Shown piece after piece: positions 1 through 64,000 of a stretch of DNA of 64,000 bases. The DNA is from an uncultured Conexibacteraceae bacterium (GTDB lineage Bacteria > Actinomycetota > Thermoleophilia > Solirubrobacterales > 70-9). How positions within the stretch are numbered: the first letter of the stretch is position 1; the number at the start of each line of letters is the position of its first letter. Made by a program: the position numbers and the translations under genes. The stretch spans positions 11,050 to 75,049 of the forward strand of contig CAZHZI010000002.1 of assembly GCA_964536955.1 (NCBI GenBank), written 5' to 3'. Under the pieces are notes generated by a model. That model was not told the DNA's origin and did no database searches. It worked only from the letters and a program-made list of their open reading frames with translations.

Positions 1-1603
1 GATCGCCCAAACCGACGAAAGGCGCCAACGTTTCGCTGAGGGCCTGGCAATTGCCGTAGCGCTCATCGCCGTTCTGGGGCTGGCCAGCCGCTTGCTGCCG
101 GAGGTGCTGAGCGTCAGCGATCCCGGTGGGCCGCGACTTCGCTACCCGCTCGGCTACTGGAACGCGAACGGAGCGATGTTCGGCATCGCGGTCGCGCTGC
201 TGCTGTGGATGAGCAGGCGGGCATCCTGGGCGACGCTGCGCTGGCTCTCCGTCGCGGCGATGCCGGCGGTCCTGCTGGCCCTCTACTTCACCTACTCGCG
301 CGGCGGGCTTCTCTCCCTGATCGTCGCCACCCTCTGCCTGCTCGCGCTCTCCAGGGACCGCCTCTGGTTGGTAGCGACCTTCGCGATCGCCGTGCTCGCC
401 TCCCTCCCAGCCGTCCTGGCGGTTCAGGATCGGCGAGAGCTGGCCGACAACCTCGGCGGCATGGCGATGACAGACCAGGGAGTGACCGTACTGGTGATCC
501 TGCTCGGCGGAATCGCGCTGGGGCTAGGAGCCTTCGCCGTGCTGCGGCGCCTGGAGACACGGAGCGGCCGGGTGACCGGACGGGCGGTAGAGCTGTCCCG
601 GCATCCCGGACTACTGCGCTGGATCGCCATCGGTGGGGCTGTCGTGGCCGTGGGTGTCGCGATCGCCGTCGGCGGCCGGGCCTGGGATCAGTTCTCCAGT
701 TCCGACATCCAGTTCCCCAAAGACCCGAAACAGCACTTCGCTGAGTTCTCCGGCGCAGGCCGCCACGACTTCTGGAGAGTGTCGATCGATGCCTTCGAGG
801 AAAAGCCGGCGCTCGGCGGCGGGGCCGGCACGTACGAATTCTCCTGGGAGCAGGACCGCTCGATCGACCTTCCGGTGCACGATGCGCATTCCCTCTACCT
901 GGAGGCGTTCGCCGAGCTCGGGATCGTCGGGGGGCTGCTGGTGCTGGCGCTGGTCGGGGGGCTGCTCTGGTGGGGCTTCTCCGCCTGGCGTCACTCCGCC
1001 CACCCTGAGCGGGACCGCAACGCGGCGCTGCTCGCCGCGATGCTGGCCTTCGCTGTCGGTGCCGGCTTCGACTGGTTCTGGGAGCTCGCCGGCCTGGGCG
1101 CGGTCTTTTTCCTCGCCGCGGGTGTCTTGGTGAGTGTGAGGTGCGCCCAGCTCGCATCGGGGCCGGGGCAGGGAGCCGCTCCGGCGGAGGGGCGTCGCTA
1201 TGGCCTGGCGATCGGCGGGCTGGTTCTGGCCTGGGTGGCCGCGATTGCACTGATCGGGCCGCTGCTGGTGGAGCGGGAAATCGACGCCAGCCAAGCGGCG
1301 GCCGCCCGGGGAGACGTCGGCAGCGCCATCGACCGGGCGGAGAACGCCCGCTCGATCGAGCCGTGGGCCGCCAGCCCTTACGTGCAGCTTGGCCTGATCG
1401 CCCTTCAGATCCAAGGCGACTATGCCGCCGCAATCGCTCATTTCACCCACGCGATCGAGCGTGAAGACCGCAACTGGCAGTGGTACTACCTGCGCTTCCA
1501 AGCGGAGCAGGCGGCGGGGGACACGGCGGCCGCGCAAGCGGATCTGGAACGCGCCCGCGAGCTCAATCCGAGGGACCAGCTGTTGCAGGCGGGTGGGGGA
1601 TGA
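1..1603 (+). CDS. O-antigen ligase / Wzy_C-family polytopic membrane protein with C-terminal TPR repeats (5' partial, frame open to window edge)
   Basis: The frame of ORF 92..1603 has no stop back to nt 2, and the upstream residues form a TM helix (GLAIAVALIAVLGLASRLL). There are many hydrophobic helices. Wzy_C-type loop: GAGRHDFWRVSIDAF...GAGTYEF...HDAHSLYLEAFAELGIVGG. TPR-like tail: ARGDVGSAIDRAENARSIEPW...AAAQADLERARELNPRD. Confidence 0.75.
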   Translation, partial: IAQTDERRQRFAEGLAIAVALIAVLGLASRLLPEVLSVSDPGGPRLRYPLGYWNANGAMFGIAVALLLWMSRRASWATLRWLSVAAMPAVLLALYFTYSRGGLLSLIVATLCLLALSRDRLWLVATFAIAVLASLPAVLAVQDRRELADNLGGMAMTDQGVTVLVILLGGIALGLGAFAVLRRLETRSGRVTGRAVELSRHPGLLRWIAIGGAVVAVGVAIAVGGRAWDQFSSSDIQFPKDPKQHFAEFSGAGRHDFWRVSIDAFEEKPALGGGAGTYEFSWEQDRSIDLPVHDAHSLYLEAFAELGIVGGLLVLALVGGLLWWGFSAWRHSAHPERDRNAALLAAMLAFAVGAGFDWFWELAGLGAVFFLAAGVLVSVRCAQLASGPGQGAAPAEGRRYGLAIGGLVLAWVAAIALIGPLLVEREIDASQAAAARGDVGSAIDRAENARSIEPWAASPYVQLGLIALQIQGDYAAAIAHFTHAIEREDRNWQWYYLRFQAEQAAGDTAAAQADLERARELNPRDQLLQAGGG

Positions 1604-3093
1604 CTCAAAAGGCTCCGGAAACCGCCGCTGGCCAGGGGTCCGCTCCTCCCGCTCCCACGCCAGACGTAGCCAAAACCGAGGTCGCGGCGCGACTGGGGCT
1701 GATCGGACCGAGTGGCTCACGGCGACGGGGGGCGCTGCTGCGCCGGCTGATGGCGACCGGCGACTGGATCGCCTTGATCGGGGCCCTCTGCGTCGCCACC
1801 GCGGCGACGTCGACCACCGACGTGGCAACGCTCTTCTGGGCGGTGCTGTTCAGCCCGGTCTGGATCCTGGTGCTGAAGCTGCACGGCCTCTACGACAACG
1901 ACCACCGGCGGATTCGCCACAGCACCCTGGATGAGCTGTCCAACCTGGTTTCCGCCAGCGCGCTGGGCACATTGGCCCTGGACGGGCTGATGGCGCTCAG
2001 CCCGGCGGGACCGCTCTCCCCATGGAGCGCGATTATGGTCGGGATCGGCGCCCTGGTCGGCAGCTTCGTCGTGCGAGCGGTGCTGCGCTTTCTCTGGCAC
2101 CGGCTGACCGGCGTCGCCACTGGGATCGTGATTGGGCCGCCTACGGCCGCTGGGGTCGTGGCGCGGCGAGTCGCAACGCATCCGGAGGCACGGCTGAGGC
2201 TGATCGGCTACCTCTTCCCGTACAGCGAGCACGCAGATGAGGCGGCAATCCCTCGACTCGGCTCTATCGCCGACATCAAACGAGTGGCACACGACTACGA
2301 GGTCGAGCGGGTGGTCGTCACCGAGCAGGAGATGAGTGAGCCCGCCGCGGAGCATCTGATCGAGGAGTGCAAGGCGGCTGGCCTGGGGTTGACGTTCCTA
2401 CCGCAGCACTATGGCCTGCTGGGGCCTGGAATCGAGTTGAATCGGCTCGCCGAGCTGCCGGTTCTCGACTTCCGCTTCTCCGACCCCCCGCGCTCGACCG
2501 TTGCGCTGAAGCGGACGATGGACGTGATCGTTTCAGGAGCCTTGCTGGCGCTGCTCTCCCCCATCCTGCTGGCGATCTCCCTGCTGATCCTGATCGACTC
2601 GGGCAAGCCGGTCTTCTTTCGCCAGAAACGAGCCGGCAAGGACGGTGAGCCGTTCACCATGTTGAAGTTCCGCACGATGGTCGCCGATGCCGAGGATCGG
2701 CTGGGCGAGCTGGTCGACCTCGAGAAGCTCAACGAGCCGGTCTTCAAGATCCCCAACGATCCGCGGATTACTCGCTTCGGACGCTTTCTGCGGCGGCTCA
2801 GTCTCGACGAGATCCCACAGTTCGTCAACGTGCTGCGGGGCGACATGTCGCTGGTCGGTCCGCGACCCGAGGAAGAGGCGGTCGTCGCCCTGTATGACGA
2901 GCGGCAGCGGGCCCGCTTGGCCGTGAAGCCTGGGCTGACCGGGCCGATGCAGGTCTACGGCCGCGGCGACCTGACCTTCGAGGAGCGCCTGGCGATGGAG
3001 CGGGACTACCTGGACAACCTTTCCGTCACGGGCGACCTTGCGATCCTGCTCCGCACCCCCGCGGCGATCTTTCGCGGCGACGGCGCCTACTAG
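1600..3093 (+). CDS. Large polyprenyl-phosphate sugar-1-phosphate transferase (WbaP/EpsB-type initiating PGT)
   Basis: C-terminal bacterial sugar-transferase domain: KRTMDVIVSGALLALLSPILLAISLLILIDSGKPVFFRQKRAGKDGEPFTMLKFRTM ... PRITRFGRFLRRLSLDEIPQFVNVLRGDMSLVGPRP. N-terminal TM helices. ATG at 1600 overlaps the upstream stop (ATGA); the track ORF from 1480 is over-extended into the upstream gene. Confidence 0.85.
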   Translation: MTQKAPETAAGQGSAPPAPTPDVAKTEVAARLGLIGPSGSRRRGALLRRLMATGDWIALIGALCVATAATSTTDVATLFWAVLFSPVWILVLKLHGLYDNDHRRIRHSTLDELSNLVSASALGTLALDGLMALSPAGPLSPWSAIMVGIGALVGSFVVRAVLRFLWHRLTGVATGIVIGPPTAAGVVARRVATHPEARLRLIGYLFPYSEHADEAAIPRLGSIADIKRVAHDYEVERVVVTEQEMSEPAAEHLIEECKAAGLGLTFLPQHYGLLGPGIELNRLAELPVLDFRFSDPPRSTVALKRTMDVIVSGALLALLSPILLAISLLILIDSGKPVFFRQKRAGKDGEPFTMLKFRTMVADAEDRLGELVDLEKLNEPVFKIPNDPRITRFGRFLRRLSLDEIPQFVNVLRGDMSLVGPRPEEEAVVALYDERQRARLAVKPGLTGPMQVYGRGDLTFEERLAMERDYLDNLSVTGDLAILLRTPAAIFRGDGAY

Positions 3094-3105
3094 GCAGATC
3101 GAGCG

Positions 3106-3996
3106 ATGCCGAGCCCTCTCGACCTCGAGGTCGTAATCGTCAGCCACGGCGCCGAAGAGCTGCTGCGGCGGTGCTTGCGCTCGCTGGACGAGCACCCGGC
3201 CTCGGGGGAGATGCGTGTGACGGTGGTCGACAGCGGCAGCCCCGACGCGACCCCGGACATGGTCGAGCGCGAGTTCCCGGCGGTGCGGCTGATCCGCTGC
3301 GAGAACATCGGCTTCTCAGCCGCCAACAACCTGGTGCTGCGGGAGGATGAGGCTGCCGCGGTGCTGCTGCTCAACCCCGACACCGAGGTCTACGCGGGGA
3401 CGCTGAACACTGCTCTGGCGCGGCTGGACGCAGACGAGTGGATCGGGTTGGTCGGATGCAAGCTGGTGACCGAGTCCGGCGAACTCGATCATGCCTGCAA
3501 GCGCTCCTTTCCCACCCCGCTCAGCGCCCTAGCCCACTTCTCTGGAGTCGGTCGTGGTACCGGCGCCGCGGGCGCCCTCAGCCAATACCGGGCGACCCAT
3601 CTCGGCGACGACGAGCCGGGCGAGGTCGACGCGGTCAACGGCGCCTTCATGCTCTGCCGCGCCGAGGCCGTCCGTGAGGTAGGCCTGCTCGACGAGGGCT
3701 ACTGGCTCTACATGGAGGACCTCGACTGGTGCCGGCGCTTCTGGGGCGCCGGCTGGAAAGTCTTCTACGAGCCGGCCGGGGTCGCCCTCCACGTCAAGGG
3801 CGGCTCCAGCGGCAAGCGGCGTGCGCCGAAACAGGAGATCGCCTTCCATCGAGGCATGGGCCGTTTCTATCGCCGCTTCGACGCGCCCGCGCACAATCCG
3901 GTCGTCAACACCGCGGTCTACGCGGGGATAGGCGGCAAGCTTGCGGTCAGCCTCGCGATCACCGCGCTTCGGCGAGATCAGGCAAGCACGTCCTGA
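3106..3996 (+). CDS. Glycosyltransferase family 2 (rhamnosyltransferase-like GT-A)
   Basis: LEVVIVSHGAEELLRRCLRSL, VTVVDSGSPD, LLLNPDTEV (DxD-like), GAFMLCRAEAVREVGLLDEGYWLYMEDLDWCRRFWGAGWKVFYEP. Confidence 0.8.
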   Translation: MPSPLDLEVVIVSHGAEELLRRCLRSLDEHPASGEMRVTVVDSGSPDATPDMVEREFPAVRLIRCENIGFSAANNLVLREDEAAAVLLLNPDTEVYAGTLNTALARLDADEWIGLVGCKLVTESGELDHACKRSFPTPLSALAHFSGVGRGTGAAGALSQYRATHLGDDEPGEVDAVNGAFMLCRAEAVREVGLLDEGYWLYMEDLDWCRRFWGAGWKVFYEPAGVALHVKGGSSGKRRAPKQEIAFHRGMGRFYRRFDAPAHNPVVNTAVYAGIGGKLAVSLAITALRRDQASTS

Positions 3997-4038
3997 GGAA
4001 GCCGCGACGCAGGTTCCTGCCCTCCGGATCGGCCCCCG

Positions 4039-6174
4039 CTACCTATTCAGTCGTCGGTGCACGACTCGGAAGCGAGCCGTATGAGACTTCGAGACGTTCC
4101 CAGCGGCATCGCGTGCTCGGATGACCGCCCGGTAGGGACCGGCCGGCAGCGCTGAATGCCCCAACCGCCCTGCGAACGGTCTCCTATTCCAGCCGGGCTC
4201 TCCCGGTCCCCGGAGCGTTCCGCGAGGCCACGGCAACACGCACCTTCGATGCAGTGGACCACGCACAGCGCGATGGACGCGTTCCGACAGCGGCCGGCAC
4301 TTGCCACCGACGCGCCATCCGCGCCTCAATGACCTGATCTCAATCTCCACGACGGCCGACTCGGAGAGCGAATACGAGAAGGCGGTCCCACGCCCGACAG
4401 CGGACGATCCCCCCGTCCGTCCGACAAGTGGCAACTCGGGAGCGAAAACCTTACGCTCTAGCCGGAATTGCTCGATCACGGGAGGTACGCGATCAGCCTC
4501 GTCCCTCCCACCCAGCGGAACCGTCACTTCCTCGAATGTTTTCAGCGGGCAGGCGTTTCCGCAGTAGTAGACACGGAGCACATTCGCACCACGATCAATT
4601 GGAGTAATGGAGCCGGTGTCCTTGTAGAGGTCGGTGAAGTAGAGCCCGTCTGAGCCGGCGGCCAGGCCGACGGCCGTAGCCCTCCCTATTCCGCTGTACT
4701 CGACCAGGGTCGTGGGACCGCTGACAAGGCCACCTTCCTGATCGAGGTCGAACTCGACGACTCGCTTGCCGTAAGCCTGCAGGCCGGGCGCATAGGTCGG
4801 TCCGGACTCTGTGACGAATGCGTGTCCCATGCTCTGGAAGGGAAATCCGCTGCCGCCAAACCTTCCCGGCTCGACGAAATCGATATTCACCGGCGCGTGA
4901 GGGGGACTCCACCTGTACGCGGCGCGATGGCTCATCGTGTCATCGGCGGGCCACCCATAGTCCTCGCCACCCACGACCCGCGCCAGCCGGTCGATTGCCG
5001 GTCCGTTCTCAACCATGTAATGGCTGCCGTCAGAAATCCGCCAGGCCCCCCCAAACGGATTCCTGAACCCCTTAGCCCACACGTAGTCGGTCGCGGTATC
5101 TTGGCCATCAGCGGTGTAAAAGGGGTTGTCTGCCAAGGGATCGCCGTCGAGGGTCATGCGCAGGACCTTGCCCAGGTAGGACCCAAGCAACGGGGCTTTG
5201 TCGCGGCCATACCCCCCATCGCCGTTGTGCACGTACAGCTCGCCGGCCGGTGAGATGGTCAGATTCGAAATTTGGTGCGAGGCGCCCTGCGGGTCCCCTT
5301 TCATGTCGAGCACGTCGACCCGACCGATCGCCACCAGCCCGCTCTCGTCGCTTTCGAGCCTGACCACCTTCGGGTAGTGGGCACCTCCTTCCGCATAGAC
5401 CAAGCTGACGAGCACGTCGCCCGAGGCGGGATCTACCACTATCCCCGTAACGCCCATCTCACCGGAGCCGGGGAAGTGCCCAGTCGGATCGAAGTTCAGC
5501 AGGCCAGTGGCAAAGTCGTGGACGGTGCCGTCTCGCGTGATGACTTTGACGTTGCCGTAGAGCTCAGTGACATACAAAAACGGATCGCTTGGATGGGGGG
5601 CCGGATCGGGGACCATGGCGATGTTGACCGGCAGCTGCAGGTTTTCGGCAAAGACCTCGACGGCATAGCCTGGTCGCGGTGTCCAAGCCTCCGCCTCGTT
5701 GCCCTGGGGGCCTGCTGCAGCCGTACGGAACCGGCGCTCCTTCCAGTCGCTCCACTCGCCTTCCTCGCTGCTGTCGTCGCGGAAGCGGACACGCAACTCG
5801 TACTCGGTGTCGGGGTCCAGCGCGCTGCGGCCGGCATGGGAGTTGACGAAGGTCCCGTCGCCGAGGTGGATGTGGACTCTCTCGGCCCCTGTCGCGCAGC
5901 GCGCTTCCCACACCGGGTCTTCCGGCCGTGGCAGGACGGCCCAGATCTCCCAGTCTGAGCATTTGTGCCCGTCTCCGTCGGCGTCTGAGAAGACGGCCTC
6001 CATGTGGACGTCCGCCGGACTTACGGGAGCACCGCCGAGAGCCGGCTCGAGGATCTCTGCGACCTGAGGCAGTTCGGCGAGCGCCAGGGTCGCCGGCAGG
6101 AGGAGGAGCGCGACAAGCGCCACGACCAGCTTGGTGCGGCCAGTCGATCCTGGAGGTGGTGCCGGGGTCGGCAT
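4039..6174 (-). CDS. Secreted/anchored SGDH-like (soluble quinoprotein glucose/sorbosone dehydrogenase family) beta-propeller protein with extra N- and C-terminal beta-sandwich domains
   Basis: N-terminal hydrophobic signal/anchor KLVVALVALLLLPATLALA. Propeller strings: PFLYVTELYGNVKVI, WAKGFRNPFGGAW, GGEDYGWP. Ig-like tail ending RARDAAGNVSKSHTARFRV. Paralogous to 20850..22373. Confidence 0.65.
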   Translation of the reverse strand: MPTPAPPPGSTGRTKLVVALVALLLLPATLALAELPQVAEILEPALGGAPVSPADVHMEAVFSDADGDGHKCSDWEIWAVLPRPEDPVWEARCATGAERVHIHLGDGTFVNSHAGRSALDPDTEYELRVRFRDDSSEEGEWSDWKERRFRTAAAGPQGNEAEAWTPRPGYAVEVFAENLQLPVNIAMVPDPAPHPSDPFLYVTELYGNVKVITRDGTVHDFATGLLNFDPTGHFPGSGEMGVTGIVVDPASGDVLVSLVYAEGGAHYPKVVRLESDESGLVAIGRVDVLDMKGDPQGASHQISNLTISPAGELYVHNGDGGYGRDKAPLLGSYLGKVLRMTLDGDPLADNPFYTADGQDTATDYVWAKGFRNPFGGAWRISDGSHYMVENGPAIDRLARVVGGEDYGWPADDTMSHRAAYRWSPPHAPVNIDFVEPGRFGGSGFPFQSMGHAFVTESGPTYAPGLQAYGKRVVEFDLDQEGGLVSGPTTLVEYSGIGRATAVGLAAGSDGLYFTDLYKDTGSITPIDRGANVLRVYYCGNACPLKTFEEVTVPLGGRDEADRVPPVIEQFRLERKVFAPELPLVGRTGGSSAVGRGTAFSYSLSESAVVEIEIRSLRRGWRVGGKCRPLSERVHRAVRGPLHRRCVLPWPRGTLRGPGEPGWNRRPFAGRLGHSALPAGPYRAVIRARDAAGNVSKSHTARFRVVHRRLNR

Positions 6175-6270
6175 TCACCATCACGGTAGCCAAGACGCCT
6201 ACAACCTGGCAACGCCGCGTCGATGAGTCGATTCCGTCCTTATAGGACGTCTGCGGCCTGTCGGCACCCG

Positions 6271-6819
6271 CTAGAAGGGGAGGGTTTCGGCTACCTCGGC
6301 GAGGCGGGGGGCTGTCTTGTCGCGCTCGGAAAGGAGCGGTTCCCTGACCGGCCACTCGACGCCTACGTCTGGGTCGTTCCAGGCTATGCCGGACTCGGTT
6401 GCCGGCTCGTAGATGCTGGAGAGGAGGTAGGCGACATCGGCTAGGTCGCTGAGCACGGCGAAGCCGTGGCCGAAGCCGGCCGGGACGAAGAGCTGGCGGT
6501 GGGTCTCGTCGTCGAGGACGTAGCCCTCCCACTGCCCATAGGTGGGCGAGGCACGGCGCAGGTCGACGGCAACGTCGAAGATCGCGCCCCGAGGGCAGCG
6601 GACAAGCTTCGCCTGTCCGGGCTCGGTCTGGAAGTGGAGGCCGCGCAGGGTGTCTTTGACCGAGCGCGAGTGGTTGTGCTGGACGAACTCCACCTCGACG
6701 CCCAGGTCCGCCCAGGTATCCCGCCGGAAGGTCTCGACCATGAAGCCGCGCTCGTCGCCGTGGACCTGCGGCTCGAGCAGGACGACCCCGTTCAGCTTCG
6801 CCTGCAACCGGTTCAGCAT
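6271..6819 (-). CDS. rmlC: dTDP-4-dehydrorhamnose 3,5-epimerase
   Basis: LLEPQVHGDERGFMVETFR, VQHNHSRSVKDTLRGLHFQ, KLVRCPRGAIFDVAVDLR. Met at 6819 chosen (MLNRLQAK...), giving a 1-nt TGATG overlap with the rmlB stop. The 31-codon track extension lies inside rmlB. Confidence 0.9.
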   Translation of the reverse strand: MLNRLQAKLNGVVLLEPQVHGDERGFMVETFRRDTWADLGVEVEFVQHNHSRSVKDTLRGLHFQTEPGQAKLVRCPRGAIFDVAVDLRRASPTYGQWEGYVLDDETHRQLFVPAGFGHGFAVLSDLADVAYLLSSIYEPATESGIAWNDPDVGVEWPVREPLLSERDKTAPRLAEVAETLPF

Positions 6820-7802
6820 CAACTCAGGCTCTTGCCGTATTGCTTCTCGTAGTACTCGCGGTACTCCCCGGAGCGGATCGGCCCCCACCAGTCCTCGTTG
6901 TCGCGGTACCACTGGACGGTCCGTTCCAGGCCTTCGGCGAAGTGGACCTGCGCCTCCCAGTCAAGCTCGTCGCGCAACTTGTCAGAGGCGAGCGAGTAGC
7001 GGCGGTCATGGCCGGGGCGGTCCTGCACGTACTCGATCAGCGACTCGTCGCCGCCGGTGAGCTCGATCACCCACTTCACCACCTCGATGTTCTCGCACTC
7101 GTCCGGGCCGCCGACGTTATAGGCCTCGCCGGGGCGACCGTTCATCAGCACCGTGTGGATCCCGCGACAAAAGTCCTCGACGTAGAGCCAGTTGCGGACC
7201 TGGCGGCCATCGCCGTAGACGGGAAGGCTGTCGCCGTGGATCGCATTCAGCACCATCAGCGGGATCAACTTCTCGGGGTACTGGCGCGGGCCATAGTTGT
7301 TGGAGCCGCGCACGATCGAGGCCTCGATCCCATAGGTATGGACGTGGGCGGAGACGAGCAGGTCTCCGGCCGCCTTGGTCGCGGAGTAGGGCGAGGAGGG
7401 ATCGAGCGGCGAGGTCTCGGTGAAGGATCCCGACTCGATCGAGCCGTAGACCTCGTCGGTGGAGACCTGGAGGTAGCGGCTGACGCCCAGCTCACGGGCT
7501 GCGTCGAGCAGCGTGCCGGTGCCGATCACATGGGTGCGGGCGAAGACGTCCTGGTCGTCGATCGAGCGGTCGACGTGGGACTCGGCGGCGAAGTTGACGA
7601 CCGCGTCGGCGCCCTCCATCGCCTCGTGGACGATCGCCGGATCCTCGATGCCGCCGACGATCAGCTCGACGCCTTCGGGCAGGTTTTCCCGCCGCCCCGC
7701 GTAGGTGAGCTTGTCCAGCACGACGATCTCGTGCTCATCTTCGACGAGGCGCACGTAGGTGGACCCGATGAACCCGGCGGCGCCGGTGACGAGGAGCTTC
7801 AA
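6819..7802 (-). CDS. rmlB: dTDP-glucose 4,6-dehydratase
   Basis: MKLLVTGAAGFIGS Rossmann start, VSTDEVYG, YSATKAAGDLL (YxxxK), DRPGHDRRYSL. Confidence 0.95.
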   Translation of the reverse strand: MKLLVTGAAGFIGSTYVRLVEDEHEIVVLDKLTYAGRRENLPEGVELIVGGIEDPAIVHEAMEGADAVVNFAAESHVDRSIDDQDVFARTHVIGTGTLLDAARELGVSRYLQVSTDEVYGSIESGSFTETSPLDPSSPYSATKAAGDLLVSAHVHTYGIEASIVRGSNNYGPRQYPEKLIPLMVLNAIHGDSLPVYGDGRQVRNWLYVEDFCRGIHTVLMNGRPGEAYNVGGPDECENIEVVKWVIELTGGDESLIEYVQDRPGHDRRYSLASDKLRDELDWEAQVHFAEGLERTVQWYRDNEDWWGPIRSGEYREYYEKQYGKSLS

Positions 7803-8650
7803 GCCGCCTCCCTTTCCGTTTCTCTTTGTGCGAGGTATCCCGAGAGGCCGTCTTGCCAGGAGGGCAGCTCGATCGCGTGCTCACGCTGGCTGGTCAGGGC
7901 CGAGAAGGCCGGCCGCGGCGCCGGGCGGCCGAGCATCTCGGTCGTCCCCGAGAGGACTTTGCACTCGACCTTGGCCTGCTCGAAGATCTCCCGCGCGAAG
8001 TCGTACCAGGAGCACAGGCCGGCGGCCGCCATGTGGTGAATGCCGAATTCGATTCCCTCGATCAGGCGGACGACGCCATAGGCCAGGTGCCATGTGTAGG
8101 TCGGCGAGCCGACCTGGTCTCGAACGACGAGGACCTCGCCGTGATCGGTTGCGAGGCGGAGCATCGTCTCCACAAAGTTGCTGCCACCGATCCCGAACAA
8201 CCCGGAGGAGCGGACGATGAAGTGGCGCTTGTTGGCGGCGGCGGTCGCCTCCTCGCCGGCCAGCTTGGTGCGACCGTAGGCGGAGAGCGGCGCGGGCTGG
8301 TCGGTCTCAATGTAGGGGGTGCCCTTGGCGCCGTCGAAGACATAGTCGCTGGAGACGTAGACGACCGAGGCGCCGACCGCAGCTGCGGCTGCGGCGATGT
8401 TGCCGGCGCCGGCGCCGTTCACCTCCATCGCCTGCTCCTCGGCGCCTTCGGCACCGTCTACGTCGGTCCAGGCGGCGCAGTGGATGACGACGTCGGGACG
8501 CTCCAGGTCGAGCTTCTTCCCCACCGTGGCGGCATCGGTCACGTCCAACTCGGAGTGGCCGAAGCCGACCACGTCGTGGCCGGCGTTGCCGGCGGCGAGC
8601 ACCACATCGCGGCCGAGCATCCCCCCCGCGCCTGTGACCAGCACCTTCAT
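7799..8650 (-). CDS. rmlD: dTDP-4-dehydrorhamnose reductase
   Basis: True start MKVLVTGAGGMLGRDV at 8650, with a 1-nt overlap with the rmlA stop. Also HCAAWTDVD and YGRTKLAGE. The 139-aa Arg-rich track extension overlaps rmlA and is rejected. Confidence 0.9.
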   Translation of the reverse strand: MKVLVTGAGGMLGRDVVLAAGNAGHDVVGFGHSELDVTDAATVGKKLDLERPDVVIHCAAWTDVDGAEGAEEQAMEVNGAGAGNIAAAAAAVGASVVYVSSDYVFDGAKGTPYIETDQPAPLSAYGRTKLAGEEATAAANKRHFIVRSSGLFGIGGSNFVETMLRLATDHGEVLVVRDQVGSPTYTWHLAYGVVRLIEGIEFGIHHMAAAGLCSWYDFAREIFEQAKVECKVLSGTTEMLGRPAPRPAFSALTSQREHAIELPSWQDGLSGYLAQRETEREAA

Positions 8651-9726
8651 CAGATCAATTTGATTTCGGAGTTGTCGCCGACCAGCAGGCGCAGCGTCTT
8701 CGGCATTCCATCGCTGCGAGTGAGCCTGACGTTGCGGCCGAGCAGGCTGGCCTCCATGCGGGTGCCGAGATCCTCGACGACGGAGCAGGCGAGAATGATC
8801 GAGTGCTCCACCTCGGAGCGGCGGACGTGGACTTCGTCGCCGATCGAGGTGTAGGGGCCGATGTAGGCGTCCTCTATGCATGCGCCGGGGCCGATCACGG
8901 CGGGACCACGGACCACCGAACGGGCGATGGTGGCGCCTTTCCCGACGATCACTCGCCCCTCGACGCGGGAATCGTCGTCGATCTCCCCCTCCAGATGCGT
9001 CTCGATCTCCTCGAGGACAAGCCGGTTCGCCTCCAGCATGTCGGCGAGCTGGCCGGTGTCCTTCCACCAGCCGGTGACGACCTCCGATTGAACGCGGTGG
9101 CCGTCGTCGATGAGGCCCTGGATCGCCTCGGTGATCTCCAGCTCCCCCCGCCAGGAGGGCTCCAGAGCGCGAGCGGCATCGAAGATCGAGGGGCTGAAGA
9201 GATAGACGCCGACCAGGGCGAGATTTGACGGCGGGTCTTTCGGCTTTTCGATCAGGCGAAGGATCCTCTCGCCGTCGAGCTCGGCCACGCCATAGGAGCT
9301 GGGATCGTCAACCGGCGTGAGGAGGATGAGCGCGTCCGGCTCTGCTTCGCGGAAGGTGGAGACGAGTCCACGCAGACCGTCACGCAGCAGGTTGTCGCCC
9401 AGATACATGACAAAGGATGCACCCCCGAGGAACTCTTCGGCGGTCAGCACCGCGTGGGCAAGCCCGGCAGGCTCGTCCTGGACGATGTAGGTGATCCTCG
9501 CTCCGAAGGCTGAGCCGTCCCCGGCGGCCTCCCGGATCTCGTCCCCGGTCTCCGGCGCGATGATGATCCCGATCTCCTTCACGCCGGCGTCGACCAGCGC
9601 CTCGATCCCATAGAAGAGCACGGGCTTGTTGGCGACGGGCACGAGCTGCTTCGCCGATGTGTGGGTGATCGGGCGAAGACGGGTGCCGGCGCCGCCCGAG
9701 AGGATCAGTCCTTTGAGGTCTTGCAT
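8650..9726 (-). CDS. rmlA: Glucose-1-phosphate thymidylyltransferase (long form with C-terminal left-handed beta-helix)
   Basis: Start MQDLKGLILSGGAGTRLRPITHTSAKQLVPVANKPVLFY (nucleotidyltransferase G-loop) at 9726. C-terminal hexapeptide-like repeats (VIVGKGATIARSVVRGPAVIGPGACIEDAYIGPYTSIGD). Confidence 0.9.
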   Translation of the reverse strand: MQDLKGLILSGGAGTRLRPITHTSAKQLVPVANKPVLFYGIEALVDAGVKEIGIIIAPETGDEIREAAGDGSAFGARITYIVQDEPAGLAHAVLTAEEFLGGASFVMYLGDNLLRDGLRGLVSTFREAEPDALILLTPVDDPSSYGVAELDGERILRLIEKPKDPPSNLALVGVYLFSPSIFDAARALEPSWRGELEITEAIQGLIDDGHRVQSEVVTGWWKDTGQLADMLEANRLVLEEIETHLEGEIDDDSRVEGRVIVGKGATIARSVVRGPAVIGPGACIEDAYIGPYTSIGDEVHVRRSEVEHSIILACSVVEDLGTRMEASLLGRNVRLTRSDGMPKTLRLLVGDNSEIKLI

Positions 9727-9754
9727 CGGCGGGAAGGCTATCGTCGCGTGCTCA

Positions 9755-10615
9755 ATGAGCCGGGGTTCCCAGCCGACGACGATCGACGTCGCAATCGTCA
9801 ACTGGAATACGTCACGGGCGGCACTGACCGCCGCTGACGCGTTCCTGCACTCGGAGAAAGTCGAAACCCGAGTGACGATCGTCGACAATGCCTCCGTCCC
9901 TGAGGAGCGAAAGCTGCTCGAGGAAAGCTGCCCACCAGAAGTCGCGCTGCGGTTGAGCGAGGAGAACGCCGGCTATGGGATCGCTGCCAACCTTGCGCTA
10001 GCCGACGGAGCCGGCGAGCTGATCTGCGTCAGCAACGCCGACGTGATTCCGCAGCCAGGAGCGCTCGCCGAACTGGCCATTACCGTTCTCGCGGATCCAC
10101 AGGGCGGGATGGCTGGACCGGTGTTCGGCGGCGACACCGACCGCTACCACGCCGATCTGCCGGGGGCCGTGACGATGCTTGGGCGGATCTTCGTCGGCTC
10201 CTTCCGCACCGGGGCCGCTCCAAGCCCCCCGCCCGGCGCCGTAGCAGAGGTCGGACAACCCTCAGGAGCATGCTTTGTGATGCGACGCGACGTCTGGGAG
10301 AGCCTCGGCGGCTTCGACGAAGGGTTCTTCCTCTGGTACGAAGACGTCGACCTCGCGAAGCGATTGCGGGACGCCGGCTACCGCAATCTCGTCGTCGGCT
10401 CGGCCTGGATCGATCACTTGGGCGCCGAGTCTTTCGAGCAGATCGACAGGGGCCAGTTGCAGGCGATCCGCCTGCCCTCGGTCGAGCGGTACATCGGCAA
10501 GCACCATAGGCGCATCGCGCCGATCGCCAAACCGCTACTCCGGCTCGCCTCCCGCCTTAGGACGGATGGCGCAGCAACGGCCCCGTCTTCCTTCAAAGCC
10601 GCCCAAGACTCGTAG
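9755..10615 (+). CDS. Glycosyltransferase family 2
   Basis: Start MSRGSQPTTIDVAIVNWNTSRAAL. Also VTIVDNASVPEE, ICVSNADVIP, GACFVMRRDVWESLGGFDEGFFLWYEDVDLAKRLRDAGY. Divergent from rmlA with only 28 bp between the start codons. Confidence 0.75.
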   Translation: MSRGSQPTTIDVAIVNWNTSRAALTAADAFLHSEKVETRVTIVDNASVPEERKLLEESCPPEVALRLSEENAGYGIAANLALADGAGELICVSNADVIPQPGALAELAITVLADPQGGMAGPVFGGDTDRYHADLPGAVTMLGRIFVGSFRTGAAPSPPPGAVAEVGQPSGACFVMRRDVWESLGGFDEGFFLWYEDVDLAKRLRDAGYRNLVVGSAWIDHLGAESFEQIDRGQLQAIRLPSVERYIGKHHRRIAPIAKPLLRLASRLRTDGAATAPSSFKAAQDS

Positions 10616-10622
10616 CCAGCCG

Positions 10623-11540
10623 ATGAGCCCTTCTCTCTCGATCGTCATACCGACCAGGGATCGTGCCGCGACTCTGGCGCACACGCTGGCCGCGCTCGAG
10701 GCGCAGGAGGTGGATGAGGAGATCGAGACGATCGTCGTCGACAACGGATCAAACGACGCCGCGCTCGAAAGAGTGCGCGAGCTGGTGGACCGTAGCCCCG
10801 CCGCTACTTGCCTCGTCGAGCATCCGGACGGTGGTCCGGCGGCAGCCCGCAACGCCGGCATCGAGGCGTCGAGCGCTCCGATCATCCTTTTCCTGGGCGA
10901 CGACACGGCGCCGGCGGGCGCCGGGCTCCTCGCGACCCACATCGATCTTCACACCGCTCGCCCCGAAAACTCCTATGGCGTGCTCGGGCGCATCACCTGG
11001 AATCCCAGGCGCCCGGTCACGTCGTTCATGCGCTGGCTCGAGGACGGCGGGCCACAGTTCACCTACGCGGAAATAGAGGCCGGCCCCGTTGATCCCTCCA
11101 ATTACTTCTTCAGCTCGCATGCCTCGCTCAAGCGGGAGCTCCTGAGACGGCTGGGGGGCTTCGACGCGCGCTTTCCCACCGCCGCCGTCGAGGACACCGA
11201 ACTGGGCGTGCGCCTCGCGGACGGCGGGGTTGAGCTGGACTACCACCCGGAGCTGGTCGCGCTGCACGACCATCCGACCACACCGAGGCAGTCGGCCAGA
11301 CGCACGGTCGTCGTCGGCCGCTCAGCGGCGCTCTACAACCAGCTGCGCCCCGACCGCCCCCATCCAAGAGTGAAGCCCCCCGAAGGCCCGGCCTGGGAAG
11401 CGATCCGCATCGCCGCGCCGGCGCTCGCAATGCTGGGCCAGATGCCCCTGCCGCCGGGACTGCGGGAGAAAGTCTGGCTGGCGATGACGCGCGGCGCCTA
11501 TGCGCGGGGGTACCGGCTGGGACCGGCAGGAGAGCGATGA
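10623..11540 (+). CDS. Glycosyltransferase family 2
   Basis: MSPSLSIVIPTRDRAATLAHTLAALEAQ, IVVDNGSND, LFLGDDTAP, EDTELGVRL. Confidence 0.75.
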   Translation: MSPSLSIVIPTRDRAATLAHTLAALEAQEVDEEIETIVVDNGSNDAALERVRELVDRSPAATCLVEHPDGGPAAARNAGIEASSAPIILFLGDDTAPAGAGLLATHIDLHTARPENSYGVLGRITWNPRRPVTSFMRWLEDGGPQFTYAEIEAGPVDPSNYFFSSHASLKRELLRRLGGFDARFPTAAVEDTELGVRLADGGVELDYHPELVALHDHPTTPRQSARRTVVVGRSAALYNQLRPDRPHPRVKPPEGPAWEAIRIAAPALAMLGQMPLPPGLREKVWLAMTRGAYARGYRLGPAGER

Positions 11541-13762
11541 GCCTGCGACGCCTCAACGCCTCGATCCTCTCGCCGCTGGTCGCCTTTCCAATTGCGTGGG
11601 CATTGGCCGCCCTCCTCTCTCAGCTTCACCTGCTGGATGCCCAAGGGCCGTGGTCGACGGTGATGATCGTCGTGGTGATCGCGGTGCCCCTCGCGTTCTT
11701 CGCGGGTGGCCTGATCGGCCAGGGAATCGCAAGTGTCACCACGGCCCTTTCACCAACGAGGAGCGAACCGAGAATCTCGGAACGAACCTTCCGGCGCGTC
11801 CTGATTGTCCTCGTGTCGATCGGCCTGCTCGAGCTCGCACACCAGTTCGCCCTTGCCGGGGCGATCCCGCTGTTGAGCGGCAACATCGACGAAGCGCGCT
11901 TCAGTCAAGGAGGACCGACGATCCTGTTGACGGACCTTCTCACCGTCAGCGCGATCCTGGCCCTGGTCAAGCCGCGTGAGCTCTTCAGCCGCGAATCGCG
12001 CTTTGAGCTTGGAGTCGCGGTCGTCGCGGTGGGGTCGTTCGCCTTGCAGGGGGGTAGGGGCAGCGTGGTTCTACCGATCATCGTGGCGATCGTCGCCCGC
12101 TGGCTTTTTTGGGGCCGTCCGCCTACATATGTGCTGGTGGCGGGGGGCATGCTCGCCCTCCTCGCGATCAGCCTCGGCTTCTACCTACGCGTCTACCAGC
12201 ATCCCACCACGCCCTTCGAGGCGGAGTTGTTCGGCGAGATCCTCCCCACCATGCCCTTCCTCGTTAAACCTCTTGTGCCTGTGTATGTGGCCATCACGAC
12301 TAACTTCCTGGCGCTGCAAGGTGTGATCGGCCACTTTCCGACCGTCGCTCCCTTCGGCCACGGCGTATATGACGCTGCGGCACTGGACAACTTCATCTCC
12401 GGCACGAGGAGCATCGGCGACCTCTCGGCGACCCTTACTCCTCCATGGGTCACGAGCACCATCGCCGGCCCCCTCTGGGCCGATGGCGGCTTCGCCGTCT
12501 TGATACCCGGCGTCGCAATCACAGGCACGTTGGCAGCGGGTGCGTACGCTGCGGCGGCGCGCACCCAATCGCTCCGCTGGTCGTTGGTGGCTGCATACCT
12601 GTTCTTCGTCGCCCTGTTCGGCCTCTACACAAACCTTTGGACGCAGCACATCGACTGGCTCGTCGTTGCCCCGCTGCTGCTGGTCCTCGGCGCCGTAGCC
12701 GAGAACCCGGAGGCACCGCCGGGCGTGGTTGGGCGGCTATGGGGCAAGATCCGCGCGATGCGCTCCACCGGCCAAGCCAACTCCCCTCCGAGCCCAACCA
12801 GCCCGGGGCCCGAGCGGGGTCCTCGGCTCCGCAGCGCCTTCGCCTATGGCTCCGTCGGGATCGTCATCCTATTCGTCGCAGGTCTGATCGTCCAACGCAC
12901 ACTTCCAGAGCCGTATCCCAAGGCGAAGACCCTGCGACTGCCCACGAGTGTCAAGACAGCCGACGCCGTGATGACAAACAGCGACAGGGCGGGGGAGAAC
13001 ACTCAACTGTGGTGGGTCGATCGCGGCGGCCAAAAGCTCGCCGTCCACAGCGCTGATACGAACTACTCCCCGGTTCGCCTCGACACCGTGAGGATGCGCC
13101 TCCCTCGATCGTTTGACCGCGTCCAATACGACATCGGCGCCTGGCCCCCACTGCGCGACCCAGCACTCTTCGTAATGCACCAGGAAAGACGGTCACTGAC
13201 CGTGCTCGTGAAGTCGACTCGAACCGGGCGAACGGTCGGTCGGTTTCGCTCCCCGATCCCAGAGCCCCTGCCAGGCGCACGGGCTGATTTCGTCGTTGTG
13301 AGCCACGGGGGATTGCGTCCCGACCTCTACATGGCGGTGAGGCAGAGCCCCAACAGCCGGGTCCGGATCGTCTCCGTGTCGGGCGAGTCAAAATTCAAGC
13401 GGCAGCTCGAAGATTCCTACCTGCCAATTCGCGGAGCCGGCCCTCGTCAGTGGTCTCTCGATATCGGGCCGATCGCGCAGCCAGCGGTCGAAAATCCATC
13501 GTCTCTCCGGCCCGACCTGGTGCTCCTCGAGCGCAATCCGGACTTGCAAGACGCCATGGTGCGAGTGATGCTTGGCGAAGATGGCTTCCAGGGCTTTGCC
13601 TTCCAGCGCCCCTTGGACGCCCCCGGAGATATGCCTCCCTCCGTGTACGTCCTGATTGGCGCACTCCGAGGCGCAACCGCTCTCTACGTCGTAGACCCGA
13701 ATGGCCGCGAAGGGCCCACCGCCGACATTTATCCGCTTCAGCCCCCCGCGGGTCTCTACTGA
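11537..13762 (+). CDS. Polytopic membrane protein, putative Wzy-type repeat-unit polymerase, fused to a ~330-aa soluble C-terminal domain
   Basis: The N-terminal ~400 aa are a series of hydrophobic helices with no GT-A or GT-B motifs. The gene sits between GT genes and the flippase, where wzy genes usually lie. ATGA overlap with the upstream GT2. The function is contextual inference only. Confidence 0.5.
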   Translation: MSLRRLNASILSPLVAFPIAWALAALLSQLHLLDAQGPWSTVMIVVVIAVPLAFFAGGLIGQGIASVTTALSPTRSEPRISERTFRRVLIVLVSIGLLELAHQFALAGAIPLLSGNIDEARFSQGGPTILLTDLLTVSAILALVKPRELFSRESRFELGVAVVAVGSFALQGGRGSVVLPIIVAIVARWLFWGRPPTYVLVAGGMLALLAISLGFYLRVYQHPTTPFEAELFGEILPTMPFLVKPLVPVYVAITTNFLALQGVIGHFPTVAPFGHGVYDAAALDNFISGTRSIGDLSATLTPPWVTSTIAGPLWADGGFAVLIPGVAITGTLAAGAYAAAARTQSLRWSLVAAYLFFVALFGLYTNLWTQHIDWLVVAPLLLVLGAVAENPEAPPGVVGRLWGKIRAMRSTGQANSPPSPTSPGPERGPRLRSAFAYGSVGIVILFVAGLIVQRTLPEPYPKAKTLRLPTSVKTADAVMTNSDRAGENTQLWWVDRGGQKLAVHSADTNYSPVRLDTVRMRLPRSFDRVQYDIGAWPPLRDPALFVMHQERRSLTVLVKSTRTGRTVGRFRSPIPEPLPGARADFVVVSHGGLRPDLYMAVRQSPNSRVRIVSVSGESKFKRQLEDSYLPIRGAGPRQWSLDIGPIAQPAVENPSSLRPDLVLLERNPDLQDAMVRVMLGEDGFQGFAFQRPLDAPGDMPPSVYVLIGALRGATALYVVDPNGREGPTADIYPLQPPAGLY

Positions 13763-13804
13763 TCCGCCGCCGAGCTGACCTCTCGCCCCGACAGCGATGG
13801 ACCA

Positions 13805-15280
13805 GTGGCTGACGCGGGCGACTTCGAGCCCGCGCAGCCGGCGGATCCGGAGTTGCTTGGAGTCACCGCCGCCCGCGGCGTCGGAATCTTGGTCGGGAGA
13901 ACGCTGGGCCTCCAAGTCCTCACGGCAGGCGTCACGATTGTCCTCGCACGGCTGCTGACCCCCGCCGATTACGGCCTCTTCGCCATCGCACTTGCAACCC
14001 AGCTTGTCGGCCAGCGTGCCGCCGAGATGGGACTTCCCAGCGCCCTCGTACGGATGGAGGAAGAGCCCTCGCCCAAGCTTCAGGCAGCCGTACTCGGCAT
14101 CACACTCGCCCTCGCGACAATAATCGCGGGGCTGCTACTCGTCGTGGCATTCGTCGTCTTGCCGGCAGGCGGCGGCGGCAACAAGACAATGGACGTCGTC
14201 GCCGTCACCTCCATCGCGATGCCGCTCTATGCCGCCCGAGCAATGCCGGTCATGCTGATGGAGCGTCGTCTGAGATTCGGTGGGGTGGCGGCCGTGGAGA
14301 CCGCCGACACCCTCGCCTTCAATGCGTTCGCCCTACTAGCCGCGATTGCCGGCTTAGGGGCGTTCAGCCTCGCCTGGGCGGTGCCGGCGGGCGGAACGGC
14401 GGGCCTGGTCTCCGCTTGGCTCATCCAACGCTCGCTGCAACGCCCCACGCTTGCCTTCCGCCTGGTTAGGCAGCATGCCGGCTTCGGCCTGCGGGTCAGC
14501 GCCCTGCAGGGGATCCACCTCCTCAAGGAACTCGGCTTGGTGGTGCTTCTCAGCGCGATCGGAGGCGCTTCGGTCGCGGGCTTCTACGCGATGGCGAAAC
14601 GGCTCTTCTCGTTCCCCATCGCCCTGACGACGGCCGTGGCCAGGGTCTCATTCCCGGCCCTCTCGCGCGATCCCGAGTTACGCCCCATGCGCGCGGCCCG
14701 GATCGCGACGACGACCGCCCTTGCGGCCGGTCTTCCGCTCGCTTTGGTCGCCGGCGCCGCCCAGCCGCTGATCCAGCTGCTCTTGGGCGAGGAGTGGCTC
14801 CCGACGACGGACATAGTGCTGATCGGGTCGCTGGGGATGATGCTCACGGCGAGCGCGCTCTCCACCATGAACAGCTATTCCCTCGCAATCGGCAAACCCA
14901 ATGGTCCGATCGCATCCGCCGTCGTGGAGACCGCGATCCTCTGCTTCCTTGCCGTCGTTTTGGTGAGATCGATGGGCGAGGCTGGTGTTGGAATCGCGAT
15001 CGCCGTTTCAGGGATCGGAGCGACGGTGGTACTTGCAGCGGTCACCCATCCCCGCATCCGCCGGTCGCTGCTGACCGTAGCGAAGTCAACCGCGATCGCC
15101 GTCGCCGCGACCGCGCTGGCCCAGGGTATGGACGTTGGGAACGATCTGCAGGGTCTCCTCTTGTCGCTCCTCGCCGTCGCCGTGACCTGGAGCGTGCTCG
15201 AAACCGTCCTTTCGTGGCGGGAGCTGCGGGAGTTTGGGGGAGTTGTGCGTCCGATATTGGGAAGAATCAAGGGCAGATGA
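13805..15280 (+). CDS. MOP-superfamily polysaccharide flippase (Wzx-like)
   Basis: GTG start. About 12-14 hydrophobic helices. N-terminal signature: VGILVGRTLGLQVLTAGVTIVLARLLTPADYGLFAIA. ~490 aa, typical of polysaccharide biosynthesis (PST family) proteins. Confidence 0.75.
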   Translation: MADAGDFEPAQPADPELLGVTAARGVGILVGRTLGLQVLTAGVTIVLARLLTPADYGLFAIALATQLVGQRAAEMGLPSALVRMEEEPSPKLQAAVLGITLALATIIAGLLLVVAFVVLPAGGGGNKTMDVVAVTSIAMPLYAARAMPVMLMERRLRFGGVAAVETADTLAFNAFALLAAIAGLGAFSLAWAVPAGGTAGLVSAWLIQRSLQRPTLAFRLVRQHAGFGLRVSALQGIHLLKELGLVVLLSAIGGASVAGFYAMAKRLFSFPIALTTAVARVSFPALSRDPELRPMRAARIATTTALAAGLPLALVAGAAQPLIQLLLGEEWLPTTDIVLIGSLGMMLTASALSTMNSYSLAIGKPNGPIASAVVETAILCFLAVVLVRSMGEAGVGIAIAVSGIGATVVLAAVTHPRIRRSLLTVAKSTAIAVAATALAQGMDVGNDLQGLLLSLLAVAVTWSVLETVLSWRELREFGGVVRPILGRIKGR

Positions 15281-16410
15281 AAATTTGTCTTTTCGATTGG
15301 AACGAAGGTGGCCACCACAACTTCTACGCCAGAGCCTTTGCCGAGGCGCTAGCGCCCAGAGCCGACGTCGTCGTCGCCGGATCCCAACCGCTGATTGACG
15401 ATCTCCGCCCCCTCGACGCCGATCTTCACTCCCTGGGTGATCCGAGGCCGCGCCCCGACTCGACGCGCGGCCTCGACAAGGGCACTCTCGCGAAGCAGGA
15501 GTTGAAACTGCTGCAGGAGGCGGCATCGGCAACCGGAGCCGATCACACGGTGGTGCTGTTCGCGGATCCGATCTTGCGATGGCTCGCGAGCGCTCCCCGT
15601 TTTACCTCCACGGTAAGCATCTTCGTGATGTTCGCCAACGCCCACTTCCCCCGTGCGTATGGCCTACCGTTGGCGCCGCGGGAACGGGCCAGCGCTCTGT
15701 TCAAGGAGTGGAACATCCGCCGTTGGCGGCAAAGGCCGGATGCCGGTGTCCTCTTCGGGCTCGACGCGGAGGCGGTCGCGCTTTGGTCACGCCGACGCGG
15801 GGCGCCGGCGCGTTGGCTGCCGGATCCGATGCTTGAGATCGCCCCGAGGCCACGGCCGCCGGAAGAGAGGGGGGGCTGCTTCCTGTTCGGCTACTTCGAC
15901 GAACGCAAGGGCATGGATCGCCTCGCCGACGCGCTCAGCCGCGATTGCGAGGGACTTCGACTGACCCTTTTCGGCGACATCGCGCCCGAGTATCGGAACC
16001 GACTGGGAGAAGAGTTGACCAGGCTCGAAGACGCGGGGGTGATACTGGAAACCGACTTCCGGCGGGTTCCCTATCCGGATGCGATGGAGCAGATGTCGCG
16101 CTCACGCTGTGCGCTGCTCTCCTTCGGCTGGCGCCCCTCGGGCTCGAGGGTCCTGCTGGAAGCGGCCGCCGCTCGCACTCCGGTCGTGGTTGGCAACGAC
16201 AATGCCGTCGGGCGGCTGGTCGAACGACACGGCCTGGGACGAACCGCCGACCCCGCGGACGCGGGCGCGCTGCGGGAGGCGATCCTTTCGATTGCGCTCG
16301 ACCCGAACGCACCCCGGCGCTATGAGAGCGGCTTACGACGCTACGCCGAGGAGTTACACGGCGACCGTTTCGCGAGTGAGGTTCGAGAGGCCCTTGGGCT
16401 CGCGCGCTGA
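15277..16410 (+). CDS. Glycosyltransferase, GT-B fold (GT4/GT1-like)
   Basis: Start MKICLFDWNEGGHHNFYARAF, with ATGA overlap with the flippase stop. C-terminal sugar-donor half: SRCALLSFGWRPSGSRVLLEAAAARTPVVV. The track ORF from 14794 is over-extended. Confidence 0.7.
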   Translation: MKICLFDWNEGGHHNFYARAFAEALAPRADVVVAGSQPLIDDLRPLDADLHSLGDPRPRPDSTRGLDKGTLAKQELKLLQEAASATGADHTVVLFADPILRWLASAPRFTSTVSIFVMFANAHFPRAYGLPLAPRERASALFKEWNIRRWRQRPDAGVLFGLDAEAVALWSRRRGAPARWLPDPMLEIAPRPRPPEERGGCFLFGYFDERKGMDRLADALSRDCEGLRLTLFGDIAPEYRNRLGEELTRLEDAGVILETDFRRVPYPDAMEQMSRSRCALLSFGWRPSGSRVLLEAAAARTPVVVGNDNAVGRLVERHGLGRTADPADAGALREAILSIALDPNAPRRYESGLRRYAEELHGDRFASEVREALGLAR

Positions 16411-16413
16411 CCG

Positions 16414-17346
16414 ATGAAGCCGACCGTCTACATACCCACCCTCCAGGCCGGGGAGCGACTCGCAAAGACGCTGGCGGCGCTGGAACGGCAAGTGGAGATG
16501 CCCGAGGTGGTGGTCGTCGACAACAGCGCCGAGCGCCTTGGCGCGACACTCGTTCGTGAGAGATTCCCGTGGGTGCGAGTTCTCGAGTTTGGCCGGAACC
16601 TGGGATTCGGCGCGGCGCTCAATCGAGCAGTGCAGGAGGTTCCGGGCGACCCGATCGTCTTCCTAAACGATGACGTCACCGCCGAGCCAGGCTTTGTCTC
16701 CGGCCTGCTCGAAGTACTCACGCCCGGTGTCGACGCGGTCGCTGGGGTGCTGTTGCGTGAGCGCGACCCGGGAACGATCGACTCCGCCGGGGTCGTCGCC
16801 GATTCCACCCTGCTCGGCTTCGACCATCTGTGCGGAAAGCCGATCGCCGCCCTGGCATCGGCGCCCGACCCGCTGGGACCGACCGGCGGCGCGGCCCTTT
16901 TCCGGCGAGAGGCATTTGAGCGGGTCGGCGGCTTCGACGAGCGGATCTTTCTCTACTACGAGGATCTGGACCTTGCGCTGCGCATGCGAGTAGCCGGGAT
17001 CGCTTGTCGCCTCGCGCCGGCAGCCCGGGGCCTGCACGCCTACTCGGAGACCCTCGGCGCCAACACCGCCCGAAAGTACGCGATGACGGGCTGGAGTCGC
17101 GGATACATGCTGCGCGCCTACGGCCTCAGACGCCACCCCGCGCTACTGGCGCGCGCGGTCGCCGCCGAGTCGGCGATCTGCGCCGGCCAGCTCCTCTTCG
17201 AGCGAACCGCGGAGGGCCTGATCGGAAGGCTGAGGGGGTGGCGCGACGGTCGGGCCTCGCCGCAGCGCGAAATTCCGCAAGACGGCCTGCTCGACATCTC
17301 GCTGCGCTGCGCTCTCGCCTTGCGCAGGCAGCGCCACAGCTCCTGA
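16414..17346 (+). CDS. Glycosyltransferase family 2
   Basis: TVYIPTLQAGERLAKTLAALERQ, VVVVDNSA, VFLNDDVTAEPGF, GGAALFRREAFERVGGFDERIFLYYEDLDLALRMRVAG. Confidence 0.8.
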   Translation: MKPTVYIPTLQAGERLAKTLAALERQVEMPEVVVVDNSAERLGATLVRERFPWVRVLEFGRNLGFGAALNRAVQEVPGDPIVFLNDDVTAEPGFVSGLLEVLTPGVDAVAGVLLRERDPGTIDSAGVVADSTLLGFDHLCGKPIAALASAPDPLGPTGGAALFRREAFERVGGFDERIFLYYEDLDLALRMRVAGIACRLAPAARGLHAYSETLGANTARKYAMTGWSRGYMLRAYGLRRHPALLARAVAAESAICAGQLLFERTAEGLIGRLRGWRDGRASPQREIPQDGLLDISLRCALALRRQRHSS

Positions 17347-17362
17347 GAGAGACGTGAGGGTT

Positions 17363-18091
17363 TCAGGCTCGATCGAGCACAGCGATCTGCCGGTAGGCCG
17401 GCTCCCGATCGCCGCCCCGCAGGATCGAGAGCCAGCGGCTCGCCAGCGGCGACTTCCGGGCCCCTCCATCGGGAATCCCAGCCTTCAGCTTCGCCGCGAG
17501 TCGGAGCGCCAAGCGGGCCACGTAAGGCGTCCCCTCCAGCAACGAGACGGCAAGGTGGGTGCCGACGCGCTCGTTCGGGAAAATCCGGACCCTGCCAAAC
17601 GGCGAGAGCGCGGCGACCAGGAGATCGGCCTCCGGAAACCCGTTCTCCAAATGCTCGACCAGCCAAGGCGGGACGGGCCGCGGTTGTAAAGCGTAATAGC
17701 GAGCCAGAGCCCGATCCGCCTTCAGCGCCCGTTCTCCGCATGGACACCCGACGATCAGCTTCCCATCCGCAACTCGAGCCAGCTCACTCAACGCGGTGGG
17801 GCGCAGATCGGCGCGCAGATGCTCCAAAAGGTCCAGGGCCAGTACCACGTCGAACTCCCGGTCGGCGAACGGCAGTGCGGTCACATCGCCCTCGACACGC
17901 CGCAGCCCGTCCTCGGGGATTGCGACCGCACCGTAGTCGGTGAAGTCGCGGTCGCAGGCGGTAATCGACCAGCGCCCGCCCGCGAAGCGAGCGAATCCCT
18001 CGCTTCCGCTGCCAACCTCGAGCAGCGTGCTGCCCGAGCTCGCCTCGATCGTCGGCGCCACTGCGCTGTAGCGAGCCAGCTGGTTCAGCAT
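17363..18091 (-). CDS. Class I SAM-dependent methyltransferase
   Basis: SAM loop: TLLEVGSGSEGFARFAG. Also FDVVLALDLLEHL. Start set at MLNQLARY (18091); a GTG at 18136 is an alternative. The 106-aa track extension is Arg-rich and lies over the divergent promoter region. Confidence 0.65.
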   Translation of the reverse strand: MLNQLARYSAVAPTIEASSGSTLLEVGSGSEGFARFAGGRWSITACDRDFTDYGAVAIPEDGLRRVEGDVTALPFADREFDVVLALDLLEHLRADLRPTALSELARVADGKLIVGCPCGERALKADRALARYYALQPRPVPPWLVEHLENGFPEADLLVAALSPFGRVRIFPNERVGTHLAVSLLEGTPYVARLALRLAAKLKAGIPDGGARKSPLASRWLSILRGGDREPAYRQIAVLDRA

Positions 18092-18186
18092 CGCCGGGGC
18101 AAGTCGGGCCGGGCTCGGATCGAGGTTTCCTTGCACGCGTCCTTGAATATCAGTGGGGAGGGGTTGGCGGCAGCTAGCATCGCGGA

Positions 18187-18939
18187 ATGGCGGGCAGAGG
18201 GTGGAAGGCGCATCTGAAAAAACGCCTGCGCAGCTTGGGCCTCGAACTGCAGCGATACGACCTGGACGGCACGTATTCAAAGCGGCGCCGGCGCCAACTC
18301 GAATCCGAGCGGGTTGACCTTGTTCTCGATGTCGGCGCCCACGCCGGGGAGTTCGCTCAAGCTCTGCGCCATGGAGGTTACGAAGGGAAAATCGTTTCCT
18401 TCGAGCCAATCCGGGAGCACTACGAACGACTGGAAGCTCTGGCTAAAGCGGACCGAGACTGGTCATGCCAACGCACTGCGATCGGTGACCACTCCGGTGA
18501 GATAGAGATCTACATCTCTGGGAACGACGGGTTCAGCAGCTCGGTTCGGGAGATGGCGAGCGCCCACGAGACTGCCGATCCATCTTCCTCCTACGTCGGC
18601 TCGGAGATGGTCGAGGTGACGACGCTCGACCGCTTGCAAGGCGAGATCCTTGACCCCGAAAGCCGTGCCTTCCTCAAGGTAGACACGCAGGGTTTCGAGT
18701 CAGAGGTTCTTGCCGGTGCAACGGAGGTCCTGCGCAGCTGCCGACTCGTAGAGCTGGAGCTAGGTTTCGTCGAGCTGTACAAAGATCAGGTGCTCTTCCA
18801 GGAGTTGGTCCAGAGGGCGCATGATGCCGGCTTTGCCCTGACCGACCTTGAGCCTGGTTTCCGTGACAGCCGCACCAAAGAGCTGCTCCAGATGGATGCT
18901 CTGTTTATACGATCGGAGATCCGGGGGTGTCAGGGCTAG
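18187..18939 (+). CDS. FkbM-family methyltransferase
   Basis: VDLVLDVGAHAGEFAQAL..., AIGDHSGEIEIYISG, TLDRL, FLKVDTQGFESEVLAGA: the FkbM (Methyltransf_21) pattern. Confidence 0.8.
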   Translation: MAGRGWKAHLKKRLRSLGLELQRYDLDGTYSKRRRRQLESERVDLVLDVGAHAGEFAQALRHGGYEGKIVSFEPIREHYERLEALAKADRDWSCQRTAIGDHSGEIEIYISGNDGFSSSVREMASAHETADPSSSYVGSEMVEVTTLDRLQGEILDPESRAFLKVDTQGFESEVLAGATEVLRSCRLVELELGFVELYKDQVLFQELVQRAHDAGFALTDLEPGFRDSRTKELLQMDALFIRSEIRGCQG

Positions 18940-18940
18940 G

Positions 18941-19753
18941 ATGCCGACGATGCCATCGACAGGATCAACGACTTTCGCGCAACGAGTGCATGCCCCCTTA
19001 CGCAGGACGTTGGAAAAGACTAAGTGGGGAAGTTCCCGCCTCGAGGCCAGGCGGAAACAGCAAGCGATTCACTTTTATAGCGAATTCCTTGAGGAGGATT
19101 TCCTCTGTTTCGATATCGGTGCAAATGTTGGAGATCGAACGGAACTATTCCGCGCAATCGGGGCGCGCACAATTGCAGTGGAGCCCCAGAAAGCATGCGT
19201 ACGAGAGTTGCAGAAAAGATTCGAGGGGGATCCAAAGGTAACAATCGCCCCAGTGGCGGTTGGCAGCAGACCAGGGACAGCAGAGATCGCGATCTGTGAC
19301 AACGACCCAACTATCTCCACGATGTCAAAGACTTGGCAGACCGACGGTCGCTTTGCGGACCGCGAATGGTCCAGAAGCGAATCGGTGCCCGTAACAACCT
19401 TAGATCGCCTTATAGCCGAGCATGGCATTCCGAGCTTTTGCAAGATCGATGTTGAGGGCTTTGAGCGACAGGTGCTAGAGGGGCTTTCCTCTCCTCTGCC
19501 CTGCGTGTCATTCGAGTTCACGCAAGAATTTCAGGATGAGGCTAGGTCCTGTCTGGAGCTACTGGAAGCCATCGGGCCAATTGAGGCAAACATCTCAATT
19601 GGGGAGTCCATGCGATTGCTGGGTGAATGGATCCAGCCAGGTCAGGTCTTTAAGGCTATCGATGCGCTGCCTCGCCAGTCGAATTGGGGCGATGTCTATG
19701 TGCGCTCGTTGGGGCCCCTCATCCTGAGCACATCAGGTCGGCGCACATCGTGA
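18941..19753 (+). CDS. FkbM-family methyltransferase (visibly AT-richer gene)
   Basis: Start MPTMPSTG, 1 nt after the upstream stop. Also FLCFDIGANVGDRTELF, AVGSRPGTAEIAICD, TTLDRLIAEHGIPSFCKIDVEGFERQVLEGL. Confidence 0.8.
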   Translation: MPTMPSTGSTTFAQRVHAPLRRTLEKTKWGSSRLEARRKQQAIHFYSEFLEEDFLCFDIGANVGDRTELFRAIGARTIAVEPQKACVRELQKRFEGDPKVTIAPVAVGSRPGTAEIAICDNDPTISTMSKTWQTDGRFADREWSRSESVPVTTLDRLIAEHGIPSFCKIDVEGFERQVLEGLSSPLPCVSFEFTQEFQDEARSCLELLEAIGPIEANISIGESMRLLGEWIQPGQVFKAIDALPRQSNWGDVYVRSLGPLILSTSGRRTS

Positions 19754-19813
19754 CTTCGGCTTACGGTGACTGCCACTGCAGACTTCGTTCTCTTTTCTCG
19801 ATTTGTGCCTAAG

Positions 19814-20824
19814 ATGTCGCCGATGCCCCCGCCAGGCTCAGGAAAACCGGTGCTCATCACCGGCGGCGGCGGATTCATCGGCGGTCATCTCGTCGGTGAG
19901 CTGCTGCGACAAGGACACGAGGTGCGGTCGGTCGACTGCAAGCCGCTCGAGGAATGGCATCAGCTCTTCGAGGCGGCCGACAATCGCGTTCTCGACGTCT
20001 CCCTGCTGGAGCATGCGCGCGCAGCCGTCGATGGCGCGAATTGGGTCTACAACCTCGCCGCCGACATGGGCGGCATGGGCTTCATCGAAGGCAACAAAGC
20101 GCTTTGCATGCTTTCGGTCCTGCCCTCCACTCACGTCCTGATGGCCGCCCGCGACGCGGGCGTGGAACGCTTCTTCTACTCCTCCTCCGCCTGCGTCTAC
20201 GCCGCCGAGAAGCAGGAAACGCCTGAGGTTCCCGCGCTGAAGGAGTCCGACGCCTACCCGGCAATGCCGGAGGACGGCTATGGCTGGGAGAAGCTCTTCG
20301 GCGAGCGGATGTGCCGCCACTTCATGGAGGACTTCGGCCTGGAAACCCGAGTCGCGCGCTACCACAACGTCTACGGGCCCGAGGGAACCTGGACGGGCGG
20401 CCGCGAAAAGGCGCCGGCGGCGATCTGTCGCAAGGTCGCGGAGGCCGCGCTGAGCGGATCCACCGAGATCGAGATCTGGGGGGACGGTCAGCAGACCCGC
20501 AGCTTTATGTACATCGACGACTGCGTGGAGGGAACACTGAGGATCAGCGAAGGTCCCCGCGTGGAGCCGATCAACCTCGGCTCCTCGGAGCTGGTCACGA
20601 TCGACGGCCTGGTCGACATCGTTGAGGAGATCGCGGGCGTCGAGCTGGAGCGCCGCTACAAACTGGACGCGCCTCAAGGAGTGCGGGGACGGAACTCCGA
20701 CAACACCTTGATCCGGACAACCTATGGATGGGAGCCATCGATCGGCCTTCGTGAGGGACTCGAGGAGACCTACTCGTGGATCTTCGCCGAAGTCAAGCGG
20801 GAACTCGCCACTTCGGGGGCTTGA
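19814..20824 (+). CDS. gme: GDP-mannose 3,5-epimerase (plant GME-type SDR)
   Basis: Strings matching plant GME as I recall it: VLITGGGGFIG, NLAADMGGMGFI, RFFYSSSACVY, LKESDAYPA, GTWTGGREKAPAAICRK, IWGDGQQTRSF, GVRGRNSDN. The start is uncertain (ATG 19814 or GTG 19766). Confidence 0.8.
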   Translation: MSPMPPPGSGKPVLITGGGGFIGGHLVGELLRQGHEVRSVDCKPLEEWHQLFEAADNRVLDVSLLEHARAAVDGANWVYNLAADMGGMGFIEGNKALCMLSVLPSTHVLMAARDAGVERFFYSSSACVYAAEKQETPEVPALKESDAYPAMPEDGYGWEKLFGERMCRHFMEDFGLETRVARYHNVYGPEGTWTGGREKAPAAICRKVAEAALSGSTEIEIWGDGQQTRSFMYIDDCVEGTLRISEGPRVEPINLGSSELVTIDGLVDIVEEIAGVELERRYKLDAPQGVRGRNSDNTLIRTTYGWEPSIGLREGLEETYSWIFAEVKRELATSGA

Positions 20825-20836
20825 GAGAGAGCTGGC

Positions 20837-20843
20837 GAGGAGG
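20837..20843 (+). promoter_or_regulatory. Shine-Dalgarno (GAGGAGG) 6 nt upstream of the GTG start at 20850
   Basis: Sequence ggcGAGGAGGtcggcgGTG. It supports the trimmed start, which yields a signal peptide (VYLRRLTAISLTLWAMGAASASAIA). Confidence 0.5.
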
Positions 20844-20849
20844 TCGGCG

Positions 20850-22373
20850 GTGTATCTCCGAAGGCTTACCGCAATCTCGTTGACGCTCTGGGCGATGGGA
20901 GCGGCTAGCGCCTCGGCGATCGCCCTGCATCCGATCGGATCCTTCGACCAGCCGGTATTCATAACTTCGGATCAGGGGAATCCAGAGCGGCTCTTCGTGG
21001 TGGAACGGGAGGGAGCCATCAGGCTCGTCGAGGATGGAAGCGTCAGCACGTTTGCAGACCTCAGTCCCGTCGTCCGATGCTGCGACGGCGAGCGGGGGCT
21101 GTTATCGATGGCAACCGCTCCGGACTTCGCCACGACCGGAAGGTTCTACGTCGATTACACCGACAACGACGGCAACATCCGCGTCGACGAGCTAACCGCG
21201 ACCGGCGACGTGGCCGATCCGCTCAGCCGCCGGTCGGTATTGAATATCCCCCACCTCGAATCCGCAAGTCACAACGGCGGCCAGCTCCAGTTCGGGCCGG
21301 ATGGCTACCTCTACATCTCAACCGGCGATGGAGGAGGCTCGAACGGAGAGTTCCACCACGCCCAGAATCTCAACAGCCCCCTGGGGAAGATCCTGCGGAT
21401 CGATCCCGATCAGAGCGGGCTGGATCCGTACTCGGTGCCGCCTGACAACCCGTTTGTCGGGGGATCGACCCAGGACGACGCCATTTGGAGCCTCGGCCTG
21501 CGCAATCCCTTCCGCTTCTCCTTCGATCGCCTTACCGGGGGGATGGCGATCGGGGACGTCGGCCAGGACGCGCGGGAAGAGATCGACTGGGCGCCGAGCG
21601 TCGCGCCTGGTACCGCCGGAGGCGGCGGCGCCAACTACGGCTGGAACTGCCGCGAGGGTTTGCTCGCCGGCCCGGGAACCGACCCGGAGTGCTCGACGCT
21701 GGCGCTGAGCCACTTCACCGACCCGGTCTTCGAGTATCCGCACGAGCCCGTCGGCCGCGGAGCCTTCGGCTGCTCGATCATCGGGGGCTACGTCGTGCGG
21801 GATCCCGACCTTGGCTCTCTCAACGGCCGCTACGTCTATACGGATTTCTGCACCGGCGACATCCGCTCGCTCCAGCTTCCCGCGACATCAGGCCAGCCGG
21901 CCGTCGGCGACTGCTCCCTGGGAGTACACGTCGACAAACCGACGTCGTTCGGCGAAGACTCCGCGGGACGGCTTTACGTCGCCTCTGCCTCGGGTGGGGT
22001 CTATCGCCTGGGCGGCCTGCCCTCCGCCGGCTGCCCACCTCCTTCGCCCAGGGAGCCGTCCGGCCTCCGACCCCTGCCGAACGTCGGCATCAAAGCCGAG
22101 CGGCGCAGGGTCAAGCGCGGGAAACCGGCGCTGATCGTCGCCTGGATTTCCCCTTGCGAGGGACATAAAGGCCAACAGATTCGCCTTCTGCGAGGGGGTC
22201 GGTCGAATGGGTCGAGATTCCTCAGCCGCGCCTGCACCGCCCGCTTCCACCCGCGGGTTCGTCGTCGCACCGTCTTCAGGGCGACACTCCTCCCCGAGGG
22301 TGAAAGCTCGGATTTCCTATTCGCGGAGTCGCGTCGCCTCACGATCAAGATCGACCACCGTCGGCGACGCTAG
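20850..22373 (+). CDS. Secreted SGDH-like (glucose/sorbosone dehydrogenase family) beta-propeller protein
   Basis: Signal peptide, then FVVEREGAIRLV, HNGGQLQFGPDGYLYISTGDGG, LGKILRIDP, WSLGLRNPFRFSFD, GANYGWN. Basic C-terminal beta-rich tail. Confidence 0.7.
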   Translation: MYLRRLTAISLTLWAMGAASASAIALHPIGSFDQPVFITSDQGNPERLFVVEREGAIRLVEDGSVSTFADLSPVVRCCDGERGLLSMATAPDFATTGRFYVDYTDNDGNIRVDELTATGDVADPLSRRSVLNIPHLESASHNGGQLQFGPDGYLYISTGDGGGSNGEFHHAQNLNSPLGKILRIDPDQSGLDPYSVPPDNPFVGGSTQDDAIWSLGLRNPFRFSFDRLTGGMAIGDVGQDAREEIDWAPSVAPGTAGGGGANYGWNCREGLLAGPGTDPECSTLALSHFTDPVFEYPHEPVGRGAFGCSIIGGYVVRDPDLGSLNGRYVYTDFCTGDIRSLQLPATSGQPAVGDCSLGVHVDKPTSFGEDSAGRLYVASASGGVYRLGGLPSAGCPPPSPREPSGLRPLPNVGIKAERRRVKRGKPALIVAWISPCEGHKGQQIRLLRGGRSNGSRFLSRACTARFHPRVRRRTVFRATLLPEGESSDFLFAESRRLTIKIDHRRRR

Positions 22374-22375
22374 GC

Positions 22376-23041
22376 ATGGAGCCGGCGACAAGCTGGAGAA
22401 CGGAGGAGCACCGGCTCCCGGCGCCGGCTCGCGAGGTGCATGTCTGGCGTTCGGAGCTCGAATGCGAGGAGTGGCCCGCCGCCGATGGTTTGCCGGTCGA
22501 CGAGCGCCGGCGCGCGGCGCGACTGATGATCCCCGACGCCCGCCGGCGTTGGGTCGCGGCACGCTGGATGCTGCGCGGAGTGCTGGGCCGTTACCTGGAG
22601 ACGGATCCGGCGAGAGTCCAACTGCGGCTCGGCGACCGCGGCAAGCCGGCACTCGCCGAGCCCTCCGCCCCACTGCGCTTCAGCCTCAGTCATTCCGGCG
22701 ACCTCGGCCTGATCGCGGTAGCGCAAGAGCGGGAGGTCGGCATCGACGTCGAGTGGATCGATCCCGTCCGCGACGTAGTCAAGCTCGCCCCCCGGGCCCT
22801 CGATCCGATCGACGCGGCTGCCGTCCGCGCCGCCTCTCCCGACGACCGATCGGTCATTTTCCACCAGGCTTGGACTCGCCGAGAGGCCGTTGCCAAGTGC
22901 CTGGGGGGCGGCCTCACAGCGCCACTCCCGCCAGACCCGGTCGCCGTATCGGATCTCGACCCGGGACCAGCCTTTGCAGCGGCCATCGCAGTCGCCGGCG
23001 GCGACGTCCCGCCCCTACGGCTGTTCAGTACAGGGCCTTAA
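22376..23041 (+). CDS. 4'-phosphopantetheinyl transferase (Sfp/EntD type)
   Basis: VHVWRSEL..., FSLSHSGDLGLIAVAQEREVGIDVE, FHQAWTRREAVAKCLGGGL: the two-lobed Sfp-type pattern (G-x-D-x-E and W-x-x-K-E-A-x-x-K). Confidence 0.8.
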   Translation: MEPATSWRTEEHRLPAPAREVHVWRSELECEEWPAADGLPVDERRRAARLMIPDARRRWVAARWMLRGVLGRYLETDPARVQLRLGDRGKPALAEPSAPLRFSLSHSGDLGLIAVAQEREVGIDVEWIDPVRDVVKLAPRALDPIDAAAVRAASPDDRSVIFHQAWTRREAVAKCLGGGLTAPLPPDPVAVSDLDPGPAFAAAIAVAGGDVPPLRLFSTGP

Positions 23042-24141
23042 GGCCGTGCGCGGCCGCCGGTCAGATCGACGAAGGTGTGCCAGGCGGGCTTTGGCTTGAA
23101 GCGGGGGCCCTGGCGGAAGAGGCCAACCGAGTCGCAGAAGTTGCAGGAGCCTGGGACGTCCTTCCAGGAGAACCAATAGGTGGCCTTGAGGTTGAGGCGC
23201 CGGCGGTTCGCGATCAGGTAGCGGTAGGAATCGCGCAACTGGCGGGCCTGGCCGGCACGGCCCTGCTCGAAGGCGACCTGCCTGAAGTTATTTTGGGAAC
23301 CCCAACCCAACTCGGTGAGGTAGAGGCCGGCCCCGGGGTCCCGGTTCTCGCGGATGACCGTGCGCATTCCCTCGGTCAACTCCTCCAGTGTGTCGGCATC
23401 AACCGCATAGGGGTGCAGAGCGACCCCGTCGAACTTGGATTTGATCCCCGGCACCCGGTACAACTCATCGAGGAAGTCGGCCGCAGCCATCCCCCGCCTC
23501 CCGCGCTCATCGGGGTCGCCGAAGAGGCCAGAGAGGACGACCTTGCCCCCGGGATCGGCGCTCTTGATCGCCCCGTAGGAGAGCTTCAGCAAACGCGCGT
23601 AGCGGGTCGGGGAGACCGGGAAGGCGAAGTAGAAGAAGTTCGCCTCGTTCCAGATCTGCCAGGTGCGGATTGGAGACGGGCTCGGGATCGCCGGTTCGTA
23701 CTTGACCACACCAGGCGCATGCTCCGCCCAGAACTCACCGCCTGGCCCGTAGCGTTCCACCGCTGCCTTGACGAAGGCCACCCAGGCCTGCCGTGCCCGG
23801 CCGCTGTCGATCGGCATAGCGGTCGGCTTGCCGGCGAGCCAGCGAGGGGTCCCGTAGAGGAACGGGAGGACACGCAGCCCCCCACGCGCGGCGGCCCCCA
23901 CCGCCTGGTCGACGCCGCTCCAGTTGTAGCCGCCCTTCGCAGTCGGCTGCACCACCTCCCACGGCACCGCCAACCGGATGCTGCCGATCCGACCGGCCCT
24001 CATGTACTCGATGTCGGTGTCGGTCAGGGTCGTCTGCGGCGCGACGCCGAAGAAGTCCGGCGGAAGCGCCTGGGCTCCGGCCGGAGCGGCCAGCGCGCCC
24101 ACGAGGGCGAGGAGAGCGAGTGCGGTCTTGGGAGTTCTCAT
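23038..24141 (-). CDS. Secreted clan GH-A glycoside hydrolase (PslG/GH39/GH5-like TIM barrel)
   Basis: Start MRTPKTALALLALVGALAAPAGAQA (signal peptide). Candidate acid/base in IWNEANFFYF and candidate nucleophile in LYLTELGWG. The family assignment is approximate. Confidence 0.65.
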   Translation of the reverse strand: MRTPKTALALLALVGALAAPAGAQALPPDFFGVAPQTTLTDTDIEYMRAGRIGSIRLAVPWEVVQPTAKGGYNWSGVDQAVGAAARGGLRVLPFLYGTPRWLAGKPTAMPIDSGRARQAWVAFVKAAVERYGPGGEFWAEHAPGVVKYEPAIPSPSPIRTWQIWNEANFFYFAFPVSPTRYARLLKLSYGAIKSADPGGKVVLSGLFGDPDERGRRGMAAADFLDELYRVPGIKSKFDGVALHPYAVDADTLEELTEGMRTVIRENRDPGAGLYLTELGWGSQNNFRQVAFEQGRAGQARQLRDSYRYLIANRRRLNLKATYWFSWKDVPGSCNFCDSVGLFRQGPRFKPKPAWHTFVDLTGGRARP

Positions 24142-24220
24142 TCGGTGCGGCAAGGCACGGACGTGCGGGTCACTTCCTAACACGCCGCGAGCGCTGCGGT
24201 AGCGCCGGGAAGTTAACGGC

Positions 24221-24688
24221 TCAGTAGGTCCCGCCCAACTTGCGGTGATCCCAGCTGGCGACGCTCACCGGCTTGAAGTGGATCGCGACCCGCTTCGGCG
24301 CCTGTGCCTCCAGCGCCGCCTTGGCGTCCCCGTCGACCGAGGAAATCCCCTCTGCGTAGCGCAGCGTCAACTCCTCGGCGAACCCGATCACGGTCTCGAA
24401 GTCCCGATGGACCTCCGCCCTGGCTTCGATCATCGCGCCGCGCAGCTCGCCGTACTCGTGACCGGTCTCGATCAGGACCGTGGCCCGCTGGTCGCGCTCC
24501 AGGTTGCGCACCTTCTGGGACTTCGCGTACGTCCAGATCCAGACGTCACCTTCACGCGGGACGAACCACATCGGCATCGAGTGCGGCCAGCCGCGGGGGC
24601 CGAGGCTGCTCACCACGGCGATCCGCTCGGAATCGAGCAGCTCCAGCAGCTCGCCCTCGTTCAGCTTGATCCGGTCTCTGCGGCTCAT
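24221..24688 (-). CDS. Pyridoxamine 5'-phosphate oxidase-family / probable F420-dependent split-barrel enzyme
   Basis: 155 aa. IAVVSSLGPRGWPHSMPMWFVPREGDVWIWTYAKSQKVRNLERDQRATVLIE is typical of PPOX-class split beta-barrel proteins. Confidence 0.7.
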   Translation of the reverse strand: MSRRDRIKLNEGELLELLDSERIAVVSSLGPRGWPHSMPMWFVPREGDVWIWTYAKSQKVRNLERDQRATVLIETGHEYGELRGAMIEARAEVHRDFETVIGFAEELTLRYAEGISSVDGDAKAALEAQAPKRVAIHFKPVSVASWDHRKLGGTY

Positions 24689-24719
24689 CGCTCGCCGGAA
24701 CTCTAAGCCGTGACCGCCC

Positions 24720-25670
24720 TCAGGCGGCTACCGCACGAAAGGAACGACGGTAGGCGGTCGGGGTGGTGGTGGTGACGCGCCGGAAGTGCTCCCGCAGGGA
24801 AGCGGCGGTTCCGAAGCCGACCCGCCAGGCGACATCGTCGATCGAGCGGTCGGTTTCCTCGAGCAGCCGCTGGGCCTCCAGCACCCGCCGGGTGAGCAGC
24901 CACTGCAGCGGCGTCGTCCCGGTTTCCTCGCGGAAGCGCCGAGCGAAGGTGCGCGGGCTGACCCCCGCATGGCGAGACATCGCAGCGACGTCCAGTGGCT
25001 CCCCCAGCCTCTCTGCGGCCCAGCGCCGCGTGTCCTCCAGCGAACCCTCGCCTCCAGCCGGCGTTCGCTCGATGAACTGGGCCTGGCCACCCTCCCGGTG
25101 GGGCGGGGCGACCATGTGGCGGGCGACGCGCTCGCCGGCGGCGACGCCGAAATCCCGGCGAATGACGTGGAGGCTGAGGTCGATTCCGGCGCTGAGCCCG
25201 GCCGAGGTCAGCACGTCTCGCTCGTCCACGTAGAGCGCGGCGGGGTCGACGTCGACCGCCGGGAAGCGAATGGCCAGCTCCTCCGCGAGCGCCCAGTGAG
25301 TGGTCGCCCGGCGCCCGTCAAGCAGTCCGGCATAGGCGAGGGCGAAGGCGCCCGTGCAGACGGAGAGCACTCGGGCCCCGCGACCCGCCGCACGGCGCAA
25401 CGCGACGATCGCATCCTCCGGAGGTGGAGTGAGCACGGCCGCATAGCCCGGCACAACGATCGTGTCTGCAAGCGACAGCGCGTTCAGCCCGCGCTGTGCC
25501 GTCACCGCGAATCCGGTGGTGGTATGCACCTTCGCCCCGCCCGGCGAGCACGTAGAGAACTCATAGAGCGGAGCGCCATCGGCCTGCGCCGCCAGCGTGA
25601 AGGCCTGCGCCGGCGCGGCCAGATCGAAGGCGACGAGGCCATCGAGGCAGAGCGCGGCTACCCGGTGCAT
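24720..25670 (-). CDS. GlxA-family transcriptional regulator (DJ-1/PfpI-like N-domain plus AraC HTH)
   Basis: N-terminal amidotransferase-like domain (RVLSVCTGAFALAYAGLLDGRRATTHW). C-terminal AraC HTH (SPRTFARRFREETGTTPLQWLLTRRVLEAQRLLEETDRSIDDVAWRVGFGTAASLREHFRR). Confidence 0.85.
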   Translation of the reverse strand: MHRVAALCLDGLVAFDLAAPAQAFTLAAQADGAPLYEFSTCSPGGAKVHTTTGFAVTAQRGLNALSLADTIVVPGYAAVLTPPPEDAIVALRRAAGRGARVLSVCTGAFALAYAGLLDGRRATTHWALAEELAIRFPAVDVDPAALYVDERDVLTSAGLSAGIDLSLHVIRRDFGVAAGERVARHMVAPPHREGGQAQFIERTPAGGEGSLEDTRRWAAERLGEPLDVAAMSRHAGVSPRTFARRFREETGTTPLQWLLTRRVLEAQRLLEETDRSIDDVAWRVGFGTAASLREHFRRVTTTTPTAYRRSFRAVAA

Positions 25671-25740
25671 GGCAGAAATCTAGCGAACATTGGCAATCCT
25701 GCCACTGGTATCGAGGCTGGGCGGCCGGGATGATCGACTC
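25671..25740. promoter_or_regulatory. Divergent intergenic region between the GlxA-type regulator and the DJ-1/PfpI gene (probable shared operator/promoters)
   Basis: 70-bp gap. It contains the dyad GGCAatccTGCC (about 25701..25712). The regulator-target arrangement is typical for GlxA/DJ-1 pairs. No promoter hexamers could be assigned confidently. Confidence 0.3.
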
Positions 25741-26391
25741 ATGGAAATCGCGATCCTCATCTTCGACAAGCTCACCGCCCTCGACGCAATCGGCCCCTAC
25801 GAGGTGCTCCGCTCGGTGCCCGGCTGGGAGGTGAAGTTCGTCGCCTCCGCCAAGGGCGAGGTGCGCACCGACAGCGGGGCGCTGGGGATCGGCGCCGACT
25901 ACACCCTCGACGAAGTGACCGATCCGGAGGTCGTCCTAGTGCCGGGTGGCGAAGGCAGCCGGCACGTGATGGAGGACGAAGCGGTCCTCTCCTGGCTGCG
26001 CTCGGTCGACGAGAGCGCCAAGTGGACGACCTCGGTTTGCACCGGGTCGCTCGTTCTCGGCGCCGCCGGCCTGCTGAAGGGCAAACGGGCAACGTCGCAC
26101 TGGCTCTTCCTCGACCAGCTGCGCGACTTCGGAGCCGACCCCGTCGGCGGGCGTTTCGTTGAAGACGGCAAGACGATCACCGCCGCCGGCGTCTCCGCGG
26201 GGATCGACATGGCGCTGCACCTGGTCGGCCGCGAGGCCGGGCCGGAGGTTGCTCAGGCCGTCCAGCTTGCCATCGAGTACGACCCCCAGCCACCCTTCAA
26301 CGCCGGATCCCCCGCCAAAGCCCCCACCCCAATTGTCGAGGCGGTCACGGCTTTCTCCGCCTCGACCGACGAGTGGCTCGGCGGCAGGTGA
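25741..26391 (+). CDS. DJ-1/PfpI-family protein
   Basis: Start MEIAILIFDKLTALDAIGPYEVL. Nucleophile-elbow: TSVCTGSLVLGAAGLLKGKRATSHW. Also TAAGVSAGIDMALHLV. Confidence 0.85.
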   Translation: MEIAILIFDKLTALDAIGPYEVLRSVPGWEVKFVASAKGEVRTDSGALGIGADYTLDEVTDPEVVLVPGGEGSRHVMEDEAVLSWLRSVDESAKWTTSVCTGSLVLGAAGLLKGKRATSHWLFLDQLRDFGADPVGGRFVEDGKTITAAGVSAGIDMALHLVGREAGPEVAQAVQLAIEYDPQPPFNAGSPAKAPTPIVEAVTAFSASTDEWLGGR

Positions 26392-26398
26392 CCGCCCG

Positions 26399-27499
26399 CT
26401 ACGGCAGGCTCTTGTAGGCGTTGAAAGAGGGCTTTTTGGAGCCATCGGCCCCCAGCAGGCCCCATGCGGCGCCGCCATCTTCGATTGACTGGTCCATGAG
26501 GGTGAACCAGCCGAGACCGGCCACGTAGGGCGTTCGGCTCGCGATCTGGTAGGCGGCTTTCAGCCGGACCGCCTGCTCGCGCCGCGATACGAAGAAGCCG
26601 CTGAACAGGTCGAGTGGACGGTCGGAGACGATTGTCCACTCGGAGAGCCACAGCCTCGGCACCTTGCGGTGTCCAGCTAGATAGGCAGCCTTGATTTCCG
26701 CGAACAGGGTGTCGACGTCGTTGAACCCGCGGAAGCGCCCGAGCGGCCCGTCATGCAACCGCGGGAAGCGTGCGTCGAACGGATTGTGTCCCCACAGGTC
26801 CATGCGCGGGGGGCGTCCGTTCTTGAGCTTCATCGCCCGGATGAAGTCCGGCGCCATGATCGTGCCGCCGTTCAGCGTCATCCCGCCGATCACCACGTTG
26901 CGCGGGCTCGCCCGCTTCAGGGCCGCGTAGGCGGCATCCAGGAGCGCGGCGTATCGCTGTGGCCCGCGAGGCTGCCCGCGCTTCATCGGCTGGAAGTTGT
27001 CGCTTCGACTGGGCTCGCCCCAGATCATCCACGTGCGGATGCTCGGGTAGCGGCGGCCGGCGGCGTAGAGAAAATCCGAATAGGTCCTGGGACTGGTCGG
27101 CGCCCATATCGCCGAGCGTGCCCCATTCGCCCATCCCGGCGCACGCTGGACTAACGCGGCGGGCTGAATTCCGTACTGGGCAGATTGCTCAACGATCGTG
27201 TCGATCGACCCCCATTTGTAAGCGGGGTCATTGGGATCGCGGGGCTGGAGGGGTCGGGTGGGGGCGATCTCATCCCAGTGGATCTGGAATTGGAAGACAT
27301 CGACTCCGAGTTCGCGATAGATGGGAAACGCCGAACAGGCTTGTGTTGTGGTCGGGCACGAAGCGTCGCCGGCAGGAAGCTCGTAAGGGCCCCAGATCGA
27401 CTTCAGGAGCTTGGCGTGCGCCACCGTCGGGGCTGCCAGTGCAAGTGCGCAAATCAGCGCCGCCCAGATGGCACGCTTGGCAAAGATCATCGGCGGCAT
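26399..27499 (-). CDS. Secreted clan GH-A glycoside hydrolase (paralogue-like of 23038..24141)
   Basis: Signal peptide MPPMIFAKRAIWAALICALALAAPTVAHA. Candidate acid/base in WMIWGEPS and candidate nucleophile in LWLSEWT. The start lies 1 nt downstream of the upstream Wzy_C-TPR gene stop, so they form an operon. Confidence 0.6.
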   Translation of the reverse strand: MPPMIFAKRAIWAALICALALAAPTVAHAKLLKSIWGPYELPAGDASCPTTTQACSAFPIYRELGVDVFQFQIHWDEIAPTRPLQPRDPNDPAYKWGSIDTIVEQSAQYGIQPAALVQRAPGWANGARSAIWAPTSPRTYSDFLYAAGRRYPSIRTWMIWGEPSRSDNFQPMKRGQPRGPQRYAALLDAAYAALKRASPRNVVIGGMTLNGGTIMAPDFIRAMKLKNGRPPRMDLWGHNPFDARFPRLHDGPLGRFRGFNDVDTLFAEIKAAYLAGHRKVPRLWLSEWTIVSDRPLDLFSGFFVSRREQAVRLKAAYQIASRTPYVAGLGWFTLMDQSIEDGGAAWGLLGADGSKKPSFNAYKSLP

Positions 27500-27500
27500 C

Positions 27501-29432
27501 TTAGTCAGCGGCCCCCCCGCTCAGTTCCCGCAATCCGACATCCTGCGGGTTGAGCGCCAACGCACGCTGGTAGTGCCGTCGGGCGGCGGCGGCGTTGCCG
27601 CCACGCACCTCGAGGTCGCCGAGGAGGCCGAGCGTGACGAAGTTGGTGGGCTCTGGGTCGAGCGCATCCTGCAGCGATTGCCTAGCCGCTGCCCGATCCC
27701 CCTGAGTCTCCAGCGCAGAGGCCTGCAGATACAGCGGCGTGATCGATACCGGATTGAGCCAGGCGGCCGTGCGCGCGGAGTCCAGCGCTGCCTGCGATGA
27801 GCGGAAGGCATCCTCTCGCGCCTTGCGAACGTAGAGGTCGGAAAGGAACAGGAAGGTAACGCTGACCAGCGCCGCCGCCAGCGCCGCGGCCCCGGCGATG
27901 CGCCCAACCGACCACCGCGACCGGCCACTCGCGACCCCAACGCCCACCTCTTCGTCCTGGTCGCCAGCCGCGGCCAGGCTCAGCGCCAGCACGCTCAAGC
28001 CCAGCAGACCCGGAAGGAGCCATAGCCAGTCGGTAAGGCACTGGGCGAGCACGGTGGCACCGGCGGCGGCCAGGCCAGCTACCCACATTCGGTCCCTTGG
28101 CGTCACGGCTCGCGCCCGGCGAGCGATCGCCATCCCTACGGCTCCCAACCACACGGCGAACAGCGCGAAGCCGATCAGCCCGGTCTCCGACAAAAGCTTC
28201 AGCGGCAGGCTGTGGGGATCGCTCAGGTTCCTGTCGGTCTGCCGATCGCGGTAGTAGGCGAACTGGTAGCTGCCCGCTCCCATGCCTGCCAGCGGATTCT
28301 CGCGAAACTGGTCCCAAGCCACGCCCCAGAGGTCGGAGCGCTGACCGCTGACGGTCCCGAGGCGGGTGGAGCCGGTGACGGCCTCCGGCTCGATGTCCTC
28401 GAACTCTTCGAGCTTGTCGTTCACATAGCTGACCGGGTTGCCGATCCTGGCCACACCGAGCGCTCCCACGCCGATCGACAGGATGACCAGGGCGCCGGCC
28501 CCGAGTTGCCGCAGCCGCAGATCGAATGCCGGCGAGCGCAGCCCGTTGTCGAAGACGAAAACAAACAACCCAGCGAGAAAGCACAGCGCCGACGTAACCG
28601 CAAGCGCGGTCGCCGCGGTGCGAATGTCCGCCTCACTGGCCACCCCGGCGCCACCGTCGAAAGCGTCGAACGGCGTCAACATGGAGCCGGAGGCGACCCC
28701 GATTGCGCCGACGGCTGCAATCGCCGCCCAGGAGCGCCGCAACCGATCGGGACCTATCGCCAGGGAAACCGCTGCGCCTGCGGCGAAGCCGATCAGCACG
28801 CCGCGCGACTGCGTGAGGAAGGCCAGTCCAAGGGCAAGCACGGCCACCGCGAACGCCGCCGCTCGAATGCCCGAGGCCAACCCCCGACGGGCCGCCACCC
28901 CGATCAGTGGCCAGACGGCGAATGCGAACAGCGCGGCGGTCCCGTTGCGGTAGCCGATCGGGGAGTCGAGCCGCCCGGCGAGAAAGAGATCGGCCCCGTC
29001 GACGAACAGGCCCGCCAGCGTCACGACCGCGACGACACCGACGCCGGCAAACAACCCGATGCCGAAACGGTCCCGCCACCGGCCGATGCCGGCGGCGATT
29101 ACCAGCGTCCAGAGAGCCGCGTAGAAGGTCGTCCGAGCGGCGTCCTCCCAGGCCAGCGCCGCACTCTCAGACCAGGCCGCACTCAGCAGGACGTATCCGG
29201 CGAAGGCCCAGATGGCCACGGTTGCCACGGCCAGCGGGCCACGACGGGGAATCAACAGCCCGCCCGTCGCCGCTTGGGCGACAAGCATCGCCAAGGCGAG
29301 GATCGTCAGGGGCGCCCAGTAGCGCAGGTCAAAGGCGCCGTCCCACCAGGCCGAGACCACGAGCAGAACGCCAACTAGAGCCACCGGCCACGCTCCAGCG
29401 GCCTGCGGCGGGCGCGTGGATCCGTCTACCAT
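27501..29432 (-). CDS. Wzy_C (O-antigen ligase / O-oligosaccharyltransferase family) membrane protein with C-terminal TPR repeats
   Basis: Many TM helices. Wzy_C periplasmic loop: GTVSGQRSDLWGVAWDQFRENPLAGMGAGSYQFAYY...SDPHSLPLKLLSETGLIG. TPR tail: QGDRAAARQSLQDALDPEPTNF...GNAAAARRHYQRALALNPQD. Start set at MVDGSTRPP (29432); upstream Met codons would overlap the divergent gene. Confidence 0.75.
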   Translation of the reverse strand: MVDGSTRPPQAAGAWPVALVGVLLVVSAWWDGAFDLRYWAPLTILALAMLVAQAATGGLLIPRRGPLAVATVAIWAFAGYVLLSAAWSESAALAWEDAARTTFYAALWTLVIAAGIGRWRDRFGIGLFAGVGVVAVVTLAGLFVDGADLFLAGRLDSPIGYRNGTAALFAFAVWPLIGVAARRGLASGIRAAAFAVAVLALGLAFLTQSRGVLIGFAAGAAVSLAIGPDRLRRSWAAIAAVGAIGVASGSMLTPFDAFDGGAGVASEADIRTAATALAVTSALCFLAGLFVFVFDNGLRSPAFDLRLRQLGAGALVILSIGVGALGVARIGNPVSYVNDKLEEFEDIEPEAVTGSTRLGTVSGQRSDLWGVAWDQFRENPLAGMGAGSYQFAYYRDRQTDRNLSDPHSLPLKLLSETGLIGFALFAVWLGAVGMAIARRARAVTPRDRMWVAGLAAAGATVLAQCLTDWLWLLPGLLGLSVLALSLAAAGDQDEEVGVGVASGRSRWSVGRIAGAAALAAALVSVTFLFLSDLYVRKAREDAFRSSQAALDSARTAAWLNPVSITPLYLQASALETQGDRAAARQSLQDALDPEPTNFVTLGLLGDLEVRGGNAAAARRHYQRALALNPQDVGLRELSGGAAD

Positions 29433-29441
29433 GCGCGCTTC

Positions 29442-30026
29442 ATGCTCAAGCGCTCCTGTTTGACCGGCGCCTTGGCGCTCTGCATGCTCGCTCATTCGGG
29501 CGGAGCATACGCAGCATCTGTCCACGCGGCCCCCGGCGATCCCCCTGCGGGGAGCCCCTCGGGACAGATCTATGAGCTGCCTTTCGAGAAGGGCCGCTCA
29601 GACGCCGCGCCGAAGGGCAGCGGCGGCACCAGCGCTGGAGGCGGGGGTGCCGCCAGCGCTGGAGGCGGTGGCGAAGCGACATCCCCCACCGACGATGCGT
29701 CAGTGGAGCCGTCGCTCTACAGGTCGGAGAACAACTTCGGCTCGTCGTCGCAGGTACCCGGGAATCCCTCCCCTGAGAACAGCGCCTCAGGTGGCGAGGG
29801 CAATGCGACGGACAACGGACATGAAGACGATGCTGCGGGAGGCGCCACGGGGACGGGGTCGAGCAACGGAGGCGGGCCTACGCGAATCGGAGTCGCGGCC
29901 AGTGGTGTCACAGGCTCCGGCAACACCTCCCCAGCCGGCAACTTCGCCCTGCTTGGCGTCATCGCCCTGATCGCGGTCGCGGTCGGAGCCGCCTCGCTCA
30001 AAGCGAACCGGCTCAGGGCACGGTAG
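29442..30026 (+). CDS. Secreted low-complexity Gly/Ser/Ala/Pro/Thr-rich protein with C-terminal TM anchor and basic tail
   Basis: Clear signal peptide (MLKRSCLTGALALCMLAHSGGAYA). ~140-aa low-complexity region (GSGGTSAGGGGAASAGGGGEATSPTDD...NSASGGEGNATDNG...GSGNTSPAGN). C-terminal FALLGVIALIAVAVGAASLKANRLRAR. No recognisable family. Confidence 0.6.
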   Translation: MLKRSCLTGALALCMLAHSGGAYAASVHAAPGDPPAGSPSGQIYELPFEKGRSDAAPKGSGGTSAGGGGAASAGGGGEATSPTDDASVEPSLYRSENNFGSSSQVPGNPSPENSASGGEGNATDNGHEDDAAGGATGTGSSNGGGPTRIGVAASGVTGSGNTSPAGNFALLGVIALIAVAVGAASLKANRLRAR

Positions 30027-31125
30027 CCGCGGAGCCGGCCCAGGCGACCAACTCCCGAACGCAGCGCTTCCCCGCCTCGCCGTCGCCGTAGATCGCGAGA
30101 TCGGGCGCTTCGACGTCGCGGCGGCCGAGCAGTTCGGCCAGCGCTTGCGGGGCCAGGTCCGCATCCAAGCCGACCAGGCGGTTCCAGCCACTTTCGACTG
30201 TCTCCAACCACTCGGTTTCCTCGCGCAGGGTCAGACACGGGATGCCGGCGAGGTAAGACTCCTTCTGGAGCCCACCGGAGTCGGTCAGAACACCTCGCGC
30301 CCGGCGCACCAGGCAGGTGAAGTCGAGGTAGCCAAGCGGCTCGACCACGATCACTTGTGGGTTCGCCTCCAAATCGGTCATCAGGCTGGCCTCCCGGAGC
30401 CTTGCGCGGGTGCGTGGGTGCGCCGGGAAGACCAGCGGCCCATGCCGATCGGCGGCGGCTGCGATCACCTCCATCCCGTGCCGCAGCGCCTCTGGGTCGT
30501 CGACGGTCCCCTCCCTGTGCAGGGTGGCCACGAGATACTCGCCGGGGGTCAGATCGAGGCGATCGAGGATCGCCGACCGTCGCTCGGCGATCGGGCCGAA
30601 CTCGAAGGCGACGTCGGCCATGACATCGCCGACAAGCCGGGCGCGGTCGCCGGCGCCCTCGGCGCGCAGGTTGGCCATCGCCGCCTCCGTCGAGCAGAGC
30701 AGAAGGTCCGCTACGCGATCCGTGACAATGCGGTTGACCTCCTCCGGCATCGAACGGTTGAAGGAGCGCATGCCGGCCTCCACGTGCACGAGGGGCACGA
30801 GCTGCTTCGCGGCGACGAGAGCGGCGCCCAGCGTTGCGTTGGTGTCGCCGTAGACCAACATCGCGTCCGGGGGGTCGGCGATCACCAGCGCCTCCAGCCC
30901 GGTCATCGTCGCCGCCGTCTGCTCGGCATGGGTTCCCGATCCGACGCCGAGGTTCCGATCGGGAGGCGGTAGCCCGAGCTCTTCGAAGAACACCCCGGAG
31001 AGCTCATGGTCGTAGTGCTGGCCGGAATGCACCAGGGTCTCGGTCGCGTGATCGCGCAGGTGTCGCGACACAGCCGCCGCCTTGACGAACTGGGGCCTGT
31101 TGCCGACGACGGTGAGGACCCTCAT
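30013..31125 (-). CDS. UDP-N-acetylglucosamine (or UDP-diNAc-hexuronate) 2-epimerase, non-hydrolysing (WecB/WbpI family)
   Basis: MRVLTVVGNRPQFVKAAAVSRHL...LVHSGQHYDHELSGVFFEELGLP, YGDTNATLGAALVAAK, HVEAGMRSF, SGGLQKES. The alternative GTG start at 31140 is not excluded. Confidence 0.85.
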   Translation of the reverse strand: MRVLTVVGNRPQFVKAAAVSRHLRDHATETLVHSGQHYDHELSGVFFEELGLPPPDRNLGVGSGTHAEQTAATMTGLEALVIADPPDAMLVYGDTNATLGAALVAAKQLVPLVHVEAGMRSFNRSMPEEVNRIVTDRVADLLLCSTEAAMANLRAEGAGDRARLVGDVMADVAFEFGPIAERRSAILDRLDLTPGEYLVATLHREGTVDDPEALRHGMEVIAAAADRHGPLVFPAHPRTRARLREASLMTDLEANPQVIVVEPLGYLDFTCLVRRARGVLTDSGGLQKESYLAGIPCLTLREETEWLETVESGWNRLVGLDADLAPQALAELLGRRDVEAPDLAIYGDGEAGKRCVRELVAWAGSAATVP

Positions 31126-31144
31126 CGGAATGCGCGGCACTCCA

Positions 31145-32248
31145 TCAGGCGCTCGCGTCCAGGCCGGCGACCGCTTGCGCGACCTCGCTCACCTGCGCGT
31201 CGCTCAGCGCCGGCCCCATCGGCAGCGCAAGCGACTCGGCCGCGGCCCTCTCGACCCCCGGCAGCGAGGCATTCGATGCATAGGGCGCCATCGCCGGCTG
31301 GCGGTGCAAGGGCGTCGTGTAATAGGCACGCGCGCCGATTCCCGCTTCGGCGAGCCCGGCCCGTAGCCGATCCCGCTGGGCGCTGCGCACCACGTAGAGG
31401 TGGTAACAGGACTCGCCCCCTTCGGTCTCGAGCGGCAGCTCGACCAGGTCTCCCAAGCCGCTGGCGGCGTATGAGCGCGCAGCCCGTCGCCGCCCTGCCG
31501 TCCATTCGCCGAGATGCGGCAGCAACACTCGCAGGGCGGCAGCTTGGAGCTCGTCAAGACGCGAGTTGTAGCCAACCTCGGTATGCAGGCGATTGTCTTC
31601 GGAGCCGTGGTGGCGCAACCGCCGCGCAGACGCGGCCAAGTCGTCGTCGTCTGTGACGATCGCGCCGCCGTCGCCGAACCCGCCCAAGTTCTTCGATGGG
31701 AAGAAGCTGAAGGTGGCGGCGTCGCCCAGTGCCCCCGCCATCTCGCCGTGAAGGCTTGCGCCAGCCGCCTGAGCGGCGTCCTCGAGCAGGCGCAGCCCGC
31801 GGGATTCGGCGAGCGCTCGCAGCTCGCCGATCGGCGCCGGGTTGCCGAACAGGTGGACGGGCAGCAGCACCTTCGTGCGCTCGCCGACGGCCGGTTCGGC
31901 CGCGGCCGCGGTCATCTCGAACGTGCGCGGGTCGACATCGCAGAACACAGGGCTCGCCCCGGCGTTGACCACCGCTTCGGCCGTCGCGTAGAAGGTGAGC
32001 GCCGGGACGACGACCTCGTCTCCCCGCCCCACCCCGAGGGCACGCAGGGCAATCGTCAGTGCGTCGGTGCCGCTGGCGACGCCGACACAGTGCCGCACCC
32101 CGACGTACGCGGCGAACTCCGCCTCGAATGCCTCAACCTCCGGCCCAAGGATGTAGCGGCCGGACTCCAGCACCGCGCGCTGGCGGTCGGCAACCTCCGA
32201 CAACAGTGGCTCGATCGCAGGCCGGGTCGCAAACAGCGGAACGCTCAT
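31145..32248 (-). CDS. DegT/DnrJ/EryC1/StrS-family sugar aminotransferase (WbpE-like)
   Basis: Start MSVPLFATRPAIEPLLSEVADRQRAVLESGRYILGPEVEAFEAEFAAYVGVRHCVGVASGTDAL. PLP-Lys region: FSFFPSKNLGGFGDGGAIVT. The track ORF extension overlaps the upstream gene. Confidence 0.85.
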   Translation of the reverse strand: MSVPLFATRPAIEPLLSEVADRQRAVLESGRYILGPEVEAFEAEFAAYVGVRHCVGVASGTDALTIALRALGVGRGDEVVVPALTFYATAEAVVNAGASPVFCDVDPRTFEMTAAAAEPAVGERTKVLLPVHLFGNPAPIGELRALAESRGLRLLEDAAQAAGASLHGEMAGALGDAATFSFFPSKNLGGFGDGGAIVTDDDDLAASARRLRHHGSEDNRLHTEVGYNSRLDELQAAALRVLLPHLGEWTAGRRRAARSYAASGLGDLVELPLETEGGESCYHLYVVRSAQRDRLRAGLAEAGIGARAYYTTPLHRQPAMAPYASNASLPGVERAAAESLALPMGPALSDAQVSEVAQAVAGLDASA

Positions 32249-32276
32249 CAACCGAGGAACCCGGTCCTCGCCCGCT

Positions 32277-32843
32277 TCATCGCCAATGCTCCAGCAAGTC
32301 CTCGTCGAGGACTTCGCGAACCTCGCGGGCGGGAACGCCCATGACGACGGCCCGCGGCGCGACGTCGGCGCTGACGACGGCGCCCGCCGCGACAAAGGCC
32401 TCTTCCCCAATCTCGATTCCGGGACAGATCACGGCGCCGCCGCCGATCCGGCAGGCGCGCCCCAACCGTGGGCCCCGCAATTGCTCCCCGCGTCGGTGCC
32501 GCCCCATCGTGTTGTCGTTGGTGAGCGTCACGCCGGGGCCGATGAAGACGTCGTCTTCCACAAGCGAGCCCCCGGCGATGTAACAGCGAGCCTGCACGCT
32601 GACCCGCTCACCGACGACCACGCCGGGGTCGACCGAGCCGAAGCTGCCGATCGTCGAGCCGGCGCCGATCTGGGCCCCGTCGCGAATCTGAGCGAAGTCG
32701 CCGATTCGCGCTCCAGCGGCGATGCTCACCTCCGCGTGCATCACGACATGACCGCCGATCAGCACCTCGTCGCCGATCTCGACCCCGGCGCCGACCAGCA
32801 GGCCCGGCGCCAGGTCGGAGGGCTGGAGCGCCGCCCCGCTCAC
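32277..32843 (-). CDS. Hexapeptide-repeat (LbH) sugar N-acetyltransferase (WbpD/PglD-like)
   Basis: Continuous hexapeptide repeats (GAGVEIGDEVLIGGHVVMHAEVSIAAGARIGDFAQIRDGAQIGAGSTIG...). 188 aa. Lies between the oxidoreductase and the aminotransferase. Confidence 0.8.
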   Translation of the reverse strand: MSGAALQPSDLAPGLLVGAGVEIGDEVLIGGHVVMHAEVSIAAGARIGDFAQIRDGAQIGAGSTIGSFGSVDPGVVVGERVSVQARCYIAGGSLVEDDVFIGPGVTLTNDNTMGRHRRGEQLRGPRLGRACRIGGGAVICPGIEIGEEAFVAAGAVVSADVAPRAVVMGVPAREVREVLDEDLLEHWR

Positions 32844-33871
32844 GCGAGGGCGCCCCGTGACGCGAGCTTGACCGACGTGCCGCCCGACTCCACCGATGAC
32901 TGCAGCGCCTCCAGCACCCGCACCACCCGAACGCCGCTGTCGCCATCGGAGCGCGGCTCCCGTCCGTCGCGGATGCAGCCGACGAAATGCTCACACTCGG
33001 TGCGCAACGGCTCGCCGCCGGGAACCGCGGGGTAGCGAGACTCGCCAGAACGTGCGACGTACTCACCGGCGGAATCGCCGTCGGGGTCAAAGCCCTTGTC
33101 GTAGACCATGAGCTTGCGCTCAGCCGCCATGTCGTCGAAGGTCGCCATGCACTTGGAGCCGACGACCGTGAAGCGCCGCTCCTTGTGTGGGTCGAGCCAA
33201 GAAAGATGCAGGTGGGCCGCCACGCCGGACCCGAAGGCAAGGTAGGCGAAGACGACGTCCTCGACGCCGTCTCGCACGTAGCTTTCGCCGCGGGCGCTGA
33301 CCTCGACGGGGACCTCGCCGGTCAGCGCCAGGACGACCGAGACGTCATGCGCGCCGAGACTCCACAGGGCGTTCTCGTCAGCCCGAAGCTTGCCGAGGTT
33401 GAGGCGCTGGGAATAGATGTAGTGGACCTCCCCCAGCTCCCCGGAGTCGGCAAGCTCCTTGAGCGCCTCGACCCCAGGGTGGTACTCGAGCAGATGGCCG
33501 ACCATCAGAACTCGACCACGCGCCCTCGCAAGGGCCGAGATCCGTTCCGCGTCGGCAACGCTCTGGGCCAGAGGCTTTTCAACGAAACAGTCCTTGCCGG
33601 CCTCGATCACCCGCTCGGCCATCGCAGCGTGGGTGGAGACCGGCGTGGTGACCGCCACCGCGTCGAGCCTCTCGTCGGCGAGCAGCTCACCAAGATCGTC
33701 CGTAAAGCGCACTTTTGGAAAGCTCGAGCGCGACTGTTCTTCGCGCGAGGCGTCCGTGTCGCAGCACCAGGCCAGCTCACAGCCCGGGATGAGATCCAGG
33801 TTGCGAGCGACATTGGACCCCCAGTAACCCAAGCCGACAACGCCGACCTTGATCTCCCGCGCCGTCAGCAA
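32840..33871 (-). CDS. Gfo/Idh/MocA-family NAD-dependent sugar-nucleotide 3-dehydrogenase (WbpB-like)
   Basis: IKVGVVGLGYWGSNVARNL Rossmann start, DAVAVTTPVSTHAAMAERVIEAGKDCFVEKPLA, HLLEYHPG. ATGA-type overlap with the downstream acetyltransferase. Confidence 0.85.
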   Translation of the reverse strand: MLTAREIKVGVVGLGYWGSNVARNLDLIPGCELAWCCDTDASREEQSRSSFPKVRFTDDLGELLADERLDAVAVTTPVSTHAAMAERVIEAGKDCFVEKPLAQSVADAERISALARARGRVLMVGHLLEYHPGVEALKELADSGELGEVHYIYSQRLNLGKLRADENALWSLGAHDVSVVLALTGEVPVEVSARGESYVRDGVEDVVFAYLAFGSGVAAHLHLSWLDPHKERRFTVVGSKCMATFDDMAAERKLMVYDKGFDPDGDSAGEYVARSGESRYPAVPGGEPLRTECEHFVGCIRDGREPRSDGDSGVRVVRVLEALQSSVESGGTSVKLASRGALA

Positions 33872-33887
33872 CCCGATCCCGGCCCTG

Positions 33888-34688
33888 CTAGCGCGGGGAG
33901 CCCAAGCCCAGCGCGAAGATCAACGGCACGATCGCGATCGCGATCCCAACCCCGGCGTAGACAACCGATCGCCGCTGCGCCGGGGACGACGCCTTCCCCT
34001 GTATGCGCTGCCAGCCAAGGATGGCCGGCAAGATCAGCGTCTGGCACAGGACGACGAAGTCCTGAGCCAGCGAACGCGACCGCGCGTAGACGAGATCGAG
34101 CGCAACCTTGTCCGGCAGCAGCTGATCCCGGTAGTAGGCCTCCGGGTCGCCATGCAGGCTGAGGAGCCTCGCTTCCACGCCTGCGTACCGCAACTGGGTG
34201 GGTCCGGTGATGCCCGGGGGCACCGCCAGGATCTGGCGGTAGTCCTCGGCGTGCATGTCCACGAACTCGTTCAACTCCGGTCGCGGCCCCACAAAGCTCA
34301 TCTCGCCGCGAAACACGTTCCACAGCTGCGGTAGCTCGTCCAACCGAGCCCTGCGTAGGAACCGGCCGACGGGCGTGATCCGGAGGTCCTCTGCGCCGGC
34401 GATCGCGTTGCCGGCGACACCGATCTTCATCGTGCGGAACTTCAGCATCTCAAAGGCCCGGCCCCCCCTCCCGACCCTCCTGGCGCGATAGACGATCGGC
34501 CCAGGGGAGTCGAGAAAGACGGCGAGGGCGACCAGCATGGCCACCGGCAAGACAAATGGAACGAGCACGACAAGTGCGATCAGATCGAAGGCGCGCTTGG
34601 CGGACATCCAGCCCGCAGCGGAGACCGGAACGCCTCCCAGGACGGCGACGCTGGAGGCCACTTCCGGCTGCTGGTCGGATTGCCTCAT
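33888..34688 (-). CDS. Small monotopic phosphoglycosyl transferase (PglC/WbaP-C-terminal-domain type)
   Basis: KRAFDLIALVVLVPFVLPVAMLVALAVFLDSPGPIVYRARRVGRGGRAFEMLKFRTM, RITPVGRFLRRARLDELPQLWNVFRGEMSFVGPRP. Start set at MRQSDQQ (34688); 34766 and 34889 are alternatives. Confidence 0.8.
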   Translation of the reverse strand: MRQSDQQPEVASSVAVLGGVPVSAAGWMSAKRAFDLIALVVLVPFVLPVAMLVALAVFLDSPGPIVYRARRVGRGGRAFEMLKFRTMKIGVAGNAIAGAEDLRITPVGRFLRRARLDELPQLWNVFRGEMSFVGPRPELNEFVDMHAEDYRQILAVPPGITGPTQLRYAGVEARLLSLHGDPEAYYRDQLLPDKVALDLVYARSRSLAQDFVVLCQTLILPAILGWQRIQGKASSPAQRRSVVYAGVGIAIAIVPLIFALGLGSPR

Positions 34689-34819
34689 CTGGTTAGCCGG
34701 AGGGTACTGAGGGAAGCGCTGGGAAAAACGTTGAACGTCTTCGGAGCAATCGCTACTGTAGATCATCGGTCCGGAGTTGGCTGCGGGCGAGAGGTCCAAC
34801 CGCTTAGGGGGTACTGCGT

Positions 34820-35974
34820 TTGAACTGGGACGTGCCGCTGTGCCGGCCCGCATTTCGCGATGAGGAGCTTGCTGCACTGGTCGAGACATATCGGTCCGGC
34901 TGGCTGACCGTCGGTCCGCGGACAGCCGAACTCGAGTCGGCTTTTTGTGCCTACACGGGAGCTCGCCATGCCGTGGCTGTCAGCAGCTGCAGCGCCGCCC
35001 TCCATCTGGCCACCTTGGCTGCGGGGCTGAGCGAGGGAGACCAGGTCGTGGTCCCCTCGCTGACCTTCACCTCGACGGTGAACGCCATTACGCACGTGGG
35101 CGCGGTCCCGCGCTTTGCCGATATCGCCGACGTCACTCAGCCGTGGCTATCTACCTCGGCGGTGGAGGCGACGCTCGACCACCGCACGGCTGCCGTGATG
35201 ACGATGGCCTACGGAGGGCATGTAGGCCAGGTCGTCGAGCTTGCCGAGCTTGCCGAGCGCATGGATCTGATTTTGCTCGAAGACGCGGCTCATGCATGTG
35301 GCTCCAGGATCGGCGGCCGCCACGCCGGCACCTTTGGCCTCGCCGGCGCCTTCAGCTTCTCCGCCAGCAAGAACATCGGCATTGGCGAGGGTGGGATGCT
35401 CGTCACCGACGACGACGAGCTGGCGGAGCGCGTCCGCGAAGGTCGTTGGCATGGGCTCAGCTCCTCCAATTGGGAGCGCCACCATGAAGCTGCGCCCGAA
35501 TACGAGCTTGGCGATCTCGGTTTCAACTACCGGATGGACGATCCCCGCGCCGCCCTCGTCCACGCCCGCCTGCGCTATCTCGACCATGACAACCGCCGGC
35601 GGGGGGCCATCGATTCGGCCTACCGGGAGGCGTTTGCCACCTATGAGCTGATCGAGCCCACCGCACCGTCCCCAGCGGGGGAGCCGGCGAGCCACTGCAT
35701 GTTCACGGCCGTGCTGGACGAGAGCGTCGACCGCGAGGCCTTCAGGAGATCCTTGGCAGACAAGGGGGTGCAGACGAGCGTCCACTACCCGCCGGTCCAC
35801 AAGAGCGACGTCTATGCCCGGTTAGGGGTCTCGCTGCCGGTCACCGAGGCGTACGCGCGCCGCTCCGTGACCCTGCCGCTGTTTCCCGAGATGGAGAGCT
35901 GGCAGCAGGAACTCGTGGTGGAAGCGATTGGCAAGTCCCTTGGGCACTTGTCCCCGGCCACTATCGCCGCCTAG
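34820..35974 (+). CDS. DegT/DnrJ/EryC1/StrS-family sugar aminotransferase (second copy)
   Basis: TTG start preceded by aGGGGGt, 7 nt upstream. LCRPAFRDEELAALVETYRSGWLTVGPRTAELESAFCAYTGARHAVAVSSCSAALHLA. Lys region: FSFSASKNIGIGEGGMLVT. Confidence 0.8.
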   Translation: MNWDVPLCRPAFRDEELAALVETYRSGWLTVGPRTAELESAFCAYTGARHAVAVSSCSAALHLATLAAGLSEGDQVVVPSLTFTSTVNAITHVGAVPRFADIADVTQPWLSTSAVEATLDHRTAAVMTMAYGGHVGQVVELAELAERMDLILLEDAAHACGSRIGGRHAGTFGLAGAFSFSASKNIGIGEGGMLVTDDDELAERVREGRWHGLSSSNWERHHEAAPEYELGDLGFNYRMDDPRAALVHARLRYLDHDNRRRGAIDSAYREAFATYELIEPTAPSPAGEPASHCMFTAVLDESVDREAFRRSLADKGVQTSVHYPPVHKSDVYARLGVSLPVTEAYARRSVTLPLFPEMESWQQELVVEAIGKSLGHLSPATIAA

Positions 35975-35983
35975 CGCGGAGCG

Positions 35984-36688
35984 GTGAGCCTGGATAGGAC
36001 CTACCGGGACTACCTGGACAACCCCCGCAAGCGCCGAAGCTGGGCGGCGGATAACCCCGGCAACGTGGCGATCCGCGCGGAGCTCCTGGCTGCCGTACTC
36101 GACCTCGCTGCCGAGCGGCTGGATGGCGAAGGGAAGATCCTCGACGTCGGCTGCGGAGGAGGATGGCTGCTCGACGCGCTGGCCAAAAGAGGCGCCGAGC
36201 CGCGACGGCTGCACGGCGTCGACCTGATCGAAACGCGTGTGGAAGCCGCGCGGCGACGCCTGCCCGGAGCGGACATCCGCTTGGCGAACGCCCGCAACCT
36301 CCCGTATCCAGACGCTGAGTTCGAGCTGGTGGGGCTACTCACTTGCCTGTCCTCGATGCCCGACCGGAGCTCAATCGGCCAGGCCCTCGCCGAGGCCTAT
36401 CGAGTACTCACCCCCACCGGGCTCCTCGTCTGTTACGAGCCCCGGATTGCGAACCCCTTCAATCGCGCGACCGTCCACGTGCCGCGACGATTGCTCGCCG
36501 AAGCTCTCGGGCCGGAAGCGGGCTCCCTCCGGCTGACGGGCTTTCCGCCGATTGCGAGACGTTTGGGACGACTGGTACCGCGGCTTTACCCGGTGCTGAC
36601 GCGGGTGGCGCCCAGCCACCGCCTTACGGCTTTCGCTCAAGAACCGGCGAAATCGCGCGAAATGAGAAAGCGCTCGGTGACGACGTGA
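35984..36688 (+). CDS. Class I SAM-dependent methyltransferase
   Basis: GTG start. SAM loop: KILDVGCGGGWLLDALAKRG. Also FELVGLLTCLSSM and LTPTGLLVCYEP. Confidence 0.7.
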   Translation: MSLDRTYRDYLDNPRKRRSWAADNPGNVAIRAELLAAVLDLAAERLDGEGKILDVGCGGGWLLDALAKRGAEPRRLHGVDLIETRVEAARRRLPGADIRLANARNLPYPDAEFELVGLLTCLSSMPDRSSIGQALAEAYRVLTPTGLLVCYEPRIANPFNRATVHVPRRLLAEALGPEAGSLRLTGFPPIARRLGRLVPRLYPVLTRVAPSHRLTAFAQEPAKSREMRKRSVTT

Positions 36689-37968
36689 AAGAGGACGTCG
36701 GGCATCTCTAGCTCAATTGCCTCCAGCGGCAACGCCGAGGTCCAAAGGAAGGCCAAGCGCTGGAAGTGCTCGGCCAGCCAAGGGATCAACTGCAGGCAGG
36801 AAGAGTCACCCAGGACGACTGCGCGGGGCAATTCCTCGGCATCGGCGATCTCATATAGGTGAGGGGCGCGAGTCGGCGAGACTTCGAGGTGTTCGGGGGC
36901 CGGCATTCGCCGAGCGCGCAGTGTCGATGCGTCCACCTCGTCGACGTCTTCCTCCCATTGCTCGTGGTCGGCATCCTCGACAAAGCCGTCATCGACCAGC
37001 GAAACCTTCGGCTTACCGGCGAGATCGCCACGGAAGCCTGGAACCCTCACGAAGGTTGCCTCGGCGGGCAGCAACGGCTCCAGTGAAATCACCGCTTTGG
37101 ACGCCTCCTTCAAGAGAGCGCGATACCCGAAGAACGCCCCGCGATGGTTCCAACGGGAGTCGGTTCGGTTAAAGACCTCACCATGGCGGCGCGCACGGCG
37201 TAAATCCGGCAATAGATCGAGCAATGCGCCGCCGTTGACGTCGCGCAGAGCGGCGTTGATCTGCGTCACCGGTCGCGTAGCGCTGATATGGACGCCGTCG
37301 GGAAGCAATTCGCCGTACACGCGCTCCTTCATCGGGACCACTGCGACCACAGTGGGGATGCCGAGCTCCCTCAAGCGAGCGTGACGGGCGGTCAGAGCTT
37401 CCTGCCGGCCCTCGATCTCCTTGCGGGAAAGCAAACGACGGCCTCGAAGCTGACTCAGCGTGAGGTTGCGATCGTCGCGAAGAAACAGCCATCTGTCCTT
37501 GCCAATCAGCGCACAGTCACCGGGGTCGGGGGGCTCCTCTTTCTCAGGGACGAAGGCCACCGCGGAGCGACCTTCCGGTGTGAAGGTCGTCTGATTCCAA
37601 GCGTCGGCCGGAGAGCGCACTACCGTCGAAAACGACTCGACAGCGACCACATCGGTCCTGTTTTGCCCGGCCAGCACGCGGATCTTGTGCGACGCGCTTT
37701 CGGTAAGGCTCTCGGGGAGCGAGATGTCGAAGCCGTGGCGCCCCTGGCCGATGCCTGCATCGGCAAGCGCGGGTCGCTCGACATCGGCCGCCCCCCTGGC
37801 CACAGACCGCCCATCGACTTCGATCTCGACCTCCACTGCCTCGCCCGGTCGCCCCGGGTCCCAGGCCCAGCCAATGGCACGTCCGTCGATGACGGCCTCG
37901 AAACGACCCTCTATCGTCGCGGCCGCTTTGCCGGTCTCAGTCTCCTCTACCTGCTGAACCACGCTCAA
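36637..37968 (-). CDS. AlgX/AlgJ-like (SGNH-type polysaccharide O-acetyltransferase-like) protein with N-terminal beta-sandwich domain
   Basis: Central strings resemble the AlgJ/AlgX fold: IGKDRWLFLRDD, LGIPTVVAVVPMKERVYGELLPDG, FNRTDSRWNHRGAFFGY. N-terminal IDGRAIGWAWDPG...VEVDGRSVARGAADVERPALADAGIGQGRHGF module. The start (TTG 37968 or GTG 37962) overlaps the upstream stop. The homology call is tentative. Confidence 0.45.
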   Translation of the reverse strand: MSVVQQVEETETGKAAATIEGRFEAVIDGRAIGWAWDPGRPGEAVEVEIEVDGRSVARGAADVERPALADAGIGQGRHGFDISLPESLTESASHKIRVLAGQNRTDVVAVESFSTVVRSPADAWNQTTFTPEGRSAVAFVPEKEEPPDPGDCALIGKDRWLFLRDDRNLTLSQLRGRRLLSRKEIEGRQEALTARHARLRELGIPTVVAVVPMKERVYGELLPDGVHISATRPVTQINAALRDVNGGALLDLLPDLRRARRHGEVFNRTDSRWNHRGAFFGYRALLKEASKAVISLEPLLPAEATFVRVPGFRGDLAGKPKVSLVDDGFVEDADHEQWEEDVDEVDASTLRARRMPAPEHLEVSPTRAPHLYEIADAEELPRAVVLGDSSCLQLIPWLAEHFQRLAFLWTSALPLEAIELEMPDVLFHVVTERFLISRDFAGS

Positions 37969-40900
37969 GCAGCCGCCCGGTCACGATCGAAACGGCGCGC
38001 ATACTCCCGTGAGAAAAGGAGATACTCCGATAGAGCGGCGCGAGCAATCGAGTAGTGCGCCGCGGTCCGCCGTGCTCCCTCCTGGAGGTGCCGAACCCGA
38101 TCCCGGTCGGTGACGAGCTCGGCGAGCACATCAAAGGCGGAAACGGGATCGAGTGTGTCGACCGCGCAAGCGTTCTCCCCGTCGACGACGAACTCCCATA
38201 CTCCTCCAAGCCGGGGAACGATCGCTGTGCATCCACACGCCATCGCCTCCAGCGCGGTGCGGCCGAATGCCTGATACAGAGACATGTCAAGGAACACGTC
38301 GGAGCGGGCAAGGACCTTTGCCACATCCTGGCGAGTGAGGATGCCGCAATGGCTTTCGAGCAAGGCGGTCGAGTCGGTGAGGTTGGCCATCTCCTCGCCC
38401 GCGCAACCGAAGGTGACGATTTCCACCGTGGCTCCAAAGCGCCGGCGCAGCTGTTCCAGCACCGCCAAGGTGGCGGTCGGCTGACGCCGGGGCGTGCGCG
38501 GACGAACCATCGCCGCGACACGAAGGGGCCCGTCCCCGCGGACGATCTCAGGGGGGACGAACAGGCGCTCGTCGATGCTCGGCTCGACCTTTTCAACACA
38601 CAGTCCGTGGTGGTGCCCGATGACGTTGCACAGCCAGTGGGTCTTGGCGAAGAGAAGGCAGTCCTGAATCGCAGTGTAGGACTCCACCGCCTCGCGCACG
38701 TCGCCTGATTCGTGTGCGGTGAGAAACGGCTCGTAGTCCTGGACGTAGTAGGCAGGAAGGAAGTCGTCGCGGCGGGATCGGATCTCGGCGAGCATGGCAA
38801 TCGACTTGAAGTGGGTGGCGGAGATCACATTGGCGTCGGCGGTTTTGGCGGTGAGCTCATCGGTGTCGGCGAAGGTCTGAAAAATCTCACCGGCGTCGTC
38901 ATAGGCAGCTTGAGCGCGCCGCTGGGCATGAGCGGCAAGCAAGATCCGCGCAGGCACTCCCAGCTCGCGCAGACCTTTCACCTCCTGGTAGATCGAATGA
39001 GAGCCACCCGAGCCTCCGTCGCCCAGACCGGGGAGGATGAAAACGACGTTGAGTGGATCGCGCTGCCCGACATCGAGCGCGGCAGCGAGAGATCTCGGGC
39101 TTGAAAGAGCGTCTCCGACCGCATTTCTCAAAGGGCCCAGCGAGGAATCTTTCTCCATGCCGCTCACCAGTGCCTGAATTTCCTCGCGGCCGTGTTTGTC
39201 GAGGAAGATCTCGTAGTTGCGTCGGGCGATTGGCTGACGGGCCTCGGCGGTATATGACTTCGACTTCGCGTGAAAGACGTAGCTGTCGTCGACGACCGCC
39301 AGCTCGAAACCGGCCTGGGCGGCGCGGTAGCTGAAGTCATTCTCTTCGCAGTAGCCGCTGGCGAAATTCTCCAGGTCGAAATAGCCGATCGCATCGATGA
39401 CCGCACGCTTGATCACGTAACAGAACCCGTTGATGAATGGCAGGCGCGGACGCAGGCGAGGGGAAAGGCGGTCGAGGAGTTTCGTTATGCCGTCCTCCGT
39501 GACAAAGGACGGCAATGGGTTCGTCGCCCAGGCGCCATCGTCACGAAGGCGGGGAACCGACTGGTGGCTGGCGGCGTTGGAGAGAGGGCCGAGGATTCCG
39601 ATCCGCTCGTCCGACTCGCCACAGGCGACGATCCTCGTCAGCCACTCGCTGGTCACGATCGTGTCGCTGTTGAGAAGCACTACGTAGTCCCCAGAGGCTG
39701 CCCGCATGCCAATGTCCGCAGCGATCGCGTAGCCGTGTGGCGGAGTCTGGTTGTCGATCAAGGTCATCTCTGGATTCGCGGTCGACGCTTCCTCGAGGTA
39801 AGCGGTTGTCTGCGCGTCGCTTCCGTCATTGACGACGATCAGGTGAAACGGATCGATCGACTTATGGATCAGCGACCACAGGCAGCGACGCACGTCGTCG
39901 AGTGCGTCGTGGACACAGACGACGACGTCAACGCTGGGACCGCCTGCCGATGGAGCGTCGTCGGCGCCAATGAGTATCCGGCGACGATCGCGCGAGGATG
40001 GAAGCGCCATCGGATCCGCGCCTGCCGCGGTAGCCGGGCGGTACTCCGTCGCGAAGCTACGCCTTGCCTCCCGCTCCACGTCGGTGGCACGCGCGTCGAC
40101 TGCCTCAGCAGTGAGTGAGCGGCGGACCGGCTCCTCGATGTCGGCGTGCTCGGCAGCCGTAAGCCTGGCGGTCGCGGGGGACTGCTCACCGGCCGCTCCA
40201 AGCTCACGCAGCGTCACCTCGTGCAGCTTCGCCAGCTCGCTGAGCCGGCTTTCGAGCGCGGAGCGCTCCGCCTCCGCGACCTGGGCTCGGGCTCGGGCGC
40301 GCCCGAGCGCCGTTTGGAGATTTGCAAGCTGGGCGTTTACTCGCTGCATCACTAGCTCACGCTCCTCGAGCATCTCGCGCAGCTCGGCCGCGGCGTGACG
40401 CGCCGTGTCGGCCCCGGCCCGCACCTCGTCCACTGTGCGTTCGAGGCTTTCCTGCGCCTCTTCGAAGTCCGCCACCAGCCGCGATCGGGCGGCAACCGCC
40501 TTTTCAAGCTCTCGCTCCCGGTCGGCGAGCCTGCGCTCGGCCTTCTCTGCGGCCGCGGTGTTCGCACGGGCCGTCGCCCGGACCTGCTTCAGCTCCTCTT
40601 GCAGCTCTGCGAGCCGGTTTCGGTCGCGCGCATGCCGGTCTTCGGCGACCTCGACCTCTTCCTGGGCAACGCGCGCCTTGCGGCGTTCCCCGGCCAGCTC
40701 CTCCTCCAGGGCGAGCTCGCGCAGCTCGGCCGCGGCGTGACGCGCCGTGTCGGCCCCGGCCCGCACCTCGTCCACTGTCCGGACCTGCTTCAGCTCCTCT
40801 TGCAGCTCTGCGAGCCGGTTTCGGTCGCGCGCATGCCGGTCTTCGGCGACCTCGACCTCTTCCTGGGCAACGCGCGCCTTGCGGCGTTCCCCGGCCAGCT

Positions 40901-41930
40901 CCTCCTCCAGGGCGAGCTCGCGCTCCCCGAGGGCGTCCCGCTGCTTTTCGAAGCGCCGGGCCCGGCGCTTCGCGTCGTCCAGCTCGTCCCGCATTTCCCG
41001 CAAGGCGCGAGTCGCGGCCTTGGCCTCCTTGAGCGACTGTCCGCGCCGATCGTCCGCCTTGGCAGCCTCATCCTTGAGCTGGTCGAGCCCCGCACGGACT
41101 TTCGACCCGTCCCGCGTCGCCTTGACGCGCCTAAGCTCGGTGTCGATCCGCGCCCGTTCGAGGGTCTCGACGCGGGAGCGCAAGAACTCCGCCTCGCGTG
41201 TCGCCTCGAGCAAGTTTCGCAGGCCCTCGTGCTCTTCGAGCAGATCTTCGGTCGCGAGAACGCCCAGCCCGTGCTGTCCCGATATCTCATACAGGCGCCA
41301 GTCGCTCTTGCTCTGGCCGAGAAAGTCGTCAATTCCCCCGCGGACGCCACTGTGCTGCGCGGCTGAGACCGTCGCGTTGGCGAGATGGCTGTTCAGGCCG
41401 TCGTCGACCAGCTCGTCGGAGTCGGGATGAATGCCACGTCGCTGAAAGGGCCGGCGTTTGTCCTCGGGGATATTGTCGGGGTCGTAGTAGAGGTCCCGCC
41501 GCCCATAGGGCCAGGCGATGTCATGGAGCGCGACCAAAGGCGGCCGAGCTTCCTCGTCCAAAGCGGAGGACTCGAGGAGCTTGAGCTCGTTGAGAACCGT
41601 GTGCCAGTTGTGATCCCCGTCAACAAGGGCGAGGTCGACCGTCTCGAGGGTCGGCAGGACGTCGAGGCTCAGGCCTTGGTGAAATACGAAGGCTTCCGGG
41701 TGGCTCGCCTTCAGCTCCTCCACGTCGAACTGGGGACGTGGGTCGATCGAGTGCACAACAGCTCCGTGTGACTCTGCGTATTCGACGAGGGCCCGGGTCG
41801 TGATGCCCGTGTCGGCGCCGATTTCGAGGATCCGCCGCGGACCCAACGCATCGATGAGAGGCTGCAGGAGCACGTCCCAGAACGCCACCATCGACGGCCC
41901 GTGCGCAGGGTTGAGATCAGGTTTGGCCAT
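37965..41930 (-). CDS. 1321-aa multidomain glycan-assembly protein: N-terminal class I methyltransferase-like (Methyltransf_24/CmcI-like) head, ~350-aa coiled coil, GT2 domain, GT-B (GT4-like) domain
   Basis: Head: RRILEIGADTGITT, LALVDGDHNWHTV, HDIAWPYGRRD. Coiled coil about aa 240-590, charged heptad-like (ELALEEELAGERRKARVAQEEVEVAEDRHARDRNRLAELQEELKQVR x2). GT2: VDVVVCVHDALDDVRRCLWSL, LIVVNDGSD, VLLNSDT. GT-B: VVFILPGLGDGGSGGSHS, YYVQDYEPF, QAFGRTALEAMACGC. Confidence 0.8.
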   Translation of the reverse strand: MAKPDLNPAHGPSMVAFWDVLLQPLIDALGPRRILEIGADTGITTRALVEYAESHGAVVHSIDPRPQFDVEELKASHPEAFVFHQGLSLDVLPTLETVDLALVDGDHNWHTVLNELKLLESSALDEEARPPLVALHDIAWPYGRRDLYYDPDNIPEDKRRPFQRRGIHPDSDELVDDGLNSHLANATVSAAQHSGVRGGIDDFLGQSKSDWRLYEISGQHGLGVLATEDLLEEHEGLRNLLEATREAEFLRSRVETLERARIDTELRRVKATRDGSKVRAGLDQLKDEAAKADDRRGQSLKEAKAATRALREMRDELDDAKRRARRFEKQRDALGERELALEEELAGERRKARVAQEEVEVAEDRHARDRNRLAELQEELKQVRTVDEVRAGADTARHAAAELRELALEEELAGERRKARVAQEEVEVAEDRHARDRNRLAELQEELKQVRATARANTAAAEKAERRLADRERELEKAVAARSRLVADFEEAQESLERTVDEVRAGADTARHAAAELREMLEERELVMQRVNAQLANLQTALGRARARAQVAEAERSALESRLSELAKLHEVTLRELGAAGEQSPATARLTAAEHADIEEPVRRSLTAEAVDARATDVEREARRSFATEYRPATAAGADPMALPSSRDRRRILIGADDAPSAGGPSVDVVVCVHDALDDVRRCLWSLIHKSIDPFHLIVVNDGSDAQTTAYLEEASTANPEMTLIDNQTPPHGYAIAADIGMRAASGDYVVLLNSDTIVTSEWLTRIVACGESDERIGILGPLSNAASHQSVPRLRDDGAWATNPLPSFVTEDGITKLLDRLSPRLRPRLPFINGFCYVIKRAVIDAIGYFDLENFASGYCEENDFSYRAAQAGFELAVVDDSYVFHAKSKSYTAEARQPIARRNYEIFLDKHGREEIQALVSGMEKDSSLGPLRNAVGDALSSPRSLAAALDVGQRDPLNVVFILPGLGDGGSGGSHSIYQEVKGLRELGVPARILLAAHAQRRAQAAYDDAGEIFQTFADTDELTAKTADANVISATHFKSIAMLAEIRSRRDDFLPAYYVQDYEPFLTAHESGDVREAVESYTAIQDCLLFAKTHWLCNVIGHHHGLCVEKVEPSIDERLFVPPEIVRGDGPLRVAAMVRPRTPRRQPTATLAVLEQLRRRFGATVEIVTFGCAGEEMANLTDSTALLESHCGILTRQDVAKVLARSDVFLDMSLYQAFGRTALEAMACGCTAIVPRLGGVWEFVVDGENACAVDTLDPVSAFDVLAELVTDRDRVRHLQEGARRTAAHYSIARAALSEYLLFSREYARRFDRDRAAA
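40374..40436. repeat. Dispersed third copy (63 bp, 100% identical) of the last 63 bp of the 201-bp unit (40716..40778)
   Basis: ctcgcgcagctcggccgcggcgtgacgcgccgtgtcggccccggcccgcacctcgtccactgt occurs at 40374..40436 and at 40716..40778. It encodes TVDEVRAGADTARHAAAELRE twice. Confidence 0.95.
40578..40923. repeat. Perfect in-frame tandem duplication: 201-bp unit (40578..40778) followed by a 145-bp second copy (40779..40923), inside the coiled-coil coding region
   Basis: 40578..40722 and 40779..40923 were aligned by hand and are 145/145 identical. The period is 201 bp, or 67 codons. Confidence 0.95.
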
Positions 41931-41985
41931 GGCTCAACGCGCCCCTGGCACCTGCGGTTTGAGCGTCAACATGCCGCGCCCCGGC

Positions 41986-43503
41986 TCATCCGCGGCTGGC
42001 GTCCAATGACTCGGCGGCCCTCTGGCGGGGATCCGCAATCTCCGCTGCTTCGGAAAGGGGCCCGGGATCGCGCTCGGCGGCGGCAAGCGCGGCGTCCAGA
42101 TGGTTGGGTCGGGGCTCGCGCCGCAAGCTGACCAGGCGGATGAGGCGTGCCATTCGCCGACCCACGCGAGCCCTGCGAGTCATCCCGGCCGTGCGCAGAT
42201 GCTCGGCGACTTCGTCGAGCTGGGTGCGTGCCATCCGCAGCTCATCTCCCACGCGCTCCAGCTCACCGCGAAGACGCTCGCTGTCGGCCTCGGCAGCCTG
42301 TAGCGCGTCCTGCCGATGCGCCAATCGGCCCTGTGCCAGCTGCTCGCGCTCCACCGCGTCACGCAACTCGCGCGCTCGCCCATCGGCCTGCTCTTCCAAC
42401 TCCGACACTCGGCTGCGCATGCCTTCCGCCGCCTCACGCTCGATGTCGAGACGTTGCCGCATGCCCTCGAGGAGAATCGCCGCTTCGGCTGCCGCCTTGC
42501 GCTCCTCATCCCGCTCAGCCGAGAGCTCCTTGATCTGCACCGAGCGACTTGCCAGATCTTCCTCCAAGCGCTTCAGCTGCCATTCGAGTGCGCCGCGCCG
42601 AGCACGGTGCTCGGCAAGTTCGGCGAGCACCGTCGAAGTTTCCACATCCGCTGCGGCCGGCGCGTCCGTGGCAGGGAGCGGCGCATCCGATTCGACGAAT
42701 GCCTCCGGCGGCCCCGCGGACACCCCCTGCCGCAAGGCCGCGGCCTCAACCTCGACCGCCAGGCGCGCCAGCTCCGCCTGCCTGGCCTGGCCCCCGAGAA
42801 AGCGAGCGGATCTCAGTCGCCTGAACACGGAGCCGAGGGCGGGGTTCTCTTCGAGGACGCGCGCGTCGGCAAGCACCGCGACGCCGTGAAATCCCGGAAT
42901 TTCGGCAATTCTCCAATCCCGCGTCGAAGCGGCGATCGCGTCCTCAATCCCGGTCATGACGCCCGAGCGAGGCTCGAAGTCCCGCTCGGCGCAGGCCGGC
43001 ACGAGGCGAAGCCCGCCGGGGCGAGGCTCCCGATGACCCGGAACGAGACCAAGCTGCGAGTGCGCCCTCCGTTCCGCCTCGGGAATGGCGGCGGGATCGT
43101 GGTAGCCGTCACGGCGGCCGTAGGGCCAGTGGACATGGTGAACGACCACGACAGGCGCGGCGCGATCTGCACGCTCGGCCGATAGCTCGAGCATCGTCAG
43201 CTCGCTGCTCACGGTGTACCAGTTCGGATCGCTGTCGAGCAGGGCCAGGTCGACGGGGCCCAACCGACCGATCACGCTCACGCTTCGCTCCGCATGGACC
43301 CTGAGGCGCCCCCCCGATTCCTCAGGCAGACGCGGATCGAGCCGCGGCGACGGATCGATCGCATGCAGAACGGCGGTTCGGGCGCCTGGTGCGGCCAGCG
43401 CACGCTTCGTAAGGCGCCCGGCGCCGGCGCCTGTCTCTACGATCGTCCGCGGTTGGAGTGCTTCGATCAGAGGAGCAACAACGGATGCGAAAGACCGGTG
43501 CAT
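41986..43503 (-). CDS. 505-aa methyltransferase-like head plus coiled-coil protein (paralogue of the N-terminal half of 37965..41930, no GT domains)
   Basis: Head: RTIVETGAGAGRLT, LALLDSDPNWYTV, HHVHWPYGRRD. C-terminal ~170-aa charged coiled-coil-like region (LEWQLKRLEEDLASRSVQIKELSAERDEERKAAAEAA...RLRGELERVGDELRMARTQLDEVAEHL). Confidence 0.7.
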   Translation of the reverse strand: MHRSFASVVAPLIEALQPRTIVETGAGAGRLTKRALAAPGARTAVLHAIDPSPRLDPRLPEESGGRLRVHAERSVSVIGRLGPVDLALLDSDPNWYTVSSELTMLELSAERADRAAPVVVVHHVHWPYGRRDGYHDPAAIPEAERRAHSQLGLVPGHREPRPGGLRLVPACAERDFEPRSGVMTGIEDAIAASTRDWRIAEIPGFHGVAVLADARVLEENPALGSVFRRLRSARFLGGQARQAELARLAVEVEAAALRQGVSAGPPEAFVESDAPLPATDAPAAADVETSTVLAELAEHRARRGALEWQLKRLEEDLASRSVQIKELSAERDEERKAAAEAAILLEGMRQRLDIEREAAEGMRSRVSELEEQADGRARELRDAVEREQLAQGRLAHRQDALQAAEADSERLRGELERVGDELRMARTQLDEVAEHLRTAGMTRRARVGRRMARLIRLVSLRREPRPNHLDAALAAAERDPGPLSEAAEIADPRQRAAESLDASRG

Positions 43504-43516
43504 CGAAGGGTCGAGT

Positions 43517-44395
43517 CTAGGCGGTTCCGTCGGCCCCGGAAGGGCTCTCGGGGCGACGGCCCGTGAGGTGGTGATAGCGGGCGGGCGGCTTCCCTGGCGC
43601 CCGGTGCGCTGACTTCACGTCCTGGAACCCGGCTCTCCGCAGTTCCCGCCGCCCCGCGCGCGGGGACGTCAGCCTTACGGACGAACGAGCGCGGCCACGG
43701 GCGGAGAGCCTCAATACCGGCCGCGCAAGCGGGGTGGGCAGTTGATGGACGAGCGGAAGTCCGGTGAATGGGTCCAGCGGGGAGGTGCGACTGGGATCGC
43801 GCGCGACCACCCATCCCCCCGGCCGGAGGATGCGCAGCACGTGAGCAAGCCCACGGCGGCGATCCTTCCGATCGGTGACGTAGCAGAGGGAGTTGTTGAG
43901 TAGGACCAGATCGAAATGGCCATCGGGGAGCGCCATCTCCTCAAGCCACCCGCGGGTAAACGAAGCGTCGAGCCTGAGGCTCTCGGCGAGCCGGGCTCCC
44001 ACCTGAAAGCGCTCCTCGTTTGGATCCATCCCGACCACCCGGGCGCCTGCGTTTGCGAAGTAGAGGCTGATCGCGCCAAACCCGCATCCCATGTCGGCAA
44101 CGGTCAGCCCCTCGACCGAATCCCGACCGGTGCGCCCGGCGTATAGATCGAACAGCAGACCTGCGCGTTGCGGCACCAGCGTCGAGTTCGTGTCCAGCGT
44201 CCGCAGGCCCTCCTCTCCCTCAATCGATTCGCCGCGCACTCGGTAGTACTCGATGATCTCGTCCCTGAGGCGACGAACGACCCGCGCGAAGTCCTTGTCT
44301 CGCTGCACGGCGAGCATGATGGTCGATCGCCGTCTCGCCGAGGCTCCCCCGCTATCGTCGGCGCCGAAAATGCGCGCTTTATGGTCTTCGGTCAT
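43517..44395 (-). CDS. Class I SAM-dependent methyltransferase
   Basis: SAM loop: LTVADMGCGFGAISLYFANAGARVVGMD. Also FDLVLLNNSLCYV and LRPGGWVVARDP. The start at 44395 would overlap the divergent gene start (44370) by 26 bp; the internal Met at 44317 is an alternative. Confidence 0.75.
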   Translation of the reverse strand: MTEDHKARIFGADDSGGASARRRSTIMLAVQRDKDFARVVRRLRDEIIEYYRVRGESIEGEEGLRTLDTNSTLVPQRAGLLFDLYAGRTGRDSVEGLTVADMGCGFGAISLYFANAGARVVGMDPNEERFQVGARLAESLRLDASFTRGWLEEMALPDGHFDLVLLNNSLCYVTDRKDRRRGLAHVLRILRPGGWVVARDPSRTSPLDPFTGLPLVHQLPTPLARPVLRLSARGRARSSVRLTSPRAGRRELRRAGFQDVKSAHRAPGKPPARYHHLTGRRPESPSGADGTA

Positions 44396-46940
44396 CGCCC
44401 CGCTGCTGGAAGCGTGCCGACCTGCCGTGGTTGTGGATTTTGGCGGTGCAGGCGAGGACCTCCAGGACGCGCTGGTTCAGGCAACGCGCGAGTACGAAAG
44501 CGACGTGCGCGACGTGCGCCACCCAAACCTGGACCTCGACGCCGCCCCCCCACCGGATCTCGCGCTGGTTCACTGCGAGCCGAGCTGGTACGCGGTAACG
44601 GAACGGCTCGACCGCCTCGCCGAAGCGGCACGCGCCGGGGGCGCTCCGCTGGCGTTGACGCTGGTCCACGGCGTCGATTGGCCCACGGGCCGTCGCGATG
44701 GAGTGCTGACTGCGGTAGAGGACTTCCTCAATCGCGGCGACGATGGCCTCGAGCTCGTCCATCTGCCCGGGCTTGGCGGGACCGGGATCCTGCTGGCGAA
44801 AGAACGGCTCGAGGGGAAGAGGTCGGAAGAGCTGGTCAAACTGATCGAAGGGTGGCGATTCAGCCCGCCAGCCCTGGCACAGCTGGCAGCCGTGGATGCC
44901 GCCCGCGTGCGGGGCCAGGCGGGGTTCGTCGAGCTGCGATCCGAGCTCGAGGCGATGCGGGCGGGAATGGCGACACAGGCCTCAGCGGAGACCGCGGAGT
45001 TGCGCACCCGGGTTGAGGATCTCGCGGCGCGGAACGCGGCGCTGGCCGAAGCGCTGGCCCGGCGCGACGCACAGCTCGCCGGGGGTGAGCCCGACGATGA
45101 GGTGGGCGTCGGCGGCGCAGATCGATCGCCTCTTGAGCAGCTCGAAGGGCAAGCGCGCCTCGAAGGAGTCGCCGAAGCCTGGGGCCCGATTCCCCGGGAT
45201 CGCCGCAACGTGCTGCTCGCCACAGACGAGGCGGGACTACCAGGAGAGCCGGAGCCGTTCCACGCAGTCGTCCGGGCTGTCGCGGGTGCCGAACAGCTCT
45301 GCCGTTGTCTGTGGTCCCTGCTTGACCGAACCGACCGCAGGCTGAGGCTGACGCTCGCGATCGACAACGAGACGACCGCGGAGATTCGGCGTCTGGCAGA
45401 TGCGATCGCGGCCGCGGAGCCGGCGGTGGGCATCGTCGAAGGGGCCGTCGACGGCGCCTCGGGCTGGCGAATGCTGGTCGACTCTTCCGTGACCTTCGGA
45501 CACGGAACCATCCGCAGCCTCTTCAGCGCAGCGGCCAAGTCGCCGTCGAAGCCCGTTGCGGCAGCATCGGCGGACACGCTCGGCACTCCTCGGTGGGCGG
45601 GGCCGGACGCGCTTGCCCTGCTGCTTGCCGGAGCCGTCCACGACGGCCCCGGCCTGTCAGATCTCGCCGCGCCGTGCGCCGTCCTGCCACCGGCCGTGCC
45701 CATCGCCGAGCCAGAGCTCGTCGCGCTGGGAGCCGTGGTGGAACAACCTGGAGCGGCCCGCCACGGCCTAGTCCCAACGCTTGGATGGCTTGACGACGCA
45801 CTTGGCGACGAGCAAACGCTCGCGGAGGCAATACGCGAACGGGTGCGCGAACCCCTTGCGATCGCCTACGTTCTGCCTGGCCTGCCGCCCGAGGGATCCG
45901 GCGGATCGCATTCCGTTTTCCAGGAAGCCCTCGCCCTGCGCTCCTGTGGAATCCGCGTCCGAGTTGCGGTCGAGAGCGAGTTTGCCGGGGGCGCGGCCCT
46001 CCTCTACCCCGCTGCCGCCGACCTGATCGAGGGCTACGACACGCCGCAGGCGCTCGAAGCCGCGCTCGACGGATTTGACGTCGTCGTGGCAACCGAGGCC
46101 CCATCAGCGTGGCTGGTGGCCCAACACGCCCGCCGGCACCCGGATGTCCTAGGCGCCTATTACGTACAGGACTACGAGCCGCTCTTCTCGCCCGAGCGAG
46201 GGCCGAGCGCCGATGCGGCCATGCTCTCCTACCGGCAGGCGGCAGACTTGCTGCTCTTCGCCAAGACGCATTGGATAGCGAATGTCGTAGGCGCCGCTCA
46301 CGGCGTGCCGGTGGCGAAGGTCGACCCCAGCTTGGACACCGAGGTCTTCCACGCCCGCGGCCGACGGGAGGCGCCCACCGCTCCGATACGCGTGCTGGCG
46401 ATGATCCGTCCGCGAACGCCACGACGGCAACCTTTGGAGACCCTCGGCGCGCTGGAACGCATCCAGCGTCTGCTTGGCGATCGCGTCGAGTGCCTGTCGT
46501 TCGGCTGCCCAATCGACGAATTCGACGAGCTACAGGGAAAGGTCGACGCCGTCAATGTGGAGCACTTGGGGGTGCTCGGTCGCGAAGAGGTCGCGGAAGC
46601 CCTGCGGCGCTGCGATCTTTTTCTGGATCTATCGATCTACCAGGCCTTCGGCCGCACCGGGCTGGAAGCGATGGCTTGCGGGGCGGTGCCGATCCTGCCG
46701 GGCAGCGGGGGGACGCGAGAGTTCGCCGTCGCCGGCTCAAACAGCCTGCTGCTCGACGACACCGCCGACGAGGAGGCGGTCGTGGCCTCCGTGGAGGCCC
46801 TCGTGCACGATCCGGAGCGTCTCGGGCGCCTGCGTGCGAACGGCATCGAAACTGCCCATTCCTTCTCCGTCACCCGAGCCGCTCTGAGTCAATACGCCTG
46901 CTTCGCTGCACATTTCGCGACAAGGCGATCCGCGTCGTGA
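44370..46940 (+). CDS. Multidomain paralogue: degenerate methyltransferase-like head, short coiled coil, degenerate/truncated GT2-like segment, GT-B (GT4-like) domain
   Basis: Start MRALWSSVIAPLLEACRPAVVVDFGGAG aligns with the N-termini of the two paralogues. Also LALVHCEPSWYAV and HGVDWPTGRRD. Coiled coil: ELRSELEAMRAG...RVEDLAARNAALAEALARRDAQL. GT2-like remnant: FHAVVRAVAGAEQLCRCLWSL...MLVDSSVT. GT-B: IAYVLPGLPPEGSGGSHS, YYVQDYEPLF, QAFGRTGLEAMACGA. Confidence 0.75.
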   Translation: MRALWSSVIAPLLEACRPAVVVDFGGAGEDLQDALVQATREYESDVRDVRHPNLDLDAAPPPDLALVHCEPSWYAVTERLDRLAEAARAGGAPLALTLVHGVDWPTGRRDGVLTAVEDFLNRGDDGLELVHLPGLGGTGILLAKERLEGKRSEELVKLIEGWRFSPPALAQLAAVDAARVRGQAGFVELRSELEAMRAGMATQASAETAELRTRVEDLAARNAALAEALARRDAQLAGGEPDDEVGVGGADRSPLEQLEGQARLEGVAEAWGPIPRDRRNVLLATDEAGLPGEPEPFHAVVRAVAGAEQLCRCLWSLLDRTDRRLRLTLAIDNETTAEIRRLADAIAAAEPAVGIVEGAVDGASGWRMLVDSSVTFGHGTIRSLFSAAAKSPSKPVAAASADTLGTPRWAGPDALALLLAGAVHDGPGLSDLAAPCAVLPPAVPIAEPELVALGAVVEQPGAARHGLVPTLGWLDDALGDEQTLAEAIRERVREPLAIAYVLPGLPPEGSGGSHSVFQEALALRSCGIRVRVAVESEFAGGAALLYPAAADLIEGYDTPQALEAALDGFDVVVATEAPSAWLVAQHARRHPDVLGAYYVQDYEPLFSPERGPSADAAMLSYRQAADLLLFAKTHWIANVVGAAHGVPVAKVDPSLDTEVFHARGRREAPTAPIRVLAMIRPRTPRRQPLETLGALERIQRLLGDRVECLSFGCPIDEFDELQGKVDAVNVEHLGVLGREEVAEALRRCDLFLDLSIYQAFGRTGLEAMACGAVPILPGSGGTREFAVAGSNSLLLDDTADEEAVVASVEALVHDPERLGRLRANGIETAHSFSVTRAALSQYACFAAHFATRRSAS

Positions 46941-47938
46941 CCGAGGATCCATTTCTGAGCGGCCTGAAAACGCGGGCTGAGGCAAAGCGTAGAGCGGAGT
47001 CCGACCAACCACAGCCCGCTCACCAGCCTAATCCAGGGGCCCCGCCGCGGCCAGCCTCAGAGCCCGACCCTCCGCAGCAGGCGTCGGGGCCCCACCGAGA
47101 CCGACGGTCCCTCGCCTTCTGGCAGAGCCCGGTGGTGACAGCCTTCATCGAGCGACGCATCTGTGGGACGGATGGCGTCACCCCACCGCAGCGCTTCGCA
47201 CGGCTGATGGGCGATTCCCCGCGTGACGGCGTCGCACTGTCGTTGCGAGCCGGTAACCCTGAATTGGAGTGTGAGCTGATCCGAGCCAAGGCGTGCGAGC
47301 GCGTGATCGTCGTCGACGGCTCAACCGAGCGCTTGGAGTACGCGCAGGCACGCGTGCCTGCGGACCTCCGCGATCGCGTTGAATTCGAGCAAGCCGACCC
47401 GTTGGCTTTCACGCCAACGGAGCCTCTCGGGCTCGCCATCTCTCACAGCGCACTTCACCGCTTCTCCGACCCAGATCGGGTGATTGCGCACATCGCGGAG
47501 CTACTTGGCCCGCGCGGCATGGTCTATGTGGACGAGTTCGTCGGCCCCGACCGGTTTCAGTGGTCCGACGACCAACTCGAAGTCGTCAACCGCCTGCTCG
47601 ACTGCCTGCCGGAGGAGCTTCGAGTCGACCTGACCAGCGATTCGGGCGATGTCAAGCGCCAGATCGCCCGCCCCGACCCGGAGCGCTTCGCCGCCGATCA
47701 TCCGGCTGAGGCGGTCGCCGGCAGCCGCATCCCGGCCGCGCTGGACGCTCACCTCGAGCCGGTTGAAGTCCGCCCCTACGGAGGCGCGGTTTACCATCAG
47801 CTCTTCTCCCGCATCATGGGGAACTTCTCCGGCCACCCTGAATTGGTCCGGTCGATCCTCGAGTTCGACGCGATCCTCACGGATCGTGGAGTGGTCGCCT
47901 CGGACTACCTCTGGGCCGCCTACCGCCGCCCAGCCTAG
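46937..47938 (+). CDS. Class I SAM-dependent methyltransferase (divergent)
   Basis: GTG at 46937 overlaps the upstream stop (GTGA). ERVIVVDGSTERLEYAQARVPADLRDRVEFEQADPLAF, ISHSALHRFSDPDRVIAHIAELLGPRGMVYVDEFVGPDRFQW. The track ORF from 46109 is over-extended through the upstream gene. Confidence 0.6.
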   Translation: MTEDPFLSGLKTRAEAKRRAESDQPQPAHQPNPGAPPRPASEPDPPQQASGPHRDRRSLAFWQSPVVTAFIERRICGTDGVTPPQRFARLMGDSPRDGVALSLRAGNPELECELIRAKACERVIVVDGSTERLEYAQARVPADLRDRVEFEQADPLAFTPTEPLGLAISHSALHRFSDPDRVIAHIAELLGPRGMVYVDEFVGPDRFQWSDDQLEVVNRLLDCLPEELRVDLTSDSGDVKRQIARPDPERFAADHPAEAVAGSRIPAALDAHLEPVEVRPYGGAVYHQLFSRIMGNFSGHPELVRSILEFDAILTDRGVVASDYLWAAYRRPA

Positions 47939-48792
47939 GCGTTTGGCGGCTCATCGCCTGCGGTGCGAACGATCCGAGGGGACATGCCGGGCCTCGGCCG
48001 CGGTAGCGCCGCCGAAAGGAGGCGATCCCGCCAGAGAGACCCGCCGGACACCCAGTTGTTGGGATGCGTAAGGCAGAGGATCGGCGTCTCGCGGGCCTCG
48101 ATCAGCCCGAACGGGTCGAGTCCCTCGCTCCAGCCCCCTTCGGCACCGCTGCGATCGGTCAGCCAAGCCGCCAGTGGGTGGCGGCGCATGGTGTCGTTGG
48201 CGTCGTAGGAGATCCCATAGCGGCTCCATTCCTGGTCGCGAAGCAAATCGGCGTTTCGCACCCCCGGCACACGAGTGTCGCCGTGGGCGGCGACACTGCG
48301 GATCGGGCCGAAGAGACGCTCGAAGGCTTTGATCTCCTCTTGCAGTCGGACCCGTCCTCGGGCAACCCTTTCGGGCCACTCACGGGCTTTGGGCGCTCCC
48401 ATCCGAAGGGCTTCGCGGGTCAGGGTCTCGTAGTGCAGCCCAATCTCCGAGCCTCGCTGCCGCAGCTCCGCAATGACCGCCGGATGGGCGGTGCGCCAGC
48501 GGAAGTACCAAGTGGAGCGCACCCCAAGCCCGACCTCGATACTGGACATCGTCAGGGCGGAGCTCGGGTGCTGGTCAACGTCGTGACGGAGCACCAGCAC
48601 CGGTCGTTCGGGAGCGACTACCTCTTCGTCGAGGAACCTCTCCAGGGTCGTCACGACGTAGCCGGCGCTGAGTGCCGCTTTGAGCAGCCGGCCGTATTCC
48701 GGCCAACGCGCCCGGGAGAACGTACGTGAGAGGCGCCGGCGAGTCGGCACCCGCACAGGCGGGTTAGACTCGCCCGCCTGGATCGAATCCAC
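47935..48792 (-). CDS. Polysaccharide deacetylase-like protein (CE4 / ArnD-like)
   Basis: VLVLRHDVDQHP resembles the ArnD-type (R-x-D-V-D) motif 1. Also GVRSTWYFRW, GSEIGLHYE, SVAAHGD. GTG start. The assignment is tentative. Confidence 0.5.
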   Translation of the reverse strand: MDSIQAGESNPPVRVPTRRRLSRTFSRARWPEYGRLLKAALSAGYVVTTLERFLDEEVVAPERPVLVLRHDVDQHPSSALTMSSIEVGLGVRSTWYFRWRTAHPAVIAELRQRGSEIGLHYETLTREALRMGAPKAREWPERVARGRVRLQEEIKAFERLFGPIRSVAAHGDTRVPGVRNADLLRDQEWSRYGISYDANDTMRRHPLAAWLTDRSGAEGGWSEGLDPFGLIEARETPILCLTHPNNWVSGGSLWRDRLLSAALPRPRPGMSPRIVRTAGDEPPNA

Positions 48793-48839
48793 GGCCGGAT
48801 AATAGGACGGCGCGCGCCCTTGGCAGCACGCGACTACAC

Positions 48840-51800
48840 ATGTCAGATCCTCGCCTCTACGAGCAGCTCTTCGACGAGAACCTCAGGTCGACCGGAGGTC
48901 CCACTTCGCTCGCTCGCCTCGGCGCGTTGGAGCAGCAGGTCGCGCAGCTGACGGAGGAGCTCGCCGAGCGCGAACAGGCCCTTGCCGAGGCCAGGACCGA
49001 AGTCTCGGAGGGTCGACGCGATGACGAGGCGCGCGAGCGCCGATCGCGAGCGCTGGAGGTACGACTCCAGGCTGCCGAGGACGCGCTTCGGATCGCGGCT
49101 TCCGAACGCGATGCGGCCTTGCGCGAAATCGATCGCAAAGCCAACGCAGCGAGCAAGCTCGGCGAGCGGGTCCGCGACCTGGAGGGCGAGGTCCCCCAAC
49201 GGGAGGGCGAGATCGGCGAGCTGCGCCGCGCTCTCGGCGAGGCTGAGCTGCAAGGCCGGCGCACGGCATCCGAGTACGGCGCCCGGATGCGGGAGCTGGA
49301 ACAGCTGGTCTCCACGCTCGCGGGCGGGCTCGCGCAGACGAAGGAAGACATTGACCGTGCGGCCGACTCGCGTGCCTGGCGCTGGGGTCATGGCGCCAGC
49401 AGAGCTCTGCGGCGGTTGGCTCTACGACGCAATGTGACCGAGGGGGCGCTGGCCAGGTCGCTGAAGCGAATCGAGCAGATCCAGCAGGCAAATCTCGCCC
49501 TTCGTCAATCGGCGAGCACGCCACCGACTCTTGAGTCTCTCGTCATCGAGCCCCTTGCCGAGACGAGGCCCGCCGACAGTCGCAGCGAGGCCGAACGGAC
49601 AAGGATGAGAGCGGAGCTGGCCTTGGAGATACGGGAGCGCCTCGGGTCTACTCCCGAGAAAAAGTCCTGGCCCGGCGTGTCGATGGTCGTGCCGACACGC
49701 AACGGACACGACCACATAGAACGCCTTGTGACAGGGCTCGCCGAGCGAACCGACTATCCGGAGTTCGAGCTGATCGTCGTCGACAACGGCTCCGGCGACG
49801 GAACGGGGGAGTATCTAGGCCAACTCGGCGTGCCCTTCGGAGTATCGGTGGTTACGAACGCTGAGAGCGTTTCCTTCTCCGCGGCTAATGCCCAAGGCGT
49901 CGGGCGCGCCCGTCATGACCTCCTCCTCTTTCTCAACAACGACATCGAGCCGTTCGAGCCCGGCTGGCTTCGCGAATTGGTTGCGGCCCACGACCGCGAA
50001 GGAGTCGCCGCGGTCGGCGCCACGCTGCTTCGCTCGGAGGCGGGCGACGACCCCTCGACGCGCGATCGCACCGTCCAGCACCGCTCGATCAAGTTCCGCG
50101 CGAGCGCCGACAGCGTCCGCCCTTACAACTCGAGTGATGGAGAGGACCTCTTCGCGGCCCGGTTCGGAATCGAGGATCACGCGCCGGCGGTGACCGCCGC
50201 CTGCCTGTTGATCGACCGGGCCAGCTTCGGGAGCGCGGGAGGCTTCGCTGACGGCTACCGCTACGGAACCGAGGACGTCGATCTCGGCCTCAAGCTCACG
50301 GCCTCCGGTGGCGTGGGCGCCGTGGTGGCCACCGGGCGCTCGATCCTCTACCACCGGGAGTCCGCCACACAGGATGCCGAAGGGCGCGATTTCAAGCACA
50401 ACAACAGGATGGCGAACCGGCGCCTGTTCCTTGAACGCTGGGGACCTCGGGTGCGACGCGACTATCGCCTCGGCCGGCTGCGTGGCGACCCGGCCTGGAC
50501 CGACGGCCAGGGCCCACACATCGCGATCACGGTCACCAGCCTCGATCCCGCCGACGGCTGGGGCGACTGGTACACCGCAAACGAGATGGGCGATGCGCTG
50601 GCCGACGTCGGCTGGCGGGTCAGCTACATCGAGCGAAAGGGCGACGCCTGGTACGCGCTGCCGGATGACCTTGACTACCTGCTCTCGCTGATGGACCCGT
50701 TCGACCTGCGCCGGGTTCCCGACGACGTAACCATGATCGCCTGGGTCCGCAACTGGACGGAGCGCTGGCTCGAACGGCCCTGGTTCGAGCGCGCTGACGT
50801 CATCCTCACCTCATCCCAACCCTCAGCGGAGGCCATAGAGAGCGCCACCGGGCGCTCGACAGTGCTGTTTCCGCTCGCGACGAACCCCACTCGTTTTGCG
50901 CCTTGTCCACCGGACCCGGACTTCGATGCCGACTACGTCTTTACCGGCAACCACTGGGGGGAGGACCGCGACATCCAAATGGGCCTGCAGCCACGAAAGG
51001 ACGAGCGGTTGGATGTCTACGGCAGGGGATGGAGCGAGGTGGCCGGACTGGCCGCCTATGCACGTGGCTCGGCTCCTTACAGCGAGCTTCCCAAGATCTA
51101 CTCCTCCGCGAAGCTCGTGCTTGACGACACCTCAGGTCCGACGCTGCCATACGCCGCGGTCAACAGCCGCGTCTTCGACGCCCTCGCCGCGGGAACGCTG
51201 GTGATCACCAATTGTGAGGCGGGCGTGCGCGAGCTCTTCGACGAAGAGTTCCCGGTCTGGGACTCCGCCGGCAGCTTGCGCAGCCAGCTCGACTCGCTGC
51301 TCGGCGATGAGCGGCGGCGCACCGATCTGGCCCAGCGCTATCGCAACGAGGTGCTGCGCCACCACACCTACGCCCACCGGGCCGGTCAGCTCGCCGAGAT
51401 GCTCGAGGACCACGAGCGGAAGCTCTCCTTCTGCTTGAAGATCGGCGCGCCGACCTGGGAGGAGGCCGAGCGCTGGGGCGACCTGCACTTCGTCCGCGCG
51501 CTGGAGCGGCAGCTGAGGCGCCGCGGCCATCGGTGCCTGATTCAGGTGCTGGAGGAGTGGGAGGACAGCGCCGGCCTCAGCTATGACGTCGCGGTGGTGA
51601 TCAGGGGCCTCAGCCGGCACCATCCGAAGCCCGGCCAGTTCAACGTGCTTTGGAATATCAGCCATCCGGCTGACATGACAGGCGAAGAATGCGATGGCTA
51701 CGACCTGGTCTGCGTCGCCTCGGAGCAATTTGCGGCAACCCTCCGAGAACGCACTGCCACACCAGTCGTCGTGCTCGAACAGGCAACCGACCCGGCGATC

Positions 51801-52355
51801 TTCTACCCCGATCCCTCACCGGAATACGAGCACGACCTCGTCTACGTCGCCAACTCGCGAAATGTTCTGCGACCGATCGTCCGCGACCTCCTGCCCACCG
51901 AACATGACCTTGCGATCTATGGCGCCAACTGGGAAGGGCTGATCGACACCAAATACGTCGTCGCCGAGCACATTCCCAACGACGAGCTGCGCAAGGTCTA
52001 TTCCTCGGCCAAGATCGTCCTCTGCGACCACTGGGACGACATGCGGGAGCACGGATTCATCTCGAATAGGATCTACGACGCATTGGCTTGCGGGGCGGTG
52101 GTCATCAGCGATGACGTGCGCGGTCTGCGAGGAAAGTTCGGGGAAGCGGTTCTTACGTACACGACGCCCGATTCGCTGCGCGAATTGGTCAATAGGCAGC
52201 TTGCCCCCAGTGCAGCCCCCACTCGGCTGGAGCGCTCATTCCAGCCGAGCAACGGCTTCGCCGATCGGTGTGAGCGCCTGCTGGAATGCATTCACTTGCA
52301 TGACGACGCGTCGAGCCGTTCGAGCAGCGCGCCGGCTCTCGCATGCCCCCGCTAG
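48840..52355 (+). CDS. 1171-aa multidomain protein: N-terminal ~180-aa coiled coil, GT2 domain, two CgeB-like (Glyco_trans_1_2 / DUF3880-type) GT-B modules
   Basis: Coiled coil: LGALEQQVAQLTEELAEREQALAEARTEV...RVRDLEGEVPQREGEIGELRRALGEAELQ. GT2: VSMVVPTRNGHDHIERLVTGL, LIVVDNGSGDG, LFLNNDIEP, YGTEDVDLGLKL. CgeB-like x2: SSAKLVLDDT...VNSRVFDALAAGTLVITN and SSAKIVLCDH...ISNRIYDALACGAVVISD. Confidence 0.75.
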   Translation: MSDPRLYEQLFDENLRSTGGPTSLARLGALEQQVAQLTEELAEREQALAEARTEVSEGRRDDEARERRSRALEVRLQAAEDALRIAASERDAALREIDRKANAASKLGERVRDLEGEVPQREGEIGELRRALGEAELQGRRTASEYGARMRELEQLVSTLAGGLAQTKEDIDRAADSRAWRWGHGASRALRRLALRRNVTEGALARSLKRIEQIQQANLALRQSASTPPTLESLVIEPLAETRPADSRSEAERTRMRAELALEIRERLGSTPEKKSWPGVSMVVPTRNGHDHIERLVTGLAERTDYPEFELIVVDNGSGDGTGEYLGQLGVPFGVSVVTNAESVSFSAANAQGVGRARHDLLLFLNNDIEPFEPGWLRELVAAHDREGVAAVGATLLRSEAGDDPSTRDRTVQHRSIKFRASADSVRPYNSSDGEDLFAARFGIEDHAPAVTAACLLIDRASFGSAGGFADGYRYGTEDVDLGLKLTASGGVGAVVATGRSILYHRESATQDAEGRDFKHNNRMANRRLFLERWGPRVRRDYRLGRLRGDPAWTDGQGPHIAITVTSLDPADGWGDWYTANEMGDALADVGWRVSYIERKGDAWYALPDDLDYLLSLMDPFDLRRVPDDVTMIAWVRNWTERWLERPWFERADVILTSSQPSAEAIESATGRSTVLFPLATNPTRFAPCPPDPDFDADYVFTGNHWGEDRDIQMGLQPRKDERLDVYGRGWSEVAGLAAYARGSAPYSELPKIYSSAKLVLDDTSGPTLPYAAVNSRVFDALAAGTLVITNCEAGVRELFDEEFPVWDSAGSLRSQLDSLLGDERRRTDLAQRYRNEVLRHHTYAHRAGQLAEMLEDHERKLSFCLKIGAPTWEEAERWGDLHFVRALERQLRRRGHRCLIQVLEEWEDSAGLSYDVAVVIRGLSRHHPKPGQFNVLWNISHPADMTGEECDGYDLVCVASEQFAATLRERTATPVVVLEQATDPAIFYPDPSPEYEHDLVYVANSRNVLRPIVRDLLPTEHDLAIYGANWEGLIDTKYVVAEHIPNDELRKVYSSAKIVLCDHWDDMREHGFISNRIYDALACGAVVISDDVRGLRGKFGEAVLTYTTPDSLRELVNRQLAPSAAPTRLERSFQPSNGFADRCERLLECIHLHDDASSRSSSAPALACPR

Positions 52356-53515
52356 GCCGCCCGATCGAAATTCACCCGCTCTCCGATCAACCAAGCCTGC
52401 GCATCGGGGGTCTTCTTACGCCGCGCGCCGCCGATCGGCGGGATCTCGCCGTGACCGAGATTCCGCACGACGCGTCTCGCCAGCTCCAACCTCCGACCAT
52501 CTCCCTTGACGAGGCCGGGCACCAGCGGCCCCTTGCGACGGCGACGCCGGCAAAATCTGCTTGCCCGCTCTACTTTGCGAGGCTGAGCGATGGCGTCGTA
52601 GCCGTGCCGCCAGCCACAAGGCGGTGCTATCTGTTGAGTGGGCGGGGAGAATTGGTCGCCGACTCGGTCGATGACTCGCCGAACGTGTACCGGCGGGCGG
52701 TCAAGGACTGGGCACGTCTCGCGGAGATCGACGCCGAGCCGGCGACGAATCCGCGCGAAGTCATGCTGGTGGCCGGGCAGCGCAACGGCTACTGGCACTG
52801 GTGGGTCGACATTCTCCCCCGCATCTGGCTTCTCGAGGCATGCGGGCCCGCGAGCACCGGGGCCATGCCACTCGTCTTTCCTGCGTTTGCGTCGCAGTTT
52901 CAGAGCGAGTCGCTCGACGCACTAGGGCTCTCGGCGCGAGTCGAGCACATTGCCCCGGGTCTCTCTCGGTTTAAAAGCGTCACATTCACGCCGGGCCTCA
53001 CCGCCGGGGGCTCCAGATTTCCATCCAATCGTCTCTACGACTATGCACGATGGCTGCGCGCGACTTTGACACCGCAGGGCGCGGCGGGCGGTGGCCCGGC
53101 CCGTCGCATTTTCGTGAGCCGGGCGGATGCAGCGTCACGGCGGATCGCCAACGAAGCGGAGATCGCCACGCTGCTACAGAAGCACGGCTTCGAGGTCGTC
53201 GAATGCGCGCGGATGTCCGTCCCGGAGCAGATCGCAGCGTTTGCCGACGCCGCGATCGTGGTCGGGGCGCATGGGGCCGGCTTGACCAATCTTCTTTTCT
53301 CCCGGGCAGGTACCCATGTCGTTGAGATCTTTGCGTCGACTGCCGCTCAGGAAGTTTCGAACTATCGTGTCCTCGCTTCCCACCTGGGGCTGACCTACAG
53401 CAGGATGCTGGGGACGCCCGTGGAGACCACACGGCGCTCCAAGAGTCCCCACGACCTGGACATCAAGGTCGATGCCAATCACCTGGCGCGTGTGCTCGCC
53501 GTCGCCGAAGACTAG
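52343..53515 (+). CDS. Glycosyltransferase family 61 (DUF563) protein
   Basis: GQRNGYWHWWVDILPRIWLL matches the GT61 N-Y-x-H-W-x-x-D-x-L-P-R signature. Also RRIFVSRADAASRRIANEAEI, VVGAHGAGLTNLLF. The start is uncertain (ATG 52343 overlaps the upstream gene by 13 nt). Confidence 0.7.
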   Translation: MPPLGRPIEIHPLSDQPSLRIGGLLTPRAADRRDLAVTEIPHDASRQLQPPTISLDEAGHQRPLATATPAKSACPLYFARLSDGVVAVPPATRRCYLLSGRGELVADSVDDSPNVYRRAVKDWARLAEIDAEPATNPREVMLVAGQRNGYWHWWVDILPRIWLLEACGPASTGAMPLVFPAFASQFQSESLDALGLSARVEHIAPGLSRFKSVTFTPGLTAGGSRFPSNRLYDYARWLRATLTPQGAAGGGPARRIFVSRADAASRRIANEAEIATLLQKHGFEVVECARMSVPEQIAAFADAAIVVGAHGAGLTNLLFSRAGTHVVEIFASTAAQEVSNYRVLASHLGLTYSRMLGTPVETTRRSKSPHDLDIKVDANHLARVLAVAED

Positions 53516-54330
53516 GAGCTGTCCAGGTGCTTCCAGCCTGAGAGATCCCGGTCCAGCATCTGCTCCAGGCGGTCAACATCCTCCCTGAAGTACTCCGCGA
53601 GGGCAAGCCGCTCCCGATCTGTCAGCGACCGCTTTCCCTTGCCGGCCTGCCAGTAACGAGTGTGTTGCGGCGGAACGCGACTGAATACAACTTCGGTGAG
53701 CGCGGCCGGAACGAAGGAGCTGTCAACCCCCAGCTCGCGCAGAGCGGTGGAGTACACCGTTTCCGGATTCGATCGCGCATCCTCATTGAGGATCACGGTC
53801 AGCTGCGGCCCGAAGCGCTCCACATACGGCTCAAGGCTGCGGGCATACCAGCCTCCCGCCACCAACTGGAGTGGATCCTCCTCCGGAGCGACACTGCGTA
53901 CGCGTTCGACGATGTCTTCGTCCGGGGCTATCCGCTCGCGCCTCATATGATGGATGAAGGCCGAGTACAGACGATCCACTGGATCGCGTAGAACCGCGAA
54001 CAGCCTCACTGCGGGGAGATCCTTGTGTATCCGTTCGGCGACGACGCTTGGCTGATGACGCCAGATCATGTATCCGGGGGTCGCCTCTCCGACAGCGCTC
54101 TCTCCATTCCAACCCTCGAAGCCCCGGCGGTAGTGGGTTAGACCGCGCTGGTACTTCGTCGTGTTGAAAAACGACAGCTCACTTTCAGGCGTGAAGATCT
54201 CCGGATGCCGCCCGAGGTTGAGTCGGAGCCAACGCGTGGCCCCCTTCTGGGCGCCGATTATGAGAAACGAGGGAAGGGGTGGAAGTTGCCCTGACGCAGC
54301 CCCCTCATCCCGGTGGCTGACGCCGATCAT
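53512..54330 (-). CDS. Sulfotransferase-family protein
   Basis: 5'-PSB loop: PSFLIIGAQKGATRWLRLNL. 3'-PB region: LFAVLRDPVDRLYSAFIH. ATGA overlap with the upstream methyltransferase-like gene. Confidence 0.8.
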   Translation of the reverse strand: MIGVSHRDEGAASGQLPPLPSFLIIGAQKGATRWLRLNLGRHPEIFTPESELSFFNTTKYQRGLTHYRRGFEGWNGESAVGEATPGYMIWRHQPSVVAERIHKDLPAVRLFAVLRDPVDRLYSAFIHHMRRERIAPDEDIVERVRSVAPEEDPLQLVAGGWYARSLEPYVERFGPQLTVILNEDARSNPETVYSTALRELGVDSSFVPAALTEVVFSRVPPQHTRYWQAGKGKRSLTDRERLALAEYFREDVDRLEQMLDRDLSGWKHLDSS

Positions 54331-55106
54331 ATTCGTGTCACGCCAACGGACCGCTGGAGCTCGAAGCCCCTTACCCGGCGCAGGATGTCCTGTAGATCGA
54401 CATTCCCGAGAGCCGCGAGTACGACGAAATCCCGGTGCAGCGGCGGTTCGAATTTCACCTCTGGCCGGGGAGGGTCGACTCCCTCCTGCCAGTGCGATCT
54501 ATCCGGTGGGGCGCCGGCCGGGTGAACCCAGCGGCTTGACGAGTCTTCGATCGGTCGCATACCGCCCTGCACGTACCGCGTGATGCCGACACCTTCGAGA
54601 ACTGCAAGGAACTCGTTGATCGAAAGGCGGCAAGTATGGCCGCGCATCGTGAAATGAGCAAGGGTGACGCCGTGTTCGTCGAGCCTTTCCGCGTAGTCAA
54701 AAATAGGTTGCTCGATGTAGATGAAGTCGGTGCACATCCCCGAAAGTTTCCAAAGGATGAAGCCGACTACGTATCTATTCGGCATGTGCTCGAGCACATG
54801 CCGACATACGGCGAAGCGGAACTGCAGTCCATCGGTCGGAAACGCGGCAATGTCGCCTGTGTACACCGGAAAGCCGGCCGCCAGCGCCTTCTGCGCCCGC
54901 TTCGGGTTCATCTCGATCCCCAAGCCGCATGCGCCGCCAAGGCGGTTGCCCCATTTGATGCCCCCACCGCGATGCGTTCCGAGGTCGACAAAATCAAACG
55001 CGCCATTACGGGCCAGCTCCAGCAGTTGGGCGTTCCGAACATCCACACGTTCGTTTGCCAGCTGGCTTACGAGCTCGGGGTCCAAGAGGGTCGCATCGGT
55101 ACTCAT
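54327..55106 (-). CDS. Methyltransferase-like protein (divergent class I / FkbM-like)
   Basis: FDFVDLGTHRGGGIKW, FAVCRHVLEHMP. Weak similarity only. Clear coding character and operon position upstream of the sulfotransferase. Confidence 0.45.
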   Translation of the reverse strand: MSTDATLLDPELVSQLANERVDVRNAQLLELARNGAFDFVDLGTHRGGGIKWGNRLGGACGLGIEMNPKRAQKALAAGFPVYTGDIAAFPTDGLQFRFAVCRHVLEHMPNRYVVGFILWKLSGMCTDFIYIEQPIFDYAERLDEHGVTLAHFTMRGHTCRLSINEFLAVLEGVGITRYVQGGMRPIEDSSSRWVHPAGAPPDRSHWQEGVDPPRPEVKFEPPLHRDFVVLAALGNVDLQDILRRVRGFELQRSVGVTRI

Positions 55107-55220
55107 CGGCGAAAGGCTAACAGTCGGGAAGCGCTGGGCGTCCGCGAGCTCCGGCTGTAAACGGGGCTATAGCCGGGGACCGTGTCAGCGCTCCAATCCT
55201 GGTGGCCTATTCTTGCGCCG

Positions 55221-57191
55221 ATGCCCAAGCGACAAGATGTCCACGCCCCGTCTGCGCCGGCTCAGGCGAGCTACGCGATGACCCTTTACGCGCAGATGAT
55301 GACGCGGACCGGGACTGTTTTCGCATTTGGACTTCTGGCAATCGTTCCGTTCGGAATTCTGAGCATTGCCGTCACCACAAGATATCTGGCTCCTGCAGAC
55401 TATGGGTACCTCTCCATTTTCTTTGCAGTCGCGTCGGTGGTAACAGTATTTTGCGGCGTCGGGTTTCTCCAAGGAACGATGATGACCGTGTATGGACTTG
55501 CCGACGATGGCGACGGTGGCGACGCGGACGGCCTCGGCGGGTCTGATGTTGCCGAGATCGGTCCTATCGACACGGCGGCGAAGAGCGGCGAGCAGAAGCG
55601 CTTGCTTGGCTCTGGTCTGCTGATCGTCACTGCAATGAGTACGGCGCTATGCGCGGCTGTGGCGCTTTTCGGCAGCATGGCTGCCGCTGCGTTGTTCGGC
55701 GGCGAATGGGCTGTCTCAGTGCTGTGGATGGCGGCTTCCGCCTGGGCAGGCGGAGTCTGGCGGATGATGCACCAGGTCCCACGGATGGAGCGGAGGGCGA
55801 TCCGATGGGCGGGACTGCAGTGGATACGCCCGGCTCTGGTGGTTATCGGAACCCTCGCCGCGCTCTCAGCCGGGCTGGGCATCAATGGAGTTTTGATGGC
55901 CACGACCGTTGGCACCGTCGTGGCAACGGTCGTGGCCTTTGCGATCTCGCGCCACTCGTTCCGCTTCGATCCGCGGCGCGAGGACGTCGCCGTAATATGG
56001 AGAGCAGGACGAGCTTGGGTTCCGCTGACCATCGCGGTTGCGCTGCAGACGAACACCAGTGTCCTTCTACTCGGAATTCTCGCAACCCCCGCCAGCGTCG
56101 GGCTCTTCCAGGTCGCTAGTCGAATAGCACAGTTTCCTACGTACTTCGCCGACGGCTTCATCACGGCCTGGCCAGCTATGGAGCGTAGCCCGATCAGCCT
56201 TGCCGCCAAGGAGCGAAAGGGGGTTCGAGAATACTCTGCGGCGGTCTTCACGCTACTGGCCCTATCCACAATGGGTCTGCTGGTAATGGTCAGTCTCTTC
56301 TCCGACGCGCTAATTCACATCGCAGCACCGTCCTATCAGGACGCGGCCGGGCTGATCCCGATAGTTGCGGTTGCAGGCGCGGCACACGTCGCCTTCAGAG
56401 GTGTCTTCCGCGCCACTGGCTTCCCTAGGCGGCGGTACTGGTACACGCTGCTTCACCTTTTGTGGATTGCCCCCTATGCAGGGGTGAGCGCACTTTTGAT
56501 CCCGCTGAACCCAAGCTATGGGGTGGCGATTGCCCAAGTCGCGGCGGGGATCGCGGTAACCGCTGGCTTCGTCGCCTTGGACAAGCGAAGCGCCGCTCCC
56601 ACCCCATTTCAGTGGCGGCGACTTGGCTTGGCGCTTCTCATTGCGACCGCCTGCGTAGGGCTGGCCCAGCTTGTTCCCGGCCACGGGGCGGTTCATGCTG
56701 GCTTGTCAGTCCTCGCGTTTGCGGCCTTCCCGCTATTGCTTCTTGCGATTCGCGCGGTGCCCAGGGATCAGATCGCCGTGGTCAGAACGATCATGGGATC
56801 CGTCCTGCCACGCCACATCTCCGCAGCGGCAACAGCGCGTCGCCTCGCCGCGATGCCCGACAGGGAGCGAGAGGCGTTGTTGGGGGTTATCCGCGAATCC
56901 CGAAATCCCGAGGCGGCGGCGAACGATCTCGGACTACCGGAGCCCCTGCTCCTCTCGCGTGCGGTCCGCGGCCTGCGCCGTGTCGCCGATGGGGAGGCGC
57001 CGGCCACACCGATCGACCACATCATCGGGGAGTACATCTTGCATAACGGGACCACGCTTGAAAAAGACGTCCTCGCCGCGCACCTTCGCGCACTCGGAGT
57101 TGATTTATTGCAATTGCATGTTCTCGATGACGCGTTTCGCACGGTTTCACGGGCTGCTCGTCGATCTCGTGCTATGAGGATGGAGCTGTGA
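55221..57191 (+). CDS. MOP-superfamily polysaccharide flippase (Wzx-like) with ~190-aa soluble C-terminal extension
   Basis: About 12-14 hydrophobic helices (TGTVFAFGLLAIVPFGILSIAVTTRYLAPADYGYLSIFFAV...). The tail after about aa 470 is hydrophilic. The start is uncertain (55182, 55221 or 55278). Confidence 0.7.
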   Translation: MPKRQDVHAPSAPAQASYAMTLYAQMMTRTGTVFAFGLLAIVPFGILSIAVTTRYLAPADYGYLSIFFAVASVVTVFCGVGFLQGTMMTVYGLADDGDGGDADGLGGSDVAEIGPIDTAAKSGEQKRLLGSGLLIVTAMSTALCAAVALFGSMAAAALFGGEWAVSVLWMAASAWAGGVWRMMHQVPRMERRAIRWAGLQWIRPALVVIGTLAALSAGLGINGVLMATTVGTVVATVVAFAISRHSFRFDPRREDVAVIWRAGRAWVPLTIAVALQTNTSVLLLGILATPASVGLFQVASRIAQFPTYFADGFITAWPAMERSPISLAAKERKGVREYSAAVFTLLALSTMGLLVMVSLFSDALIHIAAPSYQDAAGLIPIVAVAGAAHVAFRGVFRATGFPRRRYWYTLLHLLWIAPYAGVSALLIPLNPSYGVAIAQVAAGIAVTAGFVALDKRSAAPTPFQWRRLGLALLIATACVGLAQLVPGHGAVHAGLSVLAFAAFPLLLLAIRAVPRDQIAVVRTIMGSVLPRHISAAATARRLAAMPDREREALLGVIRESRNPEAAANDLGLPEPLLLSRAVRGLRRVADGEAPATPIDHIIGEYILHNGTTLEKDVLAAHLRALGVDLLQLHVLDDAFRTVSRAARRSRAMRMEL

Positions 57192-57238
57192 TCACGCCAG
57201 CGCAATGATGAGCCGGGCCGACCAGTGGCCGACACGCC

Positions 57239-58195
57239 TTATTCCAAGCCGCCGCGTAAGCGTGAAACCCAAGGGGGCTCGAATCCGAGGCATTTCTCGA
57301 AGACCTCGGCGTCCGCAAGGTAGCGTGCCGAGAGTTCTCTTCGGAGGTCAGCCGACATTTCCATCCCGAGTTGGTCCGGCTCACAGTTCCAGATGTGACG
57401 CAGCCACCATGCAAAGCCACGCTTGGCATTGTTGCTGTCTGACCACACGCCGCTGCGATCGAGCTCCTCCAACAGCTCGTTGAGCGCCTCAGCGGTTACG
57501 CGCTGTGTGGTTCCGCCAACGTGGATTCGCGGCGATCCCGTGGCGTGGCTCGCATTCACACCCAAGAACTCGAAGACACGACGGTAGAACAGATCGGGTT
57601 CGCGATCGAGATCCTCGGTGAAAAAGACTTTGACCTGATCGCGATCGAACTTGGCGAGGTAAGCGCGCAGTATTCGCCCATAGTCTCCCGCTTGCACGAG
57701 CGGAATCTTTCCCAATCCTCCACGCTTTTCCGCCATGCGCCGCATAAACGCCTCAAAATCTTCGTCTTTCCCCCTGGCGATCTTTTTCATGCGCCGAAAC
57801 TGGGAAACCGCCCGCTCGATGGGATCCCGCAGTACCGCAAGCAACTTGACGTCCGGACAGGTCGTCGCAATCCGGTCCACTACCTTGTCCAGTGTCCGGG
57901 GATGCGGTGGCATCAGTTGTGGGGTAACCGTGCCCAGGATCTGATCGTCGGTCGCGCTCTCGAACGTTCGGGCCACGTACTCGTCGATACCCATCTCGTA
58001 ACGGGCGTCGGAACTGAAGAACTCCCGTTCCTTGTCTGACGGCACGCAGATCTGGGGGTGCGAATCCAGAGCACGCCAGAGACTGGTCGTACCTGATCTT
58101 GCTGCGCCGATGACCAGGAATTCCAAGTTTCGCGTCCCCGAGCGGCCCCGGCCAAGCGGCTCGGAGACCGCGGCTTTGGGCTCGGCGGGCGTCAT
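57239..58195 (-). CDS. Sulfotransferase-family protein
   Basis: 5'-PSB loop: EFLVIGAARSGTTSLWRAL. 3'-PB: LLAVLRDPIERAVSQF. 318 aa. Confidence 0.8.
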   Translation of the reverse strand: MTPAEPKAAVSEPLGRGRSGTRNLEFLVIGAARSGTTSLWRALDSHPQICVPSDKEREFFSSDARYEMGIDEYVARTFESATDDQILGTVTPQLMPPHPRTLDKVVDRIATTCPDVKLLAVLRDPIERAVSQFRRMKKIARGKDEDFEAFMRRMAEKRGGLGKIPLVQAGDYGRILRAYLAKFDRDQVKVFFTEDLDREPDLFYRRVFEFLGVNASHATGSPRIHVGGTTQRVTAEALNELLEELDRSGVWSDSNNAKRGFAWWLRHIWNCEPDQLGMEMSADLRRELSARYLADAEVFEKCLGFEPPWVSRLRGGLE

Positions 58196-58328
58196 TCGGC
58201 GAGTTTAACGCTCGCGTTTTCCTTCCGAGACTCGGGGGCCAGACTCACGGACCCGAGCCCTCTGAGCGAGATACACTGCGCGACTGCGCCGGCGCCTCAT
58301 ACTGGTTCCACGGCCCACGGCAGGATCT

Positions 58329-58973
58329 ATGAATGCTCACGCAATCACAGCGCCAAGGTATGTCCTGGTAGTCACGCTGGCTGTAGCGACGATGATCGCC
58401 ACGGGCTGCGGAACGTCCTCTGACCCTTCAACATCCTCGCCAGATCGCTCGCGCACAGTCGCGTCTAGCGATCCTTGCGAACCGGTTCCGATTTCACGCA
58501 CCATTCGCCCGTCGAGCACCATTGTCAGGCAGGGCGAGGCAACCCCGGTCGAGATTGGGAAGACCACGGCATCGCTCAAAATTCTCCAAGCGGCTTCTCC
58601 GAAGACGATTCGACTTCGCTTTGACGAGAAGCGTAAATTCGCCCCTCCCCCAGGCTCTATCCTCGTGGCTGTCACCTACCGGGTGAAGAACGGTGGCCCA
58701 GGGCAGCTGAAGCCTTCCGAAGATCTGAACAGCCGGTTGTTTCTTCGGGTATCCGATGAGCTCTACCCATACGCTGCGAATCTTCCCTGTGGGGCCCCCG
58801 TTACCGCCTCCTGGGCAGTCGCCCGGCAAGGAAGTAACCCGGCATTTACGACGCCTGTCGGACAATCGGCAACTACCGCTGCCGTCTTCATCGTGCCGAC
58901 GCCCAAACAGGCCGAGGCGCTTGAGCTCTTCATATCTGACCAGGCAGTAGTGAATCTCGATGTCAAGCAGTAG
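58329..58973 (+). CDS. Putative lipoprotein (DUF4352-like beta-sandwich)
   Basis: Signal peptide with lipobox-like VATMIATGC followed by a Ser/Pro linker. Body: ILVAVTYRVKNGGPG...AAVFIVP, as in actinobacterial DUF4352 lipoproteins. The gene looks AT-richer than its surroundings. Confidence 0.55.
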   Translation: MNAHAITAPRYVLVVTLAVATMIATGCGTSSDPSTSSPDRSRTVASSDPCEPVPISRTIRPSSTIVRQGEATPVEIGKTTASLKILQAASPKTIRLRFDEKRKFAPPPGSILVAVTYRVKNGGPGQLKPSEDLNSRLFLRVSDELYPYAANLPCGAPVTASWAVARQGSNPAFTTPVGQSATTAAVFIVPTPKQAEALELFISDQAVVNLDVKQ

Positions 58974-59036
58974 CTGGAAGTGCCGGGTGAGACGATGACT
59001 TCTCCGCACACCGTGTAGGTACCGGGTGAGACACCC

Positions 59037-61085
59037 TTGACGCCCACGGTTGCGGCCGGCGACACCCCTCCATGCCCCTTCTGTGGGTGCCTGGAGCGAC
59101 GCCCGGTGCGTGGCCGGCCAGGCGCGCTCTGTCCCGGCTGTGGAGCGTTGGAGCGTCATCGAGCGTTGGCCCGAGCATGCGCCGACAGGTTTGCTGACGG
59201 TGAACGCCGTCGATGCCTGGAGGCGGGCCCCGCGAACCGGCGTGTGTTTGGCGGTTTCCTCCGCGACCGTGGCTGGGAGTACCAGTCCGTCGATCGCTGG
59301 CGGACGGGAAACCCGCACGATCCCCGTGCTGTCGCCTTCGTCGACCACGAGGCGGATCTCTGCGATCTGTCGATGTTCGGCGCCCACGAATTCGACCTCT
59401 TCATGGCCCAACACGTGATCGAGGAGATCGAGGAGTACGAGCAGGCGCTCGACGAGATCGCGCGGATATTGCGCGCTGGTGGGACCGCCCTGCTTGAGAT
59501 CCCGTTCGATCCGGCCCGCAAGGAGTCCGAACGCCAGCCACCGGACCACTTCGGGAACGTGTGGGTGTTCGGAGTCGACCTTCTCGACCAGCTGCGCTCG
59601 CGCTTTTCGAAGGTTGACTTCCTGCCGCTGGCCGAAGGGGAGTATCGCGGAACGATGTTCGTCTGCACAGCCGGCGCTCGTGAGGCAGCGACGGCGGCGC
59701 AGCCGTCACGCTCGTCCCCGTCCATCGTCGAGAATGCTCGTGACGGCGACGGCGACTGGTGGGCCGGCCGGCCTGCCCCCGCCCATACGATCGAGGGCTT
59801 CGCCTCTTGGCCGAGCGTCAGGCCGGGGGGAAGGCTCGAGCTATGCGTAAGCACCCGTCCCGCGGCGCGCTATCGCGTAAGCATTCACCGCCTCGGCTGG
59901 TACGGGGGCGCCGGCGGGCGAACCGTGGCCAGGCATCCGCGCTCGGGAGACCTCCAAGGGCTCGCGCGTGAGATCCCCGAGCCCGCAATGGGGCCGACGA
60001 TTATGTCAAGCGACTGGCCGGTCACTGACGTGATCGAGGCGGGCGCCGACTGGGTGAGCGGCCAGTACGTCGCGCGGCTCGCCCTGACGGACGGCGAGCA
60101 CGCGGGGGGCCGCGCGTTCGTTCCTTTCGTCGTCCAGGAACCGCTGGATCGCCGTGCCGACATCCTCGTCCAGATGCCGGTCACCACGGCCCAGGCCTAC
60201 AACAACTGGGGCGGGAAGAGCCTCTATACCTCGAACAGCAGCGACGAAGTCGCTGCTGTCAAGGTCACCTTCGACCGCCCGGTCCCAAGCTGGCACGAGG
60301 CAAACCTCAATACCCGCTGGCCCTTCGTCTGGGACATCCAACTGCTTCGCTTCCTCGAACGGGAGGGCTACGACGTCGCCTACACCACCGATATGGACAC
60401 CCACCGTGAGCCGTGGCGCTTGCTCGGCCATCCGGTCGTAATGACTTCCGGGCACGACGAGTACTGGAGTCGGGAGATGCGAGACGCCTTCGATGCCGTG
60501 CGTGACAGCGGCGCCAGCCTCGCCTGCATGGGCGCCAACACCAGCTACTGGCAAGTCCGTTTCGAGGACGGCGACCGCACGATGGTCGAGTATCGCCGTC
60601 ACGCCGACGACCCCGAACCCGACCCGTCGCTCAAAACCGAGCTCTTCCGCGATTTGGATCCCCCGCGGCCAGAACGCCTGCTCTGGGGAATCCAGTACCA
60701 AGATGGCCTGACTCTTGGGGGCCAGCCGCCTCTGGCCTACTGCCTGACGGAGGAATGCATGGGAGACCCGTGGCTCGAAGGCACTGGATTCGAGCACCCC
60801 GCCACACTCGAGGGCCTCGTCGGATATGAATGGGATGCCCTCCAGGAAGGCGCCGAACCGGGCGATGCCACCGTCTTCTTCCACTACGACAACGAACTCT
60901 CAAACGCGGACGCGGTGCGTCACCTAACTTCTGCCGGGGGGGTCGTCTTTGCCGCCGGCTCACTCCAATTCAGTTGGGGCCTGGATGACTGGGCGCATCC
61001 GGGTCACGCCGACGGGCGGCTTCAGCGCTTCATGCGCAACGGCCTCGATGACATGATCGCCAGCGGACTGGCGGCATTTCCCTGA
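59037..61085 (+). CDS. Fusion protein: Cys4 zinc-ribbon plus class I SAM methyltransferase N-domain, with a DUF6605 / N,N-dimethylformamidase-large-subunit-like C-domain
   Basis: CPFCGC...CPGCG ribbon. FDLFMAQHVIEEIEEYEQALDEIARILRAGGTALLEIPF (Methyltransf_11-like). C-domain: QMPVTTAQAYNNWGGKSLY, MTSGHDEYWSREMRDAF, CMGANTSYWQVRFED. TTG start. Confidence 0.6.
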   Translation: MTPTVAAGDTPPCPFCGCLERRPVRGRPGALCPGCGALERHRALARACADRFADGERRRCLEAGPANRRVFGGFLRDRGWEYQSVDRWRTGNPHDPRAVAFVDHEADLCDLSMFGAHEFDLFMAQHVIEEIEEYEQALDEIARILRAGGTALLEIPFDPARKESERQPPDHFGNVWVFGVDLLDQLRSRFSKVDFLPLAEGEYRGTMFVCTAGAREAATAAQPSRSSPSIVENARDGDGDWWAGRPAPAHTIEGFASWPSVRPGGRLELCVSTRPAARYRVSIHRLGWYGGAGGRTVARHPRSGDLQGLAREIPEPAMGPTIMSSDWPVTDVIEAGADWVSGQYVARLALTDGEHAGGRAFVPFVVQEPLDRRADILVQMPVTTAQAYNNWGGKSLYTSNSSDEVAAVKVTFDRPVPSWHEANLNTRWPFVWDIQLLRFLEREGYDVAYTTDMDTHREPWRLLGHPVVMTSGHDEYWSREMRDAFDAVRDSGASLACMGANTSYWQVRFEDGDRTMVEYRRHADDPEPDPSLKTELFRDLDPPRPERLLWGIQYQDGLTLGGQPPLAYCLTEECMGDPWLEGTGFEHPATLEGLVGYEWDALQEGAEPGDATVFFHYDNELSNADAVRHLTSAGGVVFAAGSLQFSWGLDDWAHPGHADGRLQRFMRNGLDDMIASGLAAFP

Positions 61086-61125
61086 GAGCTGGCGTCGCGG
61101 TTCTTCCGGACCTAAGATCGCCACT

Positions 61126-61908
61126 GTGGCTGCCCCGATCGATTACGGCGTGACCGGCCGCGCAATTGCCGATCGCCTCACCGGCTATCGCTCTCGCGTG
61201 GACACCACGATCGCGCCCGATGACGCGATGTTCCAGGGCGACCTCGACGACTACCTCAGCGTCAGCTATTCCGCGGTTGCCCAGATCGCACACGCGATGG
61301 CGATCTCCGGTCGGACATCGTTCGCCCGCATCCTCGACTTCGCATCCGGTCACGGCCGAGTCCTCCGGGCGCTGAAAGCGGCTTTTCCCGAGGCTGAGCT
61401 GACAGCGTGCGACGTCAATCGGGACGGCGTGGACTTCTGCGCGGCCCAGTTCGGCGCCGTCCCGGCCTACTCCGAGACCGACCCCTCTCGTGTATCGCTC
61501 GATGGCAGCTTCGACCTGATCTGGGTTGGATCCCTACTGACGCACCTAGATGCCCAGACCTGTCGCGGCTTTCTCCAGCTTTTTCGCGAGCATCTGGAAG
61601 GAGGGGGCCTTCTGCTCTTCTCCACTCATGGCCGCAACGCGGTGAACCGCTGGCCGGCAGATGGCGACCGTCAAGACGCGATCGTCGCCGATGTTGCCCG
61701 GTGCGGGTTCGGATACCGGGACCACGAAGGCGTCGAGGGCTTTGGGACCTCGGCTTTCACCGCTGCATGGATCGCCGACGTCGTGCTCTCGTGGTCGGAC
61801 CTCATGCTCATCGGCTATGTCGAGCGCGGCCTCGCCGACCATCAGGACGTAGTCGCTCTACTCAAGACCGATGTACATCACCGGCAAGGCGACCTACTGG
61901 TTTTCTAG
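61126..61908 (+). CDS. Class I SAM-dependent methyltransferase
   Basis: GTG start. ARILDFASGHGRVLRALKAAFPEAELTACDVN, FDLIWVGSLLTHL, LEGGGLLLFSTHG. Confidence 0.7.
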   Translation: MAAPIDYGVTGRAIADRLTGYRSRVDTTIAPDDAMFQGDLDDYLSVSYSAVAQIAHAMAISGRTSFARILDFASGHGRVLRALKAAFPEAELTACDVNRDGVDFCAAQFGAVPAYSETDPSRVSLDGSFDLIWVGSLLTHLDAQTCRGFLQLFREHLEGGGLLLFSTHGRNAVNRWPADGDRQDAIVADVARCGFGYRDHEGVEGFGTSAFTAAWIADVVLSWSDLMLIGYVERGLADHQDVVALLKTDVHHRQGDLLVF

Positions 61909-64000
61909 CGCGATGCCCGTGCCTCGGCTCGGAGGACGTCGCGGTAGACCCCCGCCAGGGCGGCCGACTCACGAACCCAACTGAGCTCTGACTGGGCAGG
62001 CCCTATGGCTCGCCTCAGTTCCGCATTGGTTTCCGGGTCGGCCATGGAGCGCAACGCAGCCACGAGGGCAGGGCCGTCGCCGGGAGGCACCGTCATCCCG
62101 ACCCCGTGCCTAACGATGAATTCCTCGATCATCGGCAGGCTGGTCCCCAGGACGGGCACGCCGGCCAGGGTGTACTCGAACAGCTTGTTTGGCAGCGTCA
62201 GCCGGTAGCTCAAGCACACCGGCTGAATTAGGGCCAGGCCAAGGTGCGCATCGTGCATGACCTCGCGCGCCGCGCCGGGCTCAACCGGATCGAGCAGATC
62301 CAGGCGGTCTTCGACGCCCAGTTCGCGGGCGAGGGACTCCAGAGTTGCGCGAAATCCCCATGCCTCAGGACCGACGTATCGCAGTCGCAGATCCGGTAGC
62401 GCCACCAGGGCGGAGACGGCGTCCTCGAGCCCTCGGCCCTGGGTCAGAGCGCCGAAGTAGACGGCAAGCGGTGCGCCATCGGGTGCTGGAGCCACCGGGA
62501 CGGGTGGCATGTTGGGAACATTGCGAATTACGCCCGGCTCTGGCACGCGATAGCGGCGGGCCATGACGCGCGCATAGCCGGGGCTGGTGGTGATCGTCCG
62601 GTCGGCGACTCGAACGAACAGCGCCTCGCAGGCGAGCAGCCAGAGGCGACGCTCGGGGCGCAGATTGCGGTCTGGCCACAGTTCGTGAGCGTCGTACACG
62701 ACCCGCGAGCCGAAGCGGGCCTTCGCCGCCACGCCGACCCACATCGTGTTGTAGTCGTTGCAGTGGATCAGCGCCGGGCGGGTCCGTCGCACCTCGGCGA
62801 CCGCGCGGCGATACCAATCGGCGGTTACAAGCGTGCGATACACGCGAAGCGCCGCCGCTTTGCCGGGCCAAGGCCGCTTTGGACCAGAAGGGCTTTGTGA
62901 CGCTGCGGTGACACTCTGCGCATTGGCGGGAGCCTCGCCGGGACTACCCATCAAACGCCGTAGGCGATCGAACGGGAGGCGGGCGTGTATACGGCGAACG
63001 GGGATACCTGCGATCACGTCCTCCCCCTCCGCCTCTGGAGACGGAGCAGCTCCAACGATGCGAACGCTGTGGCCGAGCTCGTCGAGGAGGGACGCCTCGC
63101 GAAGGATGCGCGCGTCATTGGTGACGGGATTGCGAACGAGGACGATCGTGTCGCCGGCGGGAGATGAGGGACCAAAGTCGCGGTAGAGCTGGGTAAGCCG
63201 CATTTGCTCCACATCCCAACTGAGCTCGCGACCCAACCGCTCGCTGAGCGTTTGACGTTCATCGGAGATGACGGCGAGCAGGGCTTTCGCGACGCTCGCG
63301 GGGTCATCCGGCTCGGCGATCATCCCGACGCTGCGATGCTCGACCAATGCCCTCAGCTCCGGCAGGTTGCTGACCACCACCGGCAGGCCGGCGACGAGGT
63401 ACTCGAAGACCTTGTTGGGCAACGCGAGGCGGTGGTTCTCGCAGGTGTCTTCGAGTAGGGAGACTCCGACATCGGCCTGTTGCGTATAGGCCCGGACGTG
63501 CGCGACCGGGACAGAGGGGCGGAAGTGCACGCGCCCCTCTACGCCTATTCCTTCGGCCAACTCGCGTAGTCGGGCAGCGTATGCGGTGTCCTCTGCCCCG
63601 AGGAAGAGCAGGTGCGCGTCCGGCACACCTGCCATCGCCCGCACGAGCGTCTCACAGCCCCGGTCGAGCGCCACAGCGCCGAGGTGGAGGGCGAGCGGTG
63701 TCTGTGCCGCGACGTCGAGGGCCTCACGCAGATCCGGTGCCTCGAAGGCGGGATCGTGAGCGATCGGGTCCGGCACGTTGCGCACCACCGTCGGGCGCTC
63801 CGAAAGGCGATAGCCCGCCTGCAGCCGATCGGCGATCCCCTCGGAGACCGTGATCACCCCCGCGCAGCGGCGGATCAGCAGGCGCTCGAGGGTGGTCACG
63901 AACAGCGCCCACGCCCGCTTCCGGTACGGCACCCCCGTCGCATACTCATGTGAGTCGTAGACGAGCTTCGCGCCGACGAGGCGGGCGCCCGCCCAGCCGG
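61905..64000 (-). CDS. Tandem two-module GT-B glycosyltransferase (GT4-GT4), 5' partial (continues beyond window end)
   Basis: The frame stays open upstream of the track start: ...GWAGARLVGAKLVYDSHEYATG(V)PYRK, with the GT4 Y-D-x-H-E motif at 63950-63965. Second module: ALIHCNDYNTMWVGVAAKARFGSRVVYDAHELW. Two E-x7-E-like donor halves (PNKVFEYLVAGLPVV; PNKLFEYTLAGVPVL). Confidence 0.75.
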   Translation of the reverse strand, partial: GWAGARLVGAKLVYDSHEYATGVPYRKRAWALFVTTLERLLIRRCAGVITVSEGIADRLQAGYRLSERPTVVRNVPDPIAHDPAFEAPDLREALDVAAQTPLALHLGAVALDRGCETLVRAMAGVPDAHLLFLGAEDTAYAARLRELAEGIGVEGRVHFRPSVPVAHVRAYTQQADVGVSLLEDTCENHRLALPNKVFEYLVAGLPVVVSNLPELRALVEHRSVGMIAEPDDPASVAKALLAVISDERQTLSERLGRELSWDVEQMRLTQLYRDFGPSSPAGDTIVLVRNPVTNDARILREASLLDELGHSVRIVGAAPSPEAEGEDVIAGIPVRRIHARLPFDRLRRLMGSPGEAPANAQSVTAASQSPSGPKRPWPGKAAALRVYRTLVTADWYRRAVAEVRRTRPALIHCNDYNTMWVGVAAKARFGSRVVYDAHELWPDRNLRPERRLWLLACEALFVRVADRTITTSPGYARVMARRYRVPEPGVIRNVPNMPPVPVAPAPDGAPLAVYFGALTQGRGLEDAVSALVALPDLRLRYVGPEAWGFRATLESLARELGVEDRLDLLDPVEPGAAREVMHDAHLGLALIQPVCLSYRLTLPNKLFEYTLAGVPVLGTSLPMIEEFIVRHGVGMTVPPGDGPALVAALRSMADPETNAELRRAIGPAQSELSWVRESAALAGVYRDVLRAEARASR

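Follow-up and report, generated by a model that had tools for sequence, protein, structure and literature searches.

A 64,000-nucleotide stretch of DNA from an uncultured Conexibacteraceae bacterium, referred to here as the window, holds a divergent gene pair that encodes a polytopic Wzy_C protein with a TPR tail and a small, membrane-anchored, mostly disordered partner. We tentatively read the two products as a dedicated protein-glycan ligase and its acceptor, an explanation to which we give somewhat less than half of our confidence. It is favoured by the conserved pairing, which is repeated independently in a 28-31%-identical paralogue, by the WaaL-like fold of the enzyme with its invariant His391 and loop Arg residues, by the likeness of its external TPR to peptide-binding TPR3 modules, and by the invariant hydroxyl residues in the short motifs of the partner. 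The gene content of the window, a weak but consistent NCBIfam resemblance to the O-oligosaccharyltransferase (O-OTase) TfpM and to an exosortase-associated ligase, and the precedents of WsfB and of other O-OTase genes that adjoin their acceptor genes point the same way.

The enzyme and its partner

The reading frame of the enzyme gene is uninterrupted over 27501..29525 on the minus strand, and its start site is ambiguous on the sequence. A GTG at 29384, preceded by GGAG-N8, yields the 627-aa product also called in the database, whereas an ATG at 29432, without a Shine-Dalgarno sequence and 9 bp from the ATG of the partner, would yield 643 aa; the latter is still plausible because the homologue consensus extends about 12 residues beyond the GTG. 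Both divergent promoters presumably lie in the intergenic region, where no sigma-70 consensus was found, an absence that is uninformative for the host phylum. The protein scores 60.7 bits against Pfam Wzy_C (cut-off 31.7) and 27.6 bits against TPR_2 (cut-off 27), with weaker matches to further TPR models, so that the description of 27501..29432 (-) in an earlier note on this DNA, as a Wzy_C protein with a TPR tail, holds. Hydropathy analysis predicts 14 TM helices. More than 580 homologues are 57-72% identical, and all 19 diverse family members that we compared match Pfam Wzy_C.

Within the 90-residue catalytic loop, R341, G347, R349, P364, G367, G369, Y377, R381, T383, D384, R385, N386 and H391 are invariant, as judged from alignments of 15, 19 and 110 sequences; H391 and the arginines R341, R349, R381 and R385 are so in the alignment of 110. 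The motif around H391 fits the published ligase motif, H[NSQ]x9Gxx[GTY]. By position, H391 would be the counterpart of H338 in E. coli WaaL and of H349 in PglL, each an essential His (PMC3643930); the mapping onto WaaL R215, R288 and H338 is drawn from residue spacing only. The AF2 model (pLDDT 90.5, pTM 0.90) has a WaaL-like fold, with WaaL 7tpg_B as its top Foldseek match in the PDB (E 8.7e-5, probability 1.00, TM 0.57 normalised to the target), at 15% sequence identity; a sequence profile did not detect WaaL in the PDB. The PDB matches of the model include no Wzy_C-type polymerase structure, and the WaaL likeness fits a ligase or a polymerase alike.

In the model, an unbroken helix (residues 493-525) links TM14 to the TPR domain, for which Foldseek returns the peptide-binding TPR3 modules CTPR3, SGT, RPAP3 and OGT. 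Counting TM helices from the catalytic loop, we predict that the TPR domain is extracytoplasmic, on the same side as the ectodomain of the partner.

The partner was described in the earlier note as a signal peptide followed by a low-complexity middle and a TM helix with a basic tail; each of these is evident in its 194-aa sequence. The signal peptide is MLKRSCLTGALALCMLAHSGGAYA↓A, and the ectodomain (residues 25-166) consists to 74% of G, S, A, T, P and N. The public database gene call gives an identical product (P0121). At the sequence level the partner is a real, undescribed protein family: it has at least 209 homologues, all annotated as hypothetical, and matches neither Pfam nor NCBIfam. 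Conservation in this family falls not on the low-complexity stretch but on two short motifs and on a Ser/Thr next to the membrane. Motif B has conserved hydroxyl positions at S91, S95 and S101-S103 in 55 sequences, and at the juxtamembrane motif close relatives have GNTS where distant ones have AGSTxPSY. The linker between the motifs drifts in length from 14 to 96 aa, which lends no support to the earlier idea of the low-complexity region as acceptor segment. The tripeptides that had been singled out there are present, NAT at 121-123 and NTS at 161-163; NAT is unconserved, and NTS is kept only in the close clade, within the juxtamembrane GNTS. We know of no established role for the N-x-S/T sequon as a signal for Wzy_C-type O-linking enzymes.

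Table 1. Coordinates of the two modules and of the features named in the text, counted from the first nucleotide of the window.
Feature	Coordinates	Strand	Basis and details
Wzy_C-TPR protein 2	2..1603	+	533 aa seen, full length ~670 aa; Pfam Wzy_C 54 bits
Large Bac_transf phosphoglycosyl transferase	1465..3093	+	Pfam; operon with Wzy_C-TPR 2
Second PslG-like secreted paralogue	23038..24183	-	381 aa; weak Glyco_hydro_42 match
Secreted PslG-like glycoside-hydrolase-like protein	26399..27499	-	366 aa; PDB sequence match to PslG 4zn2/5bx9, E 4.4e-7
Wzy_C-TPR protein 1	27501..29384	-	627 aa from GTG 29384; Pfam, homologues, AF2 model
Three-repeat TPR domain, ~residues 526-627	27504..27809	-	Pfam TPR models; Foldseek
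TM14, residues 496-514	27843..27899	-	joined to TPR by continuous helix
His motif H391-S-x9-G402-x-x-G405 (HSLPLKLLSETGLIG)	28170..28214	-	read from sequence; H391, G402, G405 invariant
Large extracytoplasmic catalytic loop, residues 313-402	28179..28448	-	hydropathy boundaries; Pfam Wzy_C match covers loop
Divergent intergenic region	29385..29441	.	57 bp (9 bp if enzyme starts at ATG 29432); start coordinates
Partner family 1, candidate glycan acceptor	29442..30026	+	194 aa, type-I membrane-anchored, mostly disordered
Signal peptide, residues 1-24	29442..29513	+	AYA↓A cleavage motif, read from sequence; orthologues have signal peptide too
Motif A: D33-P34..S38-P39-x-G41..Y44..P47....R52-x-D54-A55-A56-P57	29538..29612	+	89-100% conserved, 55 sequences
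Motif B: S91...S95-E96-N97-x-F99-G100-S101-S102-S103-x-V105-P106-G107	29712..29762	+	82-100% conserved, 55 sequences
Juxtamembrane GNTS (160-163), TM helix (168-186), basic tail KANRLRAR (187-194)	29919..30023	+	sequence and alignment
Small Bac_transf phosphoglycosyl transferase	33888..34889	-	Pfam

Conservation of the pair and its genomic setting

An HMM of partner family 1 finds a match in 66 of 80 related genome loci (E 1e-15 to 1e-52), and the gene adjoins a divergent Wzy_C-TPR gene in 64 of the 66 Solirubrobacterales loci that hold it. A search from the partner side gave three independent contigs, and in each of them (3/3) the partner is flanked, at a distance of 22-78 bp, by a divergent Wzy_C(-TPR) gene. 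A detector for the partner's architecture (signal peptide, low complexity, TM helix, basic tail), run over all six frames of the 64-kb window, returned the partner as its single ORF; this result and the HMM matches in 66 of 80 loci together indicate that the arrangement is not due to chance. The earlier note's proposal had hinged in part on whether the two genes are ever neighbours elsewhere, and they are, as a divergent pair, across the Solirubrobacterales. A subclade of 10 loci retains the TPR and has no partner within 8 kb. The enzyme is 41-72% identical across the order while the neighbouring sugar-modification genes differ between clades, a pattern that would fit a ligase with relaxed donor and fixed acceptor specificity better than a repeat-unit-specific polymerase.

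The second Wzy_C-TPR gene, which had also been noticed at the start of the window, runs across the window edge, which removes its 5' end, and the gene of its own partner lies beyond the left edge. Its product is about 28-31% identical to protein 1 (31% over 285 residues in the C-terminal half). Among 80 metagenome loci, 55 have flanks that reach far enough, and 51 of these hold a family-2 partner, so that a candidate acceptor gene beside the enzyme, a trait of O-OTases generally, is seen for both families. Of the 80 loci, about 60 hold a PslG-like gene, 43 a GT2 gene and 62 the large Bac_transf phosphoglycosyl transferase, directly downstream of the enzyme gene. Family-2 partners consist of a signal peptide, a QY motif, a G/S-rich linker, GGSSPLVPIL, a TM helix and RQRRQR, and have a conserved cytoplasmic C-terminal VSPEAS motif; the juxtamembrane region, TM helix and tail of partner 1 align with the GGSSPLVPIL-TM-RQRRQR part (hhalign probability 96%). 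The 381-aa PslG-like protein belongs to a family that adjoins partner 2 in other genomes, and is 40% identical to the module-2 neighbour in locus L083 and 26% to the 366-aa protein.

The gene for the 366-aa PslG-like protein, whose ATG lies one base past the stop codon of Wzy_C-TPR 1, is, judging from the sequence, translationally coupled downstream of the enzyme. A PslG-like gene is found in 34-43 of the 80 module-1 loci, directly downstream in the close clade, and an orthologue of the 366-aa protein has a weak GH5 match. The small Bac_transf phosphoglycosyl transferase, whose gene lies no more than 8 kb from the pair in 41-47 of 80 loci, is likely the initiator of the glycan handled by module 1. 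Each of the two Wzy_C-TPR enzymes is thus linked to a secreted hydrolase of the PslG-like kind as well as to a phosphoglycosyl transferase.

Overall, the window contains two phosphoglycosyl transferase genes, two Wzx genes, the two Wzy_C-TPR genes and a separate PF01901 polymerase-like gene beside a Wzx; among the roughly 55 window ORFs scanned, there was no LCP ligase, PCP or ABC transporter, and no Wzz, GNVR or tyrosine-kinase domain. This inventory favours the ligase-acceptor reading. A Wzy polymerase is typified by a PCP/Wzz in its locus and by being the sole polymerase, neither of which applies in the window, although some Wzy systems scatter such genes; the polymerase reading is weakened by the missing PCP/Wzz and the separate PF01901 gene. 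On the other hand, enzyme 1 could be the only polymerase of the pathway, since within 8 kb of module 1 it is alone among polytopic proteins in being consistently conserved. Sortase, exosortase and rhomboid/rhombosortase genes were found neither in the window nor in the conserved loci, and no gene for glycolipid-anchor biosynthesis was recognised in the conserved module.

Proposed transfer to a protein and its alternatives

The analysis shows the gene structure, the conservation, the synteny in both paralogous families, the fold and, from TM counting, the topology. The donor, the acceptor and its site, and the roles of the TPR domain and the hydrolase, as we infer them, would fit together as follows. 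The phosphoglycosyl transferase and the glycosyltransferases of the island would assemble a glycan on undecaprenyl pyrophosphate, and a Wzx flippase would carry it to the outer face of the membrane. There, the WaaL-fold enzyme (27501..29384) would move it en bloc onto a hydroxyl residue of the partner (29442..30026). The extracytoplasmic three-repeat TPR, held on its rigid helix just above the membrane, would dock a conserved short motif of the partner and thereby bring a conserved Ser, Thr or Tyr up to the His and Arg residues of the active site, level with the membrane surface; we regard Y44, S101-S103 and, next to the membrane, T162/S163 as candidate acceptor sites. What results would be a proteoglycan anchored in the membrane, comparable, for a monoderm, to lipoteichoic acid or to lipid A-borne O-antigen; the co-transcribed PslG-like hydrolase may trim or release its glycan. 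The second module would do the same job with another partner family and its own initiating transferase.

The earlier note had arrived at an O-OTase with its neighbour as acceptor partly by elimination, reasoning from the lack of a lipid A-core in a monoderm towards a protein acceptor. This argument fails, as Wzy_C proteins of monoderms are also repeat-unit polymerases, such as the SscD/TuaE-like proteins (PMC11841062) and pneumococcal Wzy (PMC12502699), and in one case a lipid ligase, TacL, which acts on a glycolipid in the synthesis of Streptococcus pneumoniae lipoteichoic acid (PMC5727136). The proposal is thus partly supported: gene pairing, fold, topology and the second paralogue's own partner speak for it, whereas its basis in low complexity and the lack of the PglL-specific domains do not.

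The main rival, which we consider unlikely but serious, is that the enzyme is a Wzy-type repeat-unit polymerase (cf. PslJ, SscD, TuaE) of a secreted or wall polysaccharide. The PslG-like protein would then be a failsafe endoglycosidase, and the partner a non-substrate accessory that acts through TPR/TM contacts as a scaffold or as a chain-length modulator in place of a PCP. Wzy_C proteins do polymerise in several monoderm and diderm systems (PMC11841062, PMC11340318, PMC13434223), and in Psl the endoglycosidase PslG accompanies a Wzy polymerase (PMC13434223). The translational coupling of a PslG-like gene to enzyme 1 keeps the polymerase reading alive, and the tie of such genes to both paralogues counts against a ligase with its own acceptor. 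The window holds no PCP gene, so that a substitute is conceivable; the enzyme is the sole polytopic protein consistently present in the conserved loci; and TuaE is a weak NCBIfam match in 7 of the 19 members. Polymerases, however, usually vary with the chemistry of their repeat unit, and this enzyme is conserved across the order though the sugar genes around it vary. The PF01901 gene beside a Wzx offers a separate polymerase-like protein in the same island, and the window scan revealed no LCP ligase to join a polymer to the wall. Nor does the partner, a Gly/Ser-rich disordered type-I protein, look like a co-polymerase: those known to us are structured two-TM proteins, and it is hard to see what a Ser-rich linker of variable length between conserved motifs would do in an accessory subunit.

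It is rather improbable, in our view, that the enzyme acts as a ligase on an acceptor other than a protein, be it a membrane glycolipid, as for TacL and lipoteichoic acid, or another envelope polymer, with the partner as a TPR-bound but unglycosylated regulator, chaperone-like tether or spatial marker. The fold is that of WaaL, whose acceptor is a glycolipid, and the monoderm precedent TacL is a Wzy_C ligase for a glycolipid (PMC5727136). The 10 loci with enzyme and TPR and no adjacent partner fit this alternative as well and disfavour a dedicated protein acceptor. Yet each paralogue has its private partner family with hydroxyl-bearing motifs, which is more than a generic regulator explains, and a gene for glycolipid-anchor biosynthesis was not recognised in the conserved module. 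The TPR domain also sets the enzyme apart, as to our knowledge none has been reported for TacL or WaaL. Even less credible, and in our judgement very improbable, is that the C-terminus of the partner (motif, TM helix, basic tail) is a sorting signal like PEP-CTERM, GlyGly-CTERM or LPXTG, cut near the juxtamembrane G-x-S/T-S and joined at its new C-terminus to a glycan or lipid, with the Wzy_C-TPR enzyme involved or coupled. Such a tripartite C-terminus is common to both partner families, and the layout recalls exosortase systems, of which the 'putative O-glycosylation ligase' and the TPR protein PrsT give weak NCBIfam matches. But the partner has no match among the NCBIfam sorting-signal models even with E allowed up to 1, neither the window nor the conserved loci showed an exosortase, rhombosortase or sortase gene, and the conservation of the cytoplasmic VSPEAS in family 2 suggests that the tail is retained and functional. 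We also know of no peptide cleavage by WaaL-fold enzymes.

Returning to the ligase with its own acceptor, a broader claim, possible but in our estimate more doubtful than this reading of the pair itself, is that Solirubrobacterales, and perhaps other Thermoleophilia, use TPR-bearing WaaL-fold enzymes to ligate oligo- or polysaccharide chains onto dedicated, membrane-anchored, disordered carrier proteins, with at least two parallel enzyme-carrier-hydrolase modules per genome. If true, they would make envelope glycoconjugates of a class not described so far, comparable to O-antigen or lipoteichoic acid but anchored through a protein.

Comparison with known systems

By its Pfam score, its polytopic architecture with a His/Arg loop and its structural match to WaaL, the enzyme belongs to the Wzy_C/WaaL-like superfamily (PF04932). 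With WaaL (7tpg) it shares the Wzy_C domain, the invariant His in a motif of the H-[NSQ]-x9-G-x-x-[GTY] type and extracytoplasmic Arg residues; WaaL has 12 TM helices, no TPR and lipid A-core as acceptor, whereas the enzyme exceeds it by two TM helices and carries a TPR on the outside. We rejected an assignment to the PglL/PglS class of O-OTases, which is defined by PglL_A and Wzy_C_2 domains flanking Wzy_C (PMC3643930, PMC12645811): the window protein shows neither PglL_A (PF15864) nor Wzy_C_2 (PF11846) at E up to 0.01, and the 19 members show neither at E up to 1. The best NCBIfam resemblance, weak but consistent, is to TfpM in 18 of the 19 members and to the putative O-glycosylation ligase associated with exosortases in 15 of them, with TfpM scoring 30-31 bits, far under the equivalog cut-off of 600. 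The missing PglL domains and this low score weigh against the ligase-acceptor reading.

TacL resembles the proposed system as a monoderm Wzy_C ligase that moves an Und-PP-linked polymer to a membrane anchor, but its anchor is a glycolipid, and the 397-aa protein has no TPR and no reported dedicated protein partner. In Pseudomonas Psl, PslJ and PslG combine a Wzy-type enzyme with a secreted hydrolase in a Wzx-dependent locus, as in the module described here (PMC13434223); Psl, however, includes PslE, a PCP, and PslD, an OPX, and lacks a partner that is small, anchored and disordered, whereas we find no PCP and instead the TPR and the partner. PEP-CTERM/exosortase loci for polysaccharides likewise bring together an O-antigen-ligase-like protein (TIGR03097), the TPR protein PrsT and secreted Ser/Thr-rich proteins whose C-terminus comprises motif, TM helix and basic tail. 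Here, there is no exosortase, PEP motif or CTERM model match, and the TPR is fused to the ligase-like enzyme.

O-OTase genes are known to adjoin those of their acceptors (PMC3643930, PMC12645811, PMC9829042), and PilO/TfpO, TfpM and PglS-ComP each place a Wzy_C enzyme beside a dedicated acceptor gene, as the pair in the window would. TfpO and TfpM also lack PglL_A and Wzy_C_2, but no TPR tail has been described for them. The TfpO, TfpM and PglS acceptors are type IV pilin-like proteins of diderms encoded in the same orientation as the enzyme, whereas the candidate here is divergently encoded in a monoderm and belongs to a new, non-pilin family: partner 1 lacks a class III signal peptide and matches nothing in Pfam.

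Also close in layout are the S-layer O-OTases of monoderms, WsfB of Paenibacillus alvei and WsaB with WsaA of Geobacillus stearothermophilus, polytopic Wzy_C systems in glycan loci with a Bac_transf initiator, as in our module. The combination of Wzy_C and a C-terminal TPR in the enzyme agrees with the description of WsfB (PMC2943079), a likeness at the level of described architecture, while WsaB has a separate TPR protein encoded adjacently (PMC2943079). These systems come from Firmicutes, their loci have no reported PslG-like partner such as the module here has, and their acceptor is a large folded S-layer protein modified at Tyr, Thr or Ser, in contrast to the anchored, disordered candidate of about 150-230 aa, not S-layer-like, that we find in Actinomycetota (Thermoleophilia). 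In both cases, the enzyme moves, or as we propose would move, an Und-PP-linked glycan to a surface protein.

A divergent gene pair and its conservation

The open frame of enzyme 1 encodes a Wzy_C domain (60.7 bits against a Pfam cut-off of 31.7) followed by C-terminal TPR repeats, and it lies back-to-back with the gene of a secreted, anchored low-complexity protein, here called partner 1; both had been read in this way in the earlier note, and both readings stand. For enzyme 1, the public protein collection lists a 627-aa product, whose numbering we use; it matches a GTG start at 29384, with GGAG-N8 upstream. ATG 29432, the start chosen previously, yields 643 aa, suits the slightly longer N-termini of homologues and leaves 9 bp before the partner 1 ATG; taken mechanically, the first start of the frame is GTG 29525. 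Partner 1 carries a classical signal peptide cleaved after AYA (residue 24), an ectodomain consisting of 74% G/S/A/T/P/N, and a TM helix (168-186) followed by the tail KANRLRAR. The further Wzy_C-TPR gene that had been placed at the left end of the window was recovered with Pfam as well; its product, enzyme 2, is about 31% identical to enzyme 1 across the C-terminal half. The divergent region gave no match when scanned for sigma-70 promoters, a scan that is uninformative for this phylum. An inverted repeat at the partner 1 start codon was scored as terminator-like by a scan (1 found, 0.1 expected by chance) and may function in translation or as an operator. The public runs holding the sequence are DNA runs only, from a permafrost metagenome, and homologues carrying a source name are annotated as Solirubrobacterales (class Thermoleophilia, Actinomycetota).

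Features of the glycan-biosynthesis island, in window positions
Feature	Position	Strand	Remark
Enzyme 2 gene	2..1603	+	Wzy_C-TPR (Pfam); truncated by window edge
Bac_transf initiating enzyme, large	1465..3093		Pfam
Glucose/sorbosone-dehydrogenase-like (GSDH) gene	4039..6174	-	within island
O-antigen-polymerase-like gene	11537..13762		PF01901
Wzx-like flippase	13805..15280		
GC dip	18001..20000		down to 0.588; window mean ~0.67
FkbM-type methyltransferase gene	18187..18939		at GC dip
NAD-dependent epimerase gene	19754..20824		at GC dip
GSDH gene	20724..22373	+	within island
Enzyme 1 open frame	27501..29525	-	Wzy_C-TPR
Inverted repeat	29435..29453	+	GCGCTT-CATGCTC-AAGCGC; spans partner 1 start codon
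Partner 1 gene	29442..30026	+	194 aa; read from sequence
Overlap of 3' ends	30013..30026		14 bp; partner 1 gene and convergent 2-epimerase gene
UDP-GlcNAc 2-epimerase, DegT aminotransferase, hexapeptide acetyltransferase and GFO/IDH/MocA oxidoreductase genes	30013..33871	-	adjoin the pair; acetyltransferase at 32277..32990
Bac_transf initiating enzyme, small	33888..34889		Pfam
Very large glycosyltransferase gene	37965..41930	-	1321 aa; Methyltransf_24, GT2 and GT1 domains
Very large glycosyltransferase gene	48840..52355	+	1171 aa; GT2 and Glyco_trans_1_2 domains
Sulfotransferase gene	53512..54330		
Wzx-like flippase	55182..57191		
Sulfotransferase gene	57239..58195		
Methyltransferase-DMFA2_C fusion gene	59037..61085	+	C-terminal domain of N,N-dimethylformamidase beta-subunit type

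We fetched 80 loci with enzyme 1 relatives from GTDB representatives (one genome per species; best-segment identity to enzyme 1 30-63%). A partner 1 HMM matched in 66 of them, and in 64 of these the partner gene directly adjoins the enzyme gene upstream, in divergent orientation; it lies upstream on the same strand in one of the others and downstream of the enzyme gene in the last. From the reverse side, all three long contigs with independently found partner homologues carry a divergent Wzy_C(-TPR) gene, at a distance of 22-78 bp. The two genes are therefore neighbours in other genomes as well; had they never been, the hypothesis of the earlier note would by its own terms have failed. Among the 14 loci without a partner match, two have no upstream sequence, two are remote (~30% identity), and ten form one subclade (L008, L009, L010, L013, L016, L018, L049, L063, L064 and L074), whose enzymes retain the TPR and are ~50-53% identical to enzyme 1. 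In these ten, a Na+/H+ exchanger gene occupies the upstream position of the partner, and an architecture-based search found no relocated partner within 8 kb; the partner has been either relocated or lost.

Neither Pfam nor NCBIfam has a model that partner 1 matches. With a profile built from 20 orthologues, at least 209 relatives were retrieved from a collection of 5.8 billion proteins, with listed lengths of mostly 145-250 aa; all named relatives are "hypothetical protein", except for two evident mis-annotations. Shortly after the signal peptide follows motif A (D33-P34..S38-P39-x-G41..Y44..P47....R52-x-D54-A55-A56-P57), separated by a Gly/Ser/Ala linker of 14-96 residues from motif B (S91...S95-E96-N97-x-F99-G100-S101-S102-S103-x-V105-P106-G107), and the motif positions are 82-100% conserved among 55 sequences. 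A third element, 2-6 residues ahead of the TM helix, is G-N-T-S in close relatives, while distant ones have A-G-S-T-x-P-S-Y. Judged from its sequences, the family shows itself to be more than low complexity. The HMM matches across the loci, the number of relatives and the architecture, which a detector applied to the 64-kb window in all six frames found in one ORF only, partner 1 itself, exclude a spurious high-GC ORF: partner 1 is a real gene and represents a new family. N-glycosylation at its NAT and NTS sequons was likewise rejected, as NAT is unconserved, NTS is clade-specific, and the Wzy_C-type enzyme class is O-linking.

Fold and topology of enzyme 1

A first AF2 model of enzyme 1, built from 15 sequences, reached a pLDDT of 63, and its fold search matched the TPR alone; we therefore used a model from a 110-sequence alignment (pLDDT 90.5, pTM 0.90). 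The PDB structure it matches best is 7tpg_B, a WaaL O-antigen ligase (E 8.7e-5, probability 1.00; TM 0.57 normalised to WaaL, 15% identity), and all other significant matches fall on the TPR module (CTPR3, SGT, the RPAP3 TPR with Hsp90 peptide and the OGT TPR). Sequence-profile searches against PDB sequences, with full-length enzyme 1 and with the membrane domain alone, did not detect WaaL. Hydropathy yields 14 TM helices. With the catalytic loop 313-402 set as extracytoplasmic by homology and the other loops counted from there, the loops that follow would be placed inside (RRARAVTPRDR), outside and inside, and the TPR after TM14 outside. As TM14 is one unbroken helix up to residue 525 in the model, the TPR is predicted to lie close to the membrane surface.

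The invariant residues (R138, Y145-R146-N147, T191-Q192-S193-R194-G195, R341, R349, R381, T383-D384-R385-N386 and H391) cluster in extracytoplasmic loops, with H391 being the first residue of an H-S-x9-G-x-x-G motif. By position and spacing, rather than by alignment, H391 and R341 probably correspond to H338 and R288 of E. coli WaaL, the equivalents of PglL H349 and R298 (PMC3643930). The PglL-specific PglL_A and Wzy_C_2 domains were found neither in enzyme 1 (Pfam) nor in its 19 family members. In NCBIfam, the O-OTase TfpM (matched in 18 of 19 members) and an exosortase-associated putative O-glycosylation ligase (15 of 19) are the most consistent likenesses, with the polymerase TuaE matched in 7 of 19, all scoring far below the family cut-offs.

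The glycan island and the second module

The entire window, with a GC content of 67%, is a glycan-biosynthesis island, which besides the tabulated genes encodes numerous glycosyltransferases, methyltransferases and sulfotransferases as well as an AlgX-like protein. Among the ~55 window ORFs scanned, genes for PCP/Wzz, LCP or ABC transporters were not found. Export by an ABC transporter, as for the S-layer glycan of G. stearothermophilus, was rejected, given that Wzm/Wzt were not found and two Wzx are present. Directly 3' of enzyme 1, with its ATG one base past the stop codon, is the gene for a 366-aa secreted protein resembling PslG (E 4.4e-7), whose family is present in 34-43 of the 80 loci. 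GT4 glycosyltransferases (58 loci) and small Bac_transf enzymes (41-47) are the commonest companions of the pair, a methyltransferase (33) and DegT aminotransferases (26-32) further frequent ones; enzyme 1 is the sole polytopic protein consistently present.

The four consecutive genes adjoining the pair form a WbpI/E/D/B-like set and suggest a sugar of the 2,3-diacetamido-mannuronic-acid type; the set accompanies the pair in the close clade only and has a rearranged position in the partner-less subclade. The sulfotransferase genes on either side of the second flippase, in a stretch of lower GC (0.61-0.62), hint at a sulfated glycan, and this segment was possibly acquired separately. The 1321-aa glycosyltransferase recalls chain-building and chain-terminating enzymes such as WsaE. 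A DMFA2_C gene also occurs near the pair in an independent contig (L162:7425-8678) and may thus belong to the glycan pathway.

Since the upstream side of enzyme 2 falls outside the window, we fetched 80 metagenome loci for it (L081-L160), in which the full-length enzyme has ~670 aa. In ~60 of them, given sufficient flank, a divergent gene encodes a ~380-aa secreted protein, a distant relative of the 366-aa PslG-like protein. Between this gene and that of enzyme 2, 51 of 55 loci with sufficient flank hold a minus-strand ORF (for example L083:5108-5686) that ordinary GC3-based gene finding had overlooked because of its composition. Its product, partner 2, has a signal peptide (...LALLALACFPVLAQA/DSSG), a QY-S/T-D-x-P-P motif with an invariant Tyr, a G/S/A/N-rich middle of ~100-135 aa, an invariant S-S-P-L-V-P-I-L running into the TM helix, an R-Q-R-R-Q-R tail and a conserved V-S-P-E/K-A-S at the C-terminal end. 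In several loci the 5' end of its gene overlaps the longest possible enzyme ORF, and low-complexity genes of this kind may be under-called elsewhere in these genomes. The two partner families align over juxtamembrane motif, TM helix and basic tail with an hhalign probability of 96%, a figure possibly inflated by composition and the TM helix. On the 3' side of enzyme 2, a large Bac_transf phosphoglycosyl transferase is encoded in 62 loci and a GT2 in 43. With the two enzymes only 28-31% identical, each thus keeps a private partner of shared architecture; no other single observation argues as strongly that enzyme and partner are directly linked in function.

Function and relation to known systems

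The earlier note had argued by elimination that, with no lipid A-core to act on, the acceptor may be a protein. Wzy_C proteins of monoderms, however, have three established roles, as repeat-unit polymerases (PMC11841062, PMC12502699), as the glycolipid ligase TacL (PMC5727136) and as S-layer protein O-OTases, namely WsaB and WsfB, the latter with a C-terminal TPR motif (PMC2943079); the elimination argument therefore fails, and the case depends on the pairing. We tentatively favour, at slightly less than an even chance, that enzyme 1 is a dedicated protein-glycan ligase and its partner the acceptor, because each of two divergent paralogues has kept a partner of its own, because the short partner motifs hold invariant hydroxyl residues with variable Ser-rich spacers between them, and because one conserved Ser/Thr motif sits at the membrane surface, where, going by the WaaL fold, active site and lipid-carrier pyrophosphate would meet. 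The modelled placement of a peptide-binding-type TPR just over the membrane, on the same side, would also favour a ligase with a protein acceptor. Enzyme and partner motifs are conserved order-wide while the sugar-modifying genes vary, a pattern that suits a fixed-acceptor ligase better than a repeat-unit-specific polymerase. The island combines two initiating transferases, two flippases and two Wzy_C-TPR enzymes with a separate candidate for the polymerase, and an LCP ligase was not found among the ORFs scanned, again in favour of ligase and acceptor. The PslG-like hydrolase would then serve to trim the attached glycan or to release it.

The main rival, which we consider unlikely, takes the enzyme for a Wzy polymerase and the partner for an accessory subunit; it can draw on the PslJ/PslG precedent (PMC13434223) and on module 1 having no other conserved polytopic protein nearby. 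Less likely than the polymerase are a TacL-like ligase for which the partner serves as a tether but not as a substrate, which appears improbable, and a sorting-signal function of the partner's C-terminal end, which we regard as very improbable.

Solirubrobacterales are abundant Actinomycetota of soil and permafrost, and to our knowledge their cell envelope has hardly been studied; a literature search found no paper on this enzyme-partner system in the order. If the pairing is what it looks like, their surface glycans are anchored on dedicated carrier proteins via a WaaL-fold ligase; a protein-anchored counterpart of O-antigen or LTA is conceivable, if doubtful. The Wzy_C family, whose acceptors so far are lipid A-core, a glycolipid, and proteins of the pilin or S-layer type, would thereby gain a fourth kind. 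Enzyme and acceptor would also make up a well-defined pair that is linked genetically and has short, conserved motifs for recognition; O-OTases whose acceptor motif is small and portable are in demand for bioconjugate engineering (PMC12800693, PMC9829042). As to how such enzymes choose protein substrates, the fused extracytoplasmic TPR would offer a testable model, and even the polymerase reading would define two novel protein families and, for Wzy enzymes, an accessory subunit of a new design. O-OTases encoded next to their acceptors are already known, as is a Wzy_C O-OTase with TPR in a monoderm. New are the fusion of a predicted WaaL fold with a probably external TPR domain, conserved throughout an order, the linkage with a PslG-like hydrolase, the occurrence of the complete module in duplicate, and the partners themselves, disordered and anchored proteins of two families not described before.

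Follow-up and report, generated by a model that had tools for sequence, protein, structure and literature searches.

Paralogous proteins with methyltransferase-like heads in a Solirubrobacterales glycan cluster: a candidate polymerase/terminator machine with a putative coiled-coil ruler

We have analysed a 64-kb stretch of DNA (the window) from a soil actinobacterium of the order Solirubrobacterales, in which three paralogous genes, referred to here as P1, P2 and P3, lie in a cluster of glycan genes (Table 1). The open reading frames assigned to P1 and P2 in an initial annotation, of 1321 and 505 aa, were confirmed. P3 had been put at 895 aa, which is the length of the longest ORF, starting at 44253; the segment 44370..46940 codes for 856 aa and matches the NCBI-derived product. 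P1 and P3 had also been placed on either side of a shared divergent start region, but it is the gene for a separate 292-aa methyltransferase, not P1, that abuts P3 head-to-head. The gene order on the minus strand is MTase(292 aa)-P2-P1-AlgX-like, and 14 Solirubrobacterales loci conserve the gene for the 292-aa protein in a position upstream of P1 or P2. A second glycan locus, of the Wzx/Wzy type and with rml genes, occupies 1-22 kb of the window.

Table 1. Positions of the genes, domains and repeat discussed in the text (window coordinates)
Feature	Coordinates	Strand	Size or residues	Basis and remarks
P1	37965..41930	-	1321 aa	ORF; head, coiled coil, GT2 and GT4 in that order
P1 head	41226..41930	-	aa 1-235	AF2, Foldseek; SAM-dependent O-methyltransferase, predicted active
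P1 heptad-rich helical linker	40131..41198	-	aa ~245-600	Heptad score, composition, periodicity, AF2 helix
Perfect in-frame duplication in the P1 coiled-coil DNA	40578..40923	-		Repeat search
P1 GT2 module	39141..39938	-	aa 665-930	Pfam GT2 at aa 665-899; DGS and NSD intact
P1 GT-B (GT4) module	37965..39140	-	aa 931-1321	Pfam Glycos_transf_1, GT4 at aa 1150-1288
P2	41986..43503	-	505 aa	ORF; head, spacer, heptad region, basic tail; without GT
Separate class I methyltransferase	43517..44395	-	292 aa	Pfam Methyltransf_25/11; gene 1 of the minus-strand operon
P3	44370..46940	+	856 aa	Head remnant, helix, disordered stretch, GT-A-like remnant, GT4
Partner GT	48840..52355	+	1171 aa	Pfam; heptad region, motif, GT2, two Glyco_trans_1_2 modules
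MOP-family flippase (Polysacc_synt_3)	55182..57191	+		Pfam; 12-14 predicted TM segments
Wzy_C + TPR membrane protein, ligase- or oligosaccharyltransferase-like	27501..29597	-		Pfam; P1-P3 cluster
Bac_transf phosphoglycosyl transferase (lipid-carrier initiation)	33888..34889	-		Pfam; P1-P3 cluster

The N-termini of the three proteins align with each other, as had been proposed, at a similarity well beyond chance: 40% identity over 246 aa for P1 and P2 (E 2e-43), 22% over 271 aa for P1 and P3 (E 2e-9) and 32% over 135 aa for P2 and P3 (E 6e-11). Three motifs had been ascribed to all of these heads. WPxGRRD is indeed common to P1, P2 and P3; the SAM-binding motifs are kept in P2, whereas the glycine-rich loop of P3 is degenerate; and the D-G-D-H-type motif is intact in P1 only, reading DSDP in P2 and HCEP in P3. 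The motif residues of the P1 head, namely EIGADTG, D63, DGDH (aa 104-107), HD (aa 136-137) and WPYGRRD (aa 140-146), are invariant throughout the head family. That family comprises 1336 clusters (50% identity clusters) at E<=1e-10; among its 150 best matches the head was N-terminal in every case, and heptad-rich sequence followed it directly in 119 of the 137 longer proteins.

A Pfam search placed Methyltransf_24 at aa 35-121 of P1, and in the AF2 model (pLDDT 94.5, pTM 0.90) the P1 head has the fold of a class I SAM methyltransferase. With this model, Foldseek gave Mycobacterium hassiacum MeT1 (6g7d) as the best match, followed by family-3 cation-dependent O-methyltransferases (OMTs), at E 7e-6 and a TM of ~0.5 as normalised by target length, the head DGDH being aligned with the OMT 'DADK' motif. 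We predict that the P1 head is an active SAM-dependent O-methyltransferase. The SAM methyltransferase fold expected for the head was thereby borne out, but the WbdD methyltransferase type was rejected, since the family-3 OMTs and MeT1 are nearer and no kinase is present: WbdD was absent from the top 50 Foldseek matches of the head and from a PDB profile search. The substrate of MeT1 is a polysaccharide (MMP), methylated at its end, and the metal and catalytic motifs DxDK and DN of the OMTs align with DGDH and HD of the head. However, identity between the head and MeT1 or the family-3 OMTs is 12-17%, an insert of ~55 aa and the WPYGRRD motif occur in the head alone, and MeT1 is a stand-alone enzyme whose glycan is intracellular and is modified at the reducing end.

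We scored the linkers with a home-made heptad test, which is not MARCOIL or DeepCoil, against 1000 shuffles per segment. The heptad-like character proposed for P1 and P2 was evident: 3.5-residue hydrophobic periodicity had z=5.7 in P1 aa 245-600 and z=6.3 in P2 aa 288-445, and the N-terminal region of the 1171-aa GT gave z=6.5, with 0/1000 shuffles reaching the observed value in each case and z<0.5 in the head and GT2 controls. The linkers have 0-0.3% Pro and ~47% charged residues, the ~350-aa linker of P1 being proline-free, and in an AF2 model of the N-terminal 300 aa of P1 a helix starts at aa 248 and runs to the model's C-terminus. The head had been described as joined directly to the heptad segment, but in P2 a Pro/Gly-rich spacer of ~55 aa (aa 230-287) intervenes between the head (aa 1-229) and the heptad region (aa 288-445, 158 aa). 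In P3 the AF2 model does contain a helix after the head, at aa 166-236; its heptad periodicity appears only when Ala is excluded from the hydrophobic set, and it is only weakly heptad-like. When 44 window proteins were scored, heptad-rich sequence was confined to P1-P3 and the adjacent 1171-aa GT.

More than 50 full-length P1 orthologues were found, mostly in Solirubrobacterales MAGs, and these permitted the comparison, suggested in the initial annotation, of coiled-coil length with the lengths of the catalytic domains. In 52 full-length orthologues the linker ranged from 190 to 498 aa (sd 51), while the catalytic domains were near-constant (head 228±7, GT2 266±2, GT-B 392±12 aa), and identity to P1 was 45% in the linker vs 61-73% in the catalytic domains. 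The P1 linker itself contains an in-frame DNA duplication, whose copies (40578-40722 and 40779-40923) are 145 nt each, 100% identical and 67 codons apart. An independent Logan contig terminates at this repeat.

The claim that P1 and P3 both carry GT2 plus GT-B modules stood for the GT-B part, which shows 41% identity over 391 aa (E 7e-82), and failed for the GT2 of P3: a Pfam search of P3 detected GT4 alone, and the GT2 DxD is lost (DSS). The shared motifs that had been quoted in evidence of both modules are all located in GT-B. In P1, the GT2 residues D702, G703, S704, N754, S755 and D756 are invariant among orthologues; every match of its GT-B module to PDB sequences was a GT4 enzyme, and there was also a weak Pfam match to WsaF_C. 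The 1171-aa GT has its heptad region at aa ~22-177, followed by a SRAWRWGH...LRR motif that is conserved in ~24 orthologues, a GT2 module and two Glyco_trans_1_2 modules. Its homologue adjoins the P1 homologue in 31/41 Solirubrobacterales loci, and also in Paenibacillus.

The search for wzm/wzt genes to which the initial annotation had pointed found no such ABC transporter in the 64-kb window, within 10 kb of 41/41 Thermoleophilia P1 orthologues, or on two syntenic contigs that had been annotated independently. The MOP flippase is the sole candidate exporter in its half of the window, and has homologues in syntenic clusters; the Wzy_C-TPR and Bac_transf genes are syntenic in three loci (L002, L082 and L083). 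Within 10 kb, the membrane neighbours of the Thermoleophilia orthologues were MOP-like in 5 loci and Wzy_C-TPR in 4, with no other kind among them, and most of these loci had no exporter at all. In other phyla, homologues of the same architecture do lie beside wzm/wzt. The order in Paenibacillus provencensis is WzyC, wzm-wzt-[MT24-CC-GT2-GT4]-[1171-like GT]-ugd-rml, and Wzt-like ATPases adjoin homologues in 10 further loci from other phyla.

With moderate confidence, we favour a reading in which P1-P3 and the 1171-aa coiled-coil GT form a cytoplasmic multi-protein machine that would assemble a glycan of the cell envelope on a polyprenyl-phosphate carrier. P1 would be polymerase and terminator in one polypeptide, its GT2 and GT4 modules extending the chain while a parallel coiled coil of ~350 aa keeps the Mg-dependent-OMT-like head at a distance from them; because of this spacing, the non-reducing end would come within range of the head, to be O-methylated and thereby capped, only when the chain has grown long enough. 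We infer the capping, the ruler function and the oligomer state of the coiled coil. Such ruler logic has been shown experimentally for WbdD, WbbB and Klebsiella pneumoniae O7 ORF6, and the methyltransferase domain of WsaE has been proposed to play a like role. In arriving at this reading we counted in its favour the head fold, heptad periodicity, linker length range, P1 duplication, N-terminal position of the head throughout its family, wzm-wzt-linked homologues, known precedents and the retention of the P2 and P3 patterns among their orthologues. Against it we counted the weakly heptad-like helix of P3, the lack of Wzm/Wzt nearby and the presence of MOP flippase, Wzy_C-TPR and Bac_transf genes, such as one would expect of a Wzx/Wzy-type route.

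The export route, too, is one that we infer, and two rival routes bear on it. The less improbable of them, which we nevertheless think unlikely, is a Wzx/Wzy-type pathway, in which non-processive GTs would together make a single large repeat unit on the lipid, for the MOP protein to flip and Wzy_C to polymerise or ligate; the head would methylate a sugar within the unit and the coiled coils would act as scaffold, not ruler. The gene set just named, in a cluster devoid of an ABC transporter, agrees with this route, as do the membrane genes near the Thermoleophilia orthologues. The P1-P3 cluster also holds at least five other methyltransferases, as well as sulfotransferases, which suggests heavy in-chain decoration, so that methylation may be of this kind and not capping. 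However, with approximately nine GT modules the repeat unit would have to be unusually large, and a scaffold alone leaves unexplained both the range in linker length beside length-invariant domains and the constant distal position of the N-terminal head. Moreover, the P1 and 1171-aa GT homologues of Paenibacillus reside in a classical wzm-wzt cluster that also encodes a Wzy_C protein, so that a ligase or oligosaccharyltransferase role would also suit Wzy_C. Somewhat more doubtful is a ruler-type polymerase/terminator that is fully ABC-dependent, its wzm/wzt lying at another place in the genome and the MOP protein serving another glycan. The link of the family to Wzt in other phyla, the presence of more than one glycan locus in the window and the many Thermoleophilia loci without an exporter speak for it; yet wzm/wzt are normally encoded in cis, and the MOP gene recurs within the syntenic cluster.

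A different rival concerns P2 and P3, which might be decaying duplicates of P1 without function of their own. We consider this very improbable, although each protein has features that could be so read. P2 had been proposed as a stand-alone WbdD-like ruler/terminator, and its layout is as proposed: head, coiled coil and a basic amphipathic tail (TRRARVGRRMARLIRLVSLRR, at ~446-470), without GT. The terminator label is uncertain, because two otherwise family-invariant positions are substituted lineage-wide, DGDP and HN/HH replacing DGDH and HD in each of the P2 orthologues from L002, L004, L026, L037 and L083. P3 had been called partly degenerate, and is so: its head (aa 1-165) and GT-A-like domain (aa 297-470) are remnants, separated by the helix and a disordered stretch (aa 237-275), its catalytic motifs are gone from head and GT2, and the window P3 head has an extra deletion of ~45 aa vs its orthologues; its GT4 (aa 495-856) is intact and retains every invariant residue shared with P1. 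Against decay, both ORFs are intact, and the remnants of P3 appear folded (AF2 pLDDT 85.9 overall, >90 in the GT-A-like domain). P3 orthologues form 14 clusters (852-899 aa), all without the MTase and GT2 catalytic motifs, which keep the degenerate domains at 49-72% identity, and in at least five other genomes P2 orthologues share the substitution pattern and the tail. This retention in both lineages argues for selection over decay. In the machine that we favour, P2, which keeps its SAM-binding motifs with two family-invariant residues changed, may accordingly be a second terminator of altered chemistry or a non-catalytic partner; P3 would contribute another GT4 activity and has probably retained the pseudo-methyltransferase head, the short helix and the pseudo-GT2 as structural or docking elements.

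The architecture had been put forward as one not known to be characterised in Actinomycetota. The layout of terminator, coiled coil and polymerase is already known from O7 ORF6, WbbB, WbdD and Geobacillus WsaE, and is not new in kind, O7 ORF6 and WsaE having been characterised (PMC11231755, PMC2943079); the present locus differs in the lack of an ABC exporter nearby and in its family-3-type O-methyltransferase head, and two of its three copies are partly degenerate. In K. pneumoniae O7 ORF6 the methyltransferase is N-terminal and CgnL-like, the coiled coil lies in the middle, and two GT modules make up the C-terminal part (Kelly et al. 2024, PMC11231755). A kinase domain and a CBM are further parts of this protein, which adds methyl-phosphate; both GTs are GT2, the gene is in a wzm/wzt cluster, and a separate protein supplies an extra GT (PMC11231755). 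P1 resembles it as a single polypeptide with methyltransferase, coiled coil and two GTs, accompanied by an extra separate GT, and some O7 ORF6 orthologues resemble P2 in stopping after the coiled coil; unlike O7 ORF6, P1 has neither kinase nor CBM, and it combines a family-3-OMT-like head with GT2 + GT4 in the absence of a nearby ABC transporter. WbdD of Escherichia coli O9a and K. pneumoniae O3 has the layout of P2, with an N-terminal terminator enzyme where P2 has its head, then an extended coiled coil and, in the place of the basic amphipathic tail, a membrane-proximal region at the C-terminus; but it is a methyltransferase-kinase of another methyltransferase subfamily, depends on an ABC transporter and has its polymerase, WbdA, as a separate protein that it recruits. 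WbbB of K. pneumoniae O12 and Raoultella, like P1, is a single polypeptide that unites a terminator with a coiled coil and a pair of polymerase GT modules; its terminator, however, is a beta-Kdo glycosyltransferase, and sequence similarity is limited to generic GT folds. WsaE of Geobacillus stearothermophilus, which acts in S-layer glycan synthesis, has an N-terminal methyltransferase and two GT domains, and its cluster encodes a Bac_transf protein (WsaP), a GT4 (WsaF), a Wzy_C OTase (WsaB) and a TPR protein (WsaA) (PMC2943079). The likeness of P1 to WsaE is one of described domain layout, and WsaE works with Wzm/Wzt. The Paenibacillus P1 homologue follows wzm-wzt with overlapping stop/start codons, as wsaE does.

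All 3 open reading frames first proposed for the cluster are present at their positions (see the table), and encode P1, P2 and P3, each with a methyltransferase-like N-terminal domain (the head) that precedes a helical linker. The length of 895 aa originally assigned to P3 is that of the longest ORF, from nucleotide 44253, and not of the product that starts at 44370. Pairwise BLASTP comparisons established that the mutual alignment of the 3 N-termini noted in the initial annotation reflects true kinship, the heads of P1 and P2 being 40% identical over 246 aa (E 2e-43), those of P2 and P3 32% over 135 aa (E 6e-11), and those of P1 and P3 22% over 271 aa (E 2e-9). P1 matched Methyltransf_24 (PF13578; 48 bits, cutoff 26), GT2 (69 bits) and GT4 (Glycos_transf_1, 48 bits) in Pfam; the P2 head had zero Pfam matches, and GT4 was the sole match for P3. 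The glycosyltransferase motifs DGS, NSD and FGRT.LEAMACG of P1 are invariant, and both the DxD-type feature of GT-A and the C-terminal E-x7-E-type feature of GT-B are present in this protein. Of the GT2 and GT-B modules thought to be homologous between P1 and P3, the GT-B modules are so (41% identity over 391 aa, E 7e-82), but P3 has no Pfam GT2 match and carries DSS in place of DxD. Nor do P1 and P3 share a divergent start region, as had been supposed. The head-to-head neighbor of P3 is a gene for a 292-aa class I methyltransferase, which sits between P2 and P3, so that the minus-strand order is MTase-P2-P1-AlgX-like. Read from their putative start codons, which are ATG at 44395 on the minus strand for this methyltransferase and ATG at 44370 on the plus strand for P3, the longest ORFs share 26 nt head-to-head in the 44317-44395 segment, for which another gene caller gave alternative starts at 44317 and 44319.

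Positions of the P1-P3 cluster, its components and other features of the window
Feature	Position	Strand	Description
P1	37965..41930	-	1321 aa ORF
P1 direct repeat	40578-40722 / 40779-40923		145 nt, perfect, in coiled-coil DNA; copies 201 nt (67 codons) apart, in frame
P1 additional repeat pair	40354-40439 / 40696-40781		in coiled-coil DNA
P2	41986..43503	-	505 aa ORF
P3	start 44370	+	856 aa; same length as NCBI-derived product
285-aa protein	47935-48792	-	no Pfam match; CE4/NodB-like HDVD...H motif; beside cluster in 27/41 Solirubrobacterales loci
1171-aa GT	48840-52355	+	heptad region ~155 aa, no head; SRAWRWGH...LRR; GT2; two Glyco_trans_1_2
Sulfotransferase genes	53512-54330, 57239-58195	both -	within P1-P3 cluster
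P1-P3 cluster, first part	26-64 kb		Wzy_C-TPR, WlbA-D-like, Bac_transf, DegT, several methyltransferases, AlgX-like SGNH protein
P1-P3 cluster, rest	26-64 kb		P1, P2, P3, CE4-like, 1171-aa GT, GT61, two sulfotransferases, MOP flippase
Separate Wzx/Wzy-type locus	1-22400		Bac_transf, several GT2s, rmlA/B/C/D, O-antigen polymerase-like, MOP flippase, FkbM-type methyltransferases, two GSDH-like
Wzy_C (O-antigen ligase-like) + C-terminal TPR fusions	92-1603, 27501-29597	+, -	two membrane proteins

Modeling of P1 aa 1-300 with AF2 from a 51-sequence alignment gave a seven-stranded Rossmann-like fold (pLDDT 94.5, pTM 0.90), behind which a long helix begins at aa 248. Foldseek comparison of the head with the PDB returned SAM methyltransferases exclusively, in agreement with the fold originally proposed. 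The top match was MeT1 of Mycobacterium hassiacum (6g7d), a methylmannose-polysaccharide O-methyltransferase, and family-3, cation-dependent O-methyltransferases and CmcI came next. WbdD was absent both from the best 50 Foldseek matches and from the PDB profile matches of the head, and Pfam detected no kinase domain in the head proteins; the likeness to a WbdD-type terminator thus gives way to a kinship closest to MeT1 and the family-3 enzymes. PDB sequence searches with the head, as a single sequence or as a profile, gave marginal matches to O-methyltransferases; those of the head-only profile were weak and to family-3 enzymes, the 'DADK' motif of which aligns with the 'DGDH' of the head. All features expected of a PF13578/O-methyltransferase-like domain are present in P1 (fold, glycine-rich SAM loop, acidic residue after beta-2, acidic/His after beta-4, and beta-5), and residues E36, G38, D63, D104, D106, H107, H136 and D137 are invariant throughout the family, as is WPYGRRD. 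From these residues and the model, we predict that the P1 head is catalytically active in O-methylation and probably depends on a metal. A stand-alone Methyltransf_24 protein at the homologous locus L082 is without WPxGRRD and was assigned to a different subfamily.

The D-G-D-H-type motif, believed at the outset to be common to all 3 proteins, is intact in P1 alone, and reads DSDP in P2 and HCEP in P3. P2 retains motif I and D63, with the substitutions H107P and D137H. Its orthologues in five other genomes likewise keep the SAM loop and D63, and every one has H107P together with D137N/H, so that the status of P2 as a catalytic methyltransferase is uncertain. Most of the PF13578 catalytic and SAM residues are lost from the P3 head. 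Members of the P3 family (14 clusters, 852-899 aa, 49-72% identity) have HGEPNW and VHG at the catalytic sites and no glycine-rich loop, and keep WPTGRRD. In the AF2 model of P3 (pLDDT 85.9), an α/β head that is cut short (aa 1-165) leads into a helix of 71 residues (aa 166-236) and then into disorder; behind these come a GT-A-like remnant, folded with high confidence (pLDDT >90), and an intact GT-B. This protein is therefore partly degenerate, as had been suspected, its head and GT2 motifs being lost and its GT4 intact; in shorter relatives of 634-645 aa the GT2 remnant is wholly gone. About 45 head residues (SYPNPxAIPxGARQPH...) that 13 aligned orthologues keep are missing from the P3 of the window at 44670-44700 (aa ~100-112), so that in this lineage the pseudo-methyltransferase domain has been eroded still more.

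We examined the linkers with home-made tests: each was scored for heptad register, and its periodicity was compared by Fourier analysis with that of 1000 shuffled sequences. Hydrophobic periodicity was strong in P1 aa 245-600 (z=5.7), in P2 aa 288-445 (z=6.3) and in the N-terminus of the 1171-aa GT, a neighboring glycosyltransferase with a heptad region of its own (z=6.5), with 0 of 1000 shuffles as high in each case; the P1 head and P1 GT2, used as controls in the Fourier test, gave z<0.5. These 3 heptad regions contain 0-0.6% proline and ~47% charged residues. The P3 helix was periodic solely when Ala was excluded from the hydrophobic set (z=4.0). With it, heptad-rich proteins number 4 of the 44 in the window: P1, P2, P3 and the 1171-aa GT. 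The coiled-coil-like character claimed for the linkers of P1 and P2 is thus borne out by the heptad periodicity, the near-absence of proline and, in P1, the modeled helix from aa 248. By the heptad test, P1 and P2 possess an extended coiled coil of the kind that spaces a terminating enzyme from the polymerase or membrane-proximal end, and their heads (aa 1-235) lie at its distal N-terminal end, in the position of a terminator.

Among 52 full-length P1 orthologues, the head (228±7 aa), GT2 (266±2 aa) and GT-B (392±12 aa) are nearly constant in length and the linker varies between 190 and 498 aa (mean 314, sd 51), which is the pattern of variable linker and conserved catalytic domains that a ruler had been expected to leave. 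The catalytic domains are 61-73% identical to those of P1, against 45% for the linker. The P1 linker of 429 aa is the second longest in this comparison, and is longer by about 67 aa through a perfect direct repeat in its DNA. An independent Logan assembly of SRR6868923 breaks exactly at this repeat, so the 67-codon duplication is probably real. TRF found no tandem repeats.

A full-length search found >50 proteins with the four-part architecture of P1 (1122-1375 aa), and the named relatives are all labelled 'glycosyltransferase [Solirubrobacterales bacterium]'. When the head was searched exhaustively with HMMER, 1336 representative clusters were found at E<=1e-10. The head is N-terminal in 150 of the 150 best representatives, among which 67 proteins have at least 1000 aa, and heptad-rich sequence follows directly in 119 of the 137 that have at least 330 aa. 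Half of the stand-alone head-plus-coiled-coil proteins (50 of 99; homologues P0003-P0088) end in the motif S-x-x-W-[RK]-x-[GT], as in SPSWRLTKPLR, SRRWRLG and SRQWKVG, which may form a helix for docking or for association with the membrane; the basic tail of P2 (42094-42168) is a degenerate form of it. The 1171-aa GT carries a motif of the same type directly after its coiled coil, kept in about 24 orthologues. This protein is found alongside P1 homologues at 31 of the 41 Solirubrobacterales loci, and also in Paenibacillus. Since P2 resembles it both in the start of the coiled coil and in the motif (coiled-coil modules weakly similar in pairwise comparison, E 0.007), the 2 proteins might pair.

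The coiled-coil polymerase/terminator strategy has so far been regarded as a hallmark of ABC-transporter-dependent assembly. The entire window is composed of glycan genes, among which we found no ABC ATPase or ABC-2 permease. For the wzm/wzt genes that the initial annotation would have sought in flanking DNA, homologous loci were compared: our genome-collection scan of 80 loci (41 from Thermoleophilia and 39 from other phyla) revealed no ABC ATPase or ABC-2 permease within 10 kb in any of the 41 Thermoleophilia loci, and 2 independently annotated syntenic contigs gave the same result. The sole membrane proteins near the Thermoleophilia orthologues are MOP-like (5 loci) or Wzy_C-TPR (4 loci). 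Encoding together with a Wzm/Wzt transporter is found for homologues from Paenibacillus, Planctomycetota and other phyla, and of the 39 such loci scanned outside Thermoleophilia, 11 have a Wzt-like ATPase nearby. The conserved 285-aa neighbor and an unannotated conserved 259-aa neighbor, considered as Wzm-like permeases, have no TM segments; the former, with its CE4-like HDVD, may be a sugar deacetylase. The majority of Solirubrobacterales loci combine one head (P1) with a divergently transcribed GT4 and the 1171-aa GT, and the three-head arrangement recurs at L002, L004, L026, L037 and on the metagenome contig L083.

In ABC-dependent assembly, a coiled-coil protein with the terminator at its distal end serves as a molecular ruler, as shown for WbdD and WbbB according to the summary of Kelly et al. 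2024 (PMC11231755). ORF6 of K. pneumoniae O7 is a methyltransferase(-kinase)-CBM-coiled coil-2×GT2 protein (Kelly et al. 2024, PMC11231755), the orthologues of which either have GTs or end after the coiled coil (PMC11231755). WsaE is a characterised methyltransferase and two-GT enzyme, in which the methyltransferase has a proposed role as chain cap, and in Geobacillus S-layer glycan clusters wzm, wzt and wsaE overlap (PMC2943079). The MTase-coiled coil-GT layout of P1 is thus of a kind already known. The Paenibacillus provencensis locus, in the order Wzy_C / wzm-wzt-[MT24-CC-GT2-GT4, 1430 aa]-[1171-like GT]-ugd-rmlACBD, matches the Geobacillus layout, and the Wzy_C-TPR fusions of the window are reminiscent of wsaB (OTase) and wsaA (TPR), which lie side by side in those clusters. 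P1 is likened to WsaE by domain layout, by the Paenibacillus gene order and by a weak WsaF_C match of its GT-B. In contrast to the WbdD/WbbB/ORF6/WsaE type, P1 has a family-3-like head with neither kinase nor CBM and pairs GT2 with GT4, and its cluster includes conserved pseudo-enzyme paralogues and, with no Wzm/Wzt, a MOP flippase in cis.

We consider it most likely, though by no means assured, that P1-P3 form a coiled-coil-spaced polymerase and terminator complex of the WbbB/ORF6/WsaE type, in which P2 and P3 are accessory paralogues; the architecture of P1 and the natural variation in linker length suggest the functions of ruler and cap that it would then have. The main rival is a Wzx/Wzy-type pathway in which P1-P3 would be a non-processive, scaffolded set of GTs and methylation would occur in-chain. 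The exporter genes in cis are those expected of such a pathway, and the variable linkers and distal heads those that a ruler would have; we regard this alternative as rather unlikely. The MeT1 match raised a further candidate, an intracellular MMP-like polymethylated polysaccharide, which we judge unlikely, given the phosphoglycosyl transferase, flippase and Wzy_C-TPR genes of the cluster.

A more elaborate form of the polymerase/terminator reading, which we put forward as speculative and quite doubtful in its entirety, is that Thermoleophilia have uncoupled this strategy from Wzm/Wzt, so that it feeds a MOP-family exporter and is run as a hetero-oligomeric set of P1, P2, P3 and the 1171-aa GT. 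Conserved pseudo-terminator paralogues, the pseudo-methyltransferase heads of which sit on coiled coils of ~350, ~160 and ~70 aa, would here, with the shared 'coiled coil + SRxWRxG...LRR' module, tune the choice of chains to be capped; P2, for instance, might bind the coiled coil of the 1171-aa GT, which has no head, and so rebuild a P1-like unit in trans.

To our knowledge, a few O-antigen systems of Gram-negative bacteria are the only ones in which a coiled-coil ruler has been demonstrated to control chain length. The roughly 1,300 clusters of the head family, with their different methyltransferase head, linkers of 190-498 aa and a fresh in-frame duplication in one member, offer a natural series in which the ruler model could be tested beyond the Proteobacteria. 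Since no ABC exporter lies nearby in Thermoleophilia, one may ask whether such machines can work with another export route, and the conserved pseudo-enzyme paralogues invite the further question of how multi-protein polymerase complexes are organised. Practical value is limited by the host, an uncultured soil actinobacterium, and our literature search on Solirubrobacterales envelope glycans found no paper; the cultured P. provencensis strain, which has a full-length homologue, could serve as a model.

The two sulfotransferase genes of the cluster, taken with APS-kinase-like P-loop ORFs in related loci (L018, 16605-17960; L028, 12878-14179), suggest that the glycan bears sulfate groups in addition to methyl groups. 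We also observed at 59037-61085, on the plus strand, a methyltransferase domain fused to an N,N-dimethylformamidase beta-subunit-like C-terminus (DMFA2_C, E 7e-90), an unusual combination for a glycan cluster.

Follow-up and report, generated by a model that had tools for sequence, protein, structure and literature searches.

A probably recent in-frame insertion of 201 bp into the coiled-coil spacer of a multidomain glycan enzyme from an uncultured Solirubrobacterales bacterium

Experiments on WbdD and WbbB have demonstrated a ruler function of the coiled coil, according to the summary of that work in PMC11231755. In WbdD (E. coli O9a / K. pneumoniae O3), an extended coiled coil carries a methyltransferase-type terminator at its end, and engineered coiled-coil lengths alter the modal O-antigen length (Hagelueken et al. 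2015, as summarised in PMC11231755). WbbB (Raoultella terrigena / K. pneumoniae O12; Williams et al. 2017, as summarised in PMC11231755) combines a terminator, a coiled-coil ruler and a two-module polymerase in one protein. The same summary describes WbdD as a kinase-methyltransferase that recruits a separate polymerase, WbdA, and works with Wzm/Wzt, and the terminator of WbbB as a beta-Kdo transferase (GT99), not a methyltransferase, in a system that needs an ABC transporter. A methyltransferase/coiled-coil/two-GT architecture also has a precedent in Klebsiella pneumoniae O7 ORF6, a single polypeptide with a methyltransferase terminator, a coiled coil and two C-terminal GTs, in which the coiled coil was interpreted as a chain-length ruler (PMC11231755).

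We analysed a 64-kb window (the whole stretch of DNA under study) from an uncultured soil-type Solirubrobacterales bacterium (Actinomycetota), which encodes a 1321-aa protein composed of a methyltransferase, a coiled coil, a GT2 module and a GT4 module, in that order (Table 1). The protein is identical to database protein P0001 and has 60+ full-length homologues; translation probably begins at M14 (41891), the start used in the Logan gene call and by many homologues. In the AF2 model the methyltransferase domain has a pLDDT >90, and Foldseek matched it to SAM methyltransferases, the best hit being the sugar O-methyltransferase MeT1 (6g80); WbdD (4azs) came at rank 8 with a TM-score of 0.14–0.20, a likeness at the level of fold only. 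Sequence comparison detected no homology to either WbdD or WbbB. The linker behind the coiled coil is weakly conserved in the alignment, and its pLDDT falls below 50 at residues 578–612 and 630–638. Sequence matches in the PDB were chondroitin synthase and GalT1 for the GT2 module, and 2jjm and 3mbo for the GT4 module.

By module order the protein resembles ORF6, which also contains a kinase domain and a carbohydrate-binding-module-like domain, has GT2 type for both glycosyltransferase modules, and is encoded in a cluster with a wzm/wzt ABC transporter (PMC11231755). The present protein pairs GT2 with GT4, lacks a kinase, has a far longer rod (~330 aa) and comes from Actinomycetota. No ABC transporter was found in the 64-kb window or in ~44 related loci (10 kb either side); an ABC transporter is the defining partner in the known ruler systems, and its absence counts against a ruler here. 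The only exporter candidate in the cluster, judged from sequence, is a MOP flippase, of which a counterpart was found in relative L080. A Gram-positive system with a comparable enzyme is the S-layer glycan of Geobacillus stearothermophilus, where WsaE joins a methyltransferase to two rhamnosyltransferase modules and both caps and elongates the chain, which is later moved by a Wzy_C-type O-oligosaccharyltransferase. A Wzy_C-type protein is common to that system and the locus here, but the WsaE locus, unlike this one, encodes Wzm/Wzt.

Two paralogues lie beside the gene. The 505-aa protein, which adjoins it in a position conserved in relatives, has the stand-alone format of WbdD, a coiled-coil composition and 40% identity to target residues 21–266 (E=2e-43). 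The larger one has a methyltransferase-like domain, a short coiled coil, a GT2-like remnant and a GT4 part; its N-terminal part matches at E=3e-10 with degenerate motifs, and its start in Logan is at 44319.

Table 1. Positions (in the 64-kb window) of the enzyme, its domains and spacer segments, and neighbouring genes
Feature	Position	Strand	Remarks
Host gene, 1321-aa multidomain glycan enzyme	37965–41930	-	ORF and translation, Pfam domains
Class I SAM-dependent methyltransferase domain, putative chain-capping terminator	41202–41891	-	aa 14–243; Pfam Methyltransf_24, 2.3e-12
Alpha-helical coiled-coil spacer (predicted)	40197–41192	-	aa 247–578, ~332 residues; ~49 nm if straight
Linker from coiled coil to GT2, Pro/Ala-rich, probably flexible	39951–40196	-	aa 579–660; low confidence
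GT2 (GT-A fold) glycosyltransferase module	39234–39938	-	aa 665–899; Pfam Glycos_transf_2 6.7e-19, Glyco_tranf_2_3 1.1e-14
C-terminal GT4-type (GT-B fold) module	37968–39143	-	aa 930–1321; Pfam Glycos_transf_1, Glyco_trans_1_4, ~1e-12; 41% identity to C-terminus of 895-aa paralogue
A1, ancestral segment A	40374–40436	-	aa 499–519, TVDEVRAGADTARHAAAELRE; aligns to homologues' single A
X, unique 141-bp (47-codon) segment separating B from A	40437–40577	-	aa 452–498
B1, 145-bp copy of segment B	40578–40722	-	aa 404–451; 145/145 with B2
A2, inserted copy of segment A	40716–40778	-	aa 385–405; 63/63 with A1
B2, second copy of segment B	40779–40923	-	aa 337–384
Microhomology CTCGCGC, tandem-duplication junction site	40917–40923	.	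junction contexts; also 40374–40380, 40716–40722
505-aa paralogue: methyltransferase-like domain, ~160-aa coiled coil, basic C-terminal helix	41986–43503	-	40% identity
Degenerate whole-protein paralogue, 873–895 aa	44253–46940	+	GT4 part 41% identity, E=1e-81
MOP (Wzx-like, Polysacc_synt) flippase, 656 aa, multi-pass	55221–57191	+	Logan gene call, weak PF01943/PF13440
Wzy_C/TPR protein	27501–29525		conserved in locus

The first-pass annotation had described a perfect 201-bp duplication in the coiled coil. Exact string comparison returned the reported identities for both the B pair, with a start-to-start spacing of 201 bp, and the A pair; direct reading gave the same + strand order (A1, X, B1, A2, B2) and the same shared 7-bp CTCGCGC, which forms the overlap of A2 with B1, and the quoted protein segments agreed with the translation. 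The flanks of both pairs differ at once, and neither A nor B can be extended by even one base at either end. The duplication is thus real and in-frame, but the array comprises 1.72 copies of the unit, not two, and the inserted 201 bp are a mosaic of A and B, which were ancestrally non-adjacent, so it is no simple tandem duplication. A blastn self-comparison of the whole window gave no further direct repeat of at least 40 bp with at least 80% identity, and no 100%-identical repeat was found in 1.48 Mb of related loci. At a match probability of ~0.28 per base, ~2e9 position pairs would yield ~1e-70 matches of this kind, and a chance origin of the identity is excluded.

The annotation had also named a recent origin among its options, and the comparison with relatives bears this out. 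All 11 aligned close homologues (Solirubrobacterales MAGs, ~60% identity) have a single B, a variable X and a single A, with the 67-aa stretch gapped and A2 missing, so the insert is lineage-specific. The spacer measures 421 aa, against 255–355 aa in 38 close-clade relatives (median 307.5, SD 22.7), which makes it the longest in the clade; minus the insert, it would be 354 aa, at the upper end of that range. Within the spacer, the indels of this family tend to fall in X, whose length differs between homologues. An old duplication kept identical by ongoing intragenic gene conversion would also show perfect identity, as homogenisation predicts, but we regard this as very improbable: the extra unit or length occurs in 0/11 aligned close homologues and 0/38 close-clade proteins, and the older tandem repeats in relatives' spacers (e.g., a 14-aa unit four times in P0066 and three times in P0053) have diverged to 60–90% identity, which indicates that conversion is not generally efficient here.

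The most economical origin of the insert would be a two-step route from an ancestral protein order B-X-A to the present B-A-B-X-A. First, slippage or unequal exchange at the pre-existing 7-bp direct repeat CTCGCGC would have duplicated A-X-B (+ strand order) as a 342-bp tandem; second, a blunt, codon-exact 141-bp deletion would have stripped X from one copy. One replication event with two template switches would give the same outcome. The reading frame would have been kept in both changes, as synthesis of the downstream glycosyltransferases requires. At the X-deletion junction there is no microhomology at all, as is seldom the case with slippage. The event is genuine and tidy, yet mutationally ordinary.

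The metagenome-assembled contig was compared with an independent assembly, the Logan assembly of run SRR6868923 (k=31). The Logan contigs were 100% identical to the window across 21.5 and 12.4 kb and ended at 40403, which is k-1=30 nt into A1, and at 40894, 30 nt short of the end of B2, where contig SRR6868923_135818 begins; the 812-aa truncated product that was predicted was then found in Logan as an exact match. Because these breaks sit where a graph bearing the junction must branch, the B-to-A junction is present in the reads, and the artefact option raised in the first-pass annotation does not hold as a scaffolding error. The two contig ends establish the B-to-A junction only; the A-to-B junction, i.e., the X deletion, depends on our taking the deposited contig to be the product of a k-mer assembler.

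An assembly artefact or strain-mixture chimera could still mean that no single genome has exactly B-A-B-X-A, either because junction k-mers came from co-existing haplotypes, e.g., a 342-bp tandem duplication plus an X-less form, or because the A-B loop was walked the wrong number of times. The exact 145-bp repeat is longer than the maximum k usually chosen, ambiguity at the repeat exists in the Logan graph too, and the locus is seen in one sample only, with 0 hits in a metagenome search. However, a real B-to-A junction implies at least two copies in at least part of the population, and the flank-to-flank paths of a k-mer graph that use this edge are pre-A-X-B-(A-B)n-post with n of at least 1 only; therefore, the assembly can under-count but never over-count. 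In addition, the unitigs on either side, 20 and 29 kb long, were 100% identical to the MAG, with no strain variation seen, and a mixture requires three haplotypes where one is enough. We thus consider an artefact unlikely.

The hydrophobic residues of the spacer recur with a periodicity of 3.5 residues (z=9.5), which was matched by 0/500 shuffles, and a heptad Viterbi path was likewise obtained for it. The earlier estimate that the insert would add about 10 nm holds arithmetically (67 × 0.1485 nm = 9.9 nm). The predicted heptad shift is correct insofar as 67 mod 7 = 4; it is not one stutter, as had been suggested, but is divided between the two new junctions. In the AF2 models the helices span residues 247–388 and 403–578, the only two helix breaks of the spacer coincide with the two new junctions, A2 forms a separate short helix between them, and in the monomer the rod folds back on itself in the manner of an Smc hairpin. 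The insert need not therefore extend the rod straight by 10 nm, and may add hinges or a fold-back instead.

The ruler reading of the first-pass annotation stands in its layout, since terminator, coiled coil and polymerase are arranged as in WbdD and WbbB, while the role here is an analogy. Analogy with WbdD, WbbB and Klebsiella O7 ORF6 suggests that the rod probably determines how far the capping site lies from the polymerising site. The helical region might instead serve a multi-enzyme complex formed with the other coiled-coil proteins of the locus, either as an arm for oligomerisation or scaffolding or as a flexible tether; in that case the duplication, neutral or mildly deleterious, would be a passenger that leaves glycan length unaffected. 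The locus indeed has a MOP flippase and lacks an ABC transporter or carbohydrate-binding-module-type quality control, three more coiled-coil proteins encoded adjacent are possible pairing partners, spacer lengths across the wider family range from 170 to >900 aa, and kinks are predicted at the new junctions. We nevertheless give this possibility the smaller weight, as a terminator and a polymerase at opposite rod ends are a layout with demonstrated ruler function (PMC11231755), the active-site residues of the methyltransferase are invariant (E36, G38, D63 and D104-G-D-H-N108 across 61 homologues), and the fairly tight spacer length in the close clade (SD 23 aa) suggests constraint.

With 145 bp of perfect identity and a spacing of 201 bp, the direct repeats offer a good substrate on which deletion and amplification could act. 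RecA-dependent events or slippage that add or remove the 201-bp unit could accordingly make the repeat an adaptive, reversible contingency switch that toggles the ruler in ~10-nm steps, resulting in heritable glycan chain-length heterogeneity within the population. This idea would suit the indel-prone spacer of the family, the two rearrangements that preceded any point substitution in 2 × 208 bp, and the setting of chain length by coiled-coil length in WbdD/WbbB (summarised in PMC11231755). Such a switch would depend on copy-number polymorphism. Against it, no such polymorphism was observed, with one genome only as carrier of the repeat, at 1.7 copies, and with relatives that reach at most 58% full-length identity, or up to 69% over partial alignments; the unit is no multiple of 7, and its two register breaks and predicted helix breaks look accidental rather than designed; and the blastn self-comparison found no such repeats in the other coiled-coil paralogues of the locus. 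We find a switch distinctly improbable. In streptococcal M protein, the injectisome ruler YscP and phage tape-measure proteins, in-frame internal duplications and deletions change physical length, and intragenic repeat recombination yields natural size variants, with copy-number variation among isolates and a phenotypic effect documented; here, unlike those cases, there is a single genome with 1.7 copies.

Taken as a whole, the reading of a recent in-frame 201-bp (67-codon) spacer insertion, with the proposed origin and the ruler effect, appears probable to us. The relatives' own spacer repeats show that length change by internal duplication recurs in this family. By analogy with the known systems, the 67-aa insert may lengthen the polymer made by the enzyme. 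The two new heptad discontinuities and the predicted helix breaks temper the ruler expectation. If the rod is a ruler, the length distribution of the glycan should move upward with the insertion, by as much as ~10 nm.

The repeat lies in the coiled-coil spacer of a minus-strand open reading frame of 1321 codons (37965-41930), the product of which is identical to database protein P0001. Translation probably starts at M14 (41891; MVAFW…), 13 codons past the annotated ATG at 41930, and the gene call in Logan (an independent assembly of SRA run SRR6868923), as well as many homologues, begin at this methionine. The contig index held no exact entry for the full 1321-aa product, nor for the DegT neighbor with a guessed start, and no NCBIfam family exceeded its cut-off. 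AlphaFold2, run on aa 1-700 with 60 homologues, modeled a confident methyltransferase fold at aa 14-243, followed by helices at aa 247-388 and 403-578 and by a low-confidence linker at aa 579-660. In Foldseek, the N-terminal domain grouped with class I SAM methyltransferases, the mycobacterial sugar O-methyltransferase MeT1 being the best match; WbdD ranked eighth, a generic fold similarity only. The residues of the SAM/metal motif (E36, G38, D63, and D104-G-D-H-N108) were invariant across 61 family members, and we infer that the substrate is the non-reducing end of the glycan. The helical region showed a hydrophobic periodicity of 3.5 residues (z=9.5, with 0/500 shuffles as high), which marks it as a coiled coil built on heptads and not as a charged single helix; a single alpha-helix (ER/K) spacer was set aside on this basis. 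If straight, the 332 helical residues would by computation be about 49 nm long. No hydrophobic transmembrane segment was found in the protein, and its C-terminus (…REYARRFDRDRAAA) is basic, though short.

Positions of the repeat segments, the domains of the host protein and the genes of the two glycan clusters
Feature	Position (strand)	Detail or basis
A1	40374-40436	63 bp
X		141 bp, unique
B1	40578-40722	145 bp
A2	40716-40778	63 bp
B2	40779-40923	145 bp
Methyltransf_24, host protein	aa 35-121	Pfam
GT2 module, host protein	aa 665-899	Pfam and PDB sequence matches
GT4 module, host protein	aa ~930-1321	Glycos_transf_1 at aa 1150-1288; Pfam and PDB sequence matches
Wzy_C/TPR ligase-like protein		glycan locus of the host gene
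2,3-diamino sugar genes		glycan locus of the host gene; epimerase, two DegT aminotransferases, hexapeptide acetyltransferase, GFO oxidoreductase
Bac_transf initiating transferase		glycan locus of the host gene
Methyltransferases; AlgX-like SGNH protein		glycan locus of the host gene
505-aa methyltransferase-like/coiled-coil paralogue	41986-43503 (-)	N-terminal domain 40% identical to host methyltransferase
895-aa degenerate paralogue of the whole host protein	44253-46940 (+)
1171-aa coiled-coil/GT2/GT1 protein	48840-52355 (+)	N-terminal coiled coil ~200 aa
GT61 protein	52343-53515 (+)
Sulfotransferase	53512-54330 (-)
656-aa multi-pass MOP/Wzx-like flippase	55221-57191 (+)	equivalent gene in relative L080 (locus of a homologous gene)
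Sulfotransferase	57239-58195 (-)
Methyltransferase–DMFA2_C fusion	59037-61085 (+)
Second glycan cluster	92-20824	Wzy_C/TPR protein, Bac_transf, GT2s, O-antigen polymerase-like, Polysacc_synt_3 flippase, dTDP-rhamnose genes

The first-pass annotation had described a perfect in-frame duplication with a further 63-bp copy in this coiled coil, and its coordinates proved right on direct reading of 40200-41100, repeat search, and exact string comparison. B1 and B2 agreed at 145/145 positions with a spacing of 201 bp and A1 and A2 at 63/63, in the plus-strand order A1, X, B1, A2, B2. The 7-bp sequence CTCGCGC, common to the end of B and the start of A, occurs at 40374-40380, 40716-40722, and 40917-40923, and in both the A pair and the B pair the identity ends at the first flanking base on each side. 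About 1e-70 such matches were expected by chance, which rules chance out. The repeat unit is 67 codons, the array amounts to 1.72 copies of the 201-bp unit, and the 145-bp perfect direct repeats are in frame and of a kind that could recombine. Self-comparison with blastn revealed no further direct repeat of 40 bp or more at 80% identity or above in the 64-kb window, and 1.48 Mb of related loci contained no repeat that was 100% identical. The insert is a mosaic, made of two pieces that were non-adjacent in the ancestor; a simple 201-bp tandem duplication was ruled out, as the insert joins segments lying 141 bp apart in the ancestral order.

Perfect identity had also raised the question of an assembly artefact. 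The Logan assembly, of the k=31 unitig type, was reached through another protein of the window. Its contig SRR6868923_135818 begins 30 nt short of the B2 end, at window position 40894. It was then predicted that the left-hand contig would end at 40403 (A1 start + 29) with a truncated product of aa 510-1321. Exactly this 812-aa product was recorded at the end of contig SRR6868923_46669. The two contigs, over 21,462 and 12,439 bp, matched the window at 100% identity. In a de Bruijn graph where two different sequences precede A and two follow B, contigs are expected to break k-1 nt past the start of A and k-1 nt short of the end of B. As the contigs stop at exactly those positions, the raw reads contain the B-to-A tandem junction, which is not an artefact. 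The only flank-to-flank paths through the B-to-A edge are of the form pre-A-X-B-(A-B)n-post, with n of at least 1, and thus an assembly may under-count the unit but never invent it. We consider it unlikely that the arrangement reflects an assembly artefact or a strain mixture.

The family is made up almost wholly of Solirubrobacterales/Thermoleophilia MAGs. The closest relative is 58% identical over the full length; partial alignments give up to 69% for some family members. The protein cluster of the host has a single member, the scan of the genome collection returned nothing nearer than 62% identity, and a 44-nt segment-B pattern with wobble positions tolerated matched 0 metagenome contigs. 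When the segment was compared among relatives, as the first-pass annotation had proposed, all 11 close homologues had single copies of B and A and a variable X, and the 67 residues of A2 and B1 were gapped in every one of the 11, indicating that the ancestral protein order was B-X-A and that B-A-B-X-A is the present one. Between the methyltransferase domain and the start of GT2, the spacer of the host protein spanned 421 aa. In 38 proteins of the close clade it was 255-355 aa (median 307.5, SD 22.7), and minus the insert the host spacer would be 354 aa, at the top of the close-clade range.

A diagonal scan for repeats within proteins uncovered older, diverged repeats in the spacers of relatives, namely four copies of ARADDLATRVDEAT in homologue P0066 (aa ~318-373) and three of a 14-aa unit in homologue P0053 (aa ~322-363, corresponding to 10956-11081 of locus L015). 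The DNA identity among the 14-aa (two-heptad) units of relatives, present in three to four copies, was 85-90%. Homologue P0018 contains an 11-aa-offset repeat within the spacer (aa ~366-392), and in the homologue alignment X was the stretch of the spacer most prone to indels. These repeats, together with the indel-prone X, indicate that internal duplication recurrently changes spacer length, and among the sequences compared the repeat in the window is the youngest case.

As to its origin, the 7-bp direct repeat CTCGCGC would already have flanked A-X-B in the ancestral sequence, and slippage or unequal exchange there would have produced a 342-bp (114-codon) tandem duplication, from one copy of which X (141 bp, 47 codons) would then have been lost to give the observed layout. 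The X deletion is codon-exact and has zero microhomology, and one replication event with two template switches, instead of duplication and deletion, is equally possible. That every step was in frame is expected, because a frameshift would abolish both glycosyltransferase modules. There were zero substitutions in 2 x 208 bp, indicating that the event or events were recent relative to point mutation, in keeping with the recency first supposed. A one-off recent mutation is a likelier account than the idea that the repeat serves as a reversible 'natural switch'. As a phenomenon, the in-frame duplication of a segment of a coiled coil is ordinary.

We then considered the effect on the rod. In a simple heptad Viterbi analysis, the register ran unbroken through B and X once the 67 residues were taken out, save for a single ancestral stutter. 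The insert introduced two discontinuities, one per novel junction, at aa 386 and 408. These sum to -3/+4, in agreement with the expected net register shift of 67 mod 7 = 4, but the single-stutter picture gave way to two breaks in register. The arithmetic of about 10 nm for 67 residues also held, at 9.9 nm of straight rod. In a single-sequence AlphaFold2 model of aa 300-560, the only two helix breaks (aa 383-384 and 406-408) were the two new junctions; A2 formed a separate 21-residue helix, and the ancestral B-X and X-A junctions remained helical. This model was similar to antiparallel Smc arm fragments, a fold-back inferred indirectly from Foldseek matches, and the resemblance is probably an artefact of modeling a monomer. 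On this model, hinges or a fold-back may result from the insert instead of 9.9 nm of straight rod.

PMC11231755 reports ruler function for the terminator/coiled coil/polymerase layout in WbdD and WbbB, where the coiled coil sets the distance between the polymerizing and chain-capping sites, and takes the coiled coil to mark ABC-transporter-dependent assembly. The host protein is an unusually long actinobacterial example of this known layout. As in WbdD, WbbB, and ORF6 of K. pneumoniae O7, an extended coiled coil parts the terminator from the polymerase or membrane-proximal end, and, as in the WbbB and ORF6-O7 format, the polymerizing glycosyltransferase modules (GT2 and GT4) are on the same protein. 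The likeness to O7 ORF6 is module for module, by architecture alone (PMC11231755). Unlike these systems, which are encoded with a Wzm/Wzt ABC transporter, none was present in the 64-kb window; no Walker A motif occurred there in any frame, and there were no ABC_tran or ABC2_membrane Pfam matches, though the genome may encode a transporter elsewhere. In about 44 Solirubrobacterales loci (L001-L039, L047, L056, L080-L082), the 10 kb on each side of the homologous gene encoded no ABC ATPase. The cluster in the window carries a MOP flippase instead. When the N-terminal domain was searched with phmmer against every PDB chain, WbdD and WbbB fragments included, nothing came out below E=0.1. Given the lack of a Walker A motif, a nearby ABC ATPase, and WbdD/WbbB similarity, the protein is not assignable to the ABC-dependent family. 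The ruler role first proposed for the coiled coil stands as a reasonable analogy of layout, but not at the level of sequence similarity or of a linked ABC transporter, and by this analogy we somewhat favor the view that the protein works like the WbdD/WbbB rulers. Separately, counterparts of the GT2+GT4 part by itself (aa ~665-1310), at 36-44% identity, occur in Proteobacteria, Verrucomicrobiota, Planctomycetota, Clostridia, and others (L040-L079), and only 4/38 of these non-actinobacterial loci have an ABC ATPase within 10 kb either side.

The neighborhood is a conserved glycan locus. Its sulfotransferases, GT61 protein, and methyltransferase fusion hint at a sulfated and methylated glycan. 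DMFA2_C, the domain fused to the methyltransferase, is N,N-dimethylformamidase-beta-like. The flippase gene has a GC3 below that of its neighbors and is overlapped by antisense ORFs (55400-56269 and 56671-57177). The three paralogues, the host protein included, share the same N-terminal methyltransferase-like domain, with coiled coils of about 330, 160, and 50 aa. The 505-aa paralogue had no Pfam match, and its C-terminal helix is basic and amphipathic-looking; in the 895-aa paralogue, the methyltransferase and GT2 motifs are degenerate, and judged by these it may be a pseudo-enzyme. The second glycan cluster is separate and of the Wzx/Wzy type, with a lower GC (0.59) at 18-20 kb.

In a broader reading, coiled-coil glycan rulers would extend beyond Gram-negative ABC pathways to a Solirubrobacterales system of several rulers, in which the three methyltransferase-like/coiled-coil paralogues and a fourth coiled-coil glycosyltransferase would be coupled to the MOP flippase and the Wzy_C/TPR ligase, and the main ruler of this strain would have been caught in mid length evolution or reversible length switching by a recombinogenic 67-residue module shifting glycan length in increments of about 10 nm. 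We regard this combination as highly improbable.

If the rod merely serves as a scaffold, the repeat is an ordinary recent in-frame duplication. If it measures glycan length, the repeat is a natural experiment, a single-step 67-residue extension of an already unusually long ruler, and would show how chain-length set-points evolve by segmental duplication at microhomologies. The ancestral state can be reconstructed exactly, and the repeat would in that case also provide a ready-made allele pair for testing ruler function. Furthermore, the terminator/coiled-coil/polymerase design may run in Actinomycetota without a linked ABC transporter, which would widen the paradigm of the coiled coil as an ABC marker. 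The main worth of the finding lies in this natural allele pair and in the apparent uncoupling from ABC transporters.
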